From the IMG/VR virus record IMGVR_UViG_3300046694_000619: DNA of 64,000 nucleotides; one strand, given 5' to 3'. Source of the stretch: a virus. Taxonomy: Duplodnaviria > Caudoviricetes. Positions 1-64,000 of the stretch are shown here, one piece after another. The stretch's first letter is position 1; the number at the start of each line of letters is the position of its first letter. A program made the position numbers and the translations under genes. Below the pieces are notes generated by a model. The model was given only the letters and a program-made list of their open reading frames with translations. It searched no databases and was not told the DNA's origin.

Positions 1-590
1 CTGAGAACCGCAAAACTGTCGCCATAGGCCTCATGGACCAGCCCGTGAAGTGCTGCGACAGCCATGTGCTTCGATTCCTGCCCCGTCGCGGTCCGGACTG
101 CGTCAAGGACGTTATCGGGAATGGAGCGCTCCCAGCCATTGACCGCGTGGCCATCAGTCGGGTCGGGCTTGAAGTCGCGAGCGCCATTAGGTTGCACATC
201 GAGCCGGCTGAGATTGGCGTGTCCTTCCTCGTGCACGGTCAGAACCGCCATCGCAGTCTCGGCGTCGAAGCCCTTCAGCGAGGCGCTCGTCAGCTCTTTC
301 GCCGACAGGGTCACCACGCCACTATCCAGGTCCGTATGACTGCGCTTGCCGTTGGGCAGTGCGATGTCGTCCATCGCTTCCAGCACAGGCGAAGGAGGAG
401 CGCCGGCCGCGCTTCGTTCCTTGAGCGTATCCTTCACCAGCTGGATTTTCTCCTGTATCGACGCAGAACTATCGTCGGCCGGGACGACAACAAACTCTTT
501 GGGGTTGTTTGATAGAGCGGTGTCACTGTACCGGGTTGCAACCTGCGCAATGCGGGTGACGATGTCGGCGGTGGAGGCTACGTAAGGCAT
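1..590 (-). CDS. Zincin-like metallopeptidase, runs off the left edge (absent from the ORF track)
   Basis: Own translation from ATG at 590: MPYVASTADIV...VLTVHEEGHAN...LVHEAYGDSFAVL, no stop before position 1. HExxH motif plus a downstream E..xD motif; CTATAC motif 29 nt upstream. Confidence 0.65.
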   Translation of the reverse strand, partial: MPYVASTADIVTRIAQVATRYSDTALSNNPKEFVVVPADDSSASIQEKIQLVKDTLKERSAAGAPPSPVLEAMDDIALPNGKRSHTDLDSGVVTLSAKELTSASLKGFDAETAMAVLTVHEEGHANLSRLDVQPNGARDFKPDPTDGHAVNGWERSIPDNVLDAVRTATGQESKHMAVAALHGLVHEAYGDSFAVL

Positions 591-701
591 TGATGGGATT
601 AAACCATTGAGTTATCCCGTATAGGTAGCGCGCGCTCACGCCGGCCGGTATCTGGCGTGGCCTATACCGGTCAGATACCCAACTGAACAGAGGACAATTC
701 A

Positions 702-989
702 ATGGCTCACACCAAGGTGAAACGCGACGCGCACGGGCTCTATGTGCGCACGGACGGAAATCTGTATCGGCCAGTCAGGACAGTCCACTCGTATCCGCTC
801 AGCCTCGCCGCCAATTCGCGCGACGACGGCACCAGTGCCTACGTGGAGGGCAGCCAGGTACAGGCTCGGCATCTCAGCGGCACGCCATTCTGTGTCGTGA
901 AGGATGGTGCTGGCGCCGAAGAGCACTGGCACAGCCATGGCATGTATCTGGGCGTGACGTCCACCGCCTGCTGGCACCCTGTGACGTAA
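702..989 (+). CDS. Hypothetical protein
   Basis: GAGGA RBS, upstream CTATAC motif, terminator-like hairpin at ~1011-1042. Confidence 0.65.
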   Translation: MAHTKVKRDAHGLYVRTDGNLYRPVRTVHSYPLSLAANSRDDGTSAYVEGSQVQARHLSGTPFCVVKDGAGAEEHWHSHGMYLGVTSTACWHPVT

Positions 990-1146
990 CCGCCTGACCA
1001 AGCAGTCTCCAGCCGGTCCTCGACAGAGCGACCGGCTTTTTTACACCATGCCCGAGCGGTCCAGACGTAGACTTATTGCTTTTTCACGCTATACTAAAGG
1101 CGCAGCAACCGGCTGCGCTTGTGCTTTCTGCGTGAGACAAATTGCG

Positions 1147-2118
1147 ATGAGTTCACTGGCTATCGGGTCGTCGATGACCCTGTTCGATGTTTCTGAAGTT
1201 GAGAAGGCAATGGCGGACCTGGGTGACGGCCCGCAGGCCTCGTCCGATTCACTGCGCCGCGTCTACAAGAAGATGCTCACCCGCGGTCCCGACCGCTTCG
1301 TTACCAAGCCGGCGAGCGCCGCGCCGCTAGCGCAGGTCATGGAGACCTGCCCAAACTTCCGCGGTGTGCTGGAAGACCTCACCAATCACATCGAGCTGGC
1401 GACCGTGAACAAGCGCGGGCTCAAGCTGATTCCTATCATCCTTGCGGGCGACCCAGGAGTCGGAAAAACGCATTTCGCAAAGCAGCTCGCCGGCGCGCTG
1501 GGACTCTCCTTCCAGTTTCTCTCGATGGGCACCATGAGCGCTGGCTGGGTTCTGGGCGGCTCCGCGCCAACCTGGCAGGGCGCGCGCCACGGCAAGATTG
1601 CCGCAACGCTCATCGAAGGCGAATTCGGCAATCCCCTCTACGTGCTCGACGAATTGGACAAGACGGGCGGCGATAGCCGGTATGACCCGTTTGGCGCGCT
1701 GCTGCAGTTGCTCGAGCGCGATACCGCGCAGCACTTCAAGGACGAGTATCTGGACGTCGCCATGGACGCGTCGGCCATCGTCTGGGTGGCGACGGCCAAC
1801 GACCCGTCGCTCATTCCGCAGTACATCCTCTCGCGCATGACCGTCTACGACGTGCCCGCGCCCACTGAGGATGAGGCGTTCTTCATCGCGCAGCGCATCT
1901 ACGACAATCTGCGTGCAGACCTCGACTGGGCATTCGAGCCTGACCTGCCGGCCGAGCTTCACGACCTGTTCTCGGAAATTGCACCGCGCGACATGCGCAA
2001 AAAGCTGACCGACGCGATGGCGAGTGCCGTGCACGCGAAACGCACCCGCTTGCGGCCGGACGACATCAGGGCGACGCACGCGAAGCAGGCGCGCAGCATA
2101 GGATTCATGAGCGCCTGA
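1147..2118 (+). CDS. Lon-type AAA+ ATPase without protease domain
   Basis: Walker A GDPGVGKT, Walker B LDELDK, Lon-like ALLQLLE...FKDEYLDV.MD.S...VATAN. Start moved to ATG 1147. Confidence 0.85.
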   Translation: MSSLAIGSSMTLFDVSEVEKAMADLGDGPQASSDSLRRVYKKMLTRGPDRFVTKPASAAPLAQVMETCPNFRGVLEDLTNHIELATVNKRGLKLIPIILAGDPGVGKTHFAKQLAGALGLSFQFLSMGTMSAGWVLGGSAPTWQGARHGKIAATLIEGEFGNPLYVLDELDKTGGDSRYDPFGALLQLLERDTAQHFKDEYLDVAMDASAIVWVATANDPSLIPQYILSRMTVYDVPAPTEDEAFFIAQRIYDNLRADLDWAFEPDLPAELHDLFSEIAPRDMRKKLTDAMASAVHAKRTRLRPDDIRATHAKQARSIGFMSA

Positions 2119-2187
2119 CCGAGACGCCTAGGCGCAAAGAGGTCGCCTGGCTACAATCCCGGAGGTCCAATCCTCCGGAGTTGCGTC

Positions 2188-2853
2188 GTGGAAAAGAAAA
2201 TCATCGTTGATTCGCGGGAAAGTCGCAGCGGCCTGAGCGAGCTGCTGCGCTCGCGGGGCATCACGGTGCAGAGCGAAGAGCTCGAGTGCGCCGACTACAT
2301 CCTTGCGGATGGGCTGGCGGTCGAGCGCAAGACCGCCGTTGATTTCGTTGCCTCGATTCTCGACAAACGAATTTTCAGCCAGATAGAAATCTGCAAGCGG
2401 ACCTTCGCGAAGGTCGTGGTGGTTGTGGAAGGAAACCCGTACAAGACACGGTCGGCCATCACACCGGCGGCCATCACCGGCGCGCTGTCGTGGCTCATCG
2501 TCATTGAATCGGTGTCGGTGATTCGGACGGAGAACGTCGAGGAGACGGCTGACGCCCTGCAGGTCCTCCAGAGGCACGCGATAGACGGCCTTGGGTATGA
2601 GATTGCACTCCAGGGTGCGAAACCCAAGGACCGCTTCCCGCAGGCGCAGCTGCTCGTGGAGTCGCTGCCGGGTATCGGACCGGGTGCGGCCAAGAAGCTG
2701 CTCGCGCACTTCGGCTCGGCCGGCGCTGTGGTCAACGCCACGCCGGAAGAACTGAAAAAGGTGCCCGGCATTGGTCCGAAGACCATCGCGTCAATCCGCG
2801 AAGTCATTGAATTCGACACGCGACCGCATCTGGCCAAAGTCGGTGAACTCTGA
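2188..2853 (+). CDS. ERCC4/XPF-family nuclease with HhH tail
   Basis: VDSRE, ADYI, AVERKT motifs; two helix-hairpin-helix motifs (LPGIGP, VPGIGPK). Confidence 0.9.
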   Translation: MEKKIIVDSRESRSGLSELLRSRGITVQSEELECADYILADGLAVERKTAVDFVASILDKRIFSQIEICKRTFAKVVVVVEGNPYKTRSAITPAAITGALSWLIVIESVSVIRTENVEETADALQVLQRHAIDGLGYEIALQGAKPKDRFPQAQLLVESLPGIGPGAAKKLLAHFGSAGAVVNATPEELKKVPGIGPKTIASIREVIEFDTRPHLAKVGEL

Positions 2854-2957
2854 TAATTGATATGAATGCATGATTAATGCTATACTATGCTCATGAAACG
2901 TAAAACTTCATCCATGCAGGAGGGCTTTCCCTAGTGACCATTCACTAGGAGCCTCAA

Positions 2958-3527
2958 TTGCATCAAATCCCCGAGTATCAAACCGCTGTCACCCTGTTTT
3001 CCCGTGACGGCGAAGTCCAGGTGTACCGGACGATGAAGGAAGCGCTCAAGGCGCTCGGCACTCGCTGGATTGCCGCCAACGTTGGCGCGCACTTCCGGGT
3101 GTTCGACCACAATGCGCGCCACTTTGACACCGACCGACGCACCTGGGTGAGTGAGCCGCAGTACGTCGAGCGCAATTACATCATGCGCAATGACGCTGGC
3201 GAGGTGGTGACCGCTGCGGACTTCTATCCGCTGGCCGAACGCCGTCGCTGGCGCGGCTGGTATCGCTGGGGCCGCGCGCTCGAGAACTGGAACGGCGTTG
3301 GTCCGGTCCCGTGCATCGGTCGCCCGCGCGGTGGCCACTATTACCGCCGGCCGGAAACCATGATGGAGCGTCGTCAAGCCGCCATGGTGCTGAAGGAAGA
3401 GGGCGAAGTGGCGCCGCGCGGCAAGCGCAGCCTCAAGCACCTGCCCAACGCCTGGGACGACTACCGCGTGGCGGCGCGTGACGAACGCGGCTGGAAGCGC
3501 CATCGTCGCACCCAGTACCGTGGCTGA
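2958..3527 (+). CDS. Hypothetical Arg/Trp-rich phage-type protein
   Basis: AGGAG RBS before TTG; basic C-terminus LPNAWDD...RGWKRHRRTQY; TTGATA-N18-TATACT promoter at 2857-2886. Confidence 0.65.
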   Translation: MHQIPEYQTAVTLFSRDGEVQVYRTMKEALKALGTRWIAANVGAHFRVFDHNARHFDTDRRTWVSEPQYVERNYIMRNDAGEVVTAADFYPLAERRRWRGWYRWGRALENWNGVGPVPCIGRPRGGHYYRRPETMMERRQAAMVLKEEGEVAPRGKRSLKHLPNAWDDYRVAARDERGWKRHRRTQYRG

Positions 3528-3529
3528 AC

Positions 3530-3570
3530 AAAAAAGGCCGGCAAGCATCGCTTGCCGGCCTTTTCCTTTT
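3530..3570 (+). terminator. Intrinsic (possibly bidirectional) terminator
   Basis: AAAAGGCCGGCAAGC-ATC-GCTTGCCGGCCTTTT. Confidence 0.8.
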
Positions 3571-3650
3571 GGGCCACCGCTCTCTTTGCGTGACTCATAC
3601 GTTAATTCATAGTATACTGTTGGCTCTTTTTCAACTTCAAGAGCGCCGCA

Positions 3651-3848
3651 ATGGTTGACACTAGCGAGCAGCGAATCCTCGAAAACGGGCACGAGTTCGT
3701 GACCGGCAAGGCGGTCGGTTTCCGGTCGGGGAGCGTTCTGCACGACAAGCATGTCTGCCTGAATTGCGGTGTTGTGCGCCGCATCGACGGCAAGAACAGC
3801 CAGTGCAAAGGCAAGGTGCACGTCACGACGCGCGGCACCACCCGATAG
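3651..3848 (+). CDS. Small putative Zn-binding protein
   Basis: H...CLNCG...C motif; TATACT upstream. Confidence 0.55.
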   Translation: MVDTSEQRILENGHEFVTGKAVGFRSGSVLHDKHVCLNCGVVRRIDGKNSQCKGKVHVTTRGTTR

Positions 3849-3868
3849 CCGGCTCTTCAGGACATACC

Positions 3869-4387
3869 ATGACTGCAACTGCTGCAAAACTTCCCGCAAA
3901 GCCTCTCGTTACGCCGCTGCGCGCATATTTCTTCGTTACCCTCATGCTGGTGCTGGTGGTCACGGCACCATTCACAGTCGGCGTAGGCGTGGGGCGGCTG
4001 TGCGATGCGATTAACAGTTGGGACGCGGCAAACAGGGCGTGGGCAATTGCTTCGCCGCTCGCAAGCTGGCTCGTGACAGGCGGTCTCGGTTTCCTCGGAG
4101 CCAGCTATGTGCTGGCACTGTGCCTGAACGAAAAGGTCGTATTCAAGACTGTACGCAGGGGAACCGCGGCTATTCTAGGCGTGGTGCTTATCGGCGTGGT
4201 GCTGGAATATCTGTTCACTTGCCTGCCGGCTATGGAAGCGCTGTACGACGCATTCGGTGCTGCTGGCGGAACCCCTGTCTGGCTGAACGGTATCGCCAGT
4301 TTTGTTGTGGTGGCCTTTGCCAATATCTTGCATGTTGCTGTCGTGGTGGGTATTCTCGCCGCGTTTGCCTGCGCTGATTTCAGCTAA
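3869..4387 (+). CDS. Membrane protein (about 4 TM)
   Basis: Four hydrophobic stretches; AGGA RBS before ATG 3869. Confidence 0.65.
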   Translation: MTATAAKLPAKPLVTPLRAYFFVTLMLVLVVTAPFTVGVGVGRLCDAINSWDAANRAWAIASPLASWLVTGGLGFLGASYVLALCLNEKVVFKTVRRGTAAILGVVLIGVVLEYLFTCLPAMEALYDAFGAAGGTPVWLNGIASFVVVAFANILHVAVVVGILAAFACADFS

Positions 4388-4401
4388 GTTCAGGGACCCA
4401 T

Positions 4402-4944
4402 ATGACCTGGCTTTCACCCATTCCGCTTGCACTCGTTCCGACTACGGATAGCGAGTCCTTTGCCGCGATGAAAGCCGGTGAGACAGGCCTGCCGCTCGCC
4501 CCGCACCCCGGTGCGTTCGGAGTGAAGCGCAAGTACCACACGCACGAAGGCGTTGACCTTTACGCGCCTGAGGGTACCGTCGTGTTCGCAGTCGAGACGG
4601 GTACGGTCGTGGCGGTCAAGCCATTCACCGGGCCGCACGCTGGGCCGACGCTTGCGCACTGGCTGGACACGTGGGCGGTCTTCGTCGAGGGTCCGTCGGG
4701 CGTCGTGGTGTACGGCGAAATCAAGCCCTGGTGCGAAGTCGGCGCGCAAGTCGACGCCGGGATGCCGCTGGGCCACGTCATCCCGGTGCTTCGCAAGGAC
4801 AAAGGCCGGCCGCGCGCGATGCTGCACATCGAGCTGCGCGAACCCGGCAACACCGTCGACATCGAGTGGCTCGACGAGCACCACCCCGCTGGCCTGCTCG
4901 ACCCCACACCCTTCCTGCTGGCGAGCGTTCCCCGGAGCGCATAG
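4402..4944 (+). CDS. M23-family peptidase, no signal peptide
   Basis: FG..R....HEGVDLYAPEGT.V.A...G.V and LHIELR; the first His of the HxH motif is replaced by Met. Confidence 0.8.
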   Translation: MTWLSPIPLALVPTTDSESFAAMKAGETGLPLAPHPGAFGVKRKYHTHEGVDLYAPEGTVVFAVETGTVVAVKPFTGPHAGPTLAHWLDTWAVFVEGPSGVVVYGEIKPWCEVGAQVDAGMPLGHVIPVLRKDKGRPRAMLHIELREPGNTVDIEWLDEHHPAGLLDPTPFLLASVPRSA

Positions 4945-4997
4945 CGCTCTATACCTAGTAGGCATTTTTGATTTGACACCTACTGGAGAGGCCACAC

Positions 4998-5330
4998 ATG
5001 AAAGACCGCCATACCGAAGGACCTTGGGAAGTATTCATTGCTGACGACGGAGGCGAGTGGACAGGCTGGCCCCTGTCCATCGAAGCAGCCAATGAGGTCG
5101 ACAAAACTGTCGTCCGCCCTGGTGGCTTCTATCCGTACACGTGGGACGCATCGGTAAGCCAGACAGAAGCCGTGGCGAACGCCCATCTGATGGCCGCGTC
5201 GCCCGACATGCTGACAGCACTTCGCGCGGCATTGCCAGCTCTCGAGCTGGCGGCCAAGGCTGGAGACGCCGCAGCAATCGACGCGCTCGCGCTGACTCGC
5301 GCCGCCATCGACAAAGCAATCAAACACTGA
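4998..5330 (+). CDS. Phage-type hypothetical protein
   Basis: HTEGPW...ANAHLMAASPDML pattern common in small phage proteins; GGAGAGG RBS. Confidence 0.7.
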   Translation: MKDRHTEGPWEVFIADDGGEWTGWPLSIEAANEVDKTVVRPGGFYPYTWDASVSQTEAVANAHLMAASPDMLTALRAALPALELAAKAGDAAAIDALALTRAAIDKAIKH

Positions 5331-5352
5331 CCCGCAGAAGGAGCGAACCGTC

Positions 5353-5661
5353 ATGGATTTACGTCAACTGTGGGAGCAGGACCTGGTGTTTGGCTTCAGC
5401 CGGCTGCTCGAAATTCATGAGCTCGGGCTGACCGCGGACAACACCGACTTCGTCTATGTCGACGGCGAAGAAGGGGACTTCGGCACCATCCGTTACAAGG
5501 ATGCCTCCGGCCAGGTCGTGGTTATCCGCGAAATCGAAGGCGGAGATGTGGAAAGCCTCGAGCTGACCGACTACGGTCGGCCAATCGTGGCAAAAGTGAT
5601 GTTGGACATCTTCAAGCAGAGCCTCGCCGAAAAGCTGCAGGTGCCGCTGGATTCGCTGTAA
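5353..5661 (+). CDS. Hypothetical protein
   Basis: AAGGAG RBS, acidic globular ORF, terminator at ~5686-5713. Confidence 0.65.
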   Translation: MDLRQLWEQDLVFGFSRLLEIHELGLTADNTDFVYVDGEEGDFGTIRYKDASGQVVVIREIEGGDVESLELTDYGRPIVAKVMLDIFKQSLAEKLQVPLDSL

Positions 5662-5765
5662 CCCTCCGCTGCACGATTCTCTCAAGCCCCGCGCGTCATG
5701 CCGGGGCTTTTTCATGCCCGAACTCTATACGGAGACAGGCCACAACACTTTTTAAGGAGATTACC

Positions 5766-6932
5766 GTGCCCGATTTGAATCAATTCCTCTCGCTGTCGGA
5801 CCTGCAACCGTTCTTCGATAACGCCAAGCCCGACGACACCGTTACCGACGCCTGGCGCACGCAGAATTCCAAGAACCTCAAGCTCATCGTGGTACCGCCG
5901 CTGATGTCGTTTTTCAAGGCGCTGAAGGCCGAGGGTCGTATGGCCTCCATCCCGAACGGTGAGGGCTATTCCACGCGGTTCTGGAATGCCTGGAATAACG
6001 TCGCGGGGCTAGACCTCGCCACCGCCGAGCAAGCCGATGCGGATGAAAAGCTGACAAGGCTGGCAGACAAGTTCGCAAGCTACATCACTTTCCGCATAGT
6101 CAGGCCGTATGAGCGCGTCCTGAAGGCTGAGGGTGCTACCGCGGCCGCTGCGTTCGACAAAAGTGTCGCATTCGTCGACATTGTGGGTACATTCAGCAAG
6201 GGCAGCTATGAGCCCTATGAGTTCTCGCACGAAACCTGCCAGAACACCGGGTTGCCGCTCTCTCTGGGCTTTACGGAGTGGGTGCCGCAAGGCTGCTATA
6301 TCGACTCGGAGAAAGGCGGCTTTGTCCCGATTGCCCCCGCAGCGCCGGCGACCCTGCAGGAAACCGTTGTGGAACTGAAAACGGGAAATCTGCTCTGCTC
6401 GGACTGGTTCCGGATTAAGGAATTCACGGACGCCACGAAGGAGAAGTACATCTCGCTGGAGTCACGCCAGGGCATCGAGGAGAGCGCCCGCTACCTCGCT
6501 CAGCAGTTTGGCGTGGTCAGCGTGTATGTCGGCAATACGAGCCCGGACGTGTTTCAGGATGGTAACCAGCTCATCATCGGTCACCACTACGAAGATGACG
6601 GCGATATTCCGGCACGGTTTTCGAAGGTAGGCAGCGTTTGCACGGACCTGTGGGCAGCCTCTTTCGTCGAGTATGAAACCCTCGTCGAGATGGTCGGCCG
6701 CACGCTTCCCGATACGGCAAAAGACGTGGTCGACACGTATCTTGCCGAACGTGTAGTCGCCCGGCATACACATCGGATTACGGTGGAACCAGGCACCTAC
6801 TACCTGTATCACTTCGGTGACTTTCAGGACTTCCCGGAAATGGCAAAGAAGGCAGGCATCGAGCTCGATACCGGCGTCATCGAGCCATTCTTTGTGCTGA
6901 CTCGCACCCGGCTATTGCAGCCGAGCGCCTAA
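5766..6932 (+). CDS. Hypothetical protein (388 aa)
   Basis: AAGGAG RBS, CTATAC motif, terminator AAAAGAGCCTTT-TCT-AAAGGCTCTTTT after the stop. Confidence 0.8.
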   Translation: MPDLNQFLSLSDLQPFFDNAKPDDTVTDAWRTQNSKNLKLIVVPPLMSFFKALKAEGRMASIPNGEGYSTRFWNAWNNVAGLDLATAEQADADEKLTRLADKFASYITFRIVRPYERVLKAEGATAAAAFDKSVAFVDIVGTFSKGSYEPYEFSHETCQNTGLPLSLGFTEWVPQGCYIDSEKGGFVPIAPAAPATLQETVVELKTGNLLCSDWFRIKEFTDATKEKYISLESRQGIEESARYLAQQFGVVSVYVGNTSPDVFQDGNQLIIGHHYEDDGDIPARFSKVGSVCTDLWAASFVEYETLVEMVGRTLPDTAKDVVDTYLAERVVARHTHRITVEPGTYYLYHFGDFQDFPEMAKKAGIELDTGVIEPFFVLTRTRLLQPSA

Positions 6933-7064
6933 AAGTTGTTCCCTCAAAAGAGCCTTTTCTAAAGGCTCTTTTTCTATTGCACCGCGATTTCCCATGCTGC
7001 GCGCCGCGAGTGATGGCACCTGCTTCGACCTATACGGAGCAGGGCAAACCATCGGAGAAGCGCA

Positions 7065-7313
7065 ATGGAGGTGAACCGTATCACCAAGAAGCTTGATACG
7101 TCGGCAGTCGAGCCGGTCGGACCATCAGCAAACATGCAGAGCTTCTCGGACTTTCTGTCCGGGTATCTCCCGCCGGAGCTGCGTGGCATCAAGTCGGAGC
7201 GGGCGAGCGTGCAGCGCAAACCCACCCAGCAACAAGAGTCGGTCGTGCGGCCGCAGTCCCTGGCTGCCGATGAACCGTACCGTCCGGGCGCATTGCTCAA
7301 CATCGAAGCATGA
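7065..7313 (+). CDS. Hypothetical protein
   Basis: GGAG RBS; CTATAC motif 30 nt upstream. Confidence 0.5.
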   Translation: MEVNRITKKLDTSAVEPVGPSANMQSFSDFLSGYLPPELRGIKSERASVQRKPTQQQESVVRPQSLAADEPYRPGALLNIEA

Positions 7314-7324
7314 GGAGACAAATC

Positions 7325-7909
7325 ATGAAGAGTTCCAAATCGACGTGTGAGATGTATCGTATCAGCGCCAACGGCGAGTATGCGACGGTCTGCCTGAGTG
7401 ATTGGTCCCGCGATGTGGTGGGCCATCCGTCAGAACAGCGGTACGGCGGCGAGATTCTGGTGCATTCGAGCTTCGGGGTCTTCTGCCATCAATGGAGTAA
7501 CTGCGGCTTGCCGTTCAAGGCGTTTCTGCTCGAAATCGAATTCGAGAGCTTCATGTCGAAGTGCCTGGGCAATGATTTCTTGCAGTTTGATGGACGCGCA
7601 TCGGTGGACCGGGTGAAGAAGGCGATTCTGGAGACCCGTCACGCAGAAGGCCTATCCGCCGAGGAAGCGCGCGAGCTCTGGGATGATGTCAGCTTCGCAA
7701 GCGATACGGCCGAGGGCTCTGAGCCCGCGTTCTATGTCGCGTTAGAAGACATCTGCTCCGAAGAAAACATTGGTTCGACATCTGAGTTTGTCGTGCGCAA
7801 ACCGAGCAGCCAGGCCCAGAGCTTCTGGAACGAACTGTGGCCGCATTTCTTGGCCATGCTCGAGGCAGAGTTCAACTCGAAGACTGAAACAGCCGTTCAA
7901 GCTGCTTGA
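7325..7909 (+). CDS. Phage-type hypothetical protein
   Basis: GAGGAG RBS; terminator at ~7923-7951. Confidence 0.7.
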   Translation: MKSSKSTCEMYRISANGEYATVCLSDWSRDVVGHPSEQRYGGEILVHSSFGVFCHQWSNCGLPFKAFLLEIEFESFMSKCLGNDFLQFDGRASVDRVKKAILETRHAEGLSAEEARELWDDVSFASDTAEGSEPAFYVALEDICSEENIGSTSEFVVRKPSSQAQSFWNELWPHFLAMLEAEFNSKTETAVQAA

Positions 7910-7996
7910 CGCTGTTCTCCTGGCCCCGACTTGTTCGGGGCTTTTCTTTTTGTCGCGGCTATACCCAACATCGAATGTTTCAACCAGAACCGCATC

Positions 7997-8476
7997 GTGA
8001 AAATCCTACCCATATTCTTGATTGCTGCAGCATTTAATTGCCACGTCGCATTCGGCGCCGTTTCCAACACGACGAAAACTCATTGCACCAAAGATGAGAC
8101 GACGCTGTTCAGTTGTCGGATTGGCCAGAAGATAGTTAGCGTTTGTGCGGTGGGCAAACAACTGCGCCCTCAATACCGTTTTGGAAAGCTTGGGCATCCG
8201 CTCGAGCTACAGTATCCGGTGGACATTGCTAGTTCGGAACGCATTTCTATCGAGGAGCAGACTGATTCATTCCCTCGAGCGCATTATTCCGAGTGGTCGA
8301 TTGAATTCGCAAACGGTGGCTTCAGCTACACAGTCCAGGCTTTAGAATCAAGAGCGGCTGCTGATTTAGGTTCTTCTTATATTGAGATTTCCAGCAGGCC
8401 AGGCCAACTGGAGTGTGCGAGAGGTAGTGAGATGGTCAATGAGGCTGCATTGCATCAACTCGCGAAGCCTTTTTGA
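7997..8476 (+). CDS. Secreted Cys-containing protein
   Basis: Signal peptide; C....TLFSC....KIVSVC...YRFG pattern; lower GC. Confidence 0.6.
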   Translation: MKILPIFLIAAAFNCHVAFGAVSNTTKTHCTKDETTLFSCRIGQKIVSVCAVGKQLRPQYRFGKLGHPLELQYPVDIASSERISIEEQTDSFPRAHYSEWSIEFANGGFSYTVQALESRAAADLGSSYIEISSRPGQLECARGSEMVNEAALHQLAKPF

Positions 8477-8501
8477 CTAATCGACGCGACCTCATCGCCG
8501 G

Positions 8502-8882
8502 TCACGCGGTCACGATTTCGTGACCTTGGCAGAGCGCTTCCTTGCCGTCCTCATACACGTACACGTACCACTCCGGCCAGTCGGGCGCGGTGACAACCTT
8601 GAGCCCCGGGCCAAGGTCTTCGCCGGCTTCCGCGCGCGCAATGAGGCTAGGCAGCGTGCGCATCTTTGCGCTGAACAGCGTCAGAAAGTGGAGCACGCCG
8701 TCCCGCTCGACCGCCCAGTCAAAGGAGTCGAGCAGCGTGCGTCCAGGCACGGCCATTCCGTCGAACTCGGAAGCGGGCAGGCCTTCTGCATCAAAAAGCT
8801 CAGGATTTGATTCCCAAAGCGCCTCGAGCACCGGGCGGTGCAGACGAAACGCATAGCTCGACGCGTTTATCAGAACTTTCAT
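8502..8882 (-). CDS. Phage-type hypothetical protein (last gene of the PurA-like cluster)
   Basis: MKVLIN...LKVV..PD...W.V..YEDGKE pattern; AAGGA RBS. Confidence 0.65.
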   Translation of the reverse strand: MKVLINASSYAFRLHRPVLEALWESNPELFDAEGLPASEFDGMAVPGRTLLDSFDWAVERDGVLHFLTLFSAKMRTLPSLIARAEAGEDLGPGLKVVTAPDWPEWYVYVYEDGKEALCQGHEIVTA

Positions 8883-8899
8883 TGAACTTCCTTTCTTGT

Positions 8900-10150
8900 T
8901 CAGGCCGCGACGGCAACAGGCCTCACCGACGATTTGCGACAAGGCACAATCGTGTCGCGTGTTGGTCCCCACGAGCAAAACGCAACGGGCAACACCCGGT
9001 GGCTGGCCATGAAGACCAGTTCGTCCGGCGAGACTACGTGCGTTTCGGCATCCAGTCGCACGCGCGCCGCCGCGCCAACCTGGTCCAGACATGTCACAGC
9101 CGTCTGTGCGGTGATGTCGATGCGCGCGCCGAACGCTTCGGCTAGGTCAGACCCGATGGCAACTGCAAGCTGGTCCAGGTCCAGGTCGGCGAAGCGCAGG
9201 GACCCTTGGTACTCGTTCGGTTGATTCGTGAGGTCGACAACGCCTTCATAGGGCCGACCAGGCAACTCGTTTGCCAGCGGCCCGGCACCATGCCGCGTTA
9301 GGTACGCGCGGGTCACGTAGGTGACATCCAAGGCCTCGATGCCGGCTTCGCTTGCTACGTCGAGAACGTTGCGAAGCCCCGTGTTCGACCGGGTCACATA
9401 GGGGAATGCACCCTGATGCTGGTCGAGCAGCAGCCCCTGCGCGCCTTCGAACACGACATTGTCCGAGAGCAGGATAGGCGCCGCGGCACCCGACAACAAC
9501 GTGACATCACCCAGGAATTCCTGCGCGGCCTCGATAAAGGCGTCCACCAGCACGTCCGTTGTGCACAGCTTATGATGCTTGCCAAAATCCGGCAGCCCCA
9601 GTTCCTTGATGCGGACGGGCAGGTGGAAATCGCGAATCTCGATGAGTTTTGCGCGCAACGCGTCAACGTCTTGCAGGTCACCAGCCGTCAGCGCAAACGT
9701 GCCGGCTTCCATGCGCCCGATGGTCTCGCCAAAACCCATGCCGCAGCTGCCGTGTCGCTTCGCACCGCGAAAATCCTCGACGAGCTGGTTCACCAGCATG
9801 TCGAAGAAGGTGGTCACTGGCGCGCGCTCGTCCACGTAGAGCGTCGTAAGCTTGCCGAGGAGAGGCAGGAGTTTCGCGCGCTCCTTGAGATAAAGCATGG
9901 GATTGACCGCAAAGTGCCGCGACAGGTACGTCTTCGCGCCCGCGAACGTGCCGGCGCCGAAATGGCTGAAAGCATGTCGCGTGCCGTCCGGCGTGGTGAC
10001 GGTGTGACTCGCCTGGCAGCCACCGTTGAAACGCACGACGAGGCTGTTATCGCTCTGTGACGCGAAGTAATCGGTCATGAGACCCTTTCCTTCATCCCCG
10101 TAGTTCGCGCCGATGACCACTTTTGCCGAGCGCTTGCGAAGCTGTGTCAT
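8900..10150 (-). CDS. Divergent adenylosuccinate synthetase (PurA)-like protein
   Basis: GANYGDEGKG P-loop, RFNGGCQASHT, FEGAQGLLLD, PYVTRSNTG, YLTRHGAGP; the aspartate loop GATTGR is absent. Confidence 0.9.
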   Translation of the reverse strand: MTQLRKRSAKVVIGANYGDEGKGLMTDYFASQSDNSLVVRFNGGCQASHTVTTPDGTRHAFSHFGAGTFAGAKTYLSRHFAVNPMLYLKERAKLLPLLGKLTTLYVDERAPVTTFFDMLVNQLVEDFRGAKRHGSCGMGFGETIGRMEAGTFALTAGDLQDVDALRAKLIEIRDFHLPVRIKELGLPDFGKHHKLCTTDVLVDAFIEAAQEFLGDVTLLSGAAAPILLSDNVVFEGAQGLLLDQHQGAFPYVTRSNTGLRNVLDVASEAGIEALDVTYVTRAYLTRHGAGPLANELPGRPYEGVVDLTNQPNEYQGSLRFADLDLDQLAVAIGSDLAEAFGARIDITAQTAVTCLDQVGAAARVRLDAETHVVSPDELVFMASHRVLPVAFCSWGPTRDTIVPCRKSSVRPVAVAA

Positions 10151-10163
10151 GCTGGGTCTCCAG

Positions 10164-10454
10164 TTACAGAATTTCGCAGCCGTATTTCTGGCGGAACTGG
10201 ATAGCCAGCTCCTGAAATTCGGGCATATTGCCCATATTGGTTTTCACTTCAGCGAGTAACCCGGGCCGACCGTACGGAAGGTCGGCGTGCAACTCGAAGC
10301 AGAATCCTTCTGCCGGTGTTGGGTATTCGCTGTAAAGCTCGGCTGAAATGCCCTTGTCCAGCGCACCTCGCACCTGGCGAATTATGTTGGCCGCCCACGG
10401 CTTCCACTCTTCGGCGTCGCGTGGCCCAGCTCCCACCTTGTCATTCGTGTCCAT
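10164..10454 (-). CDS. Hypothetical protein
   Basis: GGAG RBS before ATG 10454 (MDTNDK); lies within the operon. Confidence 0.55.
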   Translation of the reverse strand: MDTNDKVGAGPRDAEEWKPWAANIIRQVRGALDKGISAELYSEYPTPAEGFCFELHADLPYGRPGLLAEVKTNMGNMPEFQELAIQFRQKYGCEIL

Positions 10455-10483
10455 CACTCGCTCCACTTCGAATTTTGGTGCGC

Positions 10484-10954
10484 TTAATCTGCGTAAGCGA
10501 TGATTCCGACTTCCCAAAATGCCTCGACGCCGAAATCCTTCTTCAACATGTCGACGAATTCACCGTATTCGCGCTGGGCCTTTTCGAGCATCGCCGTGCC
10601 GTCAAGGGAAGAAAAGAGCACCGGCTTGAACCCGTCTTCCGTGTCCTGCTCGAGCGTGAGGCCGTGCTCGTTGTGGTTCGGCAGCCAGATGTCGCCCTTC
10701 GGATGATTCTTTCCATATTCCGGGCAGTGCATGAAGTCCTCCCACGGGCCGGTGAGCTTGTGGATGGGAAACGGCTTCACCACTTCCGTGGGCACGTCCC
10801 GCTCAAGCACGGTACCGCCGCAGTTTCCGCAAAACTTCGCGGGCTTGCTGACCGCCGGCGCGTTGCAGTTGTTCGAGCAGCTGCGCTCAGACTTGGTCCC
10901 CTTCACGGGTGAAGGGGGAATGACCAGGTATGGGCCGATGAAAAACGACGTCAT
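10484..10954 (-). CDS. Zinc-ribbon protein
   Basis: CSNNC...KFCGNCG; AGGA RBS. Confidence 0.7.
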   Translation of the reverse strand: MTSFFIGPYLVIPPSPVKGTKSERSCSNNCNAPAVSKPAKFCGNCGGTVLERDVPTEVVKPFPIHKLTGPWEDFMHCPEYGKNHPKGDIWLPNHNEHGLTLEQDTEDGFKPVLFSSLDGTAMLEKAQREYGEFVDMLKKDFGVEAFWEVGIIAYAD

Positions 10955-10968
10955 AAAAATCCTGTTGA

Positions 10969-13242
10969 TTAAGCGAGGTAGTCAGCGATGAGCACTTCTG
11001 CGTCGTAGGCCGTGACCACTTTCTGGTCAGCCTTCACCGGCACGATGGCGGTCGGCAGCTTGCTTGTGAAAACGATGTCCGCTTCCAGCGCGGTGGCCAC
11101 CCGCTCGCCACGCGCGTTGACGTGGTCAGCGAGCAGGGCGCCTAGCGTCGGTCGAACCGGATTGACGATGCCGCGCGCCATCTGCGTCGTCAGGATGGTC
11201 GCCGTCTCCACAGCATTGAAGCCGCTGCAGCGTGCCGGCAGCACCAGGTCCGCCCATACGAACTGACGTCGCGCGATGTCCACATAGCCAACCAGGATGC
11301 GCTCGCCTGCCGCCGTCAGGTCGACCTTCTGGCGCACGGTGCGTGCGTCATAGATGGCGCCGCTCTGTTCGTCGACGCGCGACATCCAGCCCAGATACGC
11401 TTCGGGCATATCGCCGAAGTTCTGCTTGGTGTACGAAAATGCGACCAGCGCGATGTACGCGGCGTCAACAGGGAGTTTGCGGAAGTCGATGTCGATGAAC
11501 TCGCACGCGCCCTCCGGCGCCGACGTAATGTCGCCGCTGTGCGTCATGCCTTCCGCGCGCAACTGCGTGAAGCTGCAGTGCGTCACATAGTTGAAGCTTT
11601 CGTCGAGCACCGAGCAGGACAGGTCCAGGTCGGTACGGCCGATGGAGTAGGGCTCGCCACTCTTATCGAGGCCTTGCTCATTCCACCACAGGAACGCGCG
11701 CATGATGGAATCGGGGCCCAGGTCGATACGCGAGCCGCGACCTACCGTCAGCAGCGACTTCTGCGCGGTACGCTGCGCAAACGGAACGCTGATGCCGTCC
11801 AGTGCAGGGTCGATATACACCTTGCCCATCGCCGGCAGCTTGGCGAAGCGCGCCGCCAGCACGTCGGACACCGTTTTGACGACGAATTCGTTGGCGCTCT
11901 CGGTCAGCCGCGGCGAACCGTTCTGCGGCACCCACATGCGGGCAGCGCCGCCCTTCGGCGAGAACGCGCGCACACCATCCTGGTCCACCGCCATGCGGTG
12001 ACGCAGTTGCACGAGGACCGGCGTCGAGACCTTGTCGGCCACAGTTGCGAAGGCCTTGAGCACCGCTTCCTTGTTCGCGCCCGTCGCCTTGCGTACGGTT
12101 TCATGCAGCTTGCGAGCGAACACACCCGGACGCTGCACGAGAAGGTCGATGGCAGCCAGGGTGTTGCGCGATGCAAGGCGCGATTCCACCGTACCGGCCC
12201 AGCTCACGGGCATGTCGTTCTTGCGCAGCGCCGTGAAGTGCTCGTAGGCACGCTTGAAGCGGGCTTGATACTCGCCCGGATGCAGCGCTTCCCCCAGGCG
12301 TACCCATTGCTCGCGTCGCTGGAACATCTCCGAGCGCACCGACTCAGCGCTGAGGCTGTCGAGGAGGCCCAGCAACAGGCGGCGCAGGCCACGAGAGACC
12401 TTGCCAAAGCGCGGCGGCTTGGACAGCGTCAGGTCTGCATCCTTGAGGTTGGCCGCGCCGACAGCGGCGGCCAGGCGCAGCACGTCGGTTGGTGTCTGGA
12501 AGAAGCGCGCGAACTCAGCGGCTTCGAACGTCGCCGGCGTGTGCGTCAGCAGCCAGCCGCCGACCAGCGCGCGGTGTTCTTTTTGCGGGATGGTTGCCTG
12601 TTCCTTGAGCATTTCGAGCAGGCGGCCAGGATAGACTTCGCTGAAATACGAGAGCAGCTCGAGCGTCACTTCCTTGTTGGCCACCGACATCGAGGCATTG
12701 CCGTTGATAAGGCGCAGCAACTGGTCATAGACGGCCGTGCGCGGTGCAAGCGCCAGGGTGGTCGGCTTCATGTGCTCGAGCATCTTGAGCGCCGGTCGCT
12801 TTGACGCCGTGTACCGAGGCAGCACACGCACCCCCATCCAGTCGCCACGATAGTGCGCCCAGGCGTTAGAGAGCAATTCCGCGTCGGAAGCTTCGAGCAC
12901 CTGTTCCGGAAAATCCGGGTACATCGGGGAATACACGCGATGCGCGCCCAGAGCGTGGCTCAGGATGTGTACGAGGTTGGTGTGGACGTGAACGAGGTCG
13001 ACTTCGGGCATCCACGACAGCGTCAGGATAGCGTCCTGGCCGTAGACGAAGCCGAGATACTCGAGAGTCAGCTCGCTGTGAAGAGCGCGGTCCATGCTGG
13101 GACCGGGATTGCCGAGTGCGCTTTCGCGCTGCGAAGCAGCGTCAACGGCGGGCAGTGCCAGCTTGCCGTTGCGAACGAGAGCCGCGAGAATGTTGAATTC
13201 ACGGGTGTTAACTCGAAATCCTGCGTCAGCGAGCGTGAGCAT
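10969..13242 (-). CDS. Large helical-domain protein with C-terminal TerD-like domain (757 aa)
   Basis: YSPMYPDFPEQV, RREQWVRLGEALHPGEY, RPGVFARKL; TerD motifs DLDLS, HSGDITSAPEGACEFIDID, FVWAD. Start set at ATG 13242 after GAGGA. Confidence 0.85.
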   Translation of the reverse strand: MLTLADAGFRVNTREFNILAALVRNGKLALPAVDAASQRESALGNPGPSMDRALHSELTLEYLGFVYGQDAILTLSWMPEVDLVHVHTNLVHILSHALGAHRVYSPMYPDFPEQVLEASDAELLSNAWAHYRGDWMGVRVLPRYTASKRPALKMLEHMKPTTLALAPRTAVYDQLLRLINGNASMSVANKEVTLELLSYFSEVYPGRLLEMLKEQATIPQKEHRALVGGWLLTHTPATFEAAEFARFFQTPTDVLRLAAAVGAANLKDADLTLSKPPRFGKVSRGLRRLLLGLLDSLSAESVRSEMFQRREQWVRLGEALHPGEYQARFKRAYEHFTALRKNDMPVSWAGTVESRLASRNTLAAIDLLVQRPGVFARKLHETVRKATGANKEAVLKAFATVADKVSTPVLVQLRHRMAVDQDGVRAFSPKGGAARMWVPQNGSPRLTESANEFVVKTVSDVLAARFAKLPAMGKVYIDPALDGISVPFAQRTAQKSLLTVGRGSRIDLGPDSIMRAFLWWNEQGLDKSGEPYSIGRTDLDLSCSVLDESFNYVTHCSFTQLRAEGMTHSGDITSAPEGACEFIDIDFRKLPVDAAYIALVAFSYTKQNFGDMPEAYLGWMSRVDEQSGAIYDARTVRQKVDLTAAGERILVGYVDIARRQFVWADLVLPARCSGFNAVETATILTTQMARGIVNPVRPTLGALLADHVNARGERVATALEADIVFTSKLPTAIVPVKADQKVVTAYDAEVLIADYLA

Positions 13243-13271
13243 GTATGTCCTCGGATAGCGTATAAATAACG

Positions 13272-13445
13272 AACAGGCTACCCGCAGGAAAGCAATACGG
13301 GATGCCGTCTGGCATCCCGTATCACCACTTCTGGAGCAGGAGAGCAGCGCCGCTAGTTTCCAATGTGAGTTGAGTAGAAGGAAGCCGCGCAATAGCCTGC
13401 AAAACCTGTCAGCTGCCGAATACTTTCGTTCAACAACCGACTTGA
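13272..13445 (-). ncRNA. Candidate structured RNA or leader upstream of the TerD-domain gene
   Basis: Own sigma70 promoter; 5' hairpin; CAGGCTA/TAGCCTG closing stem; perfect 12-bp internal hairpin at 13295-13322. Confidence 0.6.
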
Positions 13446-13451
13446 GAGCAC

Positions 13452-13480
13452 AGTATATACCGATAACGCGCTCGCGTCAA
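13452..13480 (-). promoter_or_regulatory. Sigma70 promoter
   Basis: TTGACG-N17-TATACT on the minus strand. Confidence 0.75.
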
Positions 13481-13498
13481 CCGCGATTTTAGTATATC

Positions 13499-14404
13499 TC
13501 AGAATCGCGTCAATGCCGTTCCTGCGGCGCGTCCCGGCTGCAGCGCATTCAGTCCGCGTGCGACGACCATCGACGTGCTGCCCGACCACGACTTCACCGT
13601 GGCGTCGACACTGGTGCCTTCGATAACCTGAATGGTCGACACGATGAGCTCAGCCATCTTCGTGTGGTCCGACAGCGGCAGTGCGCGCTCGCCGAGCAGT
13701 GCCTTCCAGTTCGCCTTGACTGACGAATCGCACGAGTTGCTTTCTTCGACGAGCAGATGGAAGACGTGATAGCTGCGGCTGGCCATGGTCAGCAGCTCTT
13801 CCGAAGTCAGGTCGCGCTCGATGTCGTCACCAAACACACGCTGGACCTGCGCGCGAGTGAGCACGTTGTGCGGATTCTCGTCGCCGACCGTGAAAAGATA
13901 GCCCTTCTTCTTGCGCTTTTCGAAACAGTCGATGGACGTATGACGCGCGGCGAAGTACCACGGCAGGTGGTAGCTCTCGCCGCCGTTGCCCCCGCCATGG
14001 CCTTCCAGCCAGATTTGCGACAGCTGCGTAGCGATGCGGATGTCGGCCTCGAACTGCGTCACCTGCAGCGGCGCCTTGTCCGAGTACGCGTCACCTACAC
14101 CCATGCACGCGATATGCGGGTCGGCGACCGGCTTGCGCGCAATCAGTTCTTCGACGAGGACGCCCATACCCGTTCTCACCAGGACGTCCGCGAGTTTGCC
14201 CATTGAACCCGTTACGTCGCCAGCGACGATGATGGCAGTCGAATTCGGATTGGCCGCTGAGTCGCGCGATTCACGCATCGCGACACCGTGCGGATTGAGG
14301 TCCGGGTGCATGTGGTTTTGGCTGAACACCTGTGCGGTCGACTTCGTGCTTGTGCTCGACGAGAACGAATCCCAGTCGGTGGAACTCCAGTTGCTTGAAC
14401 CCAT
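13499..14404 (-). CDS. vWA-domain protein
   Basis: MIDAS DVTGSM, MGVGDA..D.APLQV.QFE, EGHGGGNGGESY, FTVGDE; AGGAG RBS. Confidence 0.85.
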   Translation of the reverse strand: MGSSNWSSTDWDSFSSSTSTKSTAQVFSQNHMHPDLNPHGVAMRESRDSAANPNSTAIIVAGDVTGSMGKLADVLVRTGMGVLVEELIARKPVADPHIACMGVGDAYSDKAPLQVTQFEADIRIATQLSQIWLEGHGGGNGGESYHLPWYFAARHTSIDCFEKRKKKGYLFTVGDENPHNVLTRAQVQRVFGDDIERDLTSEELLTMASRSYHVFHLLVEESNSCDSSVKANWKALLGERALPLSDHTKMAELIVSTIQVIEGTSVDATVKSWSGSTSMVVARGLNALQPGRAAGTALTRF

Positions 14405-14452
14405 GATTTACTCCTGTGCGTTGTGCGGTTAGTGCGTTGTTTTGCTGTTTGT

Positions 14453-14878
14453 TTAAGCTTCCGTCTTCCGGGATGTATCGCCAGCGAGCCGGCGCAGCGA
14501 CTGCTCGAAGTGACAGAGCCACTTGAATTTGTCGGACACCCACGAAAAGCTTTGGTTGGCGTCGCTCTGCGCCCGGTTAATCCATGACCCGTACTCAGTC
14601 GTGCCGGGTTGCGGCAACTGCAGCGGGATGTGCTGTGCGGCGCTCCAGCACCCGCGCATTGAATACGCAGAGAACGAGGCGCGCTCGTATCGCTTGCCGT
14701 ATTCGCCCGTCATGTAGGCGTCGAAGTCGGCGGCGGCCGGTTCATCCTTCGGCGCCAACGCCGTGTTCACGATGCGCGAGATGCGGTCACGCAGCTGCTG
14801 TGTGTCGCGGTACTGAACCGCCGTGTCGCGCAACTCGTTCACGAGCGCGGTGATTTCGTGGTCTTTGAGGTCTTTCAC
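14453..14878 (-). CDS. Hypothetical protein
   Basis: GTG start overlapping the upstream stop (GTGA); AAGGA RBS. Confidence 0.6.
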   Translation of the reverse strand: MKDLKDHEITALVNELRDTAVQYRDTQQLRDRISRIVNTALAPKDEPAAADFDAYMTGEYGKRYERASFSAYSMRGCWSAAQHIPLQLPQPGTTEYGSWINRAQSDANQSFSWVSDKFKWLCHFEQSLRRLAGDTSRKTEA

Positions 14879-15945
14879 AGCGCAATTCCTTGTCGCGGGT
14901 CGTACAGCCTGTCATGGGACAGGTCCATCGGGACGAACTTGCGCGGGCCGAACGCCTCGATGAGAACGCGCGACTGCCAGTCCTTGTAAGTGGCCACCGC
15001 GCTCTGATGCGTGCTCAGCTGAAGCCAGTCGACCAGGGCGGCCGGAACAGACGCGTCCTTGGCCAGCCGAACACCGGTTGAGTCGCCGAGCAGCTCACGC
15101 CCGAGCGCCTGAATCATTTCCATGTCCGTGCGGGTGTCGCCGACCTTCTTCTGGAGCACGGCTGGCGGCGCGCACAGCATCATTCGTTGCGAGGCCGCCT
15201 TCATCGGAGCGCCCAGCGGCGTGGCAAACCACCAGCCACCAAAGAGGTGAGCGGTGTGCTCCTCCGGCGAAATGAAGACCGTGTCCGGGCCGATAGCGTT
15301 GTGCGAGACCTTGCCTTGAATCTCGAGGTAGCAGGCGATGTTCAGCAAGCGGCTGAGGACCCACGCGACATGCGCGGCAGGCATCTTTCCCTTGTAGAAC
15401 TCGAGCACGTCCTGAAGGAGCATCTCCTTGGCCGTTTTCTTGAGGACCAGCATGGCGCCGGTCGCCGTTTCGACCTTCTTCACCACTTCCGGGAAGTAGC
15501 GCGAGAACTCCTTGCGCATCGGGTCGTTGGCGTAGGACAGGCGCGCGATGCTGCGTTGCGCGTCGTCGAGCAGGTCCAGGTTGTCGGTGGAGATGTCGAA
15601 CGCCACTACGGTGCGGCCGACGTACATCGTTCCAACCTCGAGCGCCACCTTGCGTGAGAAGCGCAGCTCAAACTGCGTTCCGTCCGTGCCGCGGATGGCG
15701 AGCAGTCCCGGTGTCTCCCACGTGCCTTCGGCGGCCTTGCGCTTGGCCGCTTTGTTCAGCTTCTTGAGCCGGTCGAACACGTCCCATCCGCGTGGACCGG
15801 AGCCGTGGTCAGGATGCCACCTCATGAAAAGCTTGCGAGCTTCCTTCTCCGCCGCCGCCGCGCTCGAAAACAGACGCTCGGGCGCATCTTCAGGGATGGC
15901 CAGGATTTCGTCAGCAGTGAGGGCGGTTTGGTCGGCTTCGGTCAT
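14875..15945 (-). CDS. J-domain-like + kinase-fold (pseudokinase) protein
   Basis: N-terminal RWHPDH (HPD); HVAWVLSRLLNIACYL...SHNAIGPDTVFI...LFGGWWF aligns with the kinase catalytic and DFG regions but lacks the Asp residues. Confidence 0.7.
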   Translation of the reverse strand: MTEADQTALTADEILAIPEDAPERLFSSAAAAEKEARKLFMRWHPDHGSGPRGWDVFDRLKKLNKAAKRKAAEGTWETPGLLAIRGTDGTQFELRFSRKVALEVGTMYVGRTVVAFDISTDNLDLLDDAQRSIARLSYANDPMRKEFSRYFPEVVKKVETATGAMLVLKKTAKEMLLQDVLEFYKGKMPAAHVAWVLSRLLNIACYLEIQGKVSHNAIGPDTVFISPEEHTAHLFGGWWFATPLGAPMKAASQRMMLCAPPAVLQKKVGDTRTDMEMIQALGRELLGDSTGVRLAKDASVPAALVDWLQLSTHQSAVATYKDWQSRVLIEAFGPRKFVPMDLSHDRLYDPRQGIAL

Positions 15946-16105
15946 GTCCAGTTAGTTCTTAGTTGCGATTTACGAATAAGTATAGGTGAGCCATTGGGTG
16001 GAATGCAAGACCTTTCGTTCCTCCGGAATACCGGATGTCAAATCGAGCGCATGGTTGGCCAAATACGTAAATAACAGTATACTATATAACGATGGAGAGA
16101 AGCGA

Positions 16106-16606
16106 ATGTTTGAACCAATGGCGGCCGCGACTCGCGCGATTCAGTTGGCGCGCGCCGGCACACCCCTATATTTCGAAGATGGACCAGTCGGAGACATCGA
16201 ACGCGATGCGCTCGCCGAAGGTCTGCCGCTTTGGCTCGAGGCCAAGGCAGGGCATCTGTATCTCGCTGCAAATGCTTCGTGGCCCGGCCTGTTCAAACTC
16301 GGATGCACCCGTCGGAGCATTGCGTCACGCATGCGTAGCTTGAGCGGCGCCGGAGTTCCGACACCATGGGTGGCGGCACATACCTGGACTGTGCACGACG
16401 CCCATGGGCTGGAAGCGCTGGTGCATCGGGAGTGCGAGCAGTGGCGCGTCGAAAAGGAACTGTTTCATGCGCCGGTGACAACTCTAATTGCGACTGTTGA
16501 TTCAGTTGTCGCTCGAGAACGCGAAGCCCTCACAAAAGAGCTGTCGTTATACCTTCCTCAGAAATTCATGGGGAGCCTGCAGCCGCTTACGGATGAGCAA
16601 ATATAG
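16106..16606 (+). CDS. GIY-YIG / T5orf172-type nuclease-domain protein
   Basis: LYLAAN..PGLFKLGCT...R.R.L...GVPTP...LEALVH......RV.KELF. Confidence 0.75.
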   Translation: MFEPMAAATRAIQLARAGTPLYFEDGPVGDIERDALAEGLPLWLEAKAGHLYLAANASWPGLFKLGCTRRSIASRMRSLSGAGVPTPWVAAHTWTVHDAHGLEALVHRECEQWRVEKELFHAPVTTLIATVDSVVAREREALTKELSLYLPQKFMGSLQPLTDEQI

Positions 16607-16611
16607 CCGAT

Positions 16612-17100
16612 ATGAACAAGTCGATGTTTTGGCCGCCCCTGGTGATGTTGGCCATTATGGCCGCGATTTTTGCCTTTGCTGAATGGCATCCGACATATCG
16701 GGTGCCACCTGCGGAAAACTTAAAAACAGTGCAGGGTGTGCTGTCGCAGAAGTTGGGAAACTGTGGCCGCGGCGGGGGCTGTATGCAATATTTTGTGGTG
16801 GAGCCTGACGGAGGTCAGCTCACGTTTCGATGCAATTTCCGCTTGTGCGTCAGCTCAGATATAGACGCCTATTTCGGAAAGAATGTTCGTGCCACCGTGG
16901 ATGTGAAACATCCGGACCGTCTTGTTAAGCTATCCGGCGCTACTGACAACCGTGATATTTTCTCGTACGCCGACGCGGAGAAAGTGTATTCCGACAACAA
17001 GGTCGGGACTCGGTGGTTAAACATCAGCCTTATCTCGCTGTTGCTTTTGCTCTTGACTCTGCCGCCGAAGCGGCTGCCCAGAAGAGTTAGCCGACGGTGA
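16612..17100 (+). CDS. Membrane protein (2 TM)
   Basis: N- and C-terminal hydrophobic helices flanking a Cys-containing loop; lower GC. Confidence 0.55.
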   Translation: MNKSMFWPPLVMLAIMAAIFAFAEWHPTYRVPPAENLKTVQGVLSQKLGNCGRGGGCMQYFVVEPDGGQLTFRCNFRLCVSSDIDAYFGKNVRATVDVKHPDRLVKLSGATDNRDIFSYADAEKVYSDNKVGTRWLNISLISLLLLLLTLPPKRLPRRVSRR

Positions 17101-17158
17101 TTAGCCATTGAAAAAGCCCAGCAAACTGCCGGGCTTTTGAGGGTACTGATAGGCTAAA

Positions 17159-17809
17159 TCAGTTGAGTACTGTATGCGCCAGAACCATTGCAGCGGGGGC
17201 CGCAAGCTTCACACCGAAAATCCCGAGCATGCCACCAGAAACGGTCTCCATCTTTCTACGCTGGGTTGCATAGAACTGCATCACGAGCTTGGTCGTGAAT
17301 ACTGCCACGATACCGCTACGCATACCGGCGCTTACGATTGCGACGCCGACAACGCGGCAGATAGCTTCACGAAGGTCGGGCGAAGAGGACGCGGAACCGA
17401 TGAATAAAGTTGAAAAAAATAGTATCGCTTGGGCATTGAAAGCACCCGCAGTGAAGCCCAGCCGGTAGGCTAGGCTCAACGAGAGGTTGCCGGACGTTTT
17501 CTTGGCTTCCTGCGGCAGTTGAACCGCTTTCTGCTTAAGAACGAGACGCAGACCGCTATAGATGAACCACATCCCACCGAAGAGCGAAATCGCTTTTACG
17601 AGCAGAACGTTTTGCGATACCAGGGCAGCGAGCCCAGCGGTTGCCATCGCGGCGAACATGGTGTCGGCACTGGCCAGTCCGAGTGCGATGAAGAGGCCAG
17701 AACGGCGGCCGTGGGACATCGCGTTCGAGACGGTGAGCACAAAAGATGCGCCCGGCGTCATCACGTTTACTGCGAACAAACCAAGCATCACAAAAAATGC
17801 AAACGACAT
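17159..17809 (-). CDS. LysE/RhtB-family exporter
   Basis: MTPGASFVLTVSNAMSHGRRSG...ALG; FNAQAILFF; multiple TM segments. Confidence 0.85.
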   Translation of the reverse strand: MSFAFFVMLGLFAVNVMTPGASFVLTVSNAMSHGRRSGLFIALGLASADTMFAAMATAGLAALVSQNVLLVKAISLFGGMWFIYSGLRLVLKQKAVQLPQEAKKTSGNLSLSLAYRLGFTAGAFNAQAILFFSTLFIGSASSSPDLREAICRVVGVAIVSAGMRSGIVAVFTTKLVMQFYATQRRKMETVSGGMLGIFGVKLAAPAAMVLAHTVLN

Positions 17810-18049
17810 TGCTGTATTTCCTTATCCAGATATTTGGCCACATAGCCGAGTTGTGTCAAATCGACATATCGGTATAGGCCGAGACCCGCGCCCAGATTGG
17901 GTCTCCAGGCAATACGCGCGGAAAAGTCGGAAAGTCAGGAGTGGGCGGCCGCGGTCACTCGCACGGCCCCACCGGTTCGGACAGGTTTCCGGGTATGCGC
18001 CGACGGATTGCTCCTATACGACTACAGGAAATAACAACAGGAGCATTCC

Positions 18050-19813
18050 ATGAACAATTTAAATTCGACCAACATGCACGCACTCACGCTTCAGGCGCAC
18101 TTTGATTACAGTTACGTGCCGCGCACGGGAGACAACGCTGAAGGCGCCGATGTCACGGTGGCCTTCGCGACGGACTTCAACACGGCCGGCGAAAAGCTCA
18201 CGAAGCGTAAAGCAGGACCTCGCTATATCGGTATTCCCTTCGGGATTGATGTTTCCGAGGCGGCGGCGCGGCTTGTGGCGTTCATTGTCGGACGCAATGG
18301 CAGCACGCTGAACGTGGCGGGCAACGGCATCTACACGCTCACGGAGCACGGTGTCAATCAGGAGCGGGCCAATGCGTGGGTGCACAGCGTTCTCGCGGCG
18401 GTATCGCGAGGCGTGAAGCTCACGCTCGTTCGCTCAGGCGGGCAGACGGGCATCGACCAGGCTGGCCTGGTGGCGGCCCTCGCGCTTGGCATTCCTGCAC
18501 TGGGCTACTACCCGGCGCGCTTTCGTCGACGCAACGCGCAAGGCACGGAAGTGACGGCTACAGCCGCCGCGATTCGTGCCGAGCTCGAGGTGCAGGCTGA
18601 CGCGCTGAAGAAGAGCAAAGGCTGGGACTTTCACCAGGACGGGTCGCTGCCGACCGAACTCGAGAAGCAGGTCTTCGTGTTCGGCTCTAACCTGGCCGGA
18701 CGTCACGGCAAGGGTGCTGCGGCTGTCGCCAAGGAGCAGTTTGGCGCGCAGCCGGGTGTTGGTCCGGGGCGTCAGGGTCAAAGCTACGGCATCCCCACAA
18801 AGGATGGTCGGCCGCTGCCGGGAATGGAGCGTCCATCGTTCAACGACCCGAAGCAGACCCTCTCCCTGGCTGCCATCAAGCCCTTCGTCGACGATTTCAT
18901 CGAGTATGCGAAAGCACATCCCGATGAGCAGTTCTTCGTCACGCGTGTCGGTTGCGGTCTGGCCGGCTACGAAGACAAGGAGGTCGCGCCGATGTTCGCC
19001 GCGGCACCTTCGAACTGCAGCTTTCCGGAAGACTGGAAGCCGTGGCTCTCGGAGGCTCAGGACGCGCCGAAGGTCGCGCAAGCCATCAACATCTGGAGCG
19101 GTGCTTCGGGGTTGGGCGGCGCGCTGACCAACATGTCGGAGCGGGCGCGGGAGAAGGGCGGCATCAAGCACTCGTATCCCGTGAAGGTCAATGGTGTGAC
19201 TTACCCTGATTCCGAGGCGGCCTATCAGGCGCTGAAGGCTCCGGGTGAGGACGATTACAACGACGGCCTGATGATTGACCTCATCGCGCTGAAGTTCGTC
19301 CAGAACACCAAGCTGTATGACCTCGTGACGAAAAACGGTGGTGTGGCATGGCTGGAAAAATGCAGTCATTTCACGCAGGCTAAATCGGAGCGGTTCCAGG
19401 CCTGGGAAGGTCAGGGACACGGGTCCCGGTTCATCCGGAACCTGATTCACGGCTACGTGAAGGCAAAGACCGGCCGCGGTCCCGTTACCCGGGTCGTGCA
19501 TGTGAAGGAGGCTCCGTTTGACGTCTATATTGGGCGCCAGATGGGTTCGGACTACCCGCACTCCCCGTGGCATAACCCGCACAAGGTCGACAGCTCTCGC
19601 TCGCGCAATACGGCCGTCGCAGACTTCGCCGAAGACTTTTCGGGCAACCAGGAGTTACAGGCTGACGTGTACCTGCTTAAGGGCAAAACCCTGGGCTGCT
19701 GGTGCAAGGACCGCTCTGATGTCAACCGGCTATGTCACGGCGATGTGCTTGCCGCGCGCGCAGACGGGCGAGAATGGGTCGCTCCGCAAGAAGCTCAAGG
19801 CTGTCTGTTCTGA
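18050..19813 (+). CDS. Multidomain protein: SLOG(YpsA/MoCo-carrier-like) + macro-like (A1S_2505-type) + NADAR-like + DUF4326
   Basis: LNVAGN and SGGQTGIDQAGL; VFVFGSNLAGRHGKGAA...YGIPTK...FFVTRVGCGLAG; LTN...YPDSEAAYQ; DVYIGR...SPWHNP...LKGKTLGCWC...CHGDVL. Confidence 0.8.
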   Translation: MNNLNSTNMHALTLQAHFDYSYVPRTGDNAEGADVTVAFATDFNTAGEKLTKRKAGPRYIGIPFGIDVSEAAARLVAFIVGRNGSTLNVAGNGIYTLTEHGVNQERANAWVHSVLAAVSRGVKLTLVRSGGQTGIDQAGLVAALALGIPALGYYPARFRRRNAQGTEVTATAAAIRAELEVQADALKKSKGWDFHQDGSLPTELEKQVFVFGSNLAGRHGKGAAAVAKEQFGAQPGVGPGRQGQSYGIPTKDGRPLPGMERPSFNDPKQTLSLAAIKPFVDDFIEYAKAHPDEQFFVTRVGCGLAGYEDKEVAPMFAAAPSNCSFPEDWKPWLSEAQDAPKVAQAINIWSGASGLGGALTNMSERAREKGGIKHSYPVKVNGVTYPDSEAAYQALKAPGEDDYNDGLMIDLIALKFVQNTKLYDLVTKNGGVAWLEKCSHFTQAKSERFQAWEGQGHGSRFIRNLIHGYVKAKTGRGPVTRVVHVKEAPFDVYIGRQMGSDYPHSPWHNPHKVDSSRSRNTAVADFAEDFSGNQELQADVYLLKGKTLGCWCKDRSDVNRLCHGDVLAARADGREWVAPQEAQGCLF

Positions 19814-19947
19814 TTTAACCCGAGCTCACGCTCTCTCAAGCCCTCTGCTACCCAGCGGAGGGCTTTTTCATTTGTAACAGCACCCCCTCCGTAGTTGCGT
19901 AACGACCAGTTCATGGTATATTAATTCATCATCAATGAAGGAATGCC

Positions 19948-20427
19948 ATGGAACTGTCGTCGCCCATCGACGCGGTAGCCAGTGCGGTGCATCACGCCGC
20001 GCACCTGGGTTTGCCGGACGTCCAGTATCTCACACGCGATTTCGACGCCGCCCGTAACTGGACCGCGGCGCAGCTCGCTGAAGCAACACGAAACAACACC
20101 TATCCGCAGAAAAAGACGGCCCGTCGCCCGGCTGTGCACGAATGCGAAGTGCACGCGATGTTCGCCCAGACCTGGGGCTCCACGGCCCTGGGCTTCGGTG
20201 GTATCGGCGGCGCGGCCATGACACCGGCCTACACCGTGATTATCCGCGGTCCTGATGGCCATCTAGCCGTCTACTTTGGCACGCGGCTCGCGTATGTCGT
20301 CGACTGGAACACGCAAACCGATGCGCAGCGCAAGGCGTTCGATGAAGACCTGGCCAAACGCTGGGTGGTCAACGTCATAGAAGCCGCCAGCCGCTATGGG
20401 GCGGTCGAGGTGCGCCGCCGTGGCTGA
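19948..20427 (+). CDS. Phage-type hypothetical protein
   Basis: FAQTWGSTALGFGGIGGAAMTPAYTV motif; AAGGA RBS. Confidence 0.7.
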   Translation: MELSSPIDAVASAVHHAAHLGLPDVQYLTRDFDAARNWTAAQLAEATRNNTYPQKKTARRPAVHECEVHAMFAQTWGSTALGFGGIGGAAMTPAYTVIIRGPDGHLAVYFGTRLAYVVDWNTQTDAQRKAFDEDLAKRWVVNVIEAASRYGAVEVRRRG

Positions 20428-20722
20428 GCTGCCGCTTGTCATCTGCGTAGCGCCGGATGCCGACGCTGCCGCGGTAGCAGCAATGCTGGCTGAGCGCTTC
20501 AAGGACGTGGCGCGCGTACAGGTCGTGACGCACATCGCCGAGATTCCCGCGGACCTCCGCGCGCAGTCGGATGTTTTTCCGACTCTGCCGTCGGACGTGT
20601 TCGAACTCGTGCCTCAGTGGCCACAGGACTGTCCGGAACTCGTAACGCTCGAGCGACCGGCCACAACCGCGGGCTACGGTCCGCCGCGCCGCGGCAGGAA
20701 GGGCAAGCCGCTGCGCTGGTAA
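20420..20722 (+). CDS. Hypothetical protein
   Basis: GTG start overlapping the upstream gene; GAGG RBS. Confidence 0.45.
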   Translation: MAELPLVICVAPDADAAAVAAMLAERFKDVARVQVVTHIAEIPADLRAQSDVFPTLPSDVFELVPQWPQDCPELVTLERPATTAGYGPPRRGRKGKPLRW

Positions 20723-20776
20723 CGGCACCGAAGAGCATTTTTTCATATACCAGTTTCAACCCCCTCAAGAACAACC

Positions 20777-21259
20777 GTGATTGACTTCAACTCGATAAGT
20801 GACCGGCACCACGCCTGGGTCGAGCGCATGGGCTGGCACAACAAGACTGTGCTGGAGAGCCTTTCGCTCATTGCCTCCGAAATCGGAGAAGCCGCCGGCG
20901 AATGCCTCGGCGTAATCAATGTCTCGAAGTTCGGCGAAGAGCTGGCCGACATCATCCTGCGCTGCACGGACCTCGCCAAGACCGAGGGCGTGAACCTCAG
21001 CGTCGAGGTCGCCAAGGCCCGCTTCGAATGGGTGGGGCTCACGGCGCTCGAGCGCCTTTCCGAGGTTCTCGTCGACTACGCCAAATGGAGCAACACCGCG
21101 CGCAAGCCACAGCTTGGCCCGGACTTCGGTGAAGCCATGGGCCGCGTAGTCGCGCGCGTCATCGACATCGCCGAGACCTACGGCATCGACCTGCACAAAG
21201 AAGTGCAACTCAAGTTGGCAAAGAACGAAGTAAACGGCACGCGTGGCCGCCCCATCTGA
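20777..21259 (+). CDS. MazG-like NTP pyrophosphohydrolase (duplicated fold)
   Basis: SEIGEAAGE...FGEELADIILR; second degenerate copy ending YGIDL.KEV..K..KN..NG.RG. Confidence 0.75.
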   Translation: MIDFNSISDRHHAWVERMGWHNKTVLESLSLIASEIGEAAGECLGVINVSKFGEELADIILRCTDLAKTEGVNLSVEVAKARFEWVGLTALERLSEVLVDYAKWSNTARKPQLGPDFGEAMGRVVARVIDIAETYGIDLHKEVQLKLAKNEVNGTRGRPI

Positions 21260-21270
21260 AGGAGTCTCAC

Positions 21271-21921
21271 ATGCAAAAAGTAGTTGGATTGGTGGGCCTT
21301 CGCGGCTCGGGCAAGGACACGGCTGCCGGGTTTCTTGTCGCGCAGGGCTGGCATCGCATCGCGTTCGCAGATGCCCTCTACCTCGAAGTCGCCAACACGT
21401 TCGGCGTAACGCTCGAGTTTCTGTCGCGCCGGGAAACGAAGGAAACGCCGCTGCCAGAGCTGGCGCTTGTGAACTGCAAGGACCAGCTCTTCATCGCGGT
21501 CATGCTGTCGATTGCAGGCCTGCGCCTTGGCCACGACACCCGCAAAATTACGGCCTTCCTGCGCAAGCCGCGTAGCCCGCGGCAAATCATGCAGTACTGG
21601 GGCACGGAGTACCGTCGCCAGACATTGCGCGACGATTACTGGCGCGCGCAGGTCGCAGACTTCATTCACGCCCATCCGACGTGGAACTTCGTCATCACCG
21701 ACGTGCGCTTCCCGGACGAGGGTAAGCTGGTCGAAGGCGAGCTCAAGGGCGAGCTTGGCCGTATCAACCGCCCGGAGCTACCCGGCTCGAACGACAAGGC
21801 GCTGATGCACTCGTCCGAAGTCGCCATGCTCTCGTACCCCATCAAGAAGGAATTCACCAACGAAGAGGGCGTCGCGGGACTGGCCCGCTTCCGCCGCGAA
21901 GTGCTTCGCGCCTTCCACTAA
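21271..21921 (+). CDS. Phage-type deoxynucleoside monophosphate kinase
   Basis: GLRGSGKDT, FADAL, PRQIMQYWGTE, ITDVRFPDE, HSSE. Confidence 0.85.
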   Translation: MQKVVGLVGLRGSGKDTAAGFLVAQGWHRIAFADALYLEVANTFGVTLEFLSRRETKETPLPELALVNCKDQLFIAVMLSIAGLRLGHDTRKITAFLRKPRSPRQIMQYWGTEYRRQTLRDDYWRAQVADFIHAHPTWNFVITDVRFPDEGKLVEGELKGELGRINRPELPGSNDKALMHSSEVAMLSYPIKKEFTNEEGVAGLARFRREVLRAFH

Positions 21922-21973
21922 CGCAGGTTCCCGAGCCCACCCGCGCGGTGGGCTTCTTTTTGATGTAAGCAAG

Positions 21974-22002
21974 TTGTCACTTACGGGCCTAATCAGTATA
22001 CT
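21974..22002 (+). promoter_or_regulatory. Sigma70 promoter
   Basis: TTGTCA-N17-TATACT. Confidence 0.65.
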
Positions 22003-22032
22003 AAGCCTTACAGCACTACCCTTGGTCCATCC

Positions 22033-22440
22033 ATGTTCAACCTCAATCAACCGAATACCGGCAGGCCGGCGCACATCTCAGGCGCGAACCAGTCATCCCA
22101 GTTTCTACAGGCCGCAAAGGCCTTGCCGTGCTGGCGCACCATGCCTTACCGGTCCGTCGAAGTGTCGTTCCCGGAAGGCAGTTGCTTCCAGCTGCGCGCC
22201 TCGGACCTTGCCATCAAAGCCACCAGCCGCATCCTGATTCCCGGCGGCGAGCCCATGATGCATCTCCTGGTGCAGGTGGTACCCCTGCTACGCGAGCGCC
22301 CCGAGTTCCTCATCGAAGTCGCATCCGGGCTGAGCTGGCCGGAGCTGTGCGAGCTGGCCTGCGATGCATTCTGGCGCTCCCCTTGCACCGTGCTGGCACA
22401 GCAGTTCGGCAGGAAAGCGAAGCTTAGCCTGCACGCTTGA
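22033..22440 (+). CDS. Hypothetical protein
   Basis: ORF directly after the sigma70 promoter; weak RBS. Confidence 0.5.
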   Translation: MFNLNQPNTGRPAHISGANQSSQFLQAAKALPCWRTMPYRSVEVSFPEGSCFQLRASDLAIKATSRILIPGGEPMMHLLVQVVPLLRERPEFLIEVASGLSWPELCELACDAFWRSPCTVLAQQFGRKAKLSLHA

Positions 22441-22458
22441 CACGTATTGCAAGAACGC

Positions 22459-22487
22459 TTGACAGTTAACTATTAAATCCATATAAT
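22459..22487 (+). promoter_or_regulatory. Perfect consensus sigma70 promoter
   Basis: TTGACA-N17-TATAAT; CAGTTAACT (22463-22471) and AGTTAACTG (22507-22515) form an inverted repeat. Confidence 0.85.
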
Positions 22488-22493
22488 GTGAAA

Positions 22494-22617
22494 CATGAAT
22501 TCGGTAAGTTAACTGGTTTTCCTCCGTGGTCGGCAACGACTAGGTCAACAGGATTGAGCAGGGTGCTCTCCTTGCGACTTTCGCCCGATGAGTGTTGAGC
22601 TCATCGGGCTTTTTTTT
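22494..22617 (+). ncRNA. Candidate small RNA (~125 nt) with anti-SD motifs
   Basis: Lies between the perfect promoter and an intrinsic terminator; no coding ORF; GCAA tetraloop hairpin; TTTTCCTCC and CTCTCCTT motifs. Confidence 0.65.
22583..22617 (+). terminator. Intrinsic terminator
   Basis: GCCCGATGAG-loop-CTCATCGGGC followed by T8. Confidence 0.85.
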
Positions 22618-22619
22618 GC

Positions 22620-22907
22620 CTAGACCGCCTTGCCGTTCTTCACCTTTGCCTTGAATGCGCTGCCCGCGGTGAACTTCGGCGCCGTCGAGGCTGGAATCAC
22701 CAAAGCCTCGCCGCTGTTGGGATTGCGCCCGGTGCGCGCGGCGCGACTCGTGCGCGAAAACGCACCGAACCCCACGACGTTGACCTGCCCGCCGGCGGCG
22801 ACCGTGTCGCTGATGGACTCGAACACTGCGTCGACGACTGCCGCGACGACCTTGGTGGATTGACCGGTCTTCTCCGCGACCTGCACGACCAATTCAGATT
22901 TGTGCAT
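22620..22907 (-). CDS. hup: HU-family DNA-binding protein
   Basis: MHKSELV..VA, GFGAF...RAARTGRNP..GE...IPA...PKF.AG. Confidence 0.95.
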   Translation of the reverse strand: MHKSELVVQVAEKTGQSTKVVAAVVDAVFESISDTVAAGGQVNVVGFGAFSRTSRAARTGRNPNSGEALVIPASTAPKFTAGSAFKAKVKNGKAV

Positions 22908-23028
22908 GAAAATCTCCTTGCATCACTCGGACTGTTAACGATGTTAGTCGTTGACGCATATGTATCACGAGACCACGCGCTATACAAGAATGCAGTGGTT
23001 TTCGCTGCTTCTACGAGAGGAAACAGTT

Positions 23029-23154
23029 ATGTTCAATGATGATTACGGTGTGGATGTGAACGCTTTCGTTGCAACGCTCGACCGCCGTGAAGCGGCCCAA
23101 GCAGCGTTCGAGGATGCGGACACCGACAATAATCACGAAGACGACGACGAATAA
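23029..23154 (+). CDS. Small acidic peptide (41 aa)
   Basis: GAGGA RBS, CTATAC motif, downstream terminator at ~23180-23213. Confidence 0.5.
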   Translation: MFNDDYGVDVNAFVATLDRREAAQAAFEDADTDNNHEDDDE

Positions 23155-23222
23155 CGTCTCCAGTCGCCAAACTCTCCCAGAACCCTCCCGATTTTCGGAG
23201 GGTTCTTTTTTTTGTCCGTGCG

Positions 23223-23672
23223 TCAGACGTTGAACCGTTCTCGGCAGGCCTGGACCGCTGTCACAGCCTCATCCGGAAGGCCGGCTGGCAGCTTGGCCAC
23301 CCGTGCCGAGAACGCCGCCAGCGACCGCGGAGCACAGCCCTCTTCGAGCAGCGCCGCGAATCCTGCGCTTTCGCCATGCAGGTGCAGCTCGTCAAAGTTG
23401 CCATCGGAGTCCAGCTCGAACCACGCCAGGTCTACAAGGGTGCACTCGAGCGCGCGACATACGGCTTCCGCGTAGTCCAGCGCGCCATTGGTAACGCTGA
23501 CACCCGGGTTTTGCGGGTGGTCGGCCAGCAGACACCAGCCCAGGCCACCGCTACGAGCGATGACAGCCGTCACGCCTGGTCGCCCGCTGTGCGCGCCGTC
23601 GAGTCGCACGTTGTGCCGTATCGGCGCCGCAATGTTTTGTCGCAAAAAGTGCTGTATCGAAACTGTCGGCAT
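23223..23672 (-). CDS. Hypothetical protein
   Basis: AAGGAGG RBS; NPGVSVTNG motif. Confidence 0.65.
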   Translation of the reverse strand: MPTVSIQHFLRQNIAAPIRHNVRLDGAHSGRPGVTAVIARSGGLGWCLLADHPQNPGVSVTNGALDYAEAVCRALECTLVDLAWFELDSDGNFDELHLHGESAGFAALLEEGCAPRSLAAFSARVAKLPAGLPDEAVTAVQACRERFNV

Positions 23673-23817
23673 GGAGCCCTCCTTAACGGAAAGTCTATCA
23701 CGATGGTGGGCCAGTTGAGCCTATACAAAGAGCAGGCAATATATATCGTGAAATGCGCGTTTACATAGATGGCAGTCGCTGTCGATGTCTGCACGCGCGA
23801 AAAATACGGAGTGAATC

Positions 23818-24639
23818 ATGGAAAACGCAGAACGTGTTGAGAAAGTCACCACCCCCGACTGGTACGACCTGCTGGTGGATGCTGTGCACGAGCCGGGTCA
23901 ACTGGCGGCGGCACATCAGTTTTTCCATCAATACAGTCTGGCCAATCGCTGGCTGGCGAGCACGCAGCTCCGCGCTGCCGGCTTGCCGCTGATTCCCATC
24001 AATACCTTCAAAGGCTGGCTCAACGCCAAGCGTCCGGTACAGAAGGGGCAGAAGGCTAGCATCGCTCTCATCATGCCGGTGCCCATTCGGGCCAAGAAGG
24101 ACGAGGACGACGGTGATGAGAAGGGCAAGGGCGCGGTGAAGTTTACCAAGTTCATGCTCCGCAGCAACTGGTTCCACCTTAACCAGACCGCCGGCGAGGA
24201 GTACAAGCCGGAAGAAGTCACACGTGGCGACTGGAATCTGGCGTCGGCTTACGATTTCCTGGAAATCAAGGAGTCGCCGTTCGAGTTCACGAGCGTTTCG
24301 GACATGCGTCTGGGCTGGGCGAAGGGGAAGGAAATCGCAGTATCCCCGCTCGAAGTCCATCAAACGTATGGCCGTCTGCGGGAAATGGCGCGCGTTCTTC
24401 TCGGCCATACCGCGGAGGAGCCTGCCAAGTCGGTTCCGCAGGAGCAGGCAATGCGAGACATCGAGGCTGACACCGCAGCATACCTGTGCGCGGCGACTCT
24501 CGGTATCTCGGGTCTGGAAGAAGCTCGCTCGCGCCTGCAGGTGAATCTCGCCGACGGCGCCAAGCTTCGTATTCCGGACAAGTGCGCACATCGTGCGTTC
24601 TCGGCCGCGGACAAGCTCATCAACGCCGGCTACTGCTGA
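23818..24639 (+). CDS. ArdC-like ssDNA-binding/antirestriction protein with degenerate zincin
   Basis: FHQYSLAN, TFKGW...R.VQKGQKA; REMARVLLGH and IEADTAAY where HExxH/EAE are expected. Confidence 0.75.
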   Translation: MENAERVEKVTTPDWYDLLVDAVHEPGQLAAAHQFFHQYSLANRWLASTQLRAAGLPLIPINTFKGWLNAKRPVQKGQKASIALIMPVPIRAKKDEDDGDEKGKGAVKFTKFMLRSNWFHLNQTAGEEYKPEEVTRGDWNLASAYDFLEIKESPFEFTSVSDMRLGWAKGKEIAVSPLEVHQTYGRLREMARVLLGHTAEEPAKSVPQEQAMRDIEADTAAYLCAATLGISGLEEARSRLQVNLADGAKLRIPDKCAHRAFSAADKLINAGYC

Positions 24640-24809
24640 TAGGTCCATCAAAGCAATCCACTCGACAACCCGATTCGTTCGGGTTGTTTTTTGAATACAC
24701 GGAGATGACCTATGAATGAAGGAATCAATTTCGGCTCAGGCGAGGGTGCATTCGACGCAGATGAGGCATCGTTCTGCCGCGCCGCGCCGCGGCGCGTGAG
24801 CTGCGTGAG

Positions 24810-25157
24810 GTGCTAGCGCAGCCCAAGTCGTCACAGTTCACCCGCGCACGCTATCCGAAGGAGCCGCTCTATGCGTTGCATCAAAACGCATTGATGGTTG
24901 ACGGTATGTCCCCTTCCGGGCGGAAGGAACTTGCGATTGGCCGATTCGCGCATGCGAAGAAGGCCAGCGTTGGCGAACAAATCACCTGTCCTGGCTGCGG
25001 CACGCTGCAGACGAAGTCGAGCTATCAGCACGTTTTCTGCAAGGACAAGGTGAAGGGCCGCTCGACCTGCAAGGACTTCATCAACAACTGGCTCGACCCG
25101 GTCCGACTCGCGCGCACGCTCGAGAGGCTGGAGCGGGAAGAACGCAAAGCAGCCTAA
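24810..25157 (+). CDS. Putative Zn-finger protein
   Basis: CPGCG...FC...CKD pattern. Confidence 0.55.
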   Translation: MLAQPKSSQFTRARYPKEPLYALHQNALMVDGMSPSGRKELAIGRFAHAKKASVGEQITCPGCGTLQTKSSYQHVFCKDKVKGRSTCKDFINNWLDPVRLARTLERLEREERKAA

Positions 25158-25162
25158 AGGAG

Positions 25163-25423
25163 ATGACCATGAAAGGTATCACGGGCTTTCGCCTGAGGCC
25201 GCTATCGCGCGCGCTTGCACCGGTGGCGCCGCATGACTGGCGGACCTGTACCCAGGCCGAGTGTGAGGTTTGCGACGCGCTGGTGCGTGACGGCACGGTC
25301 ATCAGTTGCGATGGATGCGGGAATCCGGGCCACACCGACGCACCCGGCGGCTGGGTTCGCGCCGAAGACGGTCAGATTTTCTGTGAACCGTGTGCTGTAG
25401 AGCTGGAGGTTGTGGCTACCTGA
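25163..25423 (+). CDS. Cys-rich small protein
   Basis: C..CEVC, CDGC...H, CEPC; AAGGAG RBS. Confidence 0.55.
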   Translation: MTMKGITGFRLRPLSRALAPVAPHDWRTCTQAECEVCDALVRDGTVISCDGCGNPGHTDAPGGWVRAEDGQIFCEPCAVELEVVAT

Positions 25424-25510
25424 GAGGGAGCGTCGCAAGACGCGTTTTGGATAGTCAGACAGCATCATTTAACCACTGCGGCACGCCGCATCGCTACGTA
25501 GGAAGCTCAC

Positions 25511-25780
25511 ATGACCACAACCGTTTACATCGTTCCCGCCATGACGGACCAGGCTGGCCAGTGCCGTATCGTATCTCGCGAAGGCGAGTTCGATTCGGCT
25601 CGCGACGACTACCGTCTGAATCCCGACGCCTGGAAGGAAATCGGCATCATGAATTCGCGCGGCAAGCTCGTCTGCCTCGAGGCGGGAAACCTCGACATCG
25701 TTGACGAGCTCAAGGCCAGCGAACCCCTGATGGCCGGATTGGTGTTCGAGGTAGAAGACGTTCAAGCGCTCGTCGCTTGA
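25511..25780 (+). CDS. Hypothetical protein
   Basis: AGGA RBS; terminator GGCCGTC-TTT-GACGGCC-T7. Confidence 0.7.
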   Translation: MTTTVYIVPAMTDQAGQCRIVSREGEFDSARDDYRLNPDAWKEIGIMNSRGKLVCLEAGNLDIVDELKASEPLMAGLVFEVEDVQALVA

Positions 25781-26049
25781 TTTGCAGTCGAACTCCGGGC
25801 CGTCTTTGACGGCCTTTTTTTCGAGATTAGAAATTTCAACGGTACTCGGCGTCAGCACATCTTTTTGATGAAACACGCCTACAGAGCCTTGATGATTTTA
25901 AAACGTCGCAAATAGCACAGTCAAAAGCACGCCTGATTTCATAGTCATTTCCTAAACGCTCACATTTGGGTATCCACAAATGCCGATTTTGCCGTCGCCA
26001 GCCGTTCTATACGAATTAGGTCAAATTGGTTTTGAGTGAGAAGGCAAAC

Positions 26050-26589
26050 ATGAAAGAGCGAAAAACTGCAAGTCGTGCTGAGTTTGAGCTTTTGGCCGAC
26101 ATGCTGACAGACCTGGCGAAAGCTGAGTATCTGTCTTGTGTTGAGCTGATGCCCAAGCTTGTGGTGATGGGGCTGGACCCGTTGGTTTCGGGGCAACCCG
26201 GATACCGTTTTGGACAGGTTCCCATTGCGGAGTTGATGACGAGCACCGCCGGTATTCCCGGGGAGGTTGTCATCGCGGCGCTCATCGAGCGGCTGGCCCA
26301 GGACCCGGAAATACTGGTCGTGGGACATGTCGCCGAAGCGTGGCGCGCGCAATACACGAAGGAAGCCCGAGAGAAGCTGGGCCCCGTCGTGAATCCGGAA
26401 GATGCGCCGAATCGGGAAGAGGTGCTGCTGTTGAATCTGCATTCGACCAGCTGCACCGCGCTGATGACGTGCAAGCTGGTTCGGGAGGGCCTTACGACCT
26501 TGGTTCAGAAGGGCGATTTGCTTTTCCATCCACGGCCAACTGACGGTCATCTGGGCCGGTACACTAACACGACAGGAGAAAACACATGA
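26050..26589 (+). CDS. Hypothetical protein
   Basis: AAGG RBS; CTATAC motif 38 nt upstream. Confidence 0.65.
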   Translation: MKERKTASRAEFELLADMLTDLAKAEYLSCVELMPKLVVMGLDPLVSGQPGYRFGQVPIAELMTSTAGIPGEVVIAALIERLAQDPEILVVGHVAEAWRAQYTKEAREKLGPVVNPEDAPNREEVLLLNLHSTSCTALMTCKLVREGLTTLVQKGDLLFHPRPTDGHLGRYTNTTGENT

Positions 26590-26840
26590 AGGAACGGGAA
26601 GAGCTGATGTTCGGGTGCGACCCGAAAGCCATGATGGTTGAGCTTGAGCAACATATCAAGCGCAACGGTCTTGGCATGGTGCTCACGAGCATGTTGAGTG
26701 ATGTTCAGGAAATGCTCGAAATGCGCCGCGGCGAAGATGCTCGCAAGGCTTTGAACCGCATCAAGTACATCATCGGGGAGCAGGTGCCCAGCGTACGCGA
26801 TGTGCAAGATGCCGAAGAAGCAGGGCCGCCCGCAGCTTGA
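26586..26840 (+). CDS. Hypothetical protein
   Basis: AGGAG RBS, ATGA overlap, terminator at ~26866-26892. Confidence 0.65.
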   Translation: MKEREELMFGCDPKAMMVELEQHIKRNGLGMVLTSMLSDVQEMLEMRRGEDARKALNRIKYIIGEQVPSVRDVQDAEEAGPPAA

Positions 26841-26963
26841 AGTTGGATAGTTCGCAGTAACTCGAAAAGCCACTCTTATGAGTGGCTTTTTCATTGTCGG
26901 GTGTCGCGCGCCCCGCATAAAAATGGCCGCTCGGAAAGAGCAGCCATTGAGGGGTGAGGCGTA

Positions 26964-27347
26964 TCAGTAGATGTAGCCTTCGTACGTGTCGACGATGTCG
27001 ACCATGTTTGCCTTCGCGTACTCGTGAGCCTCGTCGACTTCATCGAATCGCCGGCCGGGAGCGAACATCGCGCGGTCGTTGTCGTAGCTGCCCGAGGTAA
27101 CGCGCATCGTTCCATCCTTGAAGTACGATTCCGTGGCATGACGCTTCGCCTCGTCGAGCACGGCCGGCGGCACAGCTTCGTAATAGCCGTACTCCTGGCT
27201 ATCGAAGGGGAGGTCAATCCAGTCCCACACGGCCTTGTTGACCAGTGTGACCTGGATGTCACCGCCGCCTTCCAGCACGACCAGATACAACTGCTCGCGC
27301 GGGGCTGCGATGTCTTGCTGGGCTGCTTCTTGAATTACTGCGGACAT
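26964..27347 (-). CDS. Hypothetical acidic protein
   Basis: GAGGA RBS; phage-like composition. Confidence 0.7.
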   Translation of the reverse strand: MSAVIQEAAQQDIAAPREQLYLVVLEGGGDIQVTLVNKAVWDWIDLPFDSQEYGYYEAVPPAVLDEAKRHATESYFKDGTMRVTSGSYDNDRAMFAPGRRFDEVDEAHEYAKANMVDIVDTYEGYIY

Positions 27348-27497
27348 GATGCTTTCCTCGGATGTGTTGTGCGCATTAGGCTGGCGCCTGGCGCGCGATT
27401 GAAGTGTGTTGCCTGCCTCGGAGTATAGAAATCAGCGTGTTCGGACCGCGCGCGCAAAAAGAAAACGCCGACACGGAGGTCGGCGCAGAGGTGATGC

Positions 27498-28103
27498 TTA
27501 AATATCTTGAAGTACCTTCTTTTCGTGCATGACGAAGTCCGCGTATCCCTTGGCATTGCCGGAATACCGGACCAGCGCCGGCTCTTCGTCTCCGTTCGTC
27601 TCCTTGATGTACTGCTCAAGAATCTGAGCACCCACGCGGATGTTGACGTGCGGGTCGAAGAGCGATTCCTTGTTGCCGAGCTTTTCGGCGTGCTCGCGCC
27701 GAACCACCTGCATCAGGCCTTCAGCACCGTAGCCGCTGACCACCTTGCGACGCAGGCTGCTCTCTTTTTGAATGACCGCAAGGATGAGCTCAGGCTCGAC
27801 ACCGGGGTGCCGGGCAGCTTCGCGCCAGGCCAGGTTCACATACTGATTTGCTTCATCCTTCGGTACCTTGTACTTCGAGGCAAGGTACTGCGTGATGTTG
27901 CGCTTTCGTTCCGCCACGCTCTTCATCGGCTTGTCCACCGGGCACGCCGCCGCGGGTAGCTCCTCGATGATGAAGGGCTCAAATGCCGGCGGCCGGGGTT
28001 GAACCACTCGAACCAGCGCCCATACCAGCAGGCCTGCAAGAACGAACCCGGAAACTGCTAGAAACAACTGACCACGACCACTACGAGTTGAAAAAGTCAT
28101 CAT
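27498..28103 (-). CDS. Membrane-anchored SLT lytic transglycosylase
   Basis: LILAVIQKESS, GAEGLMQV, DPHVNIRVGAQIL..Y, ALVRYSG; N-terminal TM; AGGAGG RBS. Confidence 0.9.
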   Translation of the reverse strand: MMTFSTRSGRGQLFLAVSGFVLAGLLVWALVRVVQPRPPAFEPFIIEELPAAACPVDKPMKSVAERKRNITQYLASKYKVPKDEANQYVNLAWREAARHPGVEPELILAVIQKESSLRRKVVSGYGAEGLMQVVRREHAEKLGNKESLFDPHVNIRVGAQILEQYIKETNGDEEPALVRYSGNAKGYADFVMHEKKVLQDI

Positions 28104-28213
28104 TTGTCCTCCTGCATCCGTATAGGTAACAACGGGAGGAGGGTGTGGCACTAGCAAATATTGCGTATTTTATGCTATAATCACAAAATACGATTATCCA
28201 GACGAAGTCAAAA

Positions 28214-28711
28214 ATGAAACACATCGAAGCAGGAAAAAACTATCTGTTCACCAAGTCCGGCAATGAAGTGCGCACGATTGCGCCGACGACGCGCTACCGT
28301 GGCCAGGCCATGTGGGAAGTGGAGCGTGTGAGCGGCCAGAGCGCTGGCAAGCGCATGGATGTGCCCGAGCGTGCGCTTGAGCCTGTCGCGAACAACAACC
28401 ATGTGCTGTTCCTGAACACACCCGAAGGCAATGCGTGTCTCGTGCTGGCGCGGCAAGGACGCTCTTACATGGTGCGGTCATTCGCCGTTCAGGACCGCGA
28501 TGAGCTCTGCCTGGCGTTTGCGCCGCAGGTGCCGGGGTTCGAGAATCTGGACACCGGTTCGTCCGTGGCGCAGCGATTCAAGCTGTCGACCATGGTTCGC
28601 TACGGCGACGTCGTGCTTACCAACACCGTGATGCGCGCCGATTCTATCGAGGACCTGGAGCAAACCTTGAAGCGAGCTCAGGTGCGCGTCTTCAACCACC
28701 AGGATTTCTAA
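28214..28711 (+). CDS. Hypothetical protein
   Basis: TGCTATAAT promoter upstream; biased codon usage. Confidence 0.65.
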   Translation: MKHIEAGKNYLFTKSGNEVRTIAPTTRYRGQAMWEVERVSGQSAGKRMDVPERALEPVANNNHVLFLNTPEGNACLVLARQGRSYMVRSFAVQDRDELCLAFAPQVPGFENLDTGSSVAQRFKLSTMVRYGDVVLTNTVMRADSIEDLEQTLKRAQVRVFNHQDF

Positions 28712-28832
28712 GCCAGTTCGCGGATACGTACCTGTGACCGACGTCACAGGTCGAGCAGCCATAGAATCGCTATACCCGAGAGTCATCCAGCCAGCCAACC
28801 GCGTTCACCCGCCAACGTCAGACTAATTGCAA

Positions 28833-29276
28833 ATGCCCGTAGTCGTATACATCCTGCCCTACATTTTCCTTACCGTGTACTGGTACGACTCGAATGCGCC
28901 TTGGTACGTGGACACCTACCTTGCGGGCATCAATATGACGGCGATGGTCGCGTTCTTCGTCGACAAGCAGCGGGCCGTCAACGGCGAATGGCGCATCCCT
29001 GAAGTCAGACTGCACCTGTTGACCCTCGCAGGCGGTGTGCTCGGCAGCGGTGCCGGAATGGTGCTGGCCCATCACAAGATTCGCAAGCTGTCTTTTCACG
29101 CCATGTACTTCGTGGGCGTCGTGACGTTTTGCCTGATTGCGAGCGCCCTGGCACCCTCAGCCTCGAAAGCAGGCGCCAACGCAGTGACGCCGGCTACGTC
29201 GGCGAGAAACTCCGGCACTTCGCACCAAGCACATCCGCATGCCCGGCACCACGTCGCGGGGCAGCACGCTTCCTGA
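28833..29276 (+). CDS. DUF1294 membrane protein
   Basis: DKQRA..GEWRIPE..LHLL.LAGG.LG......HHK.RK..F. Confidence 0.85.
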   Translation: MPVVVYILPYIFLTVYWYDSNAPWYVDTYLAGINMTAMVAFFVDKQRAVNGEWRIPEVRLHLLTLAGGVLGSGAGMVLAHHKIRKLSFHAMYFVGVVTFCLIASALAPSASKAGANAVTPATSARNSGTSHQAHPHARHHVAGQHAS

Positions 29277-29359
29277 GTCCAGCAGCACGCAACGGCATTT
29301 TGTTGCGGCATCGCGCAATTATCGCTATACTAGGGTAATCCCTAAGTATTCAGATAATC

Positions 29360-29545
29360 GTGAAGACTCTAACCAACGCACTGACCGGGCTCCTGTCCCG
29401 GATTTTCGACTCCCTGATGGACGCCGAACGCCGGCGTCGCGACGCCTATCTTGCGCGGGCGACTGACCTCGCAGACCTCGAGCGGCGTATTCGTGAGCTG
29501 AGCTCCGAGCAGGGCCAATCCTCTTTTTACCTCGCAAGGGCTTAA
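29360..29545 (+). CDS. DUF3563-family small protein
   Basis: ERRRRDAYLA.ATDLADLERRIREL. Confidence 0.75.
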   Translation: MKTLTNALTGLLSRIFDSLMDAERRRRDAYLARATDLADLERRIRELSSEQGQSSFYLARA

Positions 29546-29547
29546 TC

Positions 29548-29754
29548 ATGGGCATCATCGCTTTTTTGCTTGCGCGCTTCATGCCGCGCGCTCAGTTTCA
29601 ACCGAACGACCGGGTCAACCTGGTCGAACATGGCAACGTCGCTCGCTACGATGGCGTCGTGATTGCCGACACGCCGCAGGGCGTGCTGGTCGAGTGGCCC
29701 AAGGGCGGCTCACGCCTGAGCGCCCCGGGCGAGCTGGTCCGGCTCGTGGCATGA
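29548..29754 (+). CDS. Small SH3-like hypothetical protein
   Basis: FQPNDRV...GVV....GVLVEWP.GG. Confidence 0.6.
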   Translation: MGIIAFLLARFMPRAQFQPNDRVNLVEHGNVARYDGVVIADTPQGVLVEWPKGGSRLSAPGELVRLVA

Positions 29755-29918
29755 CAACCGAGCGCTCCAGTATTTGTTAACAAAGCCCGCCTCCCGCGGG
29801 CTTTGTTGTATTTGTCAAGGCGGAACTGTTAACTTAACGCGATTTTTCTGGTGTCAAGTGGAAAATGATGATATACGTTCGTCCGAGGTTCTCATAACCA
29901 CAGGAGTTAACAACCCCG

Positions 29919-30314
29919 ATGAGCACCAACACCATTTTTCAAAAACTCGGTCTTGTTGTCGTGAGCGAGGACAAGGGCGTCTACCAACTGCGGCCGCTCG
30001 AGGAACATGGCGACCGGAAAAGCGATTTGGTGGGACTGCTGTTCTCCGCAACCCCGCTCGACAAGCAGCCGGCCCATATTCAGCTGTTCCTGCAGGAAAG
30101 CTCGGCTGAAGTGCCGGCCGCGCGCATCGTCTACCACTGGCAAACGCTGGACGCCCGGCGCTTCGCCGAATCTGGACTCGAGCCGCGTGAACTGGAGGTA
30201 TCGGCGGACCGCATTCCCGAACGCGCCAACGTGAAGAATTTCACTCGCCCCGACGGCGTGCGCATGCGCCACGCGGTGACGCTGACCACAGGAGAGGTTG
30301 TTTGCTACAACTGA
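29919..30314 (+). CDS. Hypothetical protein
   Basis: AGGAG RBS; coupled to the next gene. Confidence 0.65.
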   Translation: MSTNTIFQKLGLVVVSEDKGVYQLRPLEEHGDRKSDLVGLLFSATPLDKQPAHIQLFLQESSAEVPAARIVYHWQTLDARRFAESGLEPRELEVSADRIPERANVKNFTRPDGVRMRHAVTLTTGEVVCYN

Positions 30315-31213
30315 TTTCGAAGCTCGCGCCTCCCTGGAGCGGCGCCGTCACCGCCGCGCTCGTCGGCGATGCTTTTGGTGTTCCTCACGAATTCAAGCAG
30401 CCCAAAGCCATTCCGCCCGCGCATGAGTTGGCGATGGTGATGCCTGCGGCCTATCCGAAGACTTACGCCAGCGTGCCGTACGGCATCTGGTCGGACGATG
30501 GCAGCCAAACGATGGCTCTGCTCGACGCGTTGCTCGCGAGGAACGGGCTTTACAGCGCTGACCTGTTCGGCCGCAACATGCTGGCCTGGCTACACGAGGC
30601 AAAGTATCAGCCCGGCGGCCGGGTCTTCGATTGCGGGAACCAGACGCTTGATGCGCTGACGCAGCTCGAGCGCGGTCTTCCGGTCGAATTCGACGAGTCG
30701 CGGTGCGGCAATGGCAGCCTGATGCGCGTGCTGCCTGTCGCAGCGCTGCCAGATTCGCTTGGCATCAATCCGGTTGATGCCCTCCGTTTCGCAATGGAGC
30801 AGTCTGCGCTGACGCACCCGCAGGCGCTCGCGCGCGTGAGCTGCGCGTTGTACGTCCAACTCGCCTGGCTCGCGCAGCCCGGCAGCCGGGGACTCCGCGC
30901 GCGAATGCCGGAAGCTGCGAGAGCACTCAAGGAATCGGGCGTGCTGACGGCGCGCGACCAGACCGCGCTGTCCACCATCCTTGCGTTCGGCGAGCAGCAG
31001 CCAACGAACTCGGGCTACGTCGTGGATAGCCTTTGGTCTGCGATTGATGCGGTCGACCACGCCAGCAGCCTGAGCGACGCGCTTTGTCGGGCGGTGAGTC
31101 TGGGTTCGGACACGGACACCGTCGCGTGCATCGCCGCTGGCCTGGCTGCCCTGGTGTTCGGATGGGATGAGACGGCGCACGGATGGCGCCGCCAGATGAC
31201 GATGCTGACGTAG
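30302..31213 (+). CDS. ADP-ribosylglycohydrolase (DraG/ARH family, Tri1-like)
   Basis: GDAFGVPHEF, VPYGIWSDDG, VFDCG.QT, GNGSLMR, QSALTH, DTDTVACIA. Confidence 0.9.
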   Translation: MLQLISKLAPPWSGAVTAALVGDAFGVPHEFKQPKAIPPAHELAMVMPAAYPKTYASVPYGIWSDDGSQTMALLDALLARNGLYSADLFGRNMLAWLHEAKYQPGGRVFDCGNQTLDALTQLERGLPVEFDESRCGNGSLMRVLPVAALPDSLGINPVDALRFAMEQSALTHPQALARVSCALYVQLAWLAQPGSRGLRARMPEAARALKESGVLTARDQTALSTILAFGEQQPTNSGYVVDSLWSAIDAVDHASSLSDALCRAVSLGSDTDTVACIAAGLAALVFGWDETAHGWRRQMTMLT

Positions 31214-31360
31214 GCTTCGAAGCAGGCGGACGAGGGTGTCCGCCTCAGGCCCCCGGGGAACCTAGCCACATAAGAGCCGCAGAAATAAGCATTGCGAGCG
31301 GCATTCCTCGTCGCAGTTCGAGCAGCGACAACATGACGAAGGTAAGGAATCGCATAGGCC

Positions 31361-31990
31361 TTAGTCGCGGCGAAGCCGGTTAGGCACGATGGCCTGGTGC
31401 CTCCAGTGGTCGTCCGTCTGAACGTGGTCCTTGCGGACCCACTTGGCCATCGACTGTGCAAAATCCTCGAAGCGGAACCGGCCGGCCAGGCGCATAACAA
31501 GGCCTTCTTCCACCTCAGTGTCGAGCTCGCGCACGACCTGATGAATCACCTTCTCGTCAAAGATACCTCGCCACTTTACCGGCACCGGCTCAATATCGAG
31601 CAGCTGGAAGACTTCGATTGTGTTGTCCCAGTCAAGTGAGGTGTTCGTCTCGTCCCAGACAGAAAACCCTTCGAAGTAGCTCTTCAGGTCTGTGTACGCA
31701 ATCGAATGCAGCGCGTACAGGTTCTCGCCGCAGATGCGCCAGCCTTCCGGGATGTCATGGGCGAACTTAGCGTGCCACGCTGCCACCCAGTCGCGCGACG
31801 GATGATGGGCGCTGTCGACCGACTTGGCGTGGAAGCCATCCCGGTACAGGTTCGTGTTCTCGCCGTCGCGCTTTGACGTGATGACGACAGGCTTGCCCTC
31901 AAAGTGGCTTAGCGAGCGCAGCACCTTGTCCTGGCGTCCGATACCAGGCGAGAAGGGCATGTGAGGCGTAGTCGGGTACTTTTGTCTCAT
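31361..31990 (-). CDS. ATP-dependent RNA ligase-family protein
   Basis: KYPTTPH.PFSPG...DK, motif I KRDGEN, CGENLYA.HSI.Y, EGLV.R, AKWVR..HVQTD.HW. Confidence 0.85.
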   Translation of the reverse strand: MRQKYPTTPHMPFSPGIGRQDKVLRSLSHFEGKPVVITSKRDGENTNLYRDGFHAKSVDSAHHPSRDWVAAWHAKFAHDIPEGWRICGENLYALHSIAYTDLKSYFEGFSVWDETNTSLDWDNTIEVFQLLDIEPVPVKWRGIFDEKVIHQVVRELDTEVEEGLVMRLAGRFRFEDFAQSMAKWVRKDHVQTDDHWRHQAIVPNRLRRD

Positions 31991-32078
31991 GGCAGGGTAC
32001 TGCTAGGTTCTTTCGGTGACTTGTAGTATACTGCAAATTACGCGTACCTGCACGCGCTTTTTCGACCTTGGGGCCTTG

Positions 32079-32519
32079 ATGTTAACTTTCATCGGTGCTG
32101 TTGCTCAGCACATGTTTCGTGTCGTGACCTTCCGGCATCCGGGCACGGGGTTGCCGTCGACTCGTGGCGGTGCGCTCTACGTGCTGATGGTCATGTGGGC
32201 GTTGAGCCGCATTGGCATCGACCTGACAACGCCTGAGGCGGAAGGCGGATTTGATGCGCTCAATTCCATCGCTTACGTCCTCGCATATATTGGTCTGACA
32301 GCTGTGTTTCTCCGGCCGCCCGCAATCGCGTTGCTGATGCTGGTGAACACGTTCAGCAATTTGCTGGAAGCGGGAATTCGCCTTTGCGGCATAACCGAGC
32401 CGGGTGTAGCCATCGCGCTCTACATCTGGACAGGTATCGCGCTTCTCCTCACGCTCAACCGTATCGTATCGAGCGCCATCCGCGCCAACCAGAAAAACCG
32501 AACTCCCGAAAAGAACTGA
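32079..32519 (+). CDS. Membrane protein
   Basis: About four hydrophobic segments. Confidence 0.6.
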   Translation: MLTFIGAVAQHMFRVVTFRHPGTGLPSTRGGALYVLMVMWALSRIGIDLTTPEAEGGFDALNSIAYVLAYIGLTAVFLRPPAIALLMLVNTFSNLLEAGIRLCGITEPGVAIALYIWTGIALLLTLNRIVSSAIRANQKNRTPEKN

Positions 32520-32521
32520 CC

Positions 32522-33196
32522 ATGGACCAACAAAAACTCCTTGCTGCATTGACCGCCGCCCAAGGCGCGCTCGAACTGATTGCGGCGCGTCAACGCCCGG
32601 ATGGTACCTACAATCGCGACCGTGAGGCCTGCGGAGTGCTCGCTCGCGACACGCTGAAGACGGTGACTGCGTTACTGAATCCATCCGCGGGAGCCGAAGC
32701 AGAGTCAGGCGCAGAAGCACGGCCAGTAGGGCACTCCAGCGGAAGCTACATCGTCGTGTCCGATGGGTCCAGCCTTGGAAATCCGGGGGACTCTGGCTGG
32801 GGCGTGGTATTGCTGGAGGGCGGTGATGTCAAATTCGCCGGAGGCGGGTATATCGGCGTGCAGACCAACCAGGTTGCCGAACTGACCGCGGCTATCGAAG
32901 GCTTGTCGCGTGTACCGGAGGGCGCGCGCGTCGAACTCGTATCCGACAGTCAGTACACACTCAAAGGCCTGACCGAATGGCGCGCTGGCTGGGAGCGCAA
33001 CGGCTGGCGCACGGCATCCAAGGAGCCAGTCAAGAATCTGGAACTTTGGAAGCGGCTCTACTCGGTCGCCGACAAGCGCAAGGTCACTACGCGGTGGGTG
33101 AAGGGGCACGCAGGTGATGAGATGAACGAGCGCGCCGACGCGCTTGCGAGCAAAGCGGCCAAATCCCGTCAGCCGCTTGTACTCGAAGCTGCCTGA
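32522..33196 (+). CDS. rnhA: Ribonuclease HI with N-terminal extension
   Basis: SDGSSLGNPG..GWG, TNQVAELTAA, SDSQY, W...GW......PVKN.ELW, WVKGHAG..NERAD. Confidence 0.9.
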   Translation: MDQQKLLAALTAAQGALELIAARQRPDGTYNRDREACGVLARDTLKTVTALLNPSAGAEAESGAEARPVGHSSGSYIVVSDGSSLGNPGDSGWGVVLLEGGDVKFAGGGYIGVQTNQVAELTAAIEGLSRVPEGARVELVSDSQYTLKGLTEWRAGWERNGWRTASKEPVKNLELWKRLYSVADKRKVTTRWVKGHAGDEMNERADALASKAAKSRQPLVLEAA

Positions 33197-33372
33197 CGTC
33201 CAGGCGACGTGACCGTGACGCCGTGAAGCCGCCATCGAGGGGGCTTTTTTGTTTTCGGCGTTGATATACCATGAAAGTTGCATTATGACGTTTCTTTGAT
33301 ATACTAAGTCGGTCTCCCATCCACTGACTCACGTATCCGCGTCGGCCGCCGGCCCGCAACCAAGGAATGCTC

Positions 33373-34191
33373 ATGAAGAAAACCCTTTTCGCCATCATGG
33401 CGCTGATGGCTGCCAGCTCGGCTATGGCTGTCACTTCGAACAACCCGTTCACGCGCGACATCCCGGAGCCGGTTCCCGCGCTGCCGTCGCCGTACACCTT
33501 CGAGCTTGGCCTGACGTCGCACCACGAAACCTACCGCGAGTACGGCGAGGACGGACGGCACATCATGCAGGAAGAAGCCTGGTTCACGGGCGTAAAGGGC
33601 GGCGTCACCCGCACCATCGGCGATACCGGCGGCTCGGTTGTGTTGACGGGCGAATACGCGCTCGGCAAGTCAAACTACACTGGCTCCTACATCGGCGGCA
33701 GCTACGGCGACCTGTCGATTCACAACCTGGACCGCAGCCTGCTTGAAGTGACGGCGATGTACAAGCAGACCGCGCCGCTCTGGAATGGTCTGTCGGCCGG
33801 CCTCGGAATTGGTTATCGCCGCCTGGTCGACGACCTCGAGGGTTTCGACGGTGGCTACAAGCGTACCAACGACCGGCTCTACCTGACCGTCGCGCTCGAG
33901 CAGTCGTTCAAGCTCAAGAACTGGACCATCACTCCGGGCGTGCAGTATGACCGAATCATCATGGGTAAGGCTAAGTCCGACCTGCTCGGTGGCGTCACGG
34001 TGAACCAGAACAACGGCTACGGCGCGAAGGGTTCGATTGTCATCACGCACAAGGACCGCTTCAATACGACCGTGGAGCCGTACTTCCGCTACTGGGACGT
34101 CAAGGCGTCCAACGTCGACGCTGCAACGGGCCTGTACGAGCCGCGCAACAAGACGACGGAAATCGGTCTCAACGTGACGTTCAAGTTCTGA
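33373..34191 (+). CDS. Outer-membrane beta-barrel protein
   Basis: Signal peptide, alternating amphipathic strands, C-terminal Phe (EPRNKTTEIGLNVTFKF). Confidence 0.8.
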   Translation: MKKTLFAIMALMAASSAMAVTSNNPFTRDIPEPVPALPSPYTFELGLTSHHETYREYGEDGRHIMQEEAWFTGVKGGVTRTIGDTGGSVVLTGEYALGKSNYTGSYIGGSYGDLSIHNLDRSLLEVTAMYKQTAPLWNGLSAGLGIGYRRLVDDLEGFDGGYKRTNDRLYLTVALEQSFKLKNWTITPGVQYDRIIMGKAKSDLLGGVTVNQNNGYGAKGSIVITHKDRFNTTVEPYFRYWDVKASNVDAATGLYEPRNKTTEIGLNVTFKF

Positions 34192-34243
34192 CACCTCTTC
34201 GCTGTCTAAAAGGAGCGCCGCCCGCAAAGCGGCGCGGAAACCC

Positions 34244-34564
34244 ATGATTTCAGGCTCCCTGTTTTTCATCCTCATGCTGCTTGCTGCGGGCGCCATGCTG
34301 AAGCTGTCTGAACGATTGCTGGTGCTGTTTCTCGGCGGCGCATGCCTGCTTGTGTTGATACCAACAGGCATCTTCATTGCCGAAAGCCAGAGCTGGCGTG
34401 AGCACGTCCTGAACAACACCACTACCGTCGGCCTGGTGCTCATAACGCTTGTCGCCATTGGCTCGATAGGCGCGCTCGCCTGCGCGCTGTCGGCGGTATT
34501 GCGGGTGCTCATCGCAACCGTTCGTGCACTTCGCTCAAAGAAGGGAAGGCAACAAATTGCTTGA
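34244..34564 (+). CDS. Small membrane protein
   Basis: Three hydrophobic segments. Confidence 0.5.
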   Translation: MISGSLFFILMLLAAGAMLKLSERLLVLFLGGACLLVLIPTGIFIAESQSWREHVLNNTTTVGLVLITLVAIGSIGALACALSAVLRVLIATVRALRSKKGRQQIA

Positions 34565-34589
34565 CACAATGTGATTGTCAAGCTATACT
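34561..34589 (+). promoter_or_regulatory. Sigma70 promoter of the tmRNA gene
   Basis: TTGACA-N17-TATACT. Confidence 0.85.
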
Positions 34590-34592
34590 AGC

Positions 34593-34860
34593 ATTCATCG
34601 TTGTAATTCCTCTGGAATTGAAATTCGGCGGAAAAGGGTTCGACTCCCTTCACCTCCACCAAATGCGCATTTGTCAAGTACGTATTTGATGGGGGTGCCC
34701 AGGTTTCGACGTCGTGCGGAGATGAAGGCGGCAACGCGGGCAGGCGACTTCCCGGTGAGCTTCGGCTTGCGAACAGAGCAAAATCGTTAAATGCAAACGA
34801 TGAATCGTACCTGATGGTCGCTTGACCGTCCGGGGCCGCGCCTGCCCTGTGAAATAAATG
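34593..34860 (+). ncRNA. ssrA: Circularly permuted (two-piece) tmRNA, tag ANDESYLMVA
   Basis: Acceptor piece AAGGGTTCGACTCCCTT-CACCTCC-ACCA ends at 34661, upstream of the 5' piece GGGGGTG...TTCGAC at 34691; G3.U70 pair; resume codon GCA at 34793 and TGA at 34823-34825. Confidence 0.92.
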
Positions 34861-34864
34861 CGTG

Positions 34865-34899
34865 GAAACCCAGGCCTCGCGGTCTGGGTTTTTCTTTTT
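34865..34899 (+). terminator. tmRNA terminator
   Basis: GAAACCCAGGCC-TCGC-GGTCTGGGTTTT followed by a T-run. Confidence 0.75.
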
Positions 34900-34939
34900 G
34901 AGCTATACCATGTGTCCTAGCCCCGTTGCCCAAAAGACC

Positions 34940-36955
34940 ATGCTGTTCAAGAACAAGATTTCAATCGCGGTTGCTTCCGCGCTGTTGCTGGCCGCCGGTC
35001 ACGCTATCGCGTCCGACTATTATGTCGTTGTGCCTGTCCCGAACCATACGGCGGATTCATCGGCCATCAACGTGACACTGGGCGGGGCGTCGCTACCGGC
35101 AGGGCAGGTCGGAATGCCGTATCAAGGCTTCGACCTCAAACCGTTGCTCTCGGTCACAGGTGACGCGACCTACACGGGTTATGGCGTGCGATGGAGCATC
35201 GCTTCTGGAAGCCTGCCCGCTGGGCTCACGCTCAACAGCAACGGCACCATCAGCGGCACCCCGGCCGCGGGCGGCACGTTCTCGTTTCAGGTGCTGGCCG
35301 CCTATAAGACGAAGGCCGGCCAGCAGGCGTATCAGATTCTCGTTGCCGACATCAAGGTCTCGCTCGATGCGGCTTCGCCGCCACAAGCCGTTGTGGGCGC
35401 TGCATACAGCTATGACCTGCGGCCGCTGCTGTCGGTCACAGGCGATGGCGCATACACGGGCCAGAACGTCACGTGGTCGATGGTCTCCAGTTCGCTGCCC
35501 GCGGGCCTGTATCTCACCTCCGATGGTTTCATCGGTGGCACGCCGAGCACCTCTGGAACTGGAAGCCTTACCGCGCGCGCGACGTACAGAAATAGCAGTG
35601 GCCAACAGACTTACCAGGTGGTGTCTGTCTACAGCATCAGCGTGGTGTTGGGCTCGAGCACGCCGACCCAGGCGATTGTCGGCCAGGCGTACACGTTCGA
35701 CGCGAAGCCTTTGCTGACCGTCACAGGCGACCCCGCATACACTGGAGACGGTGTGACGTGGGGCATCGCGTCTGGCAGCCTGCCAGCAGGGCTGTCTCTG
35801 TCGGCAAACGGCGTCATCACCGGGACACCGACCGCGGCAAGTAGTGGGCCGGTCACCCTGCAGGCGACGTATCGCGGCACCAATGGTCAGCAGACGTACC
35901 AGCTGGTCTCGCTCAACATCGTCGTCAACCTGGGGACGGCCACACTGCCGCTCGCCAACGTCGGCGCAAGCTACTCGTACGACTTCAAGCCCCTTCTTGG
36001 CGTAACAGGGGACTCGAGCTATGCCGTATCGGCGGTGCAATTCCACGCAGGCGCGCTCCCTCCCGGACTCAGCCTGAACGCGACAGGCGTGCTTTCGGGC
36101 ACGCCCACCGTGACTGCGTCTGCACAGAGTTTCTCGGTCGTGGCCGACTATCGCGGGCAGGATGGCACACAGCAGTACGCCATCACCGTAAACCCGGCGT
36201 TCTTTAATTTCAGCCCGACGATTGCAGCCTCTACGGCCAACTATAACCTCTACAACGCTGCGCGAGCCGCCGGCTGGGACGGCGTGGCGCCGCTGAAGGC
36301 GACGGTGACCGTCAACGCCGGTGTCTACGTTGGCGGCTCGTCGACGGGGAGCTACGCGTTCTCGACGGGTACGGGTTTTCCGGCACAGACCAGCCTCAAT
36401 CTGATTAACAACGGTGTCATCGTCGGCAAGGGCGGCGATGGCGGCAGCTGGGGCTTCGGCGGTGGCAATGGCGGCCCGGCTATGCTGGCGCAGTACCCAA
36501 TCAAGGTAACCAACAACGGCACCATCGCGGGTGGCGGTGGGGGCGGTGGCGGCTCCAACCGTGCGACGGTCGCCAACGTGCTGGCAGGCGGCGCGGGTGG
36601 CGGAGGCGGGCAGGGCTATGGAACCTCGGCTGGAGGAGCCGCGGACCCGGCTTTTTCGGGCACGCAATACCCGCAAGGACAACCGGGCTTGACTGGCAAT
36701 ATCACCACGCCGGGACTGGGCGGTACCGGTACTCAATCCGGCATGTTCCCAAACCAGTTTCAGGCGCCTTGGTATGCAATTTCGGGCAACGGAGGCAACG
36801 GCGGACTACTCGGGCAGGCGGGTGCTGCGTCGACGGCCGGACAGTGGGTGCCTAACGTCGGTAGCCTTTCAGGCGGTGCAGCGGGCTATTCCGTCGTCGG
36901 AGCGGCCAACGTAACCTGGTCGGCGACGGGCTCCGTGCTCGGTCCACGACAGTAA
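34940..36955 (+). CDS. Secreted adhesin: 4 putative-Ig repeats + Gly-rich C-terminal domain
   Basis: Signal peptide, DYYVVVPVPN, four SGSLPAGL.L...G.I.GTP-type repeats, tip with NNG.I.G.GG.GG glycine runs. Confidence 0.85.
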   Translation: MLFKNKISIAVASALLLAAGHAIASDYYVVVPVPNHTADSSAINVTLGGASLPAGQVGMPYQGFDLKPLLSVTGDATYTGYGVRWSIASGSLPAGLTLNSNGTISGTPAAGGTFSFQVLAAYKTKAGQQAYQILVADIKVSLDAASPPQAVVGAAYSYDLRPLLSVTGDGAYTGQNVTWSMVSSSLPAGLYLTSDGFIGGTPSTSGTGSLTARATYRNSSGQQTYQVVSVYSISVVLGSSTPTQAIVGQAYTFDAKPLLTVTGDPAYTGDGVTWGIASGSLPAGLSLSANGVITGTPTAASSGPVTLQATYRGTNGQQTYQLVSLNIVVNLGTATLPLANVGASYSYDFKPLLGVTGDSSYAVSAVQFHAGALPPGLSLNATGVLSGTPTVTASAQSFSVVADYRGQDGTQQYAITVNPAFFNFSPTIAASTANYNLYNAARAAGWDGVAPLKATVTVNAGVYVGGSSTGSYAFSTGTGFPAQTSLNLINNGVIVGKGGDGGSWGFGGGNGGPAMLAQYPIKVTNNGTIAGGGGGGGGSNRATVANVLAGGAGGGGGQGYGTSAGGAADPAFSGTQYPQGQPGLTGNITTPGLGGTGTQSGMFPNQFQAPWYAISGNGGNGGLLGQAGAASTAGQWVPNVGSLSGGAAGYSVVGAANVTWSATGSVLGPRQ

Positions 36956-36976
36956 CCAACAATCGGGTTCTCTATC

Positions 36977-37249
36977 ATGATTGTCTGCGTGTGCAAGTCC
37001 GTATCTGACCGCCATATCCACGCAGCCATCCGGGATGGTGCCCAGTCGCTCGAAGAGTTGCAGTTCGAACTGGGTGTCGCGCTAGGTTGCGGCAAGTGTG
37101 AGAGCCATGTACGCGGGCTGCTGGATGAGCCCAGCCGGTGTCCCGCCGAATGCAAAGAAAAAGAGCCCTGGATTCGGATGAACCAGGGCTCTTTGAGTGT
37201 CGAGCTGCATCAGGCGCGGACACACGGTCCGTCCTGCTTTCCCTCCTGA
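36977..37249 (+). CDS. bfd: Bacterioferritin-associated ferredoxin-like (2Fe-2S) protein
   Basis: MIVCVCKSVSDR.I...GV...CGKC. Confidence 0.85.
   Translation: MIVCVCKSVSDRHIHAAIRDGAQSLEELQFELGVALGCGKCESHVRGLLDEPSRCPAECKEKEPWIRMNQGSLSVELHQARTHGPSCFPS
37153..37194 (-). terminator. Terminator of the convergent gene, embedded in the bfd tail
   Basis: AAAGAGCCCTGG...CCAGGGCTCTTT with a T-run on the minus strand. Confidence 0.6.
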
Positions 37250-38278
37250 TTAGTCGGTTTCGCCATAGCGCGCCTTACGAGCTGCGCAAATCTCGTCTGC
37301 GGCGCCGGCAACGAAATCGGCATATCGCCTGCCAGTCACGTTGTCGTAGTCTTGCCCCGCGTACATGACAGGTTCGTACGCCACCCGCAGCATCCCCAGC
37401 CCGCGCGCCGCATACAGAAGCGACAATGGCGCCTCGCAAACCTCGATAAAGTGCGACACACACCGTCCGCCGTCGACCACTGCATCCACCGCCGCATCGA
37501 AGCGCCGGCGGAATAGCCACGTGATGGCATGCGTCTCGTCGCTCGACATTCGCATGCGCAAATGTTCGCGGAACGAGTCCTTACGAACAAAGCGCTTCAT
37601 GTCGTCTTCAACATCCGCCAGCTCCTCGGCGAGCTCAGCAAATGCCCGCGTGAAGTACACCTCGCGTGCAAAGGAACCATCCTCCGGGGTGGATTCAGCC
37701 AAGACAACCAGGCGGTTGAAGCTGACTTCGTGCATGACTGCAAGCTGCAACGGCCGCAACACCTGGCTGCCATTCGCGACAAACACGCGGTCTTCATTGA
37801 TTGCTTCCTCCAGCTCGTCCCATAGCGCGGTGGCTTCCTCAAAATCGAGGTGCTCGGGCGCGATGCTGTCAAGAAAATGCGTCTGTGCAGACAGCCGGGC
37901 GTGAAGCTTGGGAGCATGCTCCGCGGTGAGTGCCTTGAAGTCGAAAGCCTTATCGCGTTCGTCGGCCAGAGAGGTCGCCGCGCGATGAAACATCCCATTG
38001 TAGAACTCAGCCAGAATGGCTCTGTTCTCGGGCGTCTCGTCGAACGTGAACGTGCTGCAGTCCGAATACACTCCGCTGAGCAGCGCAGTCATCGCTCGCC
38101 AGTGACAGTCAGGGCTGCTCGCGGCGTTTCGAATTCCATACAGCTCTTGCTCCGTGTCGCCGAAAACCAGCTTGGCCGGCCGGAATGTCGAACGCTGGAG
38201 GATGACTGCGACACGGCACCGCTCGTTTTCGGCGATGACTTGACCGCTAACAAAACATTTGACGTTAAAAGAACCCAT
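37250..38278 (-). CDS. Phage-type hypothetical protein (342 aa)
   Basis: MGSFNVKCFVSGQVI; C-terminal P.MYAGQDYDN; GGAGG RBS. Confidence 0.75.
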   Translation of the reverse strand: MGSFNVKCFVSGQVIAENERCRVAVILQRSTFRPAKLVFGDTEQELYGIRNAASSPDCHWRAMTALLSGVYSDCSTFTFDETPENRAILAEFYNGMFHRAATSLADERDKAFDFKALTAEHAPKLHARLSAQTHFLDSIAPEHLDFEEATALWDELEEAINEDRVFVANGSQVLRPLQLAVMHEVSFNRLVVLAESTPEDGSFAREVYFTRAFAELAEELADVEDDMKRFVRKDSFREHLRMRMSSDETHAITWLFRRRFDAAVDAVVDGGRCVSHFIEVCEAPLSLLYAARGLGMLRVAYEPVMYAGQDYDNVTGRRYADFVAGAADEICAARKARYGETD

Positions 38279-38412
38279 GATTTACCTCCGAAAAGTGGTT
38301 TGAGCCTGTCCACGTATAGCGCCGGACATAGGCAGGCCCGCAAGCGTGTGCGGCGGTCAGGGCCGAAAGAAACAGCCTGGACTCGAGGGACCAGGCTGCT
38401 GAGGGTGAGGCT

Positions 38413-38679
38413 TTACTGCGCGGCGGGGACGTCGTAGGACAGCGGGACGCGCTGTCCCATGTTCCAGCACGAAAGCACCAGATGGTCCGGCTGCGGCGGC
38501 TTCAACAGACTGCGATGACGCACGATGTACCAGCCCGAATGCGTATGGCATTCGCCAGTCAGCATATTGCGGTGCTGGCGGGTCCAGGCGTCGAGCTCGG
38601 TCGAGCCAAAGACGAACTTCGGGGTTGCGGGGTCGTTCGCGAGTTCCAGAATGCGTGTGGGGGTCATGACCTTATCCAT
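38413..38679 (-). CDS. Hypothetical protein
   Basis: AAGGA RBS; CTATAC motif 35 nt upstream. Confidence 0.6.
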   Translation of the reverse strand: MDKVMTPTRILELANDPATPKFVFGSTELDAWTRQHRNMLTGECHTHSGWYIVRHRSLLKPPQPDHLVLSCWNMGQRVPLSYDVPAAQ

Positions 38680-38823
38680 GGTTGATTGTCCTTTTCGGGT
38701 GTGCCACGTGAAGGTATAGGCTCCCAAAAAGTAGCGAAAGTCGTCCGCGTCATTCGCTTAATTACCGTTTTGTGGTATACTATGTATTCTTCCCCAGTAA
38801 CAGTGCTACCACACAGGAGTATC

Positions 38824-39156
38824 ATGGCACGCGTAACCGCATACGAAGCAAGCGACGGCACCCTTCTCCGTGACCGCAAAGAGTATCTGCGCCACGAAAG
38901 CAATCTGCTCGTCGCAAAAAAGCTGCAACCCATCATCGAAGCACAGGCCGGCGACACGTCGAAGGCCGGTGAAATTCTGAACTTCATCGTCAAGGGCATC
39001 GGCCTGAACACGCTGCGCGACCTGTTCGCCATTCAGTTCAAGCCGGGCGCAGAAGACGGCGACGGCGAAAACGCAGGCGGTGCGCCGGCCGCAGAAGCCG
39101 GTGCGCCGGCCGAAGCTGGTGCCGCGGCAGCCGCTGACGCAGGCGGCGACATCTAA
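38824..39156 (+). CDS. Hypothetical protein with Ala/Gly-rich acidic tail
   Basis: AGGAG RBS; AYEASDGTL motif; first gene of the smpB unit. Confidence 0.7.
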   Translation: MARVTAYEASDGTLLRDRKEYLRHESNLLVAKKLQPIIEAQAGDTSKAGEILNFIVKGIGLNTLRDLFAIQFKPGAEDGDGENAGGAPAAEAGAPAEAGAAAAADAGGDI

Positions 39157-39178
39157 ACGGACAACACGAGGAAAAACC

Positions 39179-39637
39179 ATGACTACCGTGCTCGAAAACC
39201 GCCAGGCTCGCCATCTCTATCACATCGAAGAGAGCCTGGAAGCTGGTCTGGTGCTCGAAGGCTGGGAAGTCAAGGCTATCCTCGCCGGGCGCGCCAACTT
39301 CAACGGAGGCGGCGCGTTTATTCGATTTGCGGGCGGCGAGGCATGGCTCGAATCCATGACCATCACGCCGCTCCCGACGTCGAACCACGGTCTGCTGGTA
39401 GAGACCAACCCGACTCGCGCGCGCAAGCTGCTGTTGCGCCGCGCCGAGTTGACCAAGCTCTCGCGCAAGGTCGCCGAGCGCGGCTATACCGTGGTTCCGC
39501 TCGAGGTTTCGCGCGACCGCAAGCTCAAACTCCGCATTGGCCTGGCCAAAGGCAAGAACGTTGCGGACAAGCGCCAGACGTTGCGCGACCGTGACATGAC
39601 TCGCGAAGTTCAGCGGGAGCTGGCTGGCCGTGGCTGA
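39179..39637 (+). CDS. smpB: SsrA-binding protein SmpB
   Basis: NRQARHLYHIEESLEAGLVLEGWEVKAI, R.RKLLL, GYTVVPL, IGLAKGK...DKR. Confidence 0.95.
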   Translation: MTTVLENRQARHLYHIEESLEAGLVLEGWEVKAILAGRANFNGGGAFIRFAGGEAWLESMTITPLPTSNHGLLVETNPTRARKLLLRRAELTKLSRKVAERGYTVVPLEVSRDRKLKLRIGLAKGKNVADKRQTLRDRDMTREVQRELAGRG

Positions 39638-40052
39638 CATGTACGTCCCGCGCCGGCGCTCGCCCGGCCGCACGGCGCTTAACTTCATCAAATCGGCGCT
39701 GACTGTCGTGGTAACGCTCGCGACTATCCCGATGGTCATTGCCGTCGGCATGACGCCGAAATGCTCCGAGCAGGCGACACGCTATGTCGTCGTGCCGTCG
39801 GACGTCCACGGCAAGCTCGAGTACTGCATCGCCGAGTCGCATCTGGGCCGGTACACGCCGGACGGTTCGATATGGCGAAATGTCGTGCAGCCCGACGCCA
39901 TTTGCTCTCAGGCAAAACCGGAGTTGGTGCAGCGGGCCGCGAAGATGACCCAGACGTCCGCGCAGGCCAAGGATGCATGCGATACCCGCGCGCTTCATGC
40001 GACTTACGACACGTTCGTCGCACCTGTCGTTCGGTGGTTTCATCGTGCATAA
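39630..40052 (+). CDS. Membrane-anchored Cys-containing protein
   Basis: One TM then four Cys; overlaps the smpB stop. Confidence 0.55.
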   Translation: MADMYVPRRRSPGRTALNFIKSALTVVVTLATIPMVIAVGMTPKCSEQATRYVVVPSDVHGKLEYCIAESHLGRYTPDGSIWRNVVQPDAICSQAKPELVQRAAKMTQTSAQAKDACDTRALHATYDTFVAPVVRWFHRA

Positions 40053-40162
40053 TTCAATGCTATACTAGCGATATGAACTGACATCTATCTCCTTCTGGAC
40101 TTACACGAACTTAAAGCCTCTGGGCCATCCAGGGGTTCGTGCGCCCATTCGAAGGAGATTCC

Positions 40163-40444
40163 ATGCGCTACATCCGTCTGTCCAACGCAGCCGTCGCCAT
40201 CAGCGACGAGCAACCCATCAGCACCCCCAAGGCTCCGCGCGAGCCGTTACTCCCGACCGAGACGTACTGGGCCCGCAATGTGATGCGGGGAAAACTCGGC
40301 ACGTACATCGCCATCCGCGTGAGCGGCGAGCAGATGTGGGTCGGAGTTCGAGACACCAACGCCCTGGCCTGGGTCAAGGCCGACAAGGCGCTCTCGACGA
40401 GCGAAGCGCAAGCCTGGTTCAAGCGGGCAGGGTTCTCCCGCTGA
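40163..40444 (+). CDS. Hypothetical protein
   Basis: AAGGAG RBS; terminator at ~40447-40478. Confidence 0.7.
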   Translation: MRYIRLSNAAVAISDEQPISTPKAPREPLLPTETYWARNVMRGKLGTYIAIRVSGEQMWVGVRDTNALAWVKADKALSTSEAQAWFKRAGFSR

Positions 40445-40531
40445 CGCAAAAGCCGCCTCCCTGAAGGCGGCTTTTTTGTTGCTTATAACGTTATTAAACG
40501 ATATAATACACTATCTCTTTCGCACGTTATC

Positions 40532-41155
40532 ATGGCTAAAACCACTTTCGAACAGGACCTGATTTCCTTGGTCACGTCGCTCATTCATTTGCGCTTCATC
40601 GGCGAAGAGCTTCATAAAAAGCCGTTTGCGATTCCGCGAATGGAAGCTGCGCTGCACAATTCGATTAATGCCTTTCAAGACCTGAGCGTGTCGTTCGAGC
40701 GCGTCGAAGAAACGATGCAGCAGGATGCGCAGCCCTACATTGCGCAATGGCTTGCCGCGCGCCGCCTGCAAATTGGCGGAGGAGCGGCATTTGAAGGCAG
40801 GAACGGCTCGAATATCGCCCGGATTCGTGGACGTCTGTCGGTCGCACAGCTTCATCCGCGGATGCATGCAGGCAAGCGGTACGTCGAGCTGATTCTGGAT
40901 GACTTGAGCTTTTCCGTCGACACAAACTCTCAGTACGAGCTATTCGAGACATTCACTGCGCAACAGTTGTCTGCGGTACTGGGCAATACAACTGTGCGCC
41001 GCCTCCCTGTCACAAAAAGCGAGACCCGATTCCAATTTCGCACTGCTCCGGCGGACGCCGATATTGACCGCTATGTGGCACGCGTTCTTCTACCCATCAA
41101 GCAGGCGGACATTAAAGCGCTGGCGCTCGGTATCTGGCATTTCCGTCAGGTCTGA
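40532..41155 (+). CDS. Hypothetical protein (paralogue A)
   Basis: Similar to the next ORF: L.S...S.I.L...KKP...AQP....WLA...L..GG..F.G. Confidence 0.65.
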   Translation: MAKTTFEQDLISLVTSLIHLRFIGEELHKKPFAIPRMEAALHNSINAFQDLSVSFERVEETMQQDAQPYIAQWLAARRLQIGGGAAFEGRNGSNIARIRGRLSVAQLHPRMHAGKRYVELILDDLSFSVDTNSQYELFETFTAQQLSAVLGNTTVRRLPVTKSETRFQFRTAPADADIDRYVARVLLPIKQADIKALALGIWHFRQV

Positions 41156-41205
41156 CGCGGCTATCCGTACATGACCGATTTGGTTCGGTGACGAGGACAC
41201 ATCAA

Positions 41206-41805
41206 ATGGCAACCAAGGCTAACAAGCTCGAATCCACGCTGGTTTCAATGACAGGCTCGGTCATCTATCTGCACGACCTGTCGAAAACACTGGAGAAGAA
41301 ACCGATTGTCCCGCAGTCGGTCACAGAACTCATGCCGGAGACCCAGGCGCAGGTGGCGTCGTTGAAGTCACATTTCGAACGTTCGCTGGCCGTGGTGCGC
41401 AAAGAGGCTCAGCCCTTCCTCGACGAATGGCTGGCGCAACAAAGTCTACTGGTCGGCGGTGTGTTTCGGGGTAGCACGCGTGGTCGCACGTTTGGTCACT
41501 TCGACACGTTGACCGTTGAAGGCGGCATCGAGCACGCCCAGCTCCATCGTTATCTCATCGACGGGACGCGAACCGTGGATTTCACGCTCATTGGAGCGCG
41601 GCTGGGATTACCGGACGGCAGTGTAGTCAACTGCGTGAACGACGTTCCGACGACGCGTTGGCATTTCAATCTCACCGCGTTGCACGATGTCGTGGCAAAG
41701 GACCCGGCATCGGGTGCCGAGGCACGCACGGTGCACGTGCGCGTTCCGCTCCAGGGTCTCATGCGGGACCGGTGGGCGCGTGATGGCGAACTCGAACTGA
41801 CGTAA
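41206..41805 (+). CDS. Hypothetical protein (paralogue B)
   Basis: GAGGA RBS; similar to 40532-41155. Confidence 0.65.
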   Translation: MATKANKLESTLVSMTGSVIYLHDLSKTLEKKPIVPQSVTELMPETQAQVASLKSHFERSLAVVRKEAQPFLDEWLAQQSLLVGGVFRGSTRGRTFGHFDTLTVEGGIEHAQLHRYLIDGTRTVDFTLIGARLGLPDGSVVNCVNDVPTTRWHFNLTALHDVVAKDPASGAEARTVHVRVPLQGLMRDRWARDGELELT

Positions 41806-41862
41806 ATCTCAGGCCTCCCTCTCTCAGGGAGGCATTTTCTATAACCAGAAAGGACACACAAA

Positions 41863-42456
41863 GTGCTGATTGCAACATTGCTGGTGCTGCCGTGGTGGCT
41901 GACTGTCCCGACGTATTTTCTCATCGGGCTGCTGTGGGCAGTCATCTACCTGCCACATGCCATTGCCAGGAAACGGGTCGAATATCAGAACTGGAAGCAC
42001 GAGCAGCTTCGAGGCAAACGCCTTGATGAGTTGCTCGCGCCAGAAACGGTACGTCACGGAATCCAGCTATTGGCGCTGGCGCCCGAGGATTTCCTCGAGC
42101 TGTGTGCCACGCAGCAGAGCCACGGCAACTTCTCGTTTCTTCGCCTGGTTATCAGCTTCATGCTCGACATCGCATTCTGGCCGGTGCGCGTTCTGCGCTG
42201 GCTGCTGACGGAAATGCTCCGAAGCCTCTGGCGCGTGATTCGACGGGGCCTGCGGGCTGTTTGGAGAGCCCTCCGCCGGGTCCTGCGCGCACTATGGAAC
42301 GACGTCGTCGTGCCATTCTGCCGTTGGGTGTACCGGCAGGTTCTGGCGCTGTACCGCCGCGTAATGGTTGTCTATCAAGGCATTATCCAGCGCGCGAACC
42401 GCGAAGCCATTGCCGATATGGCGATTCTGAATGCCCGCAAGGGAGACAAGCAATGA
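41863..42456 (+). CDS. Membrane protein (paralogue A)
   Basis: YFLIGLLWAVIY and FWP motifs shared with the next ORF; AAGGA RBS. Confidence 0.65.
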   Translation: MLIATLLVLPWWLTVPTYFLIGLLWAVIYLPHAIARKRVEYQNWKHEQLRGKRLDELLAPETVRHGIQLLALAPEDFLELCATQQSHGNFSFLRLVISFMLDIAFWPVRVLRWLLTEMLRSLWRVIRRGLRAVWRALRRVLRALWNDVVVPFCRWVYRQVLALYRRVMVVYQGIIQRANREAIADMAILNARKGDKQ

Positions 42457-43181
42457 CGCTGCAACACTTCACGGACATCATCATCCTGCTTTGGCCGGCC
42501 ATCACGGTTGCGACCGTCATGGCCGTGCTGTTTATGCCAACCCGGGCAAGAGCTGGCTGGGGCGGGATAGCCGGCGCCGTTCTGTTCACCGCAGCGGTTC
42601 TGTGGGGCGTCTTCATCGAGTTCCTGCTCACGGTGCCATACCGAGGCGATTTCGACCATGTCGAATTCTGGGCGTCGGTCTCGCACGTCTGGAAGCCCGT
42701 CATTGCGCATATCACCGCGCCATGGGCGGTCACCGCGATGGTGAGTTACTTCGTCGTAGGCTTCGCATGGGCCGTCGCTTACTTCTGGCTGTACGCGCGC
42801 CGCCTTGGTCAGCGTTATGTGCTCGAGCGGGACATCTGGCTGCGCGCCCATCAACGCACCAGCCTCGAAGGCCTCACAGCGGAGCTTCGGCTGAAATTCG
42901 ACACGGTGGTTGCCACCGTCAAAAAAGAGATGATTTACGCGGGCGACTTTCCGCTGCGCCCGTTGCAGCAGAAGCGCTTCTTCGCAGCCAATCTGCTGCT
43001 CTGGCCGATGACGGTGCTCGCCTATCTGGTCGGCGACATGGCGCTCGACGTCGCACGCCACACCTGGTTCAGGCTGCGCAACTGGGTTCTCCAGCGCTGG
43101 GAGAAGGGCATGCCCGAGTTCTTCGCCGACGAAGCACTGTGCCGCGAGAAGCTGGCCGAGTTCGAGCGCGCGCAAGCCTAA
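42453..43181 (+). CDS. Membrane protein (paralogue B)
   Basis: GGGAG RBS, ATGA overlap; YFVVGFAWAVAY and LWP motifs. Confidence 0.7.
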   Translation: MTLQHFTDIIILLWPAITVATVMAVLFMPTRARAGWGGIAGAVLFTAAVLWGVFIEFLLTVPYRGDFDHVEFWASVSHVWKPVIAHITAPWAVTAMVSYFVVGFAWAVAYFWLYARRLGQRYVLERDIWLRAHQRTSLEGLTAELRLKFDTVVATVKKEMIYAGDFPLRPLQQKRFFAANLLLWPMTVLAYLVGDMALDVARHTWFRLRNWVLQRWEKGMPEFFADEALCREKLAEFERAQA

Positions 43182-43191
43182 CAGGTACGAC

Positions 43192-44352
43192 CTATTGCGC
43201 GCCGGGCCGTCCGCTCTTATCTACCTTGTAGATTCGGCCCGGTAAGTCGACGTCGACATGGTCGAGTTTTACTCGTGCCTGGTGTATCCATATGCGCTTC
43301 CGCAACTTATGCCCTTCACCGTAGGCTTGTTGTCGCCAAAACGATTTTCGCCAGTGCGGCCGAACAGTTCCTCCTGTTGGCGCTGAAGGCGCTCCTTCGT
43401 TGACCAGTTCCTTACCCAGAAGCCTGACGACGGTAAAATCCTCGCTCATGAGTTTGCTCTTCAGCTTTCGACGCTTTTCGGGCTTCGTTGCATTCCACTT
43501 TTCCTGCAAATCTGAGGGGACATCGCGACCCGGGGAGCAGGGCACCGTCACCGAATCTCGTTGGAGCGATTCGATGTAGTACAGCGAATTAAAAATCAGA
43601 CGTGAAGCGTCGCTGATTAGGCTAGCCGCATCCCTGTATCGCTGCTTCTGAATTTCGGTAATGGCTCTGACAGTAGCATCATCCACAGGGTCTTTATCCA
43701 ACTCGGCAAATCGGTGCTCCAGAGCACGTTGGATAGCTTCGTCCCTGGGTAACGCATGCGTGTCCGGGAAAAAATCGAGAAAATATCCCGGACAACGAAG
43801 ACCCGAACCGTCCTCTCTTACTGTCGTAATACCTATCTTCAGCCGAAATCCGTTCTCAGGGGACTCTACCGGCGCAACCGCTACGAAAGCACCATCCAGA
43901 TATTCAAACCGGGTCAGTTCATCAACGTATGGCAGGTGAATGTCGGCCTGTTTCCCGAAGCGCAGGAAGAAGGCGTAATGGGGTGGATGCCAGTCTTCGA
44001 GCGTGCACTCATTGACATCCGTATCCCAAAACATATCCACCAACTGTTCGGGTAAGTCGAATATTTCTCGACCACAGCCCTCGAATTGAGCGGCGAGAAC
44101 GATGAAATGATGCATTCCCCAAAGTGTGGCTAGCATTTCTCCAATGGCGTCTTCATTTCCTTCGGCACGCAGGGCCTGTACGTCGTCACGGGCCTTTGGG
44201 TCGGTGAATTCGACTCGTATCTTGTCCAGGATATTCGGGCCGACCATGCCCTCTGGCATCACCCAACCGTCCCGAGCCAGCCCTCGGGCATATTCCCACC
44301 AGTGGAGTCCTCGGTATCGGACCGGAGCATAAGGCGACAGCATGTTGGGCAT
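43192..44352 (-). CDS. Hypothetical protein with basic PHWR C-terminal motif
   Basis: VRPHWRKSFWRQQAYG.G..LRKRIWI; lower GC; GAGG RBS. Confidence 0.75.
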   Translation of the reverse strand: MPNMLSPYAPVRYRGLHWWEYARGLARDGWVMPEGMVGPNILDKIRVEFTDPKARDDVQALRAEGNEDAIGEMLATLWGMHHFIVLAAQFEGCGREIFDLPEQLVDMFWDTDVNECTLEDWHPPHYAFFLRFGKQADIHLPYVDELTRFEYLDGAFVAVAPVESPENGFRLKIGITTVREDGSGLRCPGYFLDFFPDTHALPRDEAIQRALEHRFAELDKDPVDDATVRAITEIQKQRYRDAASLISDASRLIFNSLYYIESLQRDSVTVPCSPGRDVPSDLQEKWNATKPEKRRKLKSKLMSEDFTVVRLLGKELVNEGAPSAPTGGTVRPHWRKSFWRQQAYGEGHKLRKRIWIHQARVKLDHVDVDLPGRIYKVDKSGRPGAQ

Positions 44353-44470
44353 GATGAACCTCGTACCTGGGGCTACGGCGGGTCGAAACAGACCAGACCT
44401 GCTCAGCTTGTAAGCTCAAATAATACTAAGTTTGTCGGCTATCCGATGAAGTAAACATCATAGTCGCTTC

Positions 44471-47400
44471 TCAGTGAAAATCGCGGCTGTGAGTCGACAG
44501 GTCGCCTAGCAGGTGGGACATGTCGACGAGGCGCTGGGCAATCAGGTGCCGCACGCCACCTTCACTCTGCCAGGTCCCATACACCGCGAGAAGCGAAGCG
44601 CCTAGCGCCTCCTTGCGATGTCGTTCGAGCACCGACTGCCACACAATCACGTTCACGTTGCCCGTCTCGTCCTCGAGCGTCACGAACATCACGCCGTTTG
44701 CCGTGCCCGGCCGCTGCCGCCCGACAACCAGTCCGCACCCGCGCGCGAGCCGGTTGTTCGGATACCTCGCAAGCGTCGACGCGGGCATCAGCCTATGCTC
44801 GCGCAACGCAGGTCGGAGCAGGGCAAGCGGATGCCGGCCAAGCGTGAGTCCCGTCGACTGGTAGTCGCTCACGATGTCGTCGACTTCCGACGGCGCGCCA
44901 AGCTCAGGTGTCGCGTCATCAACGCCTGCACCGGCCAGGATGTCCTTGTCGGGGATGGCCGCTGCAGATTGCCACAAGGCTTCGCGCCGGTTCCCCGCGA
45001 GGGAGGCCAGCGCGTTGGCCGCGGCCAACACCTGAAGGTCGTGGCGGTCGAGTTGCGCGCGCCGCGCCAGGTCGCTTACGGAAGAGAACTGCCTGACTGC
45101 GCGAGCATTCTCAATGCGCTCCGACGCGCCGTCGCGCATGCCGCGCAACAGCGACAGCCCGAGCCGAACCACTGGCCTTGGCTGCCCATCCGGATGCTCA
45201 AGCACGGAGTCCCAGGCGCTTATCGTGACGTCGACCGGCGCCACCCTCACGCCGTGACGCTTTGCATCCTGCACGAGTTGCGAGGGCGAATAGAACCCCA
45301 TCGGTTGGGAGTTCAGCATCGCAGCAAGGAACGCCGCAGGCTCGTGGCGTTTGAGCCAGCTGCTCGCATAGACAAGTAACGCAAAGCTCGCGGCATGGCT
45401 TTCGGGAAAGCCGTACTCTCCGAAACCCTTGATTTGCTCGAAGATGCCGTCGGCGAAGCTGCGCTCATAGCCGCGCGCGAGCATCCCGTTCACTATGCGG
45501 TCGTAGTATTTTTCAAGTCCGCCTTTACGTTTCCACGCGGCCATCGCGCGCCGGAGCTGGTCCGCTTCACCCGGCGAGAAGCCCGCGGCAAGGATGGCGA
45601 CCTGCATTACCTGCTCCTGGAAAATCGGCACGCCCAGCGTTCGGCCCAGCGCGGTCTCCAGGTCCGCACTCGGATAGCTTACCGGCTCAATACCCTGGCG
45701 CCGGCGAAGATATGGATGCACCGCGCCGCCCTGAATCGGACCGGGTCGCACGAGCGCGACCTCAATCACAAGGTCGTAGAAGGTCTTCGGCTTCAGCCGC
45801 GGGAGCATCGACATCTGCGCGCGCGACTCGATTTGAAAAACGCCCACGGTATCTGCGCGGGAAATCATGTCGTAGGTCGCCTTGTCCTCGACCGGAATAT
45901 CCTGCATCTCGAAGCGCTCGCCGCGCTCCTCGGACACGATGTCGAGTGTGCGCCGGATGGCTGACAGCATTCCGAGCGCAAGGATGTCGACCTTCAGCAG
46001 CCCGAGCGCCTCGAGGTCGTCCTTGTCCCATTGAATCGCGCTGCGCCCCGTCATCGCTGCATTTTCAATGGGGACCAGGCGCGTGAGCTTGCCGCGGCTG
46101 ATAACGAATCCACCCGAGTGCTGCGAGAGATGACGCGGGAAATTCAGTATCTGGCCGGCGAGCGACGCCCACGCCGCAATCAACGGATTCTCTGGGTCCA
46201 GGCCCGATTCCGCAAAACGGTTGAGCAGGTCGTGACTGCTATCGAACCATTGATGATTTTTGGCGACACGGTCAACGATTTGCGGGTCGATGCCGAGCGC
46301 CTTCCCGGTTTCGCGCAGCGCACCTCGCGGTCGATATGTGTGCACGGCCGCCGCGATGGCGGCGCGATTGCGGCCGTACTTTTCATAGATGTACTGGATG
46401 ACGATTTCACGTTTTTGATGCTCGAAATCGACGTCTATGTCGGGCGGCTCGTTTCGCTCAGGGCTCAGGAATCGCTCGAACAACATGGAGCTGCGCGAGG
46501 GGTCAACTTCGGTCACGCCCAGGCAATAACAGACCGCAGAATTGGCGGCGGAGCCGCGTCCCTGGCAAAGGATGTGCTCGCTGCGAGCGAACCGAACGAT
46601 GTCGTAAACCGTCAGGAAATACGGCTCGAAATTCAGTTGCCGGATTATCTTCAGCTCGTGCTCAATCTGCTCCTGCACTGCATGCGGGATACCGTTTGGA
46701 AAGCGGCGATGCGCGCCGATGTACGTCTCCTGACGCAGATAGTCTTCGTGTGTGATGCCGGGCGGCACAAGTTCGTCGGGATACTCGTAGCGAAGCTCAT
46801 CCAGTGAGAACGTACAGCGCTCGAGGATGCTGAGCGTCTCTGACAGCGTGTGCTCCGGATACAGGTTGGCCAGCCGCAGACGGGACCGCAGATGCTGCTC
46901 GGCGTTCGGCGCGAGGTCATAGCCACACTCGGCAATAGGCCTGCCGACGCGTATGGCCGTCATCGTGTCCTGCAACGGCTTCCTCGAGCGCACATGCATG
47001 ACGACCTTTCCCGTGGCCACCACGGGAACCCGATACCGGTCGGCAATGTGTTCGACGATGCCGCGATGAATGTCATCCATCGCGCGCTGGTGCAATGTGA
47101 GTCCGACGTAAGCACGCGTGGGAAACGTCTCGTTCATCCACTCGAGCTGCGCCGCGAGCGCGGCCTCCTTTGCCGGGAAGTCGGGCACGAGGATGGCGAG
47201 GCAGTCGGGCATGCCGCGCAGGTGCGCATAGTCAGGCTCCGGCCGTGCGATGTCCTGTGGCGTGAGCAGGTAGCTGCCTTTCTCCGCACGCATGCGACCG
47301 AGCGTGATGAACTCCGACAGATTGCCGTAGCCTTCACGATTCTGCGCAAGCAGAATCAGACCGAAAGCGGGGCGTTTGTCTGCATGTACCAGCTCGAAGT

Positions 47401-47620
47401 ACGCGCCGATGATGAGTGGCAGCTTCTCTTCTTTGGCCTGAACATGTGCGCGCACCACGCCGGCGAGCGAACACTCGTCGGTGATGGCGAGGCCCGCATA
47501 TCCGAGTTGCGCCGCGCGCGCGACCAGCTCCTCCCCGCGTGACGCGCCGTGAAGGAACGTGAAATTCGAGAACGCGAACAGCTCCGCGTATTCGGGCAGG
47601 ACGGAGAACGGCGTATCCAT
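44471..47620 (-). CDS. dnaE2: Error-prone DNA polymerase DnaE2
   Basis: YAELFAFSNFTFL.GAS, GRGSAANS, PPDIDVDFEH, FPRHLSQHSGG, YGFPESHA, C-terminal SRDFH. Confidence 0.97.
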   Translation of the reverse strand: MDTPFSVLPEYAELFAFSNFTFLHGASRGEELVARAAQLGYAGLAITDECSLAGVVRAHVQAKEEKLPLIIGAYFELVHADKRPAFGLILLAQNREGYGNLSEFITLGRMRAEKGSYLLTPQDIARPEPDYAHLRGMPDCLAILVPDFPAKEAALAAQLEWMNETFPTRAYVGLTLHQRAMDDIHRGIVEHIADRYRVPVVATGKVVMHVRSRKPLQDTMTAIRVGRPIAECGYDLAPNAEQHLRSRLRLANLYPEHTLSETLSILERCTFSLDELRYEYPDELVPPGITHEDYLRQETYIGAHRRFPNGIPHAVQEQIEHELKIIRQLNFEPYFLTVYDIVRFARSEHILCQGRGSAANSAVCYCLGVTEVDPSRSSMLFERFLSPERNEPPDIDVDFEHQKREIVIQYIYEKYGRNRAAIAAAVHTYRPRGALRETGKALGIDPQIVDRVAKNHQWFDSSHDLLNRFAESGLDPENPLIAAWASLAGQILNFPRHLSQHSGGFVISRGKLTRLVPIENAAMTGRSAIQWDKDDLEALGLLKVDILALGMLSAIRRTLDIVSEERGERFEMQDIPVEDKATYDMISRADTVGVFQIESRAQMSMLPRLKPKTFYDLVIEVALVRPGPIQGGAVHPYLRRRQGIEPVSYPSADLETALGRTLGVPIFQEQVMQVAILAAGFSPGEADQLRRAMAAWKRKGGLEKYYDRIVNGMLARGYERSFADGIFEQIKGFGEYGFPESHAASFALLVYASSWLKRHEPAAFLAAMLNSQPMGFYSPSQLVQDAKRHGVRVAPVDVTISAWDSVLEHPDGQPRPVVRLGLSLLRGMRDGASERIENARAVRQFSSVSDLARRAQLDRHDLQVLAAANALASLAGNRREALWQSAAAIPDKDILAGAGVDDATPELGAPSEVDDIVSDYQSTGLTLGRHPLALLRPALREHRLMPASTLARYPNNRLARGCGLVVGRQRPGTANGVMFVTLEDETGNVNVIVWQSVLERHRKEALGASLLAVYGTWQSEGGVRHLIAQRLVDMSHLLGDLSTHSRDFH

Positions 47621-47635
47621 GGCGACTGCCTGACC

Positions 47636-49099
47636 TTACCCGAACATGCCGTGCAGGAACCAGCGCACTTCTTCAGACGTCGCGCTTGGCCGCTCCCGGT
47701 AAATCCAGTAGCAGCTCTTGTCCGTTGCTTCTGCGACGTAATAGTCGCGTGCCGTCTGCCCGCCATCGAACCAGCCGCCTTCAATGCGCTCAGCGGTCGA
47801 GACGAGCTTCAACGGCGACCCGTAAAAAGGCCGATGCTGTTTGACCATCAGACGGATGGGTGTTTCGAGCAGCCAGGACGGACGCGGCAATTCGGAGGGT
47901 GGCGGCGCGAGCTTTACTGACTCCTGCACGGAGACCCAGCGGTTAGCGTTCTCCGGTCGATGGTCCGAGGTCGGAGCAGGGCGCAAGACGTTCTCGGCGC
48001 CGAGCCGCGCGACGAGTAGCTCGAGCAGCCGGTTGTGGTCTTCGCTTGAACCACCCGGGTCTGGAAAGAGGTCGTCTGAAGGCGGCTCCGCCGCTTGCAC
48101 TTTCGTCGCGCTCAACCGCACGGCAATCACAGCGGCGTCCAGCTCGATACGGCCCAGCCGTTCCTTGAGCAACCGCACCAGATGCTCTTCGTGCCATGTT
48201 GGCTCAGCAAGCGCGATTTCGACGGCGGTCGGGTCAATTGCGTCCCGGCCTCGCTCGTGCTCGAGCAGCACCGTCGCATGCGTGAGTGCGAGCTGCTGCG
48301 CGCTTAGCCACCCGCAAAGCTGGACCACGAGGCGGCGCGCCGAGAAGAGTATCGCTTCTGCGTGTTCGACCCGGTCGGGAAGCTCAACGCGCGCGCTGAA
48401 GGTCGGCGGCAATTCCAGCCACTCGTACACCTCGGGCGAAAGCCCATAGGCTCTATCCAGCGAATCCAGCAGGTCCACGCCGCACCTTTTCTTCAAACCC
48501 GCACGCGGCAGCCGGCGGATGTCATTGAGCACCTGGCACCCGAGTCCGGTGAACCAGTCGGAAAACCTGCGCACCTCAGGCACGACAGGATAGGGAAGTT
48601 GGTCCAGCACGCGCTCGAGGGAGGACATCTTGAGCACGCGCCGCCGGCCGCGCTTGGCCAGCAACCACGAACCCTGGCCGGTTGGCGCCACGCTCATACA
48701 CATCGTCACGCCTACGGCGGCGACAACCTGACGAATCAGATGGCAGATACGCAGCACGCCGCCGAAGAGTCGCAGGCTTGCCGAGACGTCGACGATGACC
48801 GTGTCCTCTTCCCGAACGCAGACCATCGGCGAGAACCGCATCAACGCTACGGCGACCTCACACAGCATGTTTTGCTCTCGGCCGGCATCCCGTTCATATG
48901 CCAGCGCGGCTGGCGCAAGTGTAAGGACCCCTCCGCGCTTCATGCCCATCACCACACCCGCGTCTTTGGCTACCGCGTCCGCGATGACAACCTTGTCCCT
49001 GTCCAGTACGACGCAGCCGTTTTCCGTCCTAGGCGACCACCTCGGACGGAACACCTCCAGCGAGAGCCGGGGCAGGTGTACGGCGACGAATACGGCCAT
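47636..49099 (-). CDS. imuB: ImuB (Y-family polymerase-like)
   Basis: VDVSASLRLFGG, RLPRAGL, L.ARLG...V, RPSWLL, ERIEGGWFD...RDYY, W.LHG.F. Confidence 0.95.
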   Translation of the reverse strand: MAVFVAVHLPRLSLEVFRPRWSPRTENGCVVLDRDKVVIADAVAKDAGVVMGMKRGGVLTLAPAALAYERDAGREQNMLCEVAVALMRFSPMVCVREEDTVIVDVSASLRLFGGVLRICHLIRQVVAAVGVTMCMSVAPTGQGSWLLAKRGRRRVLKMSSLERVLDQLPYPVVPEVRRFSDWFTGLGCQVLNDIRRLPRAGLKKRCGVDLLDSLDRAYGLSPEVYEWLELPPTFSARVELPDRVEHAEAILFSARRLVVQLCGWLSAQQLALTHATVLLEHERGRDAIDPTAVEIALAEPTWHEEHLVRLLKERLGRIELDAAVIAVRLSATKVQAAEPPSDDLFPDPGGSSEDHNRLLELLVARLGAENVLRPAPTSDHRPENANRWVSVQESVKLAPPPSELPRPSWLLETPIRLMVKQHRPFYGSPLKLVSTAERIEGGWFDGGQTARDYYVAEATDKSCYWIYRERPSATSEEVRWFLHGMFG

Positions 49100-49736
49100 A
49101 AGGGCTTAGCAGAGTGGGTGAAGGGTGCAGGGTGACGGAAACCGGCTCGATTCGGTCCGGGCCTCGCCGTTTGATGACATCGACGACGACACCGCCCGCG
49201 GAAGACCGCAGCCCGAGTCTCAGTGCAGCAGGAGAAGCGTCTGCGGCATTGGCCAGCGGCCTGACGAGGAAGAAGAGTGTCTCGGTCGCCTGCGCAGCCA
49301 GGTGTAACCGTCGCAGGGCATCTGTGCGGATGTGCTGCTGCCAAAGCAAGAGCGCGCCGCAACTTCGCGCGCGCAGGATTTGCTCCGCGCTCCATAGAGC
49401 GTCCGCGGTTGTCTTCGTCCGCACCCACATGAGCTTCTCGAGCGGCAGGCCCAGAAACGAGAAAGCCAGCGCGTTGGGTACATGCGGGGGCTGCAACAGC
49501 GCGATAGGCCGCTTGCTGACGTCAACCAGCGCCGGCTGCAACAGCCGGAGTTCGCCGACGCCGGGTTGCTGAACCAGCAACTCGACCAGCGCCGCGACCG
49601 GCCAGCCGCCGCCGGGCAACTCGCTCGAGAGTGCCGCGTATCCGGTGTCGACAGTCTTTCCCTGCGGACGCGCGAGTTGCGCCCCGCGCCAAAGCGCTGG
49701 GTGAATCGACTCGACTTCCTTCGGCAGGGCTGACAT
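49029..49736 (-). CDS. imuA: ImuA
   Basis: HPALWRG.QL, TGYAAL..ELPGGGWP, GVGELRLLQPAL, LRRLHLAA, ASPAALRL, KRRG. Confidence 0.93.
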   Translation of the reverse strand: MSALPKEVESIHPALWRGAQLARPQGKTVDTGYAALSSELPGGGWPVAALVELLVQQPGVGELRLLQPALVDVSKRPIALLQPPHVPNALAFSFLGLPLEKLMWVRTKTTADALWSAEQILRARSCGALLLWQQHIRTDALRRLHLAAQATETLFFLVRPLANAADASPAALRLGLRSSAGGVVVDVIKRRGPDRIEPVSVTLHPSPTLLSPYGRIRRRTPAPALAGGVPSEVVA

Positions 49737-49748
49737 GGTGGCTGAGTA

Positions 49749-49764
49749 CTGTATGCATGTACAG
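49749..49764. promoter_or_regulatory. LexA (SOS) box
   Basis: CTGT-ATGCATGT-ACAG, 13 nt upstream of imuA. Confidence 0.9.
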
Positions 49765-50021
49765 TGATTGTACTCCACAACGACACACCGCCTGGAGACC
49801 AGGGTTTACGCGGACTGCCCAGAGGGGTGCCGCGACCGCTTCGCCGGCCCAACTGAAATGACTGACCATACGGGTATGAAGTCTGCTGGGTGCGGACGAC
49901 GTGCAATCGCGCCGCCACCAGGCGCGCCGCCCGTGGTGGTAAGCTCGAAAATCCAGCAAGGGTTCCGGCCAGCTGCCTGGAGCCCCGCATAAGGCCCCCG
50001 CCGGCCTGCGAGGAGAAGCAT

Positions 50022-50936
50022 ATGGCTGCTCGTACTATCGCAACGTTGTCCCTCTCTTTCGGGCTTGTGTCCATCCCGGTGCGGCTCTATAGCGCCACCG
50101 AGAGCGATAAGGACATCAAGTTCAATCTGCTCGCACCCGACGGGTCGCGCCTCGAGCAGCAGTACGTTTCGAAGAGCAGCGGGAAGAAGGTAGAACGCGC
50201 GGAGATGAAAAAGGGGTACGAGTTTGAAAAGGACCAGTACGTCGTTTTCACTCCGGATGAATTGAAGGCCCTGGAAGAAAGTCCCACGCACATCGTCGAA
50301 ATTCTCGCGTTTCTGCCCGATAAGGCGGTTGACCCAATCTACTACGATAAGGCCTACTTCATCGCCCCCGACAAGCGCGGCGCGAAGCCTTATAGCCTGC
50401 TTCAGGATGCCTTGCTGGAGAGCCATCGCTGCGCACTCGCAAGCTGGAACACGAAAGGCAAGACGCACCTGGTTCAGGTCCGCGCGACCGAAGACGGGCT
50501 GGTTTTCCAGCAGCTGCTATGGGGCGACGCGGTGCGGTCGCAGAAAGACCTTCACATCGAGCACGTTTCCGTATCCGATGCCGAGTTGCAACTCGCGCTC
50601 AAAATAATCGAGCAGGGCGCCGCCGAGGCCTACGACCCCAGCCAGTACGAGAATGAGGAAAAGAAGCGCGTGCTTGCGGCCATCGACGCGAAGATTGAAG
50701 GCAAGCAGATTGTGACGCCGAAGGGCGAAACGGAAGCCGAGGGCGGGCAGGTCATTGACCTGATGGAAGCACTTCGAGCGAGTCTTTCGCGTGGCGGCAA
50801 GACAAAGACGCCCGCTACAAAGACTGCGGAGCCCGCGCCGGTCGCTACCATGCCGGCCAAGCCGCGTAAAACCGCCAAGCGCGCGGAAAGCACGCCTGCG
50901 GCCGCACCCGCGCCGGCGAAAAGGGCTCGTCGGTGA
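50022..50936 (+). CDS. ku: NHEJ protein Ku
   Basis: LSFGLVSIPVRLYSAT, KGYE, VDPIYYDKAYF.APD, VIDLMEALRASL, basic tail; AGGAG RBS. Confidence 0.95.
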   Translation: MAARTIATLSLSFGLVSIPVRLYSATESDKDIKFNLLAPDGSRLEQQYVSKSSGKKVERAEMKKGYEFEKDQYVVFTPDELKALEESPTHIVEILAFLPDKAVDPIYYDKAYFIAPDKRGAKPYSLLQDALLESHRCALASWNTKGKTHLVQVRATEDGLVFQQLLWGDAVRSQKDLHIEHVSVSDAELQLALKIIEQGAAEAYDPSQYENEEKKRVLAAIDAKIEGKQIVTPKGETEAEGGQVIDLMEALRASLSRGGKTKTPATKTAEPAPVATMPAKPRKTAKRAESTPAAAPAPAKRARR

Positions 50937-51880
50937 CCCGTCGGCATCCGGTGCACGGCTATTCGCTGCGAGACCTTCAGTCGCTTCTGGGCGTTTCGCG
51001 TCGAGTGCTGTCTGGCCTGGTTGCCGCGGGTTTCATTGCGCCATCGCGCGGCCGGCGCAACGAGCTTCGCTTTAATTTCCGGGACGTGGTGCTCCTTCGC
51101 ACCGCATTGAGTCTTCAGACGGCCAAAATCCCATCGCGGCGCATCCTGCAGGCACTGACGAAGCTCAGAAAGGAAATGCCCGATGAAGCGCCGCTGTCAG
51201 GATTGCGGCTCAGTGCCGTCGGCTCCGCAGTCGCGGTCCGCACGGGCCCGACACAGTGGGATGCAAGTTCGGGGCAACTGCTGCTCGACTTCGGTGAGCC
51301 CGACGTTCAGAGCGACATCACGTTCATGGAGAGCGCACAGGCAAGCCTCCGGGCCCGCGAGACGCAGGCTGATGCGTGGTTCACGCTGGCCGAGCAGCTC
51401 CAAGAAACGGACCCGGTCGGCGCGGAAAGCGCGTACAGGAAAGTGCTCGAACTCTCGCCCGAGCCGCACTATCAGGCGTTCAACAACCTGGGCGCGCTGC
51501 TTTCGCAAGACGAGTCTCGCTGTGCGGACGCGCTGCGAGTCTTCGAGGATGCGCTTGAGCACTTCGGTAACGAGGAACTGCTGCACTACAACCGCGCGGT
51601 GCAGCTCGAAAATCTCAATCGGTTGGAAGATGCGGCAGCGAGCTATCTGCGCTGCGTGCAGCTTAATGCACACAATGACGATGCAGTGTTTAATCGAGCA
51701 ACGATTCTCGAGGAGCTAGGCCAGGTTGATGAAGCCGCTGAAGGATATGTGCAGGCCCTTCGGCTTAACCCTGCCCATGAAGAGGCAATGCATAGGCTTG
51801 AGCAACTGATTGGAAAGCTCAAGGGCAATACACAGTCAGTTATCCGGCACCTCAGCGCGCTGCGGCGCTCGAACGCTTAA
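50933..51880 (+). CDS. MerR-like HTH + TPR protein
   Basis: YSLRDLQSLLG...RFNFRDVVLLR; TPR repeats (NNLGALL, HYNRA, FNRA). Confidence 0.8.
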   Translation: MTRRHPVHGYSLRDLQSLLGVSRRVLSGLVAAGFIAPSRGRRNELRFNFRDVVLLRTALSLQTAKIPSRRILQALTKLRKEMPDEAPLSGLRLSAVGSAVAVRTGPTQWDASSGQLLLDFGEPDVQSDITFMESAQASLRARETQADAWFTLAEQLQETDPVGAESAYRKVLELSPEPHYQAFNNLGALLSQDESRCADALRVFEDALEHFGNEELLHYNRAVQLENLNRLEDAAASYLRCVQLNAHNDDAVFNRATILEELGQVDEAAEGYVQALRLNPAHEEAMHRLEQLIGKLKGNTQSVIRHLSALRRSNA

Positions 51881-51903
51881 CGAAGCCGTTCAGGAGAAGA
51901 GCG

Positions 51904-52617
51904 ATGCTCGACGTAGCGATGTATCTGGAGGCTGTCGGAAAGATTGCTGACCGAATCATCCAGCTCTCAAAGCGCCGAGAAGAGCTTCGGCGAAGCGACT
52001 ACCTGGACTTCGTGGCGCCCATCATGGTGGATTTGGATGCGGTCCACAAAGACTATCTGGATAGCTTTCGCCGCTATCAAGTGTTACTCGACGATTCGTC
52101 TCATCGGATTACAAGCAAACATCCGATTTTCGATGCAATGGCAAACGACAACCTTCTTTCAGAGAACCTGCGAGAGCGACTCTACGAACCAGACACGCGG
52201 CTCTACCCTAAAAGCTTCCTTGATAAGCGCAGCGATTTGACTGAGATTTGGTTGGCCATTGTTTTATATCTTGACGGCTGGCAGAGCAACCCGGAAGCTC
52301 AGATTGACGCAATCATTCAAATGTTGCAATCAAGGCGACGAATCATCACTCCGGCAGCAGCGACCTTGCTCCAGGCGAGAAAGGCAGCTATCGAGGCAAA
52401 ATGGAATGAAGAGGACCGCAAGGGCGGTTGGCAAAATATCCGCGCAGCAGCTGCAATCAGCATGCTAGAGCTGGAGGACCTCAACTTGGCTGAAAAGAAA
52501 AAACGAGAATTGGCGAAGCTGATTTTGACCGAAGATGTGAGCCGGCTGCAGCGCAAATACGCGGCCGCGCTTAAGGCCCATAACCAGATAAAATTCAGCT
52601 TGCTGACTTCTCATTGA
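51904..52617 (+). CDS. Hypothetical helical protein, lower GC
   Basis: AGGAG RBS; inserted between the TPR gene and ligD. Confidence 0.65.
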   Translation: MLDVAMYLEAVGKIADRIIQLSKRREELRRSDYLDFVAPIMVDLDAVHKDYLDSFRRYQVLLDDSSHRITSKHPIFDAMANDNLLSENLRERLYEPDTRLYPKSFLDKRSDLTEIWLAIVLYLDGWQSNPEAQIDAIIQMLQSRRRIITPAAATLLQARKAAIEAKWNEEDRKGGWQNIRAAAAISMLELEDLNLAEKKKRELAKLILTEDVSRLQRKYAAALKAHNQIKFSLLTSH

Positions 52618-52618
52618 C

Positions 52619-54544
52619 GTGCCGACTTCTTTGAAATTGAAAATTGGTCATCGCGATGTCAGGGAAGCTGGAGTAATTCCCCAGACCATCCCTCCTCAAC
52701 TCGCCACCGCGGCCAAGCAGCCGCCCGCACAAGGCAACTGGTTCTATCAAATAAAATTCGACGGATTTAGGATGATGACCCGTATCGCGCGCGGGGACAT
52801 CAGACTCATCACGAAGGGCGGACACGACTGGGCGGACAGGATACCCAGGCTCCAGCAGGCACTTGCTCAGTTGCCCGTCGACGAGCTCTGGCTCGACGGA
52901 GAAGCCGTGGTGCTTAATGCAGCGGGCCGCCCGGACTTTGGTGCCCTGCAGAACGCATTCGACCGGCGCAGCACCTCAGACATCATCCTCTTCGTATTCG
53001 ACATCCTGTGGCTGAATGGCGTCGACCTGCGGCCGCTGCCGTTGCGCGAGCGCCGACGCAAACTCGAAGAGTTGCTTGGCCCCTACGAGGGTCCGTTGCT
53101 ACGCGTCGCCGAGGTGTTCCCACATGATGCGCACTCGTTGCTTGCTTCCGCCCGCCAGATGCAGCTCGAAGGCATCATGGCCAAGCGCGCCGACGCGCCA
53201 TACCGGTCGGGCCGCGGGACCGACTGGCTGAAATTGAAGTGCAATCTGCGACAGGAGTTCGTGATTGGCGGCTTCACGCGCCCGCGCGGCGCGAAAGCTG
53301 GCGTGCGCTCGCTCCTGCTCGGCGTGTATGAGCTGGATGGCTCCCTTCGCTACGCCGGCAGCGTGCAGCCTCATCTTTCACCTGCGAAGGCGGCGGCATT
53401 CTATGGCCAGGCGGTACAACTCGCCCAGCGCGCGCCGCCGTTTGCCCGGGAGCCGAAGCTGGAACGCGGTCGCGACTACTACTGGGTCCAGCCAGAGCTC
53501 GTCTGTGAGGTCTCCTTTCTCGAATGGACGCGCGGCGGAGAAATCCGGCACGCGAGTTTCCATGCGTTGCGCACCGATAAGCCCGCGCGCGAGGTCTCCG
53601 CTGAAATCGCGATTGACGTCGATGATGAGGCTCCCGTCGAGGCTACTCGAGGTGCACCTGTCGTACGCGGCATCCGCATCAGCAACCCGGAACGCATCGT
53701 CGACACAAGCGCAGGCCATACGAAGCTCGAGGTCGCACGCTATTACGACGCCATCGCGGAATGGGCACTGCCATATCTGCGCAACCGGCCGCTCTCGCTA
53801 GTGCGCGCGCCGGACGGCATCAGTGGCGAATTGTTCTTTCAGAAGCATGCCGAGCAGTCGAAGATTCCCGGCGTCGAGGAGCTGCCGGCGGGCCTGCATC
53901 CAGGCCACGCGCCACTGTTGGTCGCTAACAGCCAGCGCGCGCTTGTCGGCCTGGCCCAGATGGGCGTCGTCGAGCTGCACACGTGGAATGCCGCAGCTCC
54001 GGACCTTGTCCATCCGGACCGCGTCGTATTCGATTTGGACCCAGACCCCGCATTGTCGTGGCAGACCATGCTCGAGGCGGCGCAACTGCTCAAGCTGGTG
54101 CTCGACGAGCTCGGGCTCGCGTCGTTCGTGAAGACAAGCGGCGGCAAGGGGCTGCACATCATCGTGCCGCTCACGCAGAAGCAGGGGTGGGATGAGGTGA
54201 AGGCGTTTTCAAAGGCCGTCGCGCAGCATCTTGCGAAAGTACTGCCTACTCGCTTCTCTGCGGTCTCGGGACCAAAGAATCGCGTTGGCAAGATATTCGT
54301 CGACTACCTGCGCAATTCGAAGGGCGCTACGTCAGTTGCCGCGTTCTCAGTAAGAGCGCGACCAGGGATGGGCGTGTCAATGCCGGTGTCGTGGGATGAG
54401 GTTGCTTCGCTCAAAAGCGCCGACCAGTGGACCATGCAGTCCGCAGTCGAGCGTCAGCTGCGATTAGGCGGCGACGTCTGGACTGGGTACGCCGACGTGC
54501 GTCAGGGAATCACGGCGGCCATGCGACGCGCGCTAATCGCCTAG
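52619..54544 (+). CDS. ligD: LigD (ligase + primase-polymerase), no phosphoesterase domain
   Basis: IKFDGFR, LDGE, FDILWLNG, EGIMAKR, WLKLKC; FFQKH, FDLDP, KTSGGKGLH, IFVDYLRN. Confidence 0.92.
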   Translation: MPTSLKLKIGHRDVREAGVIPQTIPPQLATAAKQPPAQGNWFYQIKFDGFRMMTRIARGDIRLITKGGHDWADRIPRLQQALAQLPVDELWLDGEAVVLNAAGRPDFGALQNAFDRRSTSDIILFVFDILWLNGVDLRPLPLRERRRKLEELLGPYEGPLLRVAEVFPHDAHSLLASARQMQLEGIMAKRADAPYRSGRGTDWLKLKCNLRQEFVIGGFTRPRGAKAGVRSLLLGVYELDGSLRYAGSVQPHLSPAKAAAFYGQAVQLAQRAPPFAREPKLERGRDYYWVQPELVCEVSFLEWTRGGEIRHASFHALRTDKPAREVSAEIAIDVDDEAPVEATRGAPVVRGIRISNPERIVDTSAGHTKLEVARYYDAIAEWALPYLRNRPLSLVRAPDGISGELFFQKHAEQSKIPGVEELPAGLHPGHAPLLVANSQRALVGLAQMGVVELHTWNAAAPDLVHPDRVVFDLDPDPALSWQTMLEAAQLLKLVLDELGLASFVKTSGGKGLHIIVPLTQKQGWDEVKAFSKAVAQHLAKVLPTRFSAVSGPKNRVGKIFVDYLRNSKGATSVAAFSVRARPGMGVSMPVSWDEVASLKSADQWTMQSAVERQLRLGGDVWTGYADVRQGITAAMRRALIA

Positions 54545-54553
54545 CTGCGGAGG

Positions 54554-55009
54554 CTAGTTTGGAGCACGAGACTGAACGCTGAAGTACATGCGCGTGTACT
54601 TGCCCGCCGTGAATTTCCAACGCTCCTCTTGGTCGGACCCAGCATTTCCGCCAATGATAGTTATCGTTGGATGCTGGGCGTTCGACCGGCTGGTCCGAAT
54701 GACGTAGCCGGCCGCTTCAAACAGGACTTTCGGAATCGGACCGGACGTAACTATCCATACAGGAGCGGTAGCACTTCCCCAGCATGTCGAGCTTGTCGTG
54801 ACCGCATCAAGCCCCGCGTCGAGCGGATGCCGCTGGAGTGGTTTGCAGTCCACGTCACCAGGAAGCTGAGCATATTTCTGAATGAGATTGCTGAGATATG
54901 GTGACGCGGGCTGCCAATCCTTGCTTTCAACAGAAATTTCAGCGGCCAGGGTAAGCGATGCGCAACCCAGAAGGCCGAGAGCCAACGAGGCTCGAACGAA
55001 TTTCATCAT
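54554..55009 (-). CDS. Secreted protein (paralogue A)
   Basis: Signal peptide; EISVESKDW..ASP, two Cys, APVWIV, EERW. Confidence 0.65.
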   Translation of the reverse strand: MMKFVRASLALGLLGCASLTLAAEISVESKDWQPASPYLSNLIQKYAQLPGDVDCKPLQRHPLDAGLDAVTTSSTCWGSATAPVWIVTSGPIPKVLFEAAGYVIRTSRSNAQHPTITIIGGNAGSDQEERWKFTAGKYTRMYFSVQSRAPN

Positions 55010-55453
55010 TTATCGAATCCCGTCCCGGTAGAACTGGCGCGAGTATCGGCCTTCCCGGCGCTCCCACCGTTCTTCGTGGCCGATACCAGGTCGGCCGCCG
55101 ACGAAAGTTATGAGCGGGCGGTCATGTCCCATTCTGGTCGTTCGAATGAGCCCGCCCGTGCCTTCGACAATGACCGTCATCGTAATGGGGTCGACAATCC
55201 AAATCGGCGCTACGGCACCGAAATGGCAGATTGGGTTGGTCGTAAGGACGAAAAGGCCGTCCTCGAGCGCGTGCACCCGCAGCGGTCTGCATCGCACATC
55301 GAGCGGAACGGCTGACCGGGCTTCGATAACGTGCGTGAACACAGGAGAGGCGACGAGCCAGTCGTCACTGTCGATTGAGATTTCAGTTGCGAAAGCAGAG
55401 TGCGCAAGCATTGCGGTACCAACCGCCAGAGCGGCTCGGAAGAGTTTCACCAT
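55010..55453 (-). CDS. Secreted protein (paralogue B)
   Basis: Signal peptide; EISIDSDDW..ASP, two Cys, APIWIV, EERW. Confidence 0.65.
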   Translation of the reverse strand: MVKLFRAALAVGTAMLAHSAFATEISIDSDDWLVASPVFTHVIEARSAVPLDVRCRPLRVHALEDGLFVLTTNPICHFGAVAPIWIVDPITMTVIVEGTGGLIRTTRMGHDRPLITFVGGRPGIGHEERWERREGRYSRQFYRDGIR

Positions 55454-55455
55454 GG

Positions 55456-55896
55456 TCACGCTCCCGGGCACATAACGCGACCGCGCTTGACGTGCCGCTG
55501 GTCAACCAGCTTCGGGTCAATGGCCGCGGCTTGCTCGTACGCATAACGCGCTGTCACGCAATCCTTGCGCACCGCGCTGACGAAAGAGAGGTCCGCCTGG
55601 GCGTCACCGTTGCTTGGAGCCACGCGCGTGGCGGAGACGAGCACAGCCTGCGCGTTGTCGAAGTCCTGCAGGCGCATCAGGGCGCGCCCGAGCTCGCCCA
55701 TCAGTACGCCATCGGAGGAGTCGACAGACTGGATGAAGATGCGCACGCCGGCCTGGTAATCCGACTGGCTTTGGGCCTGGTCCCGGATGAACCGAATCTT
55801 CTCGAGGAAGAAATCATCGGGCGTGTTGGCCATAGCGCTCGCGACGGCCAGACCAAGGCCGAGCGCCAGCAGAGTTTTCTTGAACATCAGGAGCAT
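55456..55896 (-). CDS. Secreted TPR-like protein
   Basis: Signal peptide; ELGRALMRLQDFDNA...AP.N..A...L; AY.QA.AIDP. Confidence 0.7.
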   Translation of the reverse strand: MLLMFKKTLLALGLGLAVASAMANTPDDFFLEKIRFIRDQAQSQSDYQAGVRIFIQSVDSSDGVLMGELGRALMRLQDFDNAQAVLVSATRVAPSNGDAQADLSFVSAVRKDCVTARYAYEQAAAIDPKLVDQRHVKRGRVMCPGA

Positions 55897-55929
55897 TTCT
55901 CCGTGATAGAGGATGCTCCCGTATAGCTT

Positions 55930-56343
55930 TTACGATGACCCGTCTGAGTGGCGCTTGAGCAATTCCGTGATGGGCACAGAGACACTGCTGTCTATCGACG
56001 CCTCGAGCCGCGTCTTACCCCAGAGTCGGTGCCGGACTTCCTGGAACAGGGCCACGTTTTTGCGGCATCTCGCTTCCGTCTCCTTGCCCGGCGCCGAGTC
56101 TGCCAGTGATTGTTCCCACTGCTGCCCGTACAGAAGCGCGAGCATCGCGGCGCGAAGCTCGTTGGAAGTCATCTTCGCGAGCTTCTTTCCTTTGATGGCC
56201 GTGAGGCCCGCTATCTCTTCCCGAATGGTGTCGGCCGCAGGCCCTTCGCCCGAATAGGCATCGAGCAAGGATTCGCGGTCGAGCAGCGCCCATTCGCGCG
56301 CGCGTTGCACCAGGGTGTCGTCAGAGTAGCGGGGCACGTTCAA
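55930..56343 (-). CDS. Hypothetical protein
   Basis: Open frame with plausible codon usage; TTG start uncertain. Confidence 0.55.
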   Translation of the reverse strand: MNVPRYSDDTLVQRAREWALLDRESLLDAYSGEGPAADTIREEIAGLTAIKGKKLAKMTSNELRAAMLALLYGQQWEQSLADSAPGKETEARCRKNVALFQEVRHRLWGKTRLEASIDSSVSVPITELLKRHSDGSS

Positions 56344-56384
56344 TCACTCAGCGTAAATGGCGGGTCATTTGAGCATGAATGTGC

Positions 56385-56851
56385 TCAAGCGTCCACCAGG
56401 CCCAGCTTCGCCATGATGACCGCGAACACCGCCTCCCAGTCGCCTGTGAAGGGGATGAGCGTGCCTGGAAAATTCTGCGCGTTGGCCCACTTGGGCATGT
56501 CGTCGACCAGAAAGTCTCGCGCCGTGCCCACCGCGCCTTTGTCCGGCGAGATGATGACCTTGTCGTGCAGCTTCGGCAGCATGTCGATGGTCCACAACAG
56601 TTTTTCAGTCGCGGCGTAGGGGTTGCTTCCGGGAATCTTGGTGAGTCCCCACGGGTCCAGTCCGAGTGTTTCCACGCGGTCAACCGCTTCCGACGCACCT
56701 TTGATAGCGACAAGTGCCGGTAGGCGCCGGCCACGCGCTTGAATTGCGTGGGCGTCATCCCTTGGGCCGTAGCCGCGCCGATGAAGTCCCCCGTCGTGCC
56801 GTCAAAATCGAAATAGACGCGGGGCACGTCGCGATAGTTTCTGACTCCCAT
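56385..56851 (-). pseudogene. 5'(3')-deoxyribonucleotidase (HAD/NT5C-like), frameshifted
   Basis: VYFDFDG in one frame; EK..W...IISPDK....DFLVDD in another; the join needs one extra base at ~56706-56710. Confidence 0.75.
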
Positions 56852-56868
56852 ATCGAATCCTTACTTGG

Positions 56869-57243
56869 TCAATTGCATTGTGTGTTGCGCATAGGCACCT
56901 GATAGACGTCGAAATTGTCGTCAATCTGGTGCGCTTCAACGATGGTGACGACTGCATTGCAGACGTCGTCGTGCGGAAATTCCACCGTATGCACGGTGGT
57001 ATGCCGCAAACGTACCGGCGCAGTCCCTTCGTACCGCACAGGCTTGAGCTTGGTGTGGTACTTCGGCTCCCACGTCACCGAGATGCGTGCGTGCTGTGCG
57101 TTATCCACGGTCATCGTGTACTGGGTCGGTCCGCGGAATACAGCCGTTGCGTTCGCCATACACGCGGGACCGCATCCTTCCTGCGAGGCTAGGGCGGCAA
57201 GCGGTGCCAAGCTCAGCAGCGCGGCGAAAAACAGCTTCTTCAT
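56869..57243 (-). CDS. Secreted hypothetical protein
   Basis: MKKLFFAALL signal peptide; GAGG RBS. Confidence 0.65.
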   Translation of the reverse strand: MKKLFFAALLSLAPLAALASQEGCGPACMANATAVFRGPTQYTMTVDNAQHARISVTWEPKYHTKLKPVRYEGTAPVRLRHTTVHTVEFPHDDVCNAVVTIVEAHQIDDNFDVYQVPMRNTQCN

Positions 57244-57266
57244 CTTTTGCCTCTCGATAGTTCGGG

Positions 57267-57785
57267 TTACGCAGTGCAGGCGTCGCAGCGAACCTTCCGG
57301 TTCTGCATGCAATAAGACGGGGGAGTCGCGCACGCGTTGGTCACCGCGCTGACCAGGTTGTCGATGTTGCCCGGGTCGATGGCGTAGTGCACGAACTGCG
57401 GGCAGGCATCGTCCCAGGCCGTGACCGCCGTTACGCTCTCTCGAGCCTGATTGGCAGGCGCACCCGACAGAACCCCTTTCATTGCCGGCGACAGCCTCAA
57501 AGTCAGGTCGTTCGCGACCAGCGGAGAAACCTCGTGAACAGCGGCATCCACGCGGATGTTGCGTTCACGCAGCCAGGTCAACGCGGAAGCTAATCCGGCC
57601 GCAATGGGCTCACCCGTAAATTCAAAGCGATGTAGCACCGCACCCCGCGGGTCATGCAGCACCGCCACCCCCGGCGTTCCGAGACACGCGTGCCCTTGAA
57701 GTGCGAGCTCCGGCGCGCCACCGTCGACGACGCAGAGGGATAGCTCAATCCGGCCCGCCTTGGGCGCGAGAATCAAAATATTCAT
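57267..57785 (-). CDS. Degenerate acetate-kinase N-lobe-like protein
   Basis: MNILIL..., AL.WL....I.VDAAVHEV, W...CPQFVHY loosely echo the AckA N-terminal half; no C-lobe. Confidence 0.4.
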   Translation of the reverse strand: MNILILAPKAGRIELSLCVVDGGAPELALQGHACLGTPGVAVLHDPRGAVLHRFEFTGEPIAAGLASALTWLRERNIRVDAAVHEVSPLVANDLTLRLSPAMKGVLSGAPANQARESVTAVTAWDDACPQFVHYAIDPGNIDNLVSAVTNACATPPSYCMQNRKVRCDACTA

Positions 57786-57933
57786 GGGTTTGGGTCTCCG
57801 GGACGCCGATTTCGATAGCGAATTATACCATTAAATAAGCATCACGCCGCGTCGGTCTGCATCCGTATACCGTAAAATTGGCATTCGGCACATTTAACGG
57901 TATACTAGCGACGACCCACTCGAAAGCATCGCT

Positions 57934-59124
57934 ATGACCACTATCGCCCGCGCGAGGACCTCGCACGCCCACGAAAATCTCAACATCCTCGAAACCGTCG
58001 CCCGAGCCGGATGGCAGGATGCGAACGTTCTCCGGCCTGACCAGGTACTCGGTGGAGTTGTAAAGTTGCTACTCGGAAACCAATACATCTGCGTCCGCCT
58101 AGTGGTGAACGACGGCGGGGATACTGGCCCGCTACTTGGCGCCATTGAGCGAGACGTGCTCAACCGTTCGGACTACCTGGAGTCCTACATCATCCTGGCC
58201 GGGTACCCGAATGCAGAAATCAAGTCGTATAAAGCTAGGCTTTCAGCTATCAAGTCGAAACTGGTGACGGCGGGGTCGCCTGAAGCGTTTATCGTATGGC
58301 TCCGCGGTAGGCTTGGGCCATTGGCAAAGCTCCCGCTGTCCTCGCCTTTGCGAAAATTGGCTGAACCGTTTCGATGCGCAATCGGGAAGCCCGAGCCGCT
58401 TGAAAAACGGCCGATAGTCGGCTCATACGTGGGTTCGCCTATCGAGCCTTCGTACGCATTGGGTCAGTTGGGGGTACAGGCTATCGCGACACTTATCGGC
58501 TACACGAGGAGTGAAAGTGACGTCATCAATCTGGAAGCTGACCGCAAGTGGCAACGTAAAGATGTCGATTTGGAAATTCGCGAATTCACTACGCTGCTCA
58601 ATAGAATTCTTGTCGAAGTGAAAAACGAAGATAAATATACAGGGAACTTAGTTCTCGAGAAATACAGCAAATATGCTTGGAAGAAAGACTGGTTCGTCAT
58701 GAAAGACGGCCAGTACGTCGTAAAGAATGGCCGCTATGTTAAAAGGCCGGACCGGCACGACATGGGAAACGATAAAACGGCCGGGTGGTTCAAGTACAGT
58801 GAGGCGGAATGTCTCGTCACTTGCCTGTGGAAGTCGAAAGACGTCGTGATTTTTGACATGGAGAAGCTACGGGAATGGGTGGCATCCAGGCTCAAGAAAA
58901 TTCCGCTATTAGAAGGTACTGTACCGCAACAGGATTATCTGTCGCAATTCTATTGCGTGGACATCAACGAAGTCCTTACGGACCTGCCGGACGCGGTACA
59001 TCTTCGGCTTTCTGATTGGCTTCCGAATCTGTATGGGAATCAAGAGAGTTTGCAGCCCAGCTTGGTACACGCCAGTGTGCAAAGTGAGAAGACGCTGTTT
59101 CCGTTGCGTCTTGACTTTGCCTAG
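57934..59124 (+). CDS. PD-(D/E)xK nuclease-fold protein
   Basis: WQRKDVDLEI...LVEVKNED.YTGNLVLE...GWF.YSEA; lower GC. Confidence 0.7.
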   Translation: MTTIARARTSHAHENLNILETVARAGWQDANVLRPDQVLGGVVKLLLGNQYICVRLVVNDGGDTGPLLGAIERDVLNRSDYLESYIILAGYPNAEIKSYKARLSAIKSKLVTAGSPEAFIVWLRGRLGPLAKLPLSSPLRKLAEPFRCAIGKPEPLEKRPIVGSYVGSPIEPSYALGQLGVQAIATLIGYTRSESDVINLEADRKWQRKDVDLEIREFTTLLNRILVEVKNEDKYTGNLVLEKYSKYAWKKDWFVMKDGQYVVKNGRYVKRPDRHDMGNDKTAGWFKYSEAECLVTCLWKSKDVVIFDMEKLREWVASRLKKIPLLEGTVPQQDYLSQFYCVDINEVLTDLPDAVHLRLSDWLPNLYGNQESLQPSLVHASVQSEKTLFPLRLDFA

Positions 59125-59128
59125 TCGC

Positions 59129-59365
59129 CTACTTCCGGTTGCCGTTCTGGACGAAGTAGCCGGACTCGAAGGCGTGCTTAAGCCGCTTGTATAGGTCCAC
59201 TGCGCGCTCCGGACTACCCTCGTAAGGCATCTCGAAGCCGACGACCTTGTACATGTGCTGGCCCGTCACAGGACCAATCCGATGCTCAATCTGGAGACCT
59301 TCGGGAACAACAAACGGCACAGTCGGGGTTTCAGGCGTGGGGGCAGTCGGTTTGACGGAGGGCAT
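59129..59365 (-). CDS. Hypothetical protein
   Basis: Short ORF convergent with the nuclease. Confidence 0.5.
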   Translation of the reverse strand: MPSVKPTAPTPETPTVPFVVPEGLQIEHRIGPVTGQHMYKVVGFEMPYEGSPERAVDLYKRLKHAFESGYFVQNGNRK

Positions 59366-59429
59366 GATGTTGGACGCGGCTTATACTTTTGAATGACTTT
59401 CAGTATAACATAAAAGAACCTTTCACGAT

Positions 59430-61169
59430 ATGAAGCCCCGGTTTACCCTCTCCCGGATTTCGCTTGTCGGTGCCTTGCTCACAGCATCCGCCGCGGCATT
59501 CGCCTCGGACTATTTCGTCGTGGTGCCGGTGCCGAATCGCACTGCCACCGCAGGCAATATTCTCGTGACGCTCCACGGCTATTCGCTACCGGCCGGCGTG
59601 GTCGGCCGCGCATACCCGGGGTTCGACTTCAACTCCGCGCTGCAGGTGCAAGGCGACCCGAGCTATGACCCGGCCAATGTACGCTGGTCTGTTGCGGGCG
59701 GCGCGCTGCCCGCGGGACTCTCGCTTTCCGCCGACGGAAAGCTGGGCGGTACTCCAACAGCGGGCGCGACTTCGAGTTTCCAAGTCCTGGCTGCCTACAA
59801 AACGAAGGCTGGACAGCAGGCTTATCAGGTGCTGGTCGCTGACATCACCGTCGCGCTCGCGGCTGATTCAGCGATGTCTGCCGGTGTCCAGGGCGCACCC
59901 TACAGCTACGACCTGACTTCGCGGCTGACCGTCACTGGCGACGCGCAATACACGCCGGCACAGGTTACATGGTCGCTCGCCGGCGGCTCGCTGCCGGCAG
60001 GCCTGCAGCTGAACACGAACGGCACCATCACCGGCGTGCCGAGCGCGGAGGGGACGTTTCCATTCACGGTAAAGGCCAGCTATCTGAACAAAGCCGGCCA
60101 GCAAAGCTATCAGGTCATCGTAGGCGCCATCACGGTGAGCCTGACGGGCGCCGCGCTGCCGGCAATGCTGGCGGGGGCGGCCATTCCCGCGTATGACCTG
60201 AAGCAGAATCTCTCGATTTCTGGCGACGCAGCCTATGCCGGGGATGGTGCAGGGGTGACCTGGAGCGTCACCGGCTCGCTTCCCGCGGGCCTCACGCTGG
60301 GCGCCGATGGGCGTGTCACGGGCACGCCGACGGCCGTTGGCAACTCAAGCCTCGCGGTCACCGCCGGGTACAAGAGCAAGGTGACGGCCCCGGCCACCTA
60401 CACCATGTCGGTCACCGCCAATCTGAAGGACAACGGCAGCTACCGCGCGTGGTCCGACGGAACGTATGCGGCAAGCTGCCAGGCCTACCTGAGCGCGAGC
60501 GCGCCTTATAACTACGCCGGCGCAACGGGCAATGGGGTGTACCGCGTCAACATCGGCGGGACGCCGACAGACGTCTATTGCAACCAGACGCTCAATGGTG
60601 GCGGCTGGACGCTCGTTATGAAGCAGGCAGCCGGTGACGGCGGGACGTTGGAGGGCGATACGGGCTACTGGACAAGTGGCACGACGCTTAATGACACGGC
60701 GTCCGGGCGTAACACGAACGACGGAAACTTCGTGTCGACGGCCTTCGCGCGCATGAGCGCGACGCAATACATGCTGCAGGCAGCCAACGAGTCTACGGTC
60801 AAGACCTATGTGCGCAGTGCCTCGACGCCGCAATTCGCATTCAGCGATTCAACGCGCACCATGCGGCAAGACCCGAATGGGACCAGCGCAACGACGGACT
60901 GGTTCATCCACACGTCCGCCTATCCGAATGGACAGGCTCTGACGGTTGCCATATTCGGCGTGAACTTCCAGGAACTCTACAGCGCGAACGCCTTTGCGTG
61001 CGGCGCGCGCTGGGGATGGGCCGCCAACCAGGATTCTGGAAGCAGCTTTGTGGGCACGTTCGACGCTTGCGGTGGCTTGGGAGCCTATGGAGACGCCTAC
61101 GGCTCCTCTGGCATGAATGGGACCAAGAATGCCTGGCAGCCGGCCACGCTTTACCTCTGGGCGAAGTAA
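59430..61169 (+). CDS. Secreted adhesin: 3 putative-Ig repeats + fibrinogen-like domain
   Basis: Signal peptide, DYFVVVPVPNRTA; SC..Y...GNGVY...VYCNQTLNGGGWTLV. Confidence 0.85.
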   Translation: MKPRFTLSRISLVGALLTASAAAFASDYFVVVPVPNRTATAGNILVTLHGYSLPAGVVGRAYPGFDFNSALQVQGDPSYDPANVRWSVAGGALPAGLSLSADGKLGGTPTAGATSSFQVLAAYKTKAGQQAYQVLVADITVALAADSAMSAGVQGAPYSYDLTSRLTVTGDAQYTPAQVTWSLAGGSLPAGLQLNTNGTITGVPSAEGTFPFTVKASYLNKAGQQSYQVIVGAITVSLTGAALPAMLAGAAIPAYDLKQNLSISGDAAYAGDGAGVTWSVTGSLPAGLTLGADGRVTGTPTAVGNSSLAVTAGYKSKVTAPATYTMSVTANLKDNGSYRAWSDGTYAASCQAYLSASAPYNYAGATGNGVYRVNIGGTPTDVYCNQTLNGGGWTLVMKQAAGDGGTLEGDTGYWTSGTTLNDTASGRNTNDGNFVSTAFARMSATQYMLQAANESTVKTYVRSASTPQFAFSDSTRTMRQDPNGTSATTDWFIHTSAYPNGQALTVAIFGVNFQELYSANAFACGARWGWAANQDSGSSFVGTFDACGGLGAYGDAYGSSGMNGTKNAWQPATLYLWAK

Positions 61170-61196
61170 CCACCGCCCCCACGACACGGAATCACA

Positions 61197-63197
61197 ATGA
61201 ACAGATTCACGATGAAAAAAATCGCCATTGCAGCGCTGCTTTCGGCCAGCATGGCGCCGGCCTTTGCCGCTAACTATTACGTCGTGGTGCCAGTACCGAA
61301 TCGCACCGCTACCGCGGGCAACATCCTGGTCAGCCTCAACGGCTACGGTCTGCCGCAAGGTCAGGTTGGCGACGCTTACGCGGGCTTCGACTTCAACAGC
61401 GTGCTGCAGGTTAAAGGCGACCCGGGTTTCGACGCCAGCAGCGTGCGCTGGTCTATGGCCAGCGGTGCGCTTCCCGCGGGACTTTCGCTTGGCGCGGATG
61501 GCAAACTTACCGGCACTCCGACGGTGGCGGGCACAGCGAGCTTCCAGGTGTTGGCCGCCTACAAGACCAAGGCCGGGCAGCAGGCCTACACGGTGACCGT
61601 CAACAACCTGGTCGTGACTCTTGCGTCCGGCGGGCTTCCCACGGGTGTGCAGGGTGCCGCATACAGCTTCGACCTGAAAGCGCGGCTGTCGGTCAGTGGA
61701 GACCCCGCATACACAGGTGCGGGTGTGACCTGGAGTGTGTCATCGGGAAGCCTGCCCTCAGGCCTGAGTCTCGGAGCCGATGGCGTCATCTCTGGCGTGC
61801 CCACCGACGAAAACGCTGGAACTCCGTTCACTGTGAAGGCGGCCTACAAGACCCGAGCGGGTCAGCAGGTCTACCAGGTTGTTGTGGGCGCTATCGTCGT
61901 GACACTGAGCAATGCCGCGCTTCCCGCGGGAAAGCAGGGCGCTGCCTACTCGTTCGACTTGAGCTCAAAGCTCCAGGTGACCGGCGACGCGGCCTACGCA
62001 GGCTCGGCTGTGACGTGGAGTGTGGTATCGGGCAGCCTGCCCGCCGGCCTGAGGCTTGGCGCGAATGGCGTCATCTCTGGCGTGCCGACGGCGGAGAGCA
62101 CCGGTACGCCATTCACTGTACAGGCGACCTACAAGGCGAAGAACGGCCAGCAGTCGTATCTGGTGACGGTCCCCGCTATTGTGGTGTCGCTCTCCGCGAC
62201 GACCCTGCCGAAAGCCACCAACAACGAAGCCTACAGCTTTAATTTCAGCCCTTACGTGAGCGTTACCGGTGACGCAGCCTATGGCGGCTCCGGCATTACA
62301 TGGTCCGTTGCAAGCGGCACGTTGCCGGTGGGACTGACGCTTGATTCGACGACAGGCATCCTTTCGGGCAAACCGGTCGGTGCGACGACGGGCACCTCCG
62401 TGACGGTGCAGGCCGCATACAAGACCAAGACGGGGCAGTACGCCTACAGCCTGGTCGTGGCCACAACGCCGGTCGTTCTGGCACCGACGAGTTTTGCAAG
62501 CGGCGGCACGCCTCAGGCAATGTTCTACGAGGACCAGACCGTCGCTGCGTCCTGCAAGAACTATCACGCGGGCAACGCTAACTACGCGGCGGCGACCGCC
62601 AGCGGCTACTACTGGGTCAACATGGGCGCGGGTATCGAGCGCGCGTATTGCGACATGACGACCGCGGGAGGTGGATGGACGCTTGTCGCGCGCTCGGGCG
62701 GGGCAGTCGTGACCAATGCGACGTACTGCAACGCGGGCGTCTCGGGCGTGAATACGCCGTTCGGATGGTCAGTCGCGCGTGGTTCGCCGGGCGATACGAG
62801 CAACCCCTACTCGATGGGCGTATTCACGCGCAGCCTTGCCTTCTCCGAAGTCCTGATTGGCGATGCCTCGGGCACGTCCAACAGCTGGGGCGCGCACGTG
62901 TTTCAGCAGCCGGTTCCAGCCAACTTCAGGACCGCCCTGACGACGACCGACGTGCCACTGCCGGTGGCCGCCGCATTCCCGATGGCTCAATACATGGGCC
63001 ATACCACGGACGCCACGCAGTATTTCTTCCGGGATGTGCCTGATGGCACACGAAGCCAGGCGCAGGCCTACGGGCTTCACGCCGATGGTTGGCAGACCTG
63101 CTATGGCGACGGTCCGAACACGCTGTCGCCACAAGCGTTCCCCGCCAGCTACGGCGGAAGCATCAACTATCGTCACGGCATGTTGATGGTTCGGTGA
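61197..63197 (+). CDS. Secreted adhesin: 4 putative-Ig repeats + fibrinogen-like domain
   Basis: Signal peptide, NYYVVVPVPNRTA; SCK.Y...SGYYW...AYCDMTTAGGGWTLV; ends MLMVR. Confidence 0.85.
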   Translation: MNRFTMKKIAIAALLSASMAPAFAANYYVVVPVPNRTATAGNILVSLNGYGLPQGQVGDAYAGFDFNSVLQVKGDPGFDASSVRWSMASGALPAGLSLGADGKLTGTPTVAGTASFQVLAAYKTKAGQQAYTVTVNNLVVTLASGGLPTGVQGAAYSFDLKARLSVSGDPAYTGAGVTWSVSSGSLPSGLSLGADGVISGVPTDENAGTPFTVKAAYKTRAGQQVYQVVVGAIVVTLSNAALPAGKQGAAYSFDLSSKLQVTGDAAYAGSAVTWSVVSGSLPAGLRLGANGVISGVPTAESTGTPFTVQATYKAKNGQQSYLVTVPAIVVSLSATTLPKATNNEAYSFNFSPYVSVTGDAAYGGSGITWSVASGTLPVGLTLDSTTGILSGKPVGATTGTSVTVQAAYKTKTGQYAYSLVVATTPVVLAPTSFASGGTPQAMFYEDQTVAASCKNYHAGNANYAAATASGYYWVNMGAGIERAYCDMTTAGGGWTLVARSGGAVVTNATYCNAGVSGVNTPFGWSVARGSPGDTSNPYSMGVFTRSLAFSEVLIGDASGTSNSWGAHVFQQPVPANFRTALTTTDVPLPVAAAFPMAQYMGHTTDATQYFFRDVPDGTRSQAQAYGLHADGWQTCYGDGPNTLSPQAFPASYGGSINYRHGMLMVR

Positions 63198-63324
63198 TGA
63201 GCGCCAGTTGCCTGGCAGGTCGCGTTGCTCCACGTTGGAAGGTACCAGCGTACGTCCTCTATCTCGTGGCCGCGGGTATCACGATTTTTATCTAGTTTCC
63301 TATCAAGGATGGTTTGCAAACAGA

Positions 63325-63720
63325 ATGAGTAAAAGGCTTTTGTTCGTCTACGGGACGCTCAAACGCGGCGAGTTCAACGATTTGAGTCGATATAGGCCCA
63401 CCCCGGCATACCAGGGAGACGGCTGGGTGCGCGGACTCCTTTATGACCTGGGTCATTGTCCGGCAATGGTTCATAACGACGACGCAGGGGAGGTGTGGGG
63501 TGAGGTGTTTGAGCTTGATGAGAGTCTCTTCGAAGCGCTCGACCGGTACGAAGCACAGTGCGGTGACTATGCACTCGAGCACGTAACCGTCCATATGGCC
63601 GAGCGAACACTCACGGCGTGCGCTTACCTGTTCAGGCCGGATGTAACGAACTTGGGACCTGCCATTTCAGCCGGAAGGTGGTCGAACAGGCAGGCGTCGC
63701 GCGAAACAAGAGTTGCATAA
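63325..63720 (+). CDS. Gamma-glutamylcyclotransferase family protein
   Basis: LFVYGTLKRG..N, LYDLG..PA, V.GEV, LD.YE. Confidence 0.9.
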   Translation: MSKRLLFVYGTLKRGEFNDLSRYRPTPAYQGDGWVRGLLYDLGHCPAMVHNDDAGEVWGEVFELDESLFEALDRYEAQCGDYALEHVTVHMAERTLTACAYLFRPDVTNLGPAISAGRWSNRQASRETRVA

Positions 63721-63776
63721 GACAAGGCGTCACGGACCTAAGTCGGTGACGCCCTCAAACAGGTAGTTCTGTGCGT

Positions 63777-64000
63777 TCAAAGGTCCACTTCAACAAGGGC
63801 CCAGTCTGCATCAGCGTAGGCTGCGCTGCCGCGCAGTTCATTCAGGGTCGACGCCGAGAATACCGGGCGGCGACCGGTCTCGACCAGCGTGGCCACGTGG
63901 AGTTTGATGGCTTGCCGAACGTTGGTGAGCGCTTCTTCGAGACTATCGCCGGCGGAGTGGCAGCCCGGAATATCCGGGACGCTAACACCATAAGCGCTAC
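63777..64000 (-). CDS. HicB-like antitoxin (5' end outside the window)
   Basis: Own translation: SAYGVSVPDIPGCHSAGDSLEEAL.N.R.AI.LH...WALVEVDL*. Confidence 0.85.
   Translation of the reverse strand, partial: SAYGVSVPDIPGCHSAGDSLEEALTNVRQAIKLHVATLVETGRRPVFSASTLNELRGSAAYADADWALVEVDL

Follow-up and report, generated by a model that had tools for sequence, protein, structure and literature searches.

The window, a stretch of 64,000 nucleotides, carries a complete two-piece tmRNA gene and, downstream on the same strand, a gene for SmpB. ARAGORN called a permuted tmRNA at 34569-34916 (+) with the tag ANDESYLMVA followed by a stop, and two Rfam covariance models scored well above their cut-offs: RF01850 (beta_tmRNA) at 116.5 bits against 84, over 34547-34892, and RF04321 (tmRNA_permuted) at 106.5 bits against 47. 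The combined ARAGORN and Rfam extent is 34547-34916 (+), and the gene is circularly permuted and of the beta type. ARAGORN, both models and a direct reading of the letters agree on the order proposed in an earlier note on this DNA, with the acceptor/CCA piece ahead of the GGGGGTG piece: the CCA at 34659-34661 is followed, after a spacer of 29 nt, by GGGGGTG at 34691-34697 and by the tag at 34793-34825. A promoter with TTGACA and TATACT 17 nt apart (34561..34589, +) agrees with the consensus at 11 of 12 positions in our scan; a C precedes the TATACT (CTATACT), which is unchanged in 7/7 aligned relatives. The acceptor piece of about 66 nt (34596..34661, +) was delimited from ARAGORN, Rfam and the sequence, its 5' end being placed by the promoter. 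Within it lie the 3' strand of P2, the long helix that links the tRNA-like part to the remainder of tmRNA, then a local hairpin AAUUCC/GGAAUU and the T arm; the 3' acceptor strand CACCUCC comes last, with the discriminator A and the encoded CCA. The intervening 29 nt (34662..34690, +), presumably removed on maturation, form a hairpin that takes in the CA of the CCA, with CAAAUGCG (34660-34667) pairing with CGUAUUUG (34681-34688). The coding piece (34691..34893, +), as delimited by the Rfam alignments and covariation counts, opens with GGGGGUG, the 5' strand of the acceptor stem, where G3.U70 lies. It also contains the D-loop analogue GGUUUCGAC and the 5' strand of P2, hairpin S1 (CGGG 34737-34740 / CCCG 34751-34754) and a UUCG hairpin, as well as the tag frame and the 3' region. 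The tag frame called by ARAGORN (34793..34825, +) consists of the resume codon GCA, ANDESYLMVA and the stop TGA. A terminator scan placed an intrinsic terminator of the gene, a 13-pair stem and then a T run, at 34864..34899 (+).

Helix pairing and covariation were counted by hand over 10 tmRNA sequences of the plasmid family, because RNAalifold gave an implausible long-range fold for these ten. Pairing is kept by 9-10 of the ten sequences in the acceptor and T stems, the spacer stem, P2 and hairpin S1, and these helices show compensatory changes. G3.U70, which the earlier note had taken to give alanine identity, is present and invariant in 10/10 relatives, while the other positions of the 7-bp acceptor stem covary; the T arm is present. 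Both the T stem and the local hairpin of the acceptor piece covary, the T stem with a compensatory change relative to L337 (related loci are designated here by L numbers). The suggestion that the spacer folds back on itself is borne out by the four inner pairs of its stem, which 9-10 of ten relatives keep, in 3-4 pair types, and the proposed CGGCG/CGTCG pairing between the two pieces holds and covaries. An insert of about 135 nt, which matched no Rfam family, is enclosed by the same spacer stem in five relatives (L082, L084, L086, L087 and L338). Two other helices of the original proposal fared less well. TTCATC/GATGAA was rejected: it is paired in 4-9 of the 10 sequences, does not covary and cannot nest together with the invariant CGUUGU/GGCAACG helix. 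The 9-bp GGGCAGGCG/CGCCTGCCC pairing that was to close the tag loop is conserved only in part; its GGG competes with the local CGGG/CCCG hairpin, which is paired in all 10 sequences with compensatory changes. Within the coding piece, 127 nt (34720-34846) are 100% identical to L337, against 81-84% in the surrounding DNA. The compensatory changes and this invariant stretch argue that the tmRNA is functional.

The smpB gene (39179..39637, +) lies 4.29 kb downstream of the tmRNA gene, in keeping with the distance of about 4.3 kb noted before, and is a real gene encoding a full-length protein of 152 aa. Its product exceeds the cut-offs of PF01668 in Pfam (148.6 bits against 27) and of the NCBIfam equivalogs NF003843 (154.1 against 130) and TIGR00086 (140.7 against 119.1), also matches the PHROG family phrog_6791, and aligns end to end with the SmpB proteins of Aquifex (1p6v) and E. 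coli (7acj). The basic C-terminal tail with its GK..DKR motif, which SmpB needs for tagging, is retained (GKNVADKR...; GKNVADKRQTLRDRDMTREVQRELAGRG) and aligns with the Aquifex and E. coli tails. We place the start at the ATG at 39179 and not at the GTG at 39080 because relatives are 149-166 aa long. Directly upstream, an ORF of 110 aa (38824..39156, +) with no Pfam match and no known family probably begins the smpB operon; a promoter-like site, TGGTATACT, lies near it at 38773-38781, and ORFs of 110-135 aa hold the same position in L082, L086, L337 and L338. The stop codon of smpB is overlapped by an ORF of 140 aa (39630..40052, +) with a hydrophobic segment and no known family in a Pfam scan; it is weakly conserved (36% in L082, 29% in L086) and doubtful as a member of the kit. 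As partners of the pair the small ORFs flanking smpB were set aside, since they have no family match and their conservation is weak or absent. On the other side, the tmRNA gene is preceded by genes for an RNA ligase (31361-31990, -; phrog_24030, 232.6 bits), an RNase HI-like protein (32384-33196, +; RNase H profile matches) and a conserved 274-aa protein of no known family (33367-34191, +) that found no match in PLSDB. Homologues of these upstream neighbours (31361..34191) precede the tmRNA in L082, L083, L086, L087 and L191. Around the pair, most genes are of unknown function or resemble those of mobile elements; GC content stands at 60%.

The pair recurs across a family of giant replicons. 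Among 13 related loci, found either via SmpB or via tmRNA and linked by both routes, 12 have a tmRNA between 36 nt and 4.3 kb upstream of the smpB of this clade on the same strand; the exception, L085, has a clade smpB with no tmRNA within 10 kb. The carriers include contigs of 0.57-1.46 Mb of Burkholderia ubonensis, B. multivorans and Paraburkholderia, metagenome contigs and the published Variovorax megaplasmids, and the window has the same arrangement of a clade SmpB and, upstream on the same strand, a permuted tmRNA of the plasmid subfamily. The SmpB phylogeny that the earlier note had suggested was run against sampled chromosomal SmpBs, and the clade, which comprises more than 120 sequence clusters, proved to be monophyletic (SH-aLRT 99, stem 0.80), outside all sampled beta- and gammaproteobacterial chromosomal SmpBs and at most 50% identical to them. 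No clade SmpB was found in the 802 sampled species genomes (0/401 of a phylum sample and 0/401 of a family sample), and a GTDB pattern scan with SmpB returned only distant SmpBs, of 49% identity at most. The plasmid tmRNAs are likewise set apart: they are 51% identical to chromosomal two-piece tmRNAs and 63% identical among themselves, the chromosomal ones being 79% identical among themselves. Megablast of 33000-41000 against plasmids and phages gave no match, and PLSDB contained no complete plasmid with annotation from the Burkholderia-type subfamily. Among named relatives, the nearest are Variovorax replicons of about 800 kb, annotated as megaplasmids, and single contigs of about 0.6 Mb (572-699 kb) from Burkholderia, Paraburkholderia and metagenomes. 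These relatives, and the absence of the clade from the sampled species genomes, agree with the earlier placement on a mobile replicon, and the element looks like an accessory giant replicon and not a chromosome. Judged by its recurrence in sequence across this giant-plasmid family, the pair is real and conserved, with lineages of its own for both parts. Its carrier is a Burkholderia-like soil bacterium.

Two-piece tmRNAs of betaproteobacteria were reportedly described by Sharkady and Williams in 2004. The tmRNA of the window resembles these RF01850 molecules in its permuted order, short hairpin spacer, G3.U70, T arm and GGUUUCGAC core, in a tag of the type ANDxx(F/Y)xxAA and, in several plasmid members, in an AACAGAA-type 3' motif. 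It departs from the native chromosomal members in its low identity, in a P2 sequence peculiar to it, in a hairpin with a CCUCUGG loop and in an additional UUCG hairpin. In the chromosomal cases smpB is unlinked (about 545 kb away in genome G419), whereas in the plasmid copy it is linked. Four Variovorax megaplasmids, pPBL-H6-1, pSRS16-1, pPBL-E5-1 and pWDL1-1 (PMC7313664), carry the same kit, with a permuted beta-type tmRNA (109.7 bits, tag ANESNFRLAA) 57 nt upstream of smpB. Their SmpB belongs to the same clade, at 62-66% identity to that of the window, but to another subclade, with an N-terminal extension and 166 aa; they show no similarity to the window at the DNA level beyond the tmRNA, and tmRNA and smpB lie 4.3 kb apart in the window, with other genes in between. 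Ozturk et al. (2020, PMC7313664), who published these plasmids, report repB-parAB, a full tRNA array and tra genes on them and never mention tmRNA or SmpB. The tRNA-rich Pseudomonas megaplasmid pMPPla107 (NZ_CP031226.1), of about 1 Mb, also has an smpB of its own that is immediately preceded, on the same strand, by a tmRNA gene; this tmRNA, unlike that of the window, is a standard one-piece molecule (RF00023, 181.9 bits). Its acquisition was independent, since its SmpB nests among gammaproteobacterial SmpBs; the pair is mentioned neither in its family paper nor in a megaplasmid review (PMC6482414, PMC8628078).

Ribosome-rescue genes on large mobile elements are already known, and there is no new mechanism here. 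Huge phages carry tmRNA and SmpB and 'large putative plasmids' carry suites of translation genes (Al-Shayeb et al. 2020, PMC7162821), and phage and plasmid tmRNAs have been catalogued, with pOAD2 as the sole plasmid then known to carry smpB (Hudson et al. 2014, PMC4131195). These reports share the general idea but give it one-line mentions with no lineage, whereas here an SmpB clade and a tmRNA subfamily can be defined whose linkage is kept across genera. The analysis delimits a deep-branching SmpB clade with a matching tmRNA subfamily, the two co-travelling on giant plasmids of Burkholderia, Paraburkholderia and Variovorax, with pMPPla107 of Pseudomonas as an independent parallel. Trans-translation is usually viewed as a single-copy chromosomal core function. 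The reason for the presence of "informational" genes on very large mobile elements, with lower carriage cost, host independence and counter-defence as candidates, becomes testable in culturable carriers, among them the linuron-degrading Variovorax strains and pMPPla107, which is transferable, and a two-piece tmRNA inside hosts with a one-piece tmRNA is a natural setting for experiments on cross-compatibility.

We consider it highly likely that the locus represents a functional trans-translation module borne by the element, a megaplasmid-like giant accessory replicon in a Burkholderiaceae host. The identity and completeness of the genes, their conservation and linkage, their separate lineage and their accessory distribution are matters of observation, and the earlier description of a complete two-piece tmRNA with its own SmpB stands, both parts being intact in the window and above the Rfam and Pfam/NCBIfam thresholds. 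Processing, charging, tagging and a benefit to the plasmid we infer, as follows. A strong promoter of the sigma-70/sigma-S type would yield a precursor of about 300 nt. RNase P would cut 5' of G34691, 3' trimming would halt at the encoded CCA (34661) and the 29-nt hairpin would be discarded, leaving the 66-nt acceptor piece and a coding piece of about 200 nt held together by two helices, the acceptor stem of 7 bp and the long P2. The host AlaRS would charge the molecule via G3.U70, the SmpB of the element (or that of the host) would bind the tRNA-like domain, and the complex would enter stalled ribosomes, where translation would resume at GCA 34793 and add (A)ANDESYLMVA. We count the module among the translation and RNA-repair genes of the plasmid family, and the pair most likely supplies extra, host-independent ribosome-rescue capacity.

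The host family normally has a one-piece ssrA, as the earlier note had stated: 144/151 family genomes are without a beta_tmRNA above the cut-off, a one-piece tmRNA was present in 5/5 tested, and in Burkholderia/Paraburkholderia assemblies the two-piece pair sits on an accessory replicon. The tmRNA of the window shares with host-type one-piece tmRNAs the elements GGUUUCGAC, GGGUUCGAnUCCC and CCUCCACCA, G3.U70 and the first six tag residues, and is unlike them in sequence outside the tRNA-like core. This match in the tRNA-like core and tag start makes cross-use with the host SmpB and AlaRS likely, and independence of the pair in the sense of orthogonality is therefore unsupported. The same comparison bears on a possible but rather unlikely role in counter-defence, along lines suggested in the earlier note, in which the pair, with the RNA ligase and RNase H, would mainly keep translation going when tRNA, mRNA or the host tmRNA is cut by toxins of the host or of competitors. 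Such a role would suit the RNA ligase and RNase HI-like genes just upstream, which hold the same position in five relatives, and a sequence-specific nuclease could miss a tmRNA that is unlike the host form outside the core; but the core and tag start are nearly the same as in host tmRNAs, no linked nuclease, toxin or immunity gene was shown, and the general self-sufficiency of giant plasmids explains the gene content equally well (PMC6482414, PMC8628078).

A broader proposal, which we hold only tentatively and think unlikely, is that private ssrA-smpB pairs have been acquired and long retained by at least two unrelated giant-plasmid families, that of the Burkholderiales with a two-piece tmRNA and that of Pseudomonas pMPPla107 with a one-piece tmRNA, as a specialised rescue pathway that serves the plasmid, not as a simple spare. 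If so, the tag ending LMVA in place of ALAA in the lineage of the window might partly uncouple rescue from degradation by ClpXP or, alternatively, rescue might continue while the host tmRNA is under attack. That the element is instead a giant (jumbo) phage or phage-plasmid in which the pair would act in infection, the role suggested for such genes in huge phages (PMC7162821), seems improbable: the window does contain a GP38/tail-fibre-like domain, a PurA-like gene, the RNA ligase and RNase H, and its SmpB matches a PHROG family, but no capsid or terminase gene was seen among the scanned window proteins, GenBank phages gave no near match, and all 79 matches in an IMG/VR scan for the invariant tmRNA motif of the family were chance matches with no tmRNA among them; the Variovorax relatives, moreover, were published as plasmids.

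The preferred reading of a functional module also has to be weighed against two others, that the pair is a relic in decay or that it acts as a decoy, titrating host SmpB or ribosomes in place of rescue. The tmRNA of mycobacteriophage DS6A, reduced to a tRNA-like domain and discussed as an inhibitor (PMC4131195), gives a precedent, and the tag of the window ends in VA and not AA; but every core feature is intact and covarying, the tag frame is open in 12/12 ARAGORN-called tmRNAs (window and relatives), SmpB exceeds the equivalog cut-offs with its tail kept, and the 127-nt stretch is invariant between diverged relatives, so that we think decay or titration very improbable. Very improbable, too, is a chromosomal window with a sole native two-piece ssrA and smpB, as in some Burkholderiales, although 7/151 family genomes carry a beta_tmRNA that is the sole tmRNA, on large contigs, in the four tested, because native two-piece tmRNAs form a different subfamily at 51% identity, their genomes have unlinked smpB genes whose products are 48-51% identical to that of the window and group with Ralstonia-type SmpB, none of the 802 sampled species genomes contains a clade SmpB, and the neighbours here are mostly of unknown function or mobile-element-like.

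The tag peptides of the family are similar in plan. Ten tags called by ARAGORN in relatives were compared, and ANDESYLMVA itself is also the tag of L337; the others are ANDEVFAVAA, ANDEVFAQAA, ANDSRYLAVA, ANDSQYLAAA, ANESNFRLAA, ANDEQFTELMAA, ANDSQFAVAA, ANDSEFRMAA and ANDNSFQMAA. They have in common a start AN(D/E), one aromatic residue and an end of a hydrophobic residue and A. The tag of the window begins at an alanine resume codon and ends in VA, most relatives ending in AA, and the degradation step may be weakened as a result. The VA ending is not a trait of the whole clade, being found in 3/13 tmRNA-bearing sequences (the window and 12 loci), namely those of the window, L337 and L084.

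The window's trans-translation kit, a circularly permuted two-piece tmRNA together with its own SmpB, is real, complete and conserved. The tmRNA (34569-34916, + strand; tag ANDESYLMVA*) is the sole RNA gene that ARAGORN calls in the window. The Rfam beta_tmRNA model RF01850 scores 116.5 bits on 34547-34892 (cut-off 84) and the general tmRNA_permuted model RF04321 scores 106.5 bits (cut-off 47). An earlier note, made from the sequence alone, had proposed ARAGORN and Rfam searches as a check on its permuted two-piece tmRNA, and both bear it out. The landmarks that it described also match the raw + strand: the acceptor-end CCA (34659-34661), a 29-nt spacer between the two pieces, and the 5' acceptor strand GGGGGTG (34691-34697), which pairs with CACCTCC (34651-34657) to give G3.U70. 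The resume codon GCA is at 34793 and the tag stop TGA at 34823-34825. The gene has a near-consensus promoter upstream (TTGACA-17 nt-TATACT, 34561-34589, +) and a terminator with a 13-pair stem at its 3' end (34864-34893, +). The -10 element CTATACT (34583-34589) does not change in seven relatives; with its C at -13 it is similar to the form preferred by RpoS, a hint at possible expression during stress.

The RNA fold was assessed by counting pairs by column in the window tmRNA and nine further members of its subfamily. The acceptor stem is paired in all 10, with an invariant G.U and two covarying positions, and the T stem covaries. The note's fold-back of the spacer is upheld by a hairpin whose four inner pairs each occur as three or four pair types. 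In P2, the long helix joining the tRNA-like part to the rest of the molecule, the segment UUCGGCG/CGUCGUG covaries, while CGUUGU/GGCAACG is invariant among the 10 and shows compensatory differences from the chromosomal subfamily of native two-piece tmRNAs. The loop region CCUCUGG of a local hairpin, AAUUCC/GGAAUU, is conserved. Another hairpin, S1 in the coding piece (CGGG/CCCG, 34737-34740 / 34751-34754), is paired in 10/10, with compensatory changes from G-C to A-U in three sequences and from C-G to G-C in one. Two other pairings put forward in the note fared less well. TTCATC/GATGAA is paired in just four to nine of the 10, lacks covariation and cannot nest with P2. In the nine-pair helix GGGCAGGCG/CGCCTGCCC the GGG part is in competition with S1; the remainder, in which the S1 loop CAGGCG pairs with CGCCUG 3' of the stop codon, would suit a pseudoknot-like contact. 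Relatives use either of two registers for this contact, GCGAC/GUCGC or CAGGC/GCCUG, and it exceeds shuffled loops in just 5 of the 10 sequences. The close relative L337, a JGI metagenome locus with an identical tag and an SmpB 99% identical to the window's, is 81-84% identical in locus DNA, but 34720-34846 is 100% identical; in the tRNA-like part the differences are compensatory (T stem A-U to U-A; P2 G.U to U.G). Such a pattern would be expected of a working RNA.

The note had also placed an smpB gene 4.3 kb from the tmRNA. The ORF at 39080-39637 matches SmpB in Pfam (148.6 bits) and in two NCBIfam equivalogs (154.1, cut-off 130; 140.7, cut-off 119.1). Since its relatives are 149-166 aa long and begin MTT(V/I)LENRQ, the true start is the ATG at 39179 and the product has 152 aa. 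This protein can be aligned end to end with the Aquifex and E. coli SmpB structures, GK..DKR tail included. A probable promoter of the smpB operon, TGGTATACT, lies at 38773-38781.

The two genes recur together. The best named matches to the SmpB are on four Variovorax plasmids of ~800 kb (62% identity), and no other PLSDB record matches the tmRNA, to which theirs are 72-73% identical; they carry a permuted tmRNA (tag ANESNFRLAA, 109.7 bits) 57 nt upstream of smpB. The paper that describes them presents megaplasmids that look transferable and bear repB-parAB, tra genes and a complete tRNA array; the words tmRNA, SmpB and ssrA are all absent from it (PMC7313664). In a large protein collection the SmpB is represented by more than 120 cluster representatives (55-99% identity), with Burkholderia ubonensis, B. 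multivorans, Paraburkholderia and Variovorax among the named sources, and the longest contigs are repeatedly 572-699 kb, with others of 810-968 kb. Of 13 loci, the window counted, 12 have a permuted tmRNA on the strand of the clade smpB and upstream of it, at a distance of 36 nt to 4.3 kb. The linkage holds whether loci were reached through SmpB (L001, L082-L084, L086, L087, L337, L338) or through a tmRNA motif (L191, L200, L223), and L085 is the one exception. The tight spacing of L001 and L087 probably represents the ancestral state; in the window and the Burkholderia-type loci L082, L337 and L338, tmRNA and smpB are separated by an adhesin-like gene and small ORFs. The VA tag ending is confined to the window, L337 and L084 and is not a family trait, because most relatives end in AA. 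Going by studies of the E. coli ssrA tag, it may weaken recognition by ClpXP.

An SmpB match was found in 398 of 401 sampled Pseudomonadota genomes, the best being 50% identical to the window's. Burkholderiaceae genomes were recognised by an SmpB 79-82% identical to that of Ralstonia and that GTDB family was then sampled; the clade SmpB occurred in 0/401 genomes of this Burkholderiaceae sampling. The beta_tmRNA model exceeded its cut-off in 7 of 151 genomes of the family. In four of the seven, a one-piece tmRNA is absent and the only SmpB is unlinked; in these four the two-piece tmRNA is the native form. Five of five other family genomes have a one-piece tmRNA with the tag ANDDTFALAA or ANDESYALAA. 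G541, a 7.2-Mb genome of the family (L313/L331, C139:22967-23326; L321, C160), has both forms and one SmpB only: its one-piece tmRNA scores 224.6 bits (tag ANDERYALAA), its two-piece tmRNA reaches a very high RF01850 score (281 bits, tag ANDEKFALAA), and the extra copy is flanked by a RecD2-like helicase and an RHS-repeat protein.

In a maximum-likelihood SmpB tree, 22 plasmid-clade sequences sit on a stem 0.80 long (SH-aLRT 99), outside a 28-sequence group (SH-aLRT 99) of all sampled beta- and gammaproteobacterial chromosomal SmpBs, native two-piece users included. The exact sister of the plasmid clade is uncertain because the tree has 148 columns and its sampling is skewed to best matches. 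A recent origin of the window smpB by copying from the host is ruled out. The tmRNA identities agree with the tree, with 63% identity within the plasmid group, 79% within the chromosomal two-piece group and 51% between them.

The tRNA-like core of the window tmRNA is almost identical to the core of host-type one-piece tmRNAs, so the independence of the pair that the earlier note inferred is not supported if it is taken to mean orthogonality. Given that core, the RNA would be expected to function with host AlaRS and EF-Tu, and probably with host SmpB.

An unrelated giant plasmid, the ~1-Mb Pseudomonas megaplasmid pMPPla107 (NZ_CP031226.1, L312:10337-11266), likewise has its own pair, although its tmRNA is one-piece (RF00023, 181.9 bits; tag ANNDNFDAPVALAA) and lies directly upstream of smpB. 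Its SmpB is nested, on a long branch, in gammaproteobacterial sequences, so the pair was acquired independently; it is unmentioned in the plasmid-family paper and a megaplasmid review (PMC6482414, PMC8628078). The mechanism of the kit is known trans-translation, and element-borne tmRNA and SmpB are an idea already in print: a second or third ssrA is described in some genomes, "sometimes on a plasmid", and smpB had been seen on one plasmid only as of 2014 (PMC4131195). Permuted tmRNAs, of which the database contains 11,946 sequences, are recognised in three bacterial clades (PMC11915505). We found no published description of a plasmid-specific SmpB clade and tmRNA subfamily, of their conserved cross-genus linkage or of the independent Pseudomonas parallel.

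All steps after transcription would follow the canonical two-piece tmRNA pathway (Keiler et al. 2000, as cited in PMC11915505). What the kit is for is the least secure part of this account. It may keep translation going against toxins that cleave tRNA, mRNA or host tmRNA, a role to which the RNA ligase and RNase H conserved upstream lend contextual support, yet we consider it unlikely. We favour instead an extra, host-independent rescue capacity within the plasmids' translation and RNA-repair set.

The kit is very probably carried by an accessory giant replicon. The window has 60% GC and mostly genes of unknown function; recognisable ones include a PurA-like gene, TerD, SLOG/DUF4326 domains and an ADP-ribosylglycohydrolase. 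The block at 31361-34191, which may be an RNA-repair neighbourhood, encodes an RNA ligase (- strand), an RNase HI-like protein extended at its N-terminus by ~120 aa and an unknown 274-aa protein; in several relatives, too, this block closely precedes the tmRNA. A DNA-damage tolerance and repair set adjoins the kit at 44471-54544: DnaE2 (1049 aa, -), an ImuB-like protein (487 aa, -), Ku, a MerR/TPR protein and LigD. Three large adhesin-like proteins have He_PIG Ig-like repeats (34862-36955, 59430-61169 and 61197-63197); the first, which separates tmRNA from smpB, has a C-terminus like the GP38 tail-fibre adhesin and differs in length among relatives (697, 581, 580 and 483 aa).

The spacer of some relatives holds a conserved, structured insert of ~135 nt (L082, 6290-6445; same place in L084, L086, L087 and L338) that is absent from the window and matched no Rfam family. 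Enclosed by the spacer stem, it may be a second RNA freed during processing of the tmRNA precursor. Within it are a hairpin resembling a T arm, GCGGUUCAACUCCGC, the hairpin GUGG-AUAAGA-CCAC, which covaries, and two stretches that do not vary, GACAGAGACUUCAAC and UUGAGAGUAGCGAACUAA.
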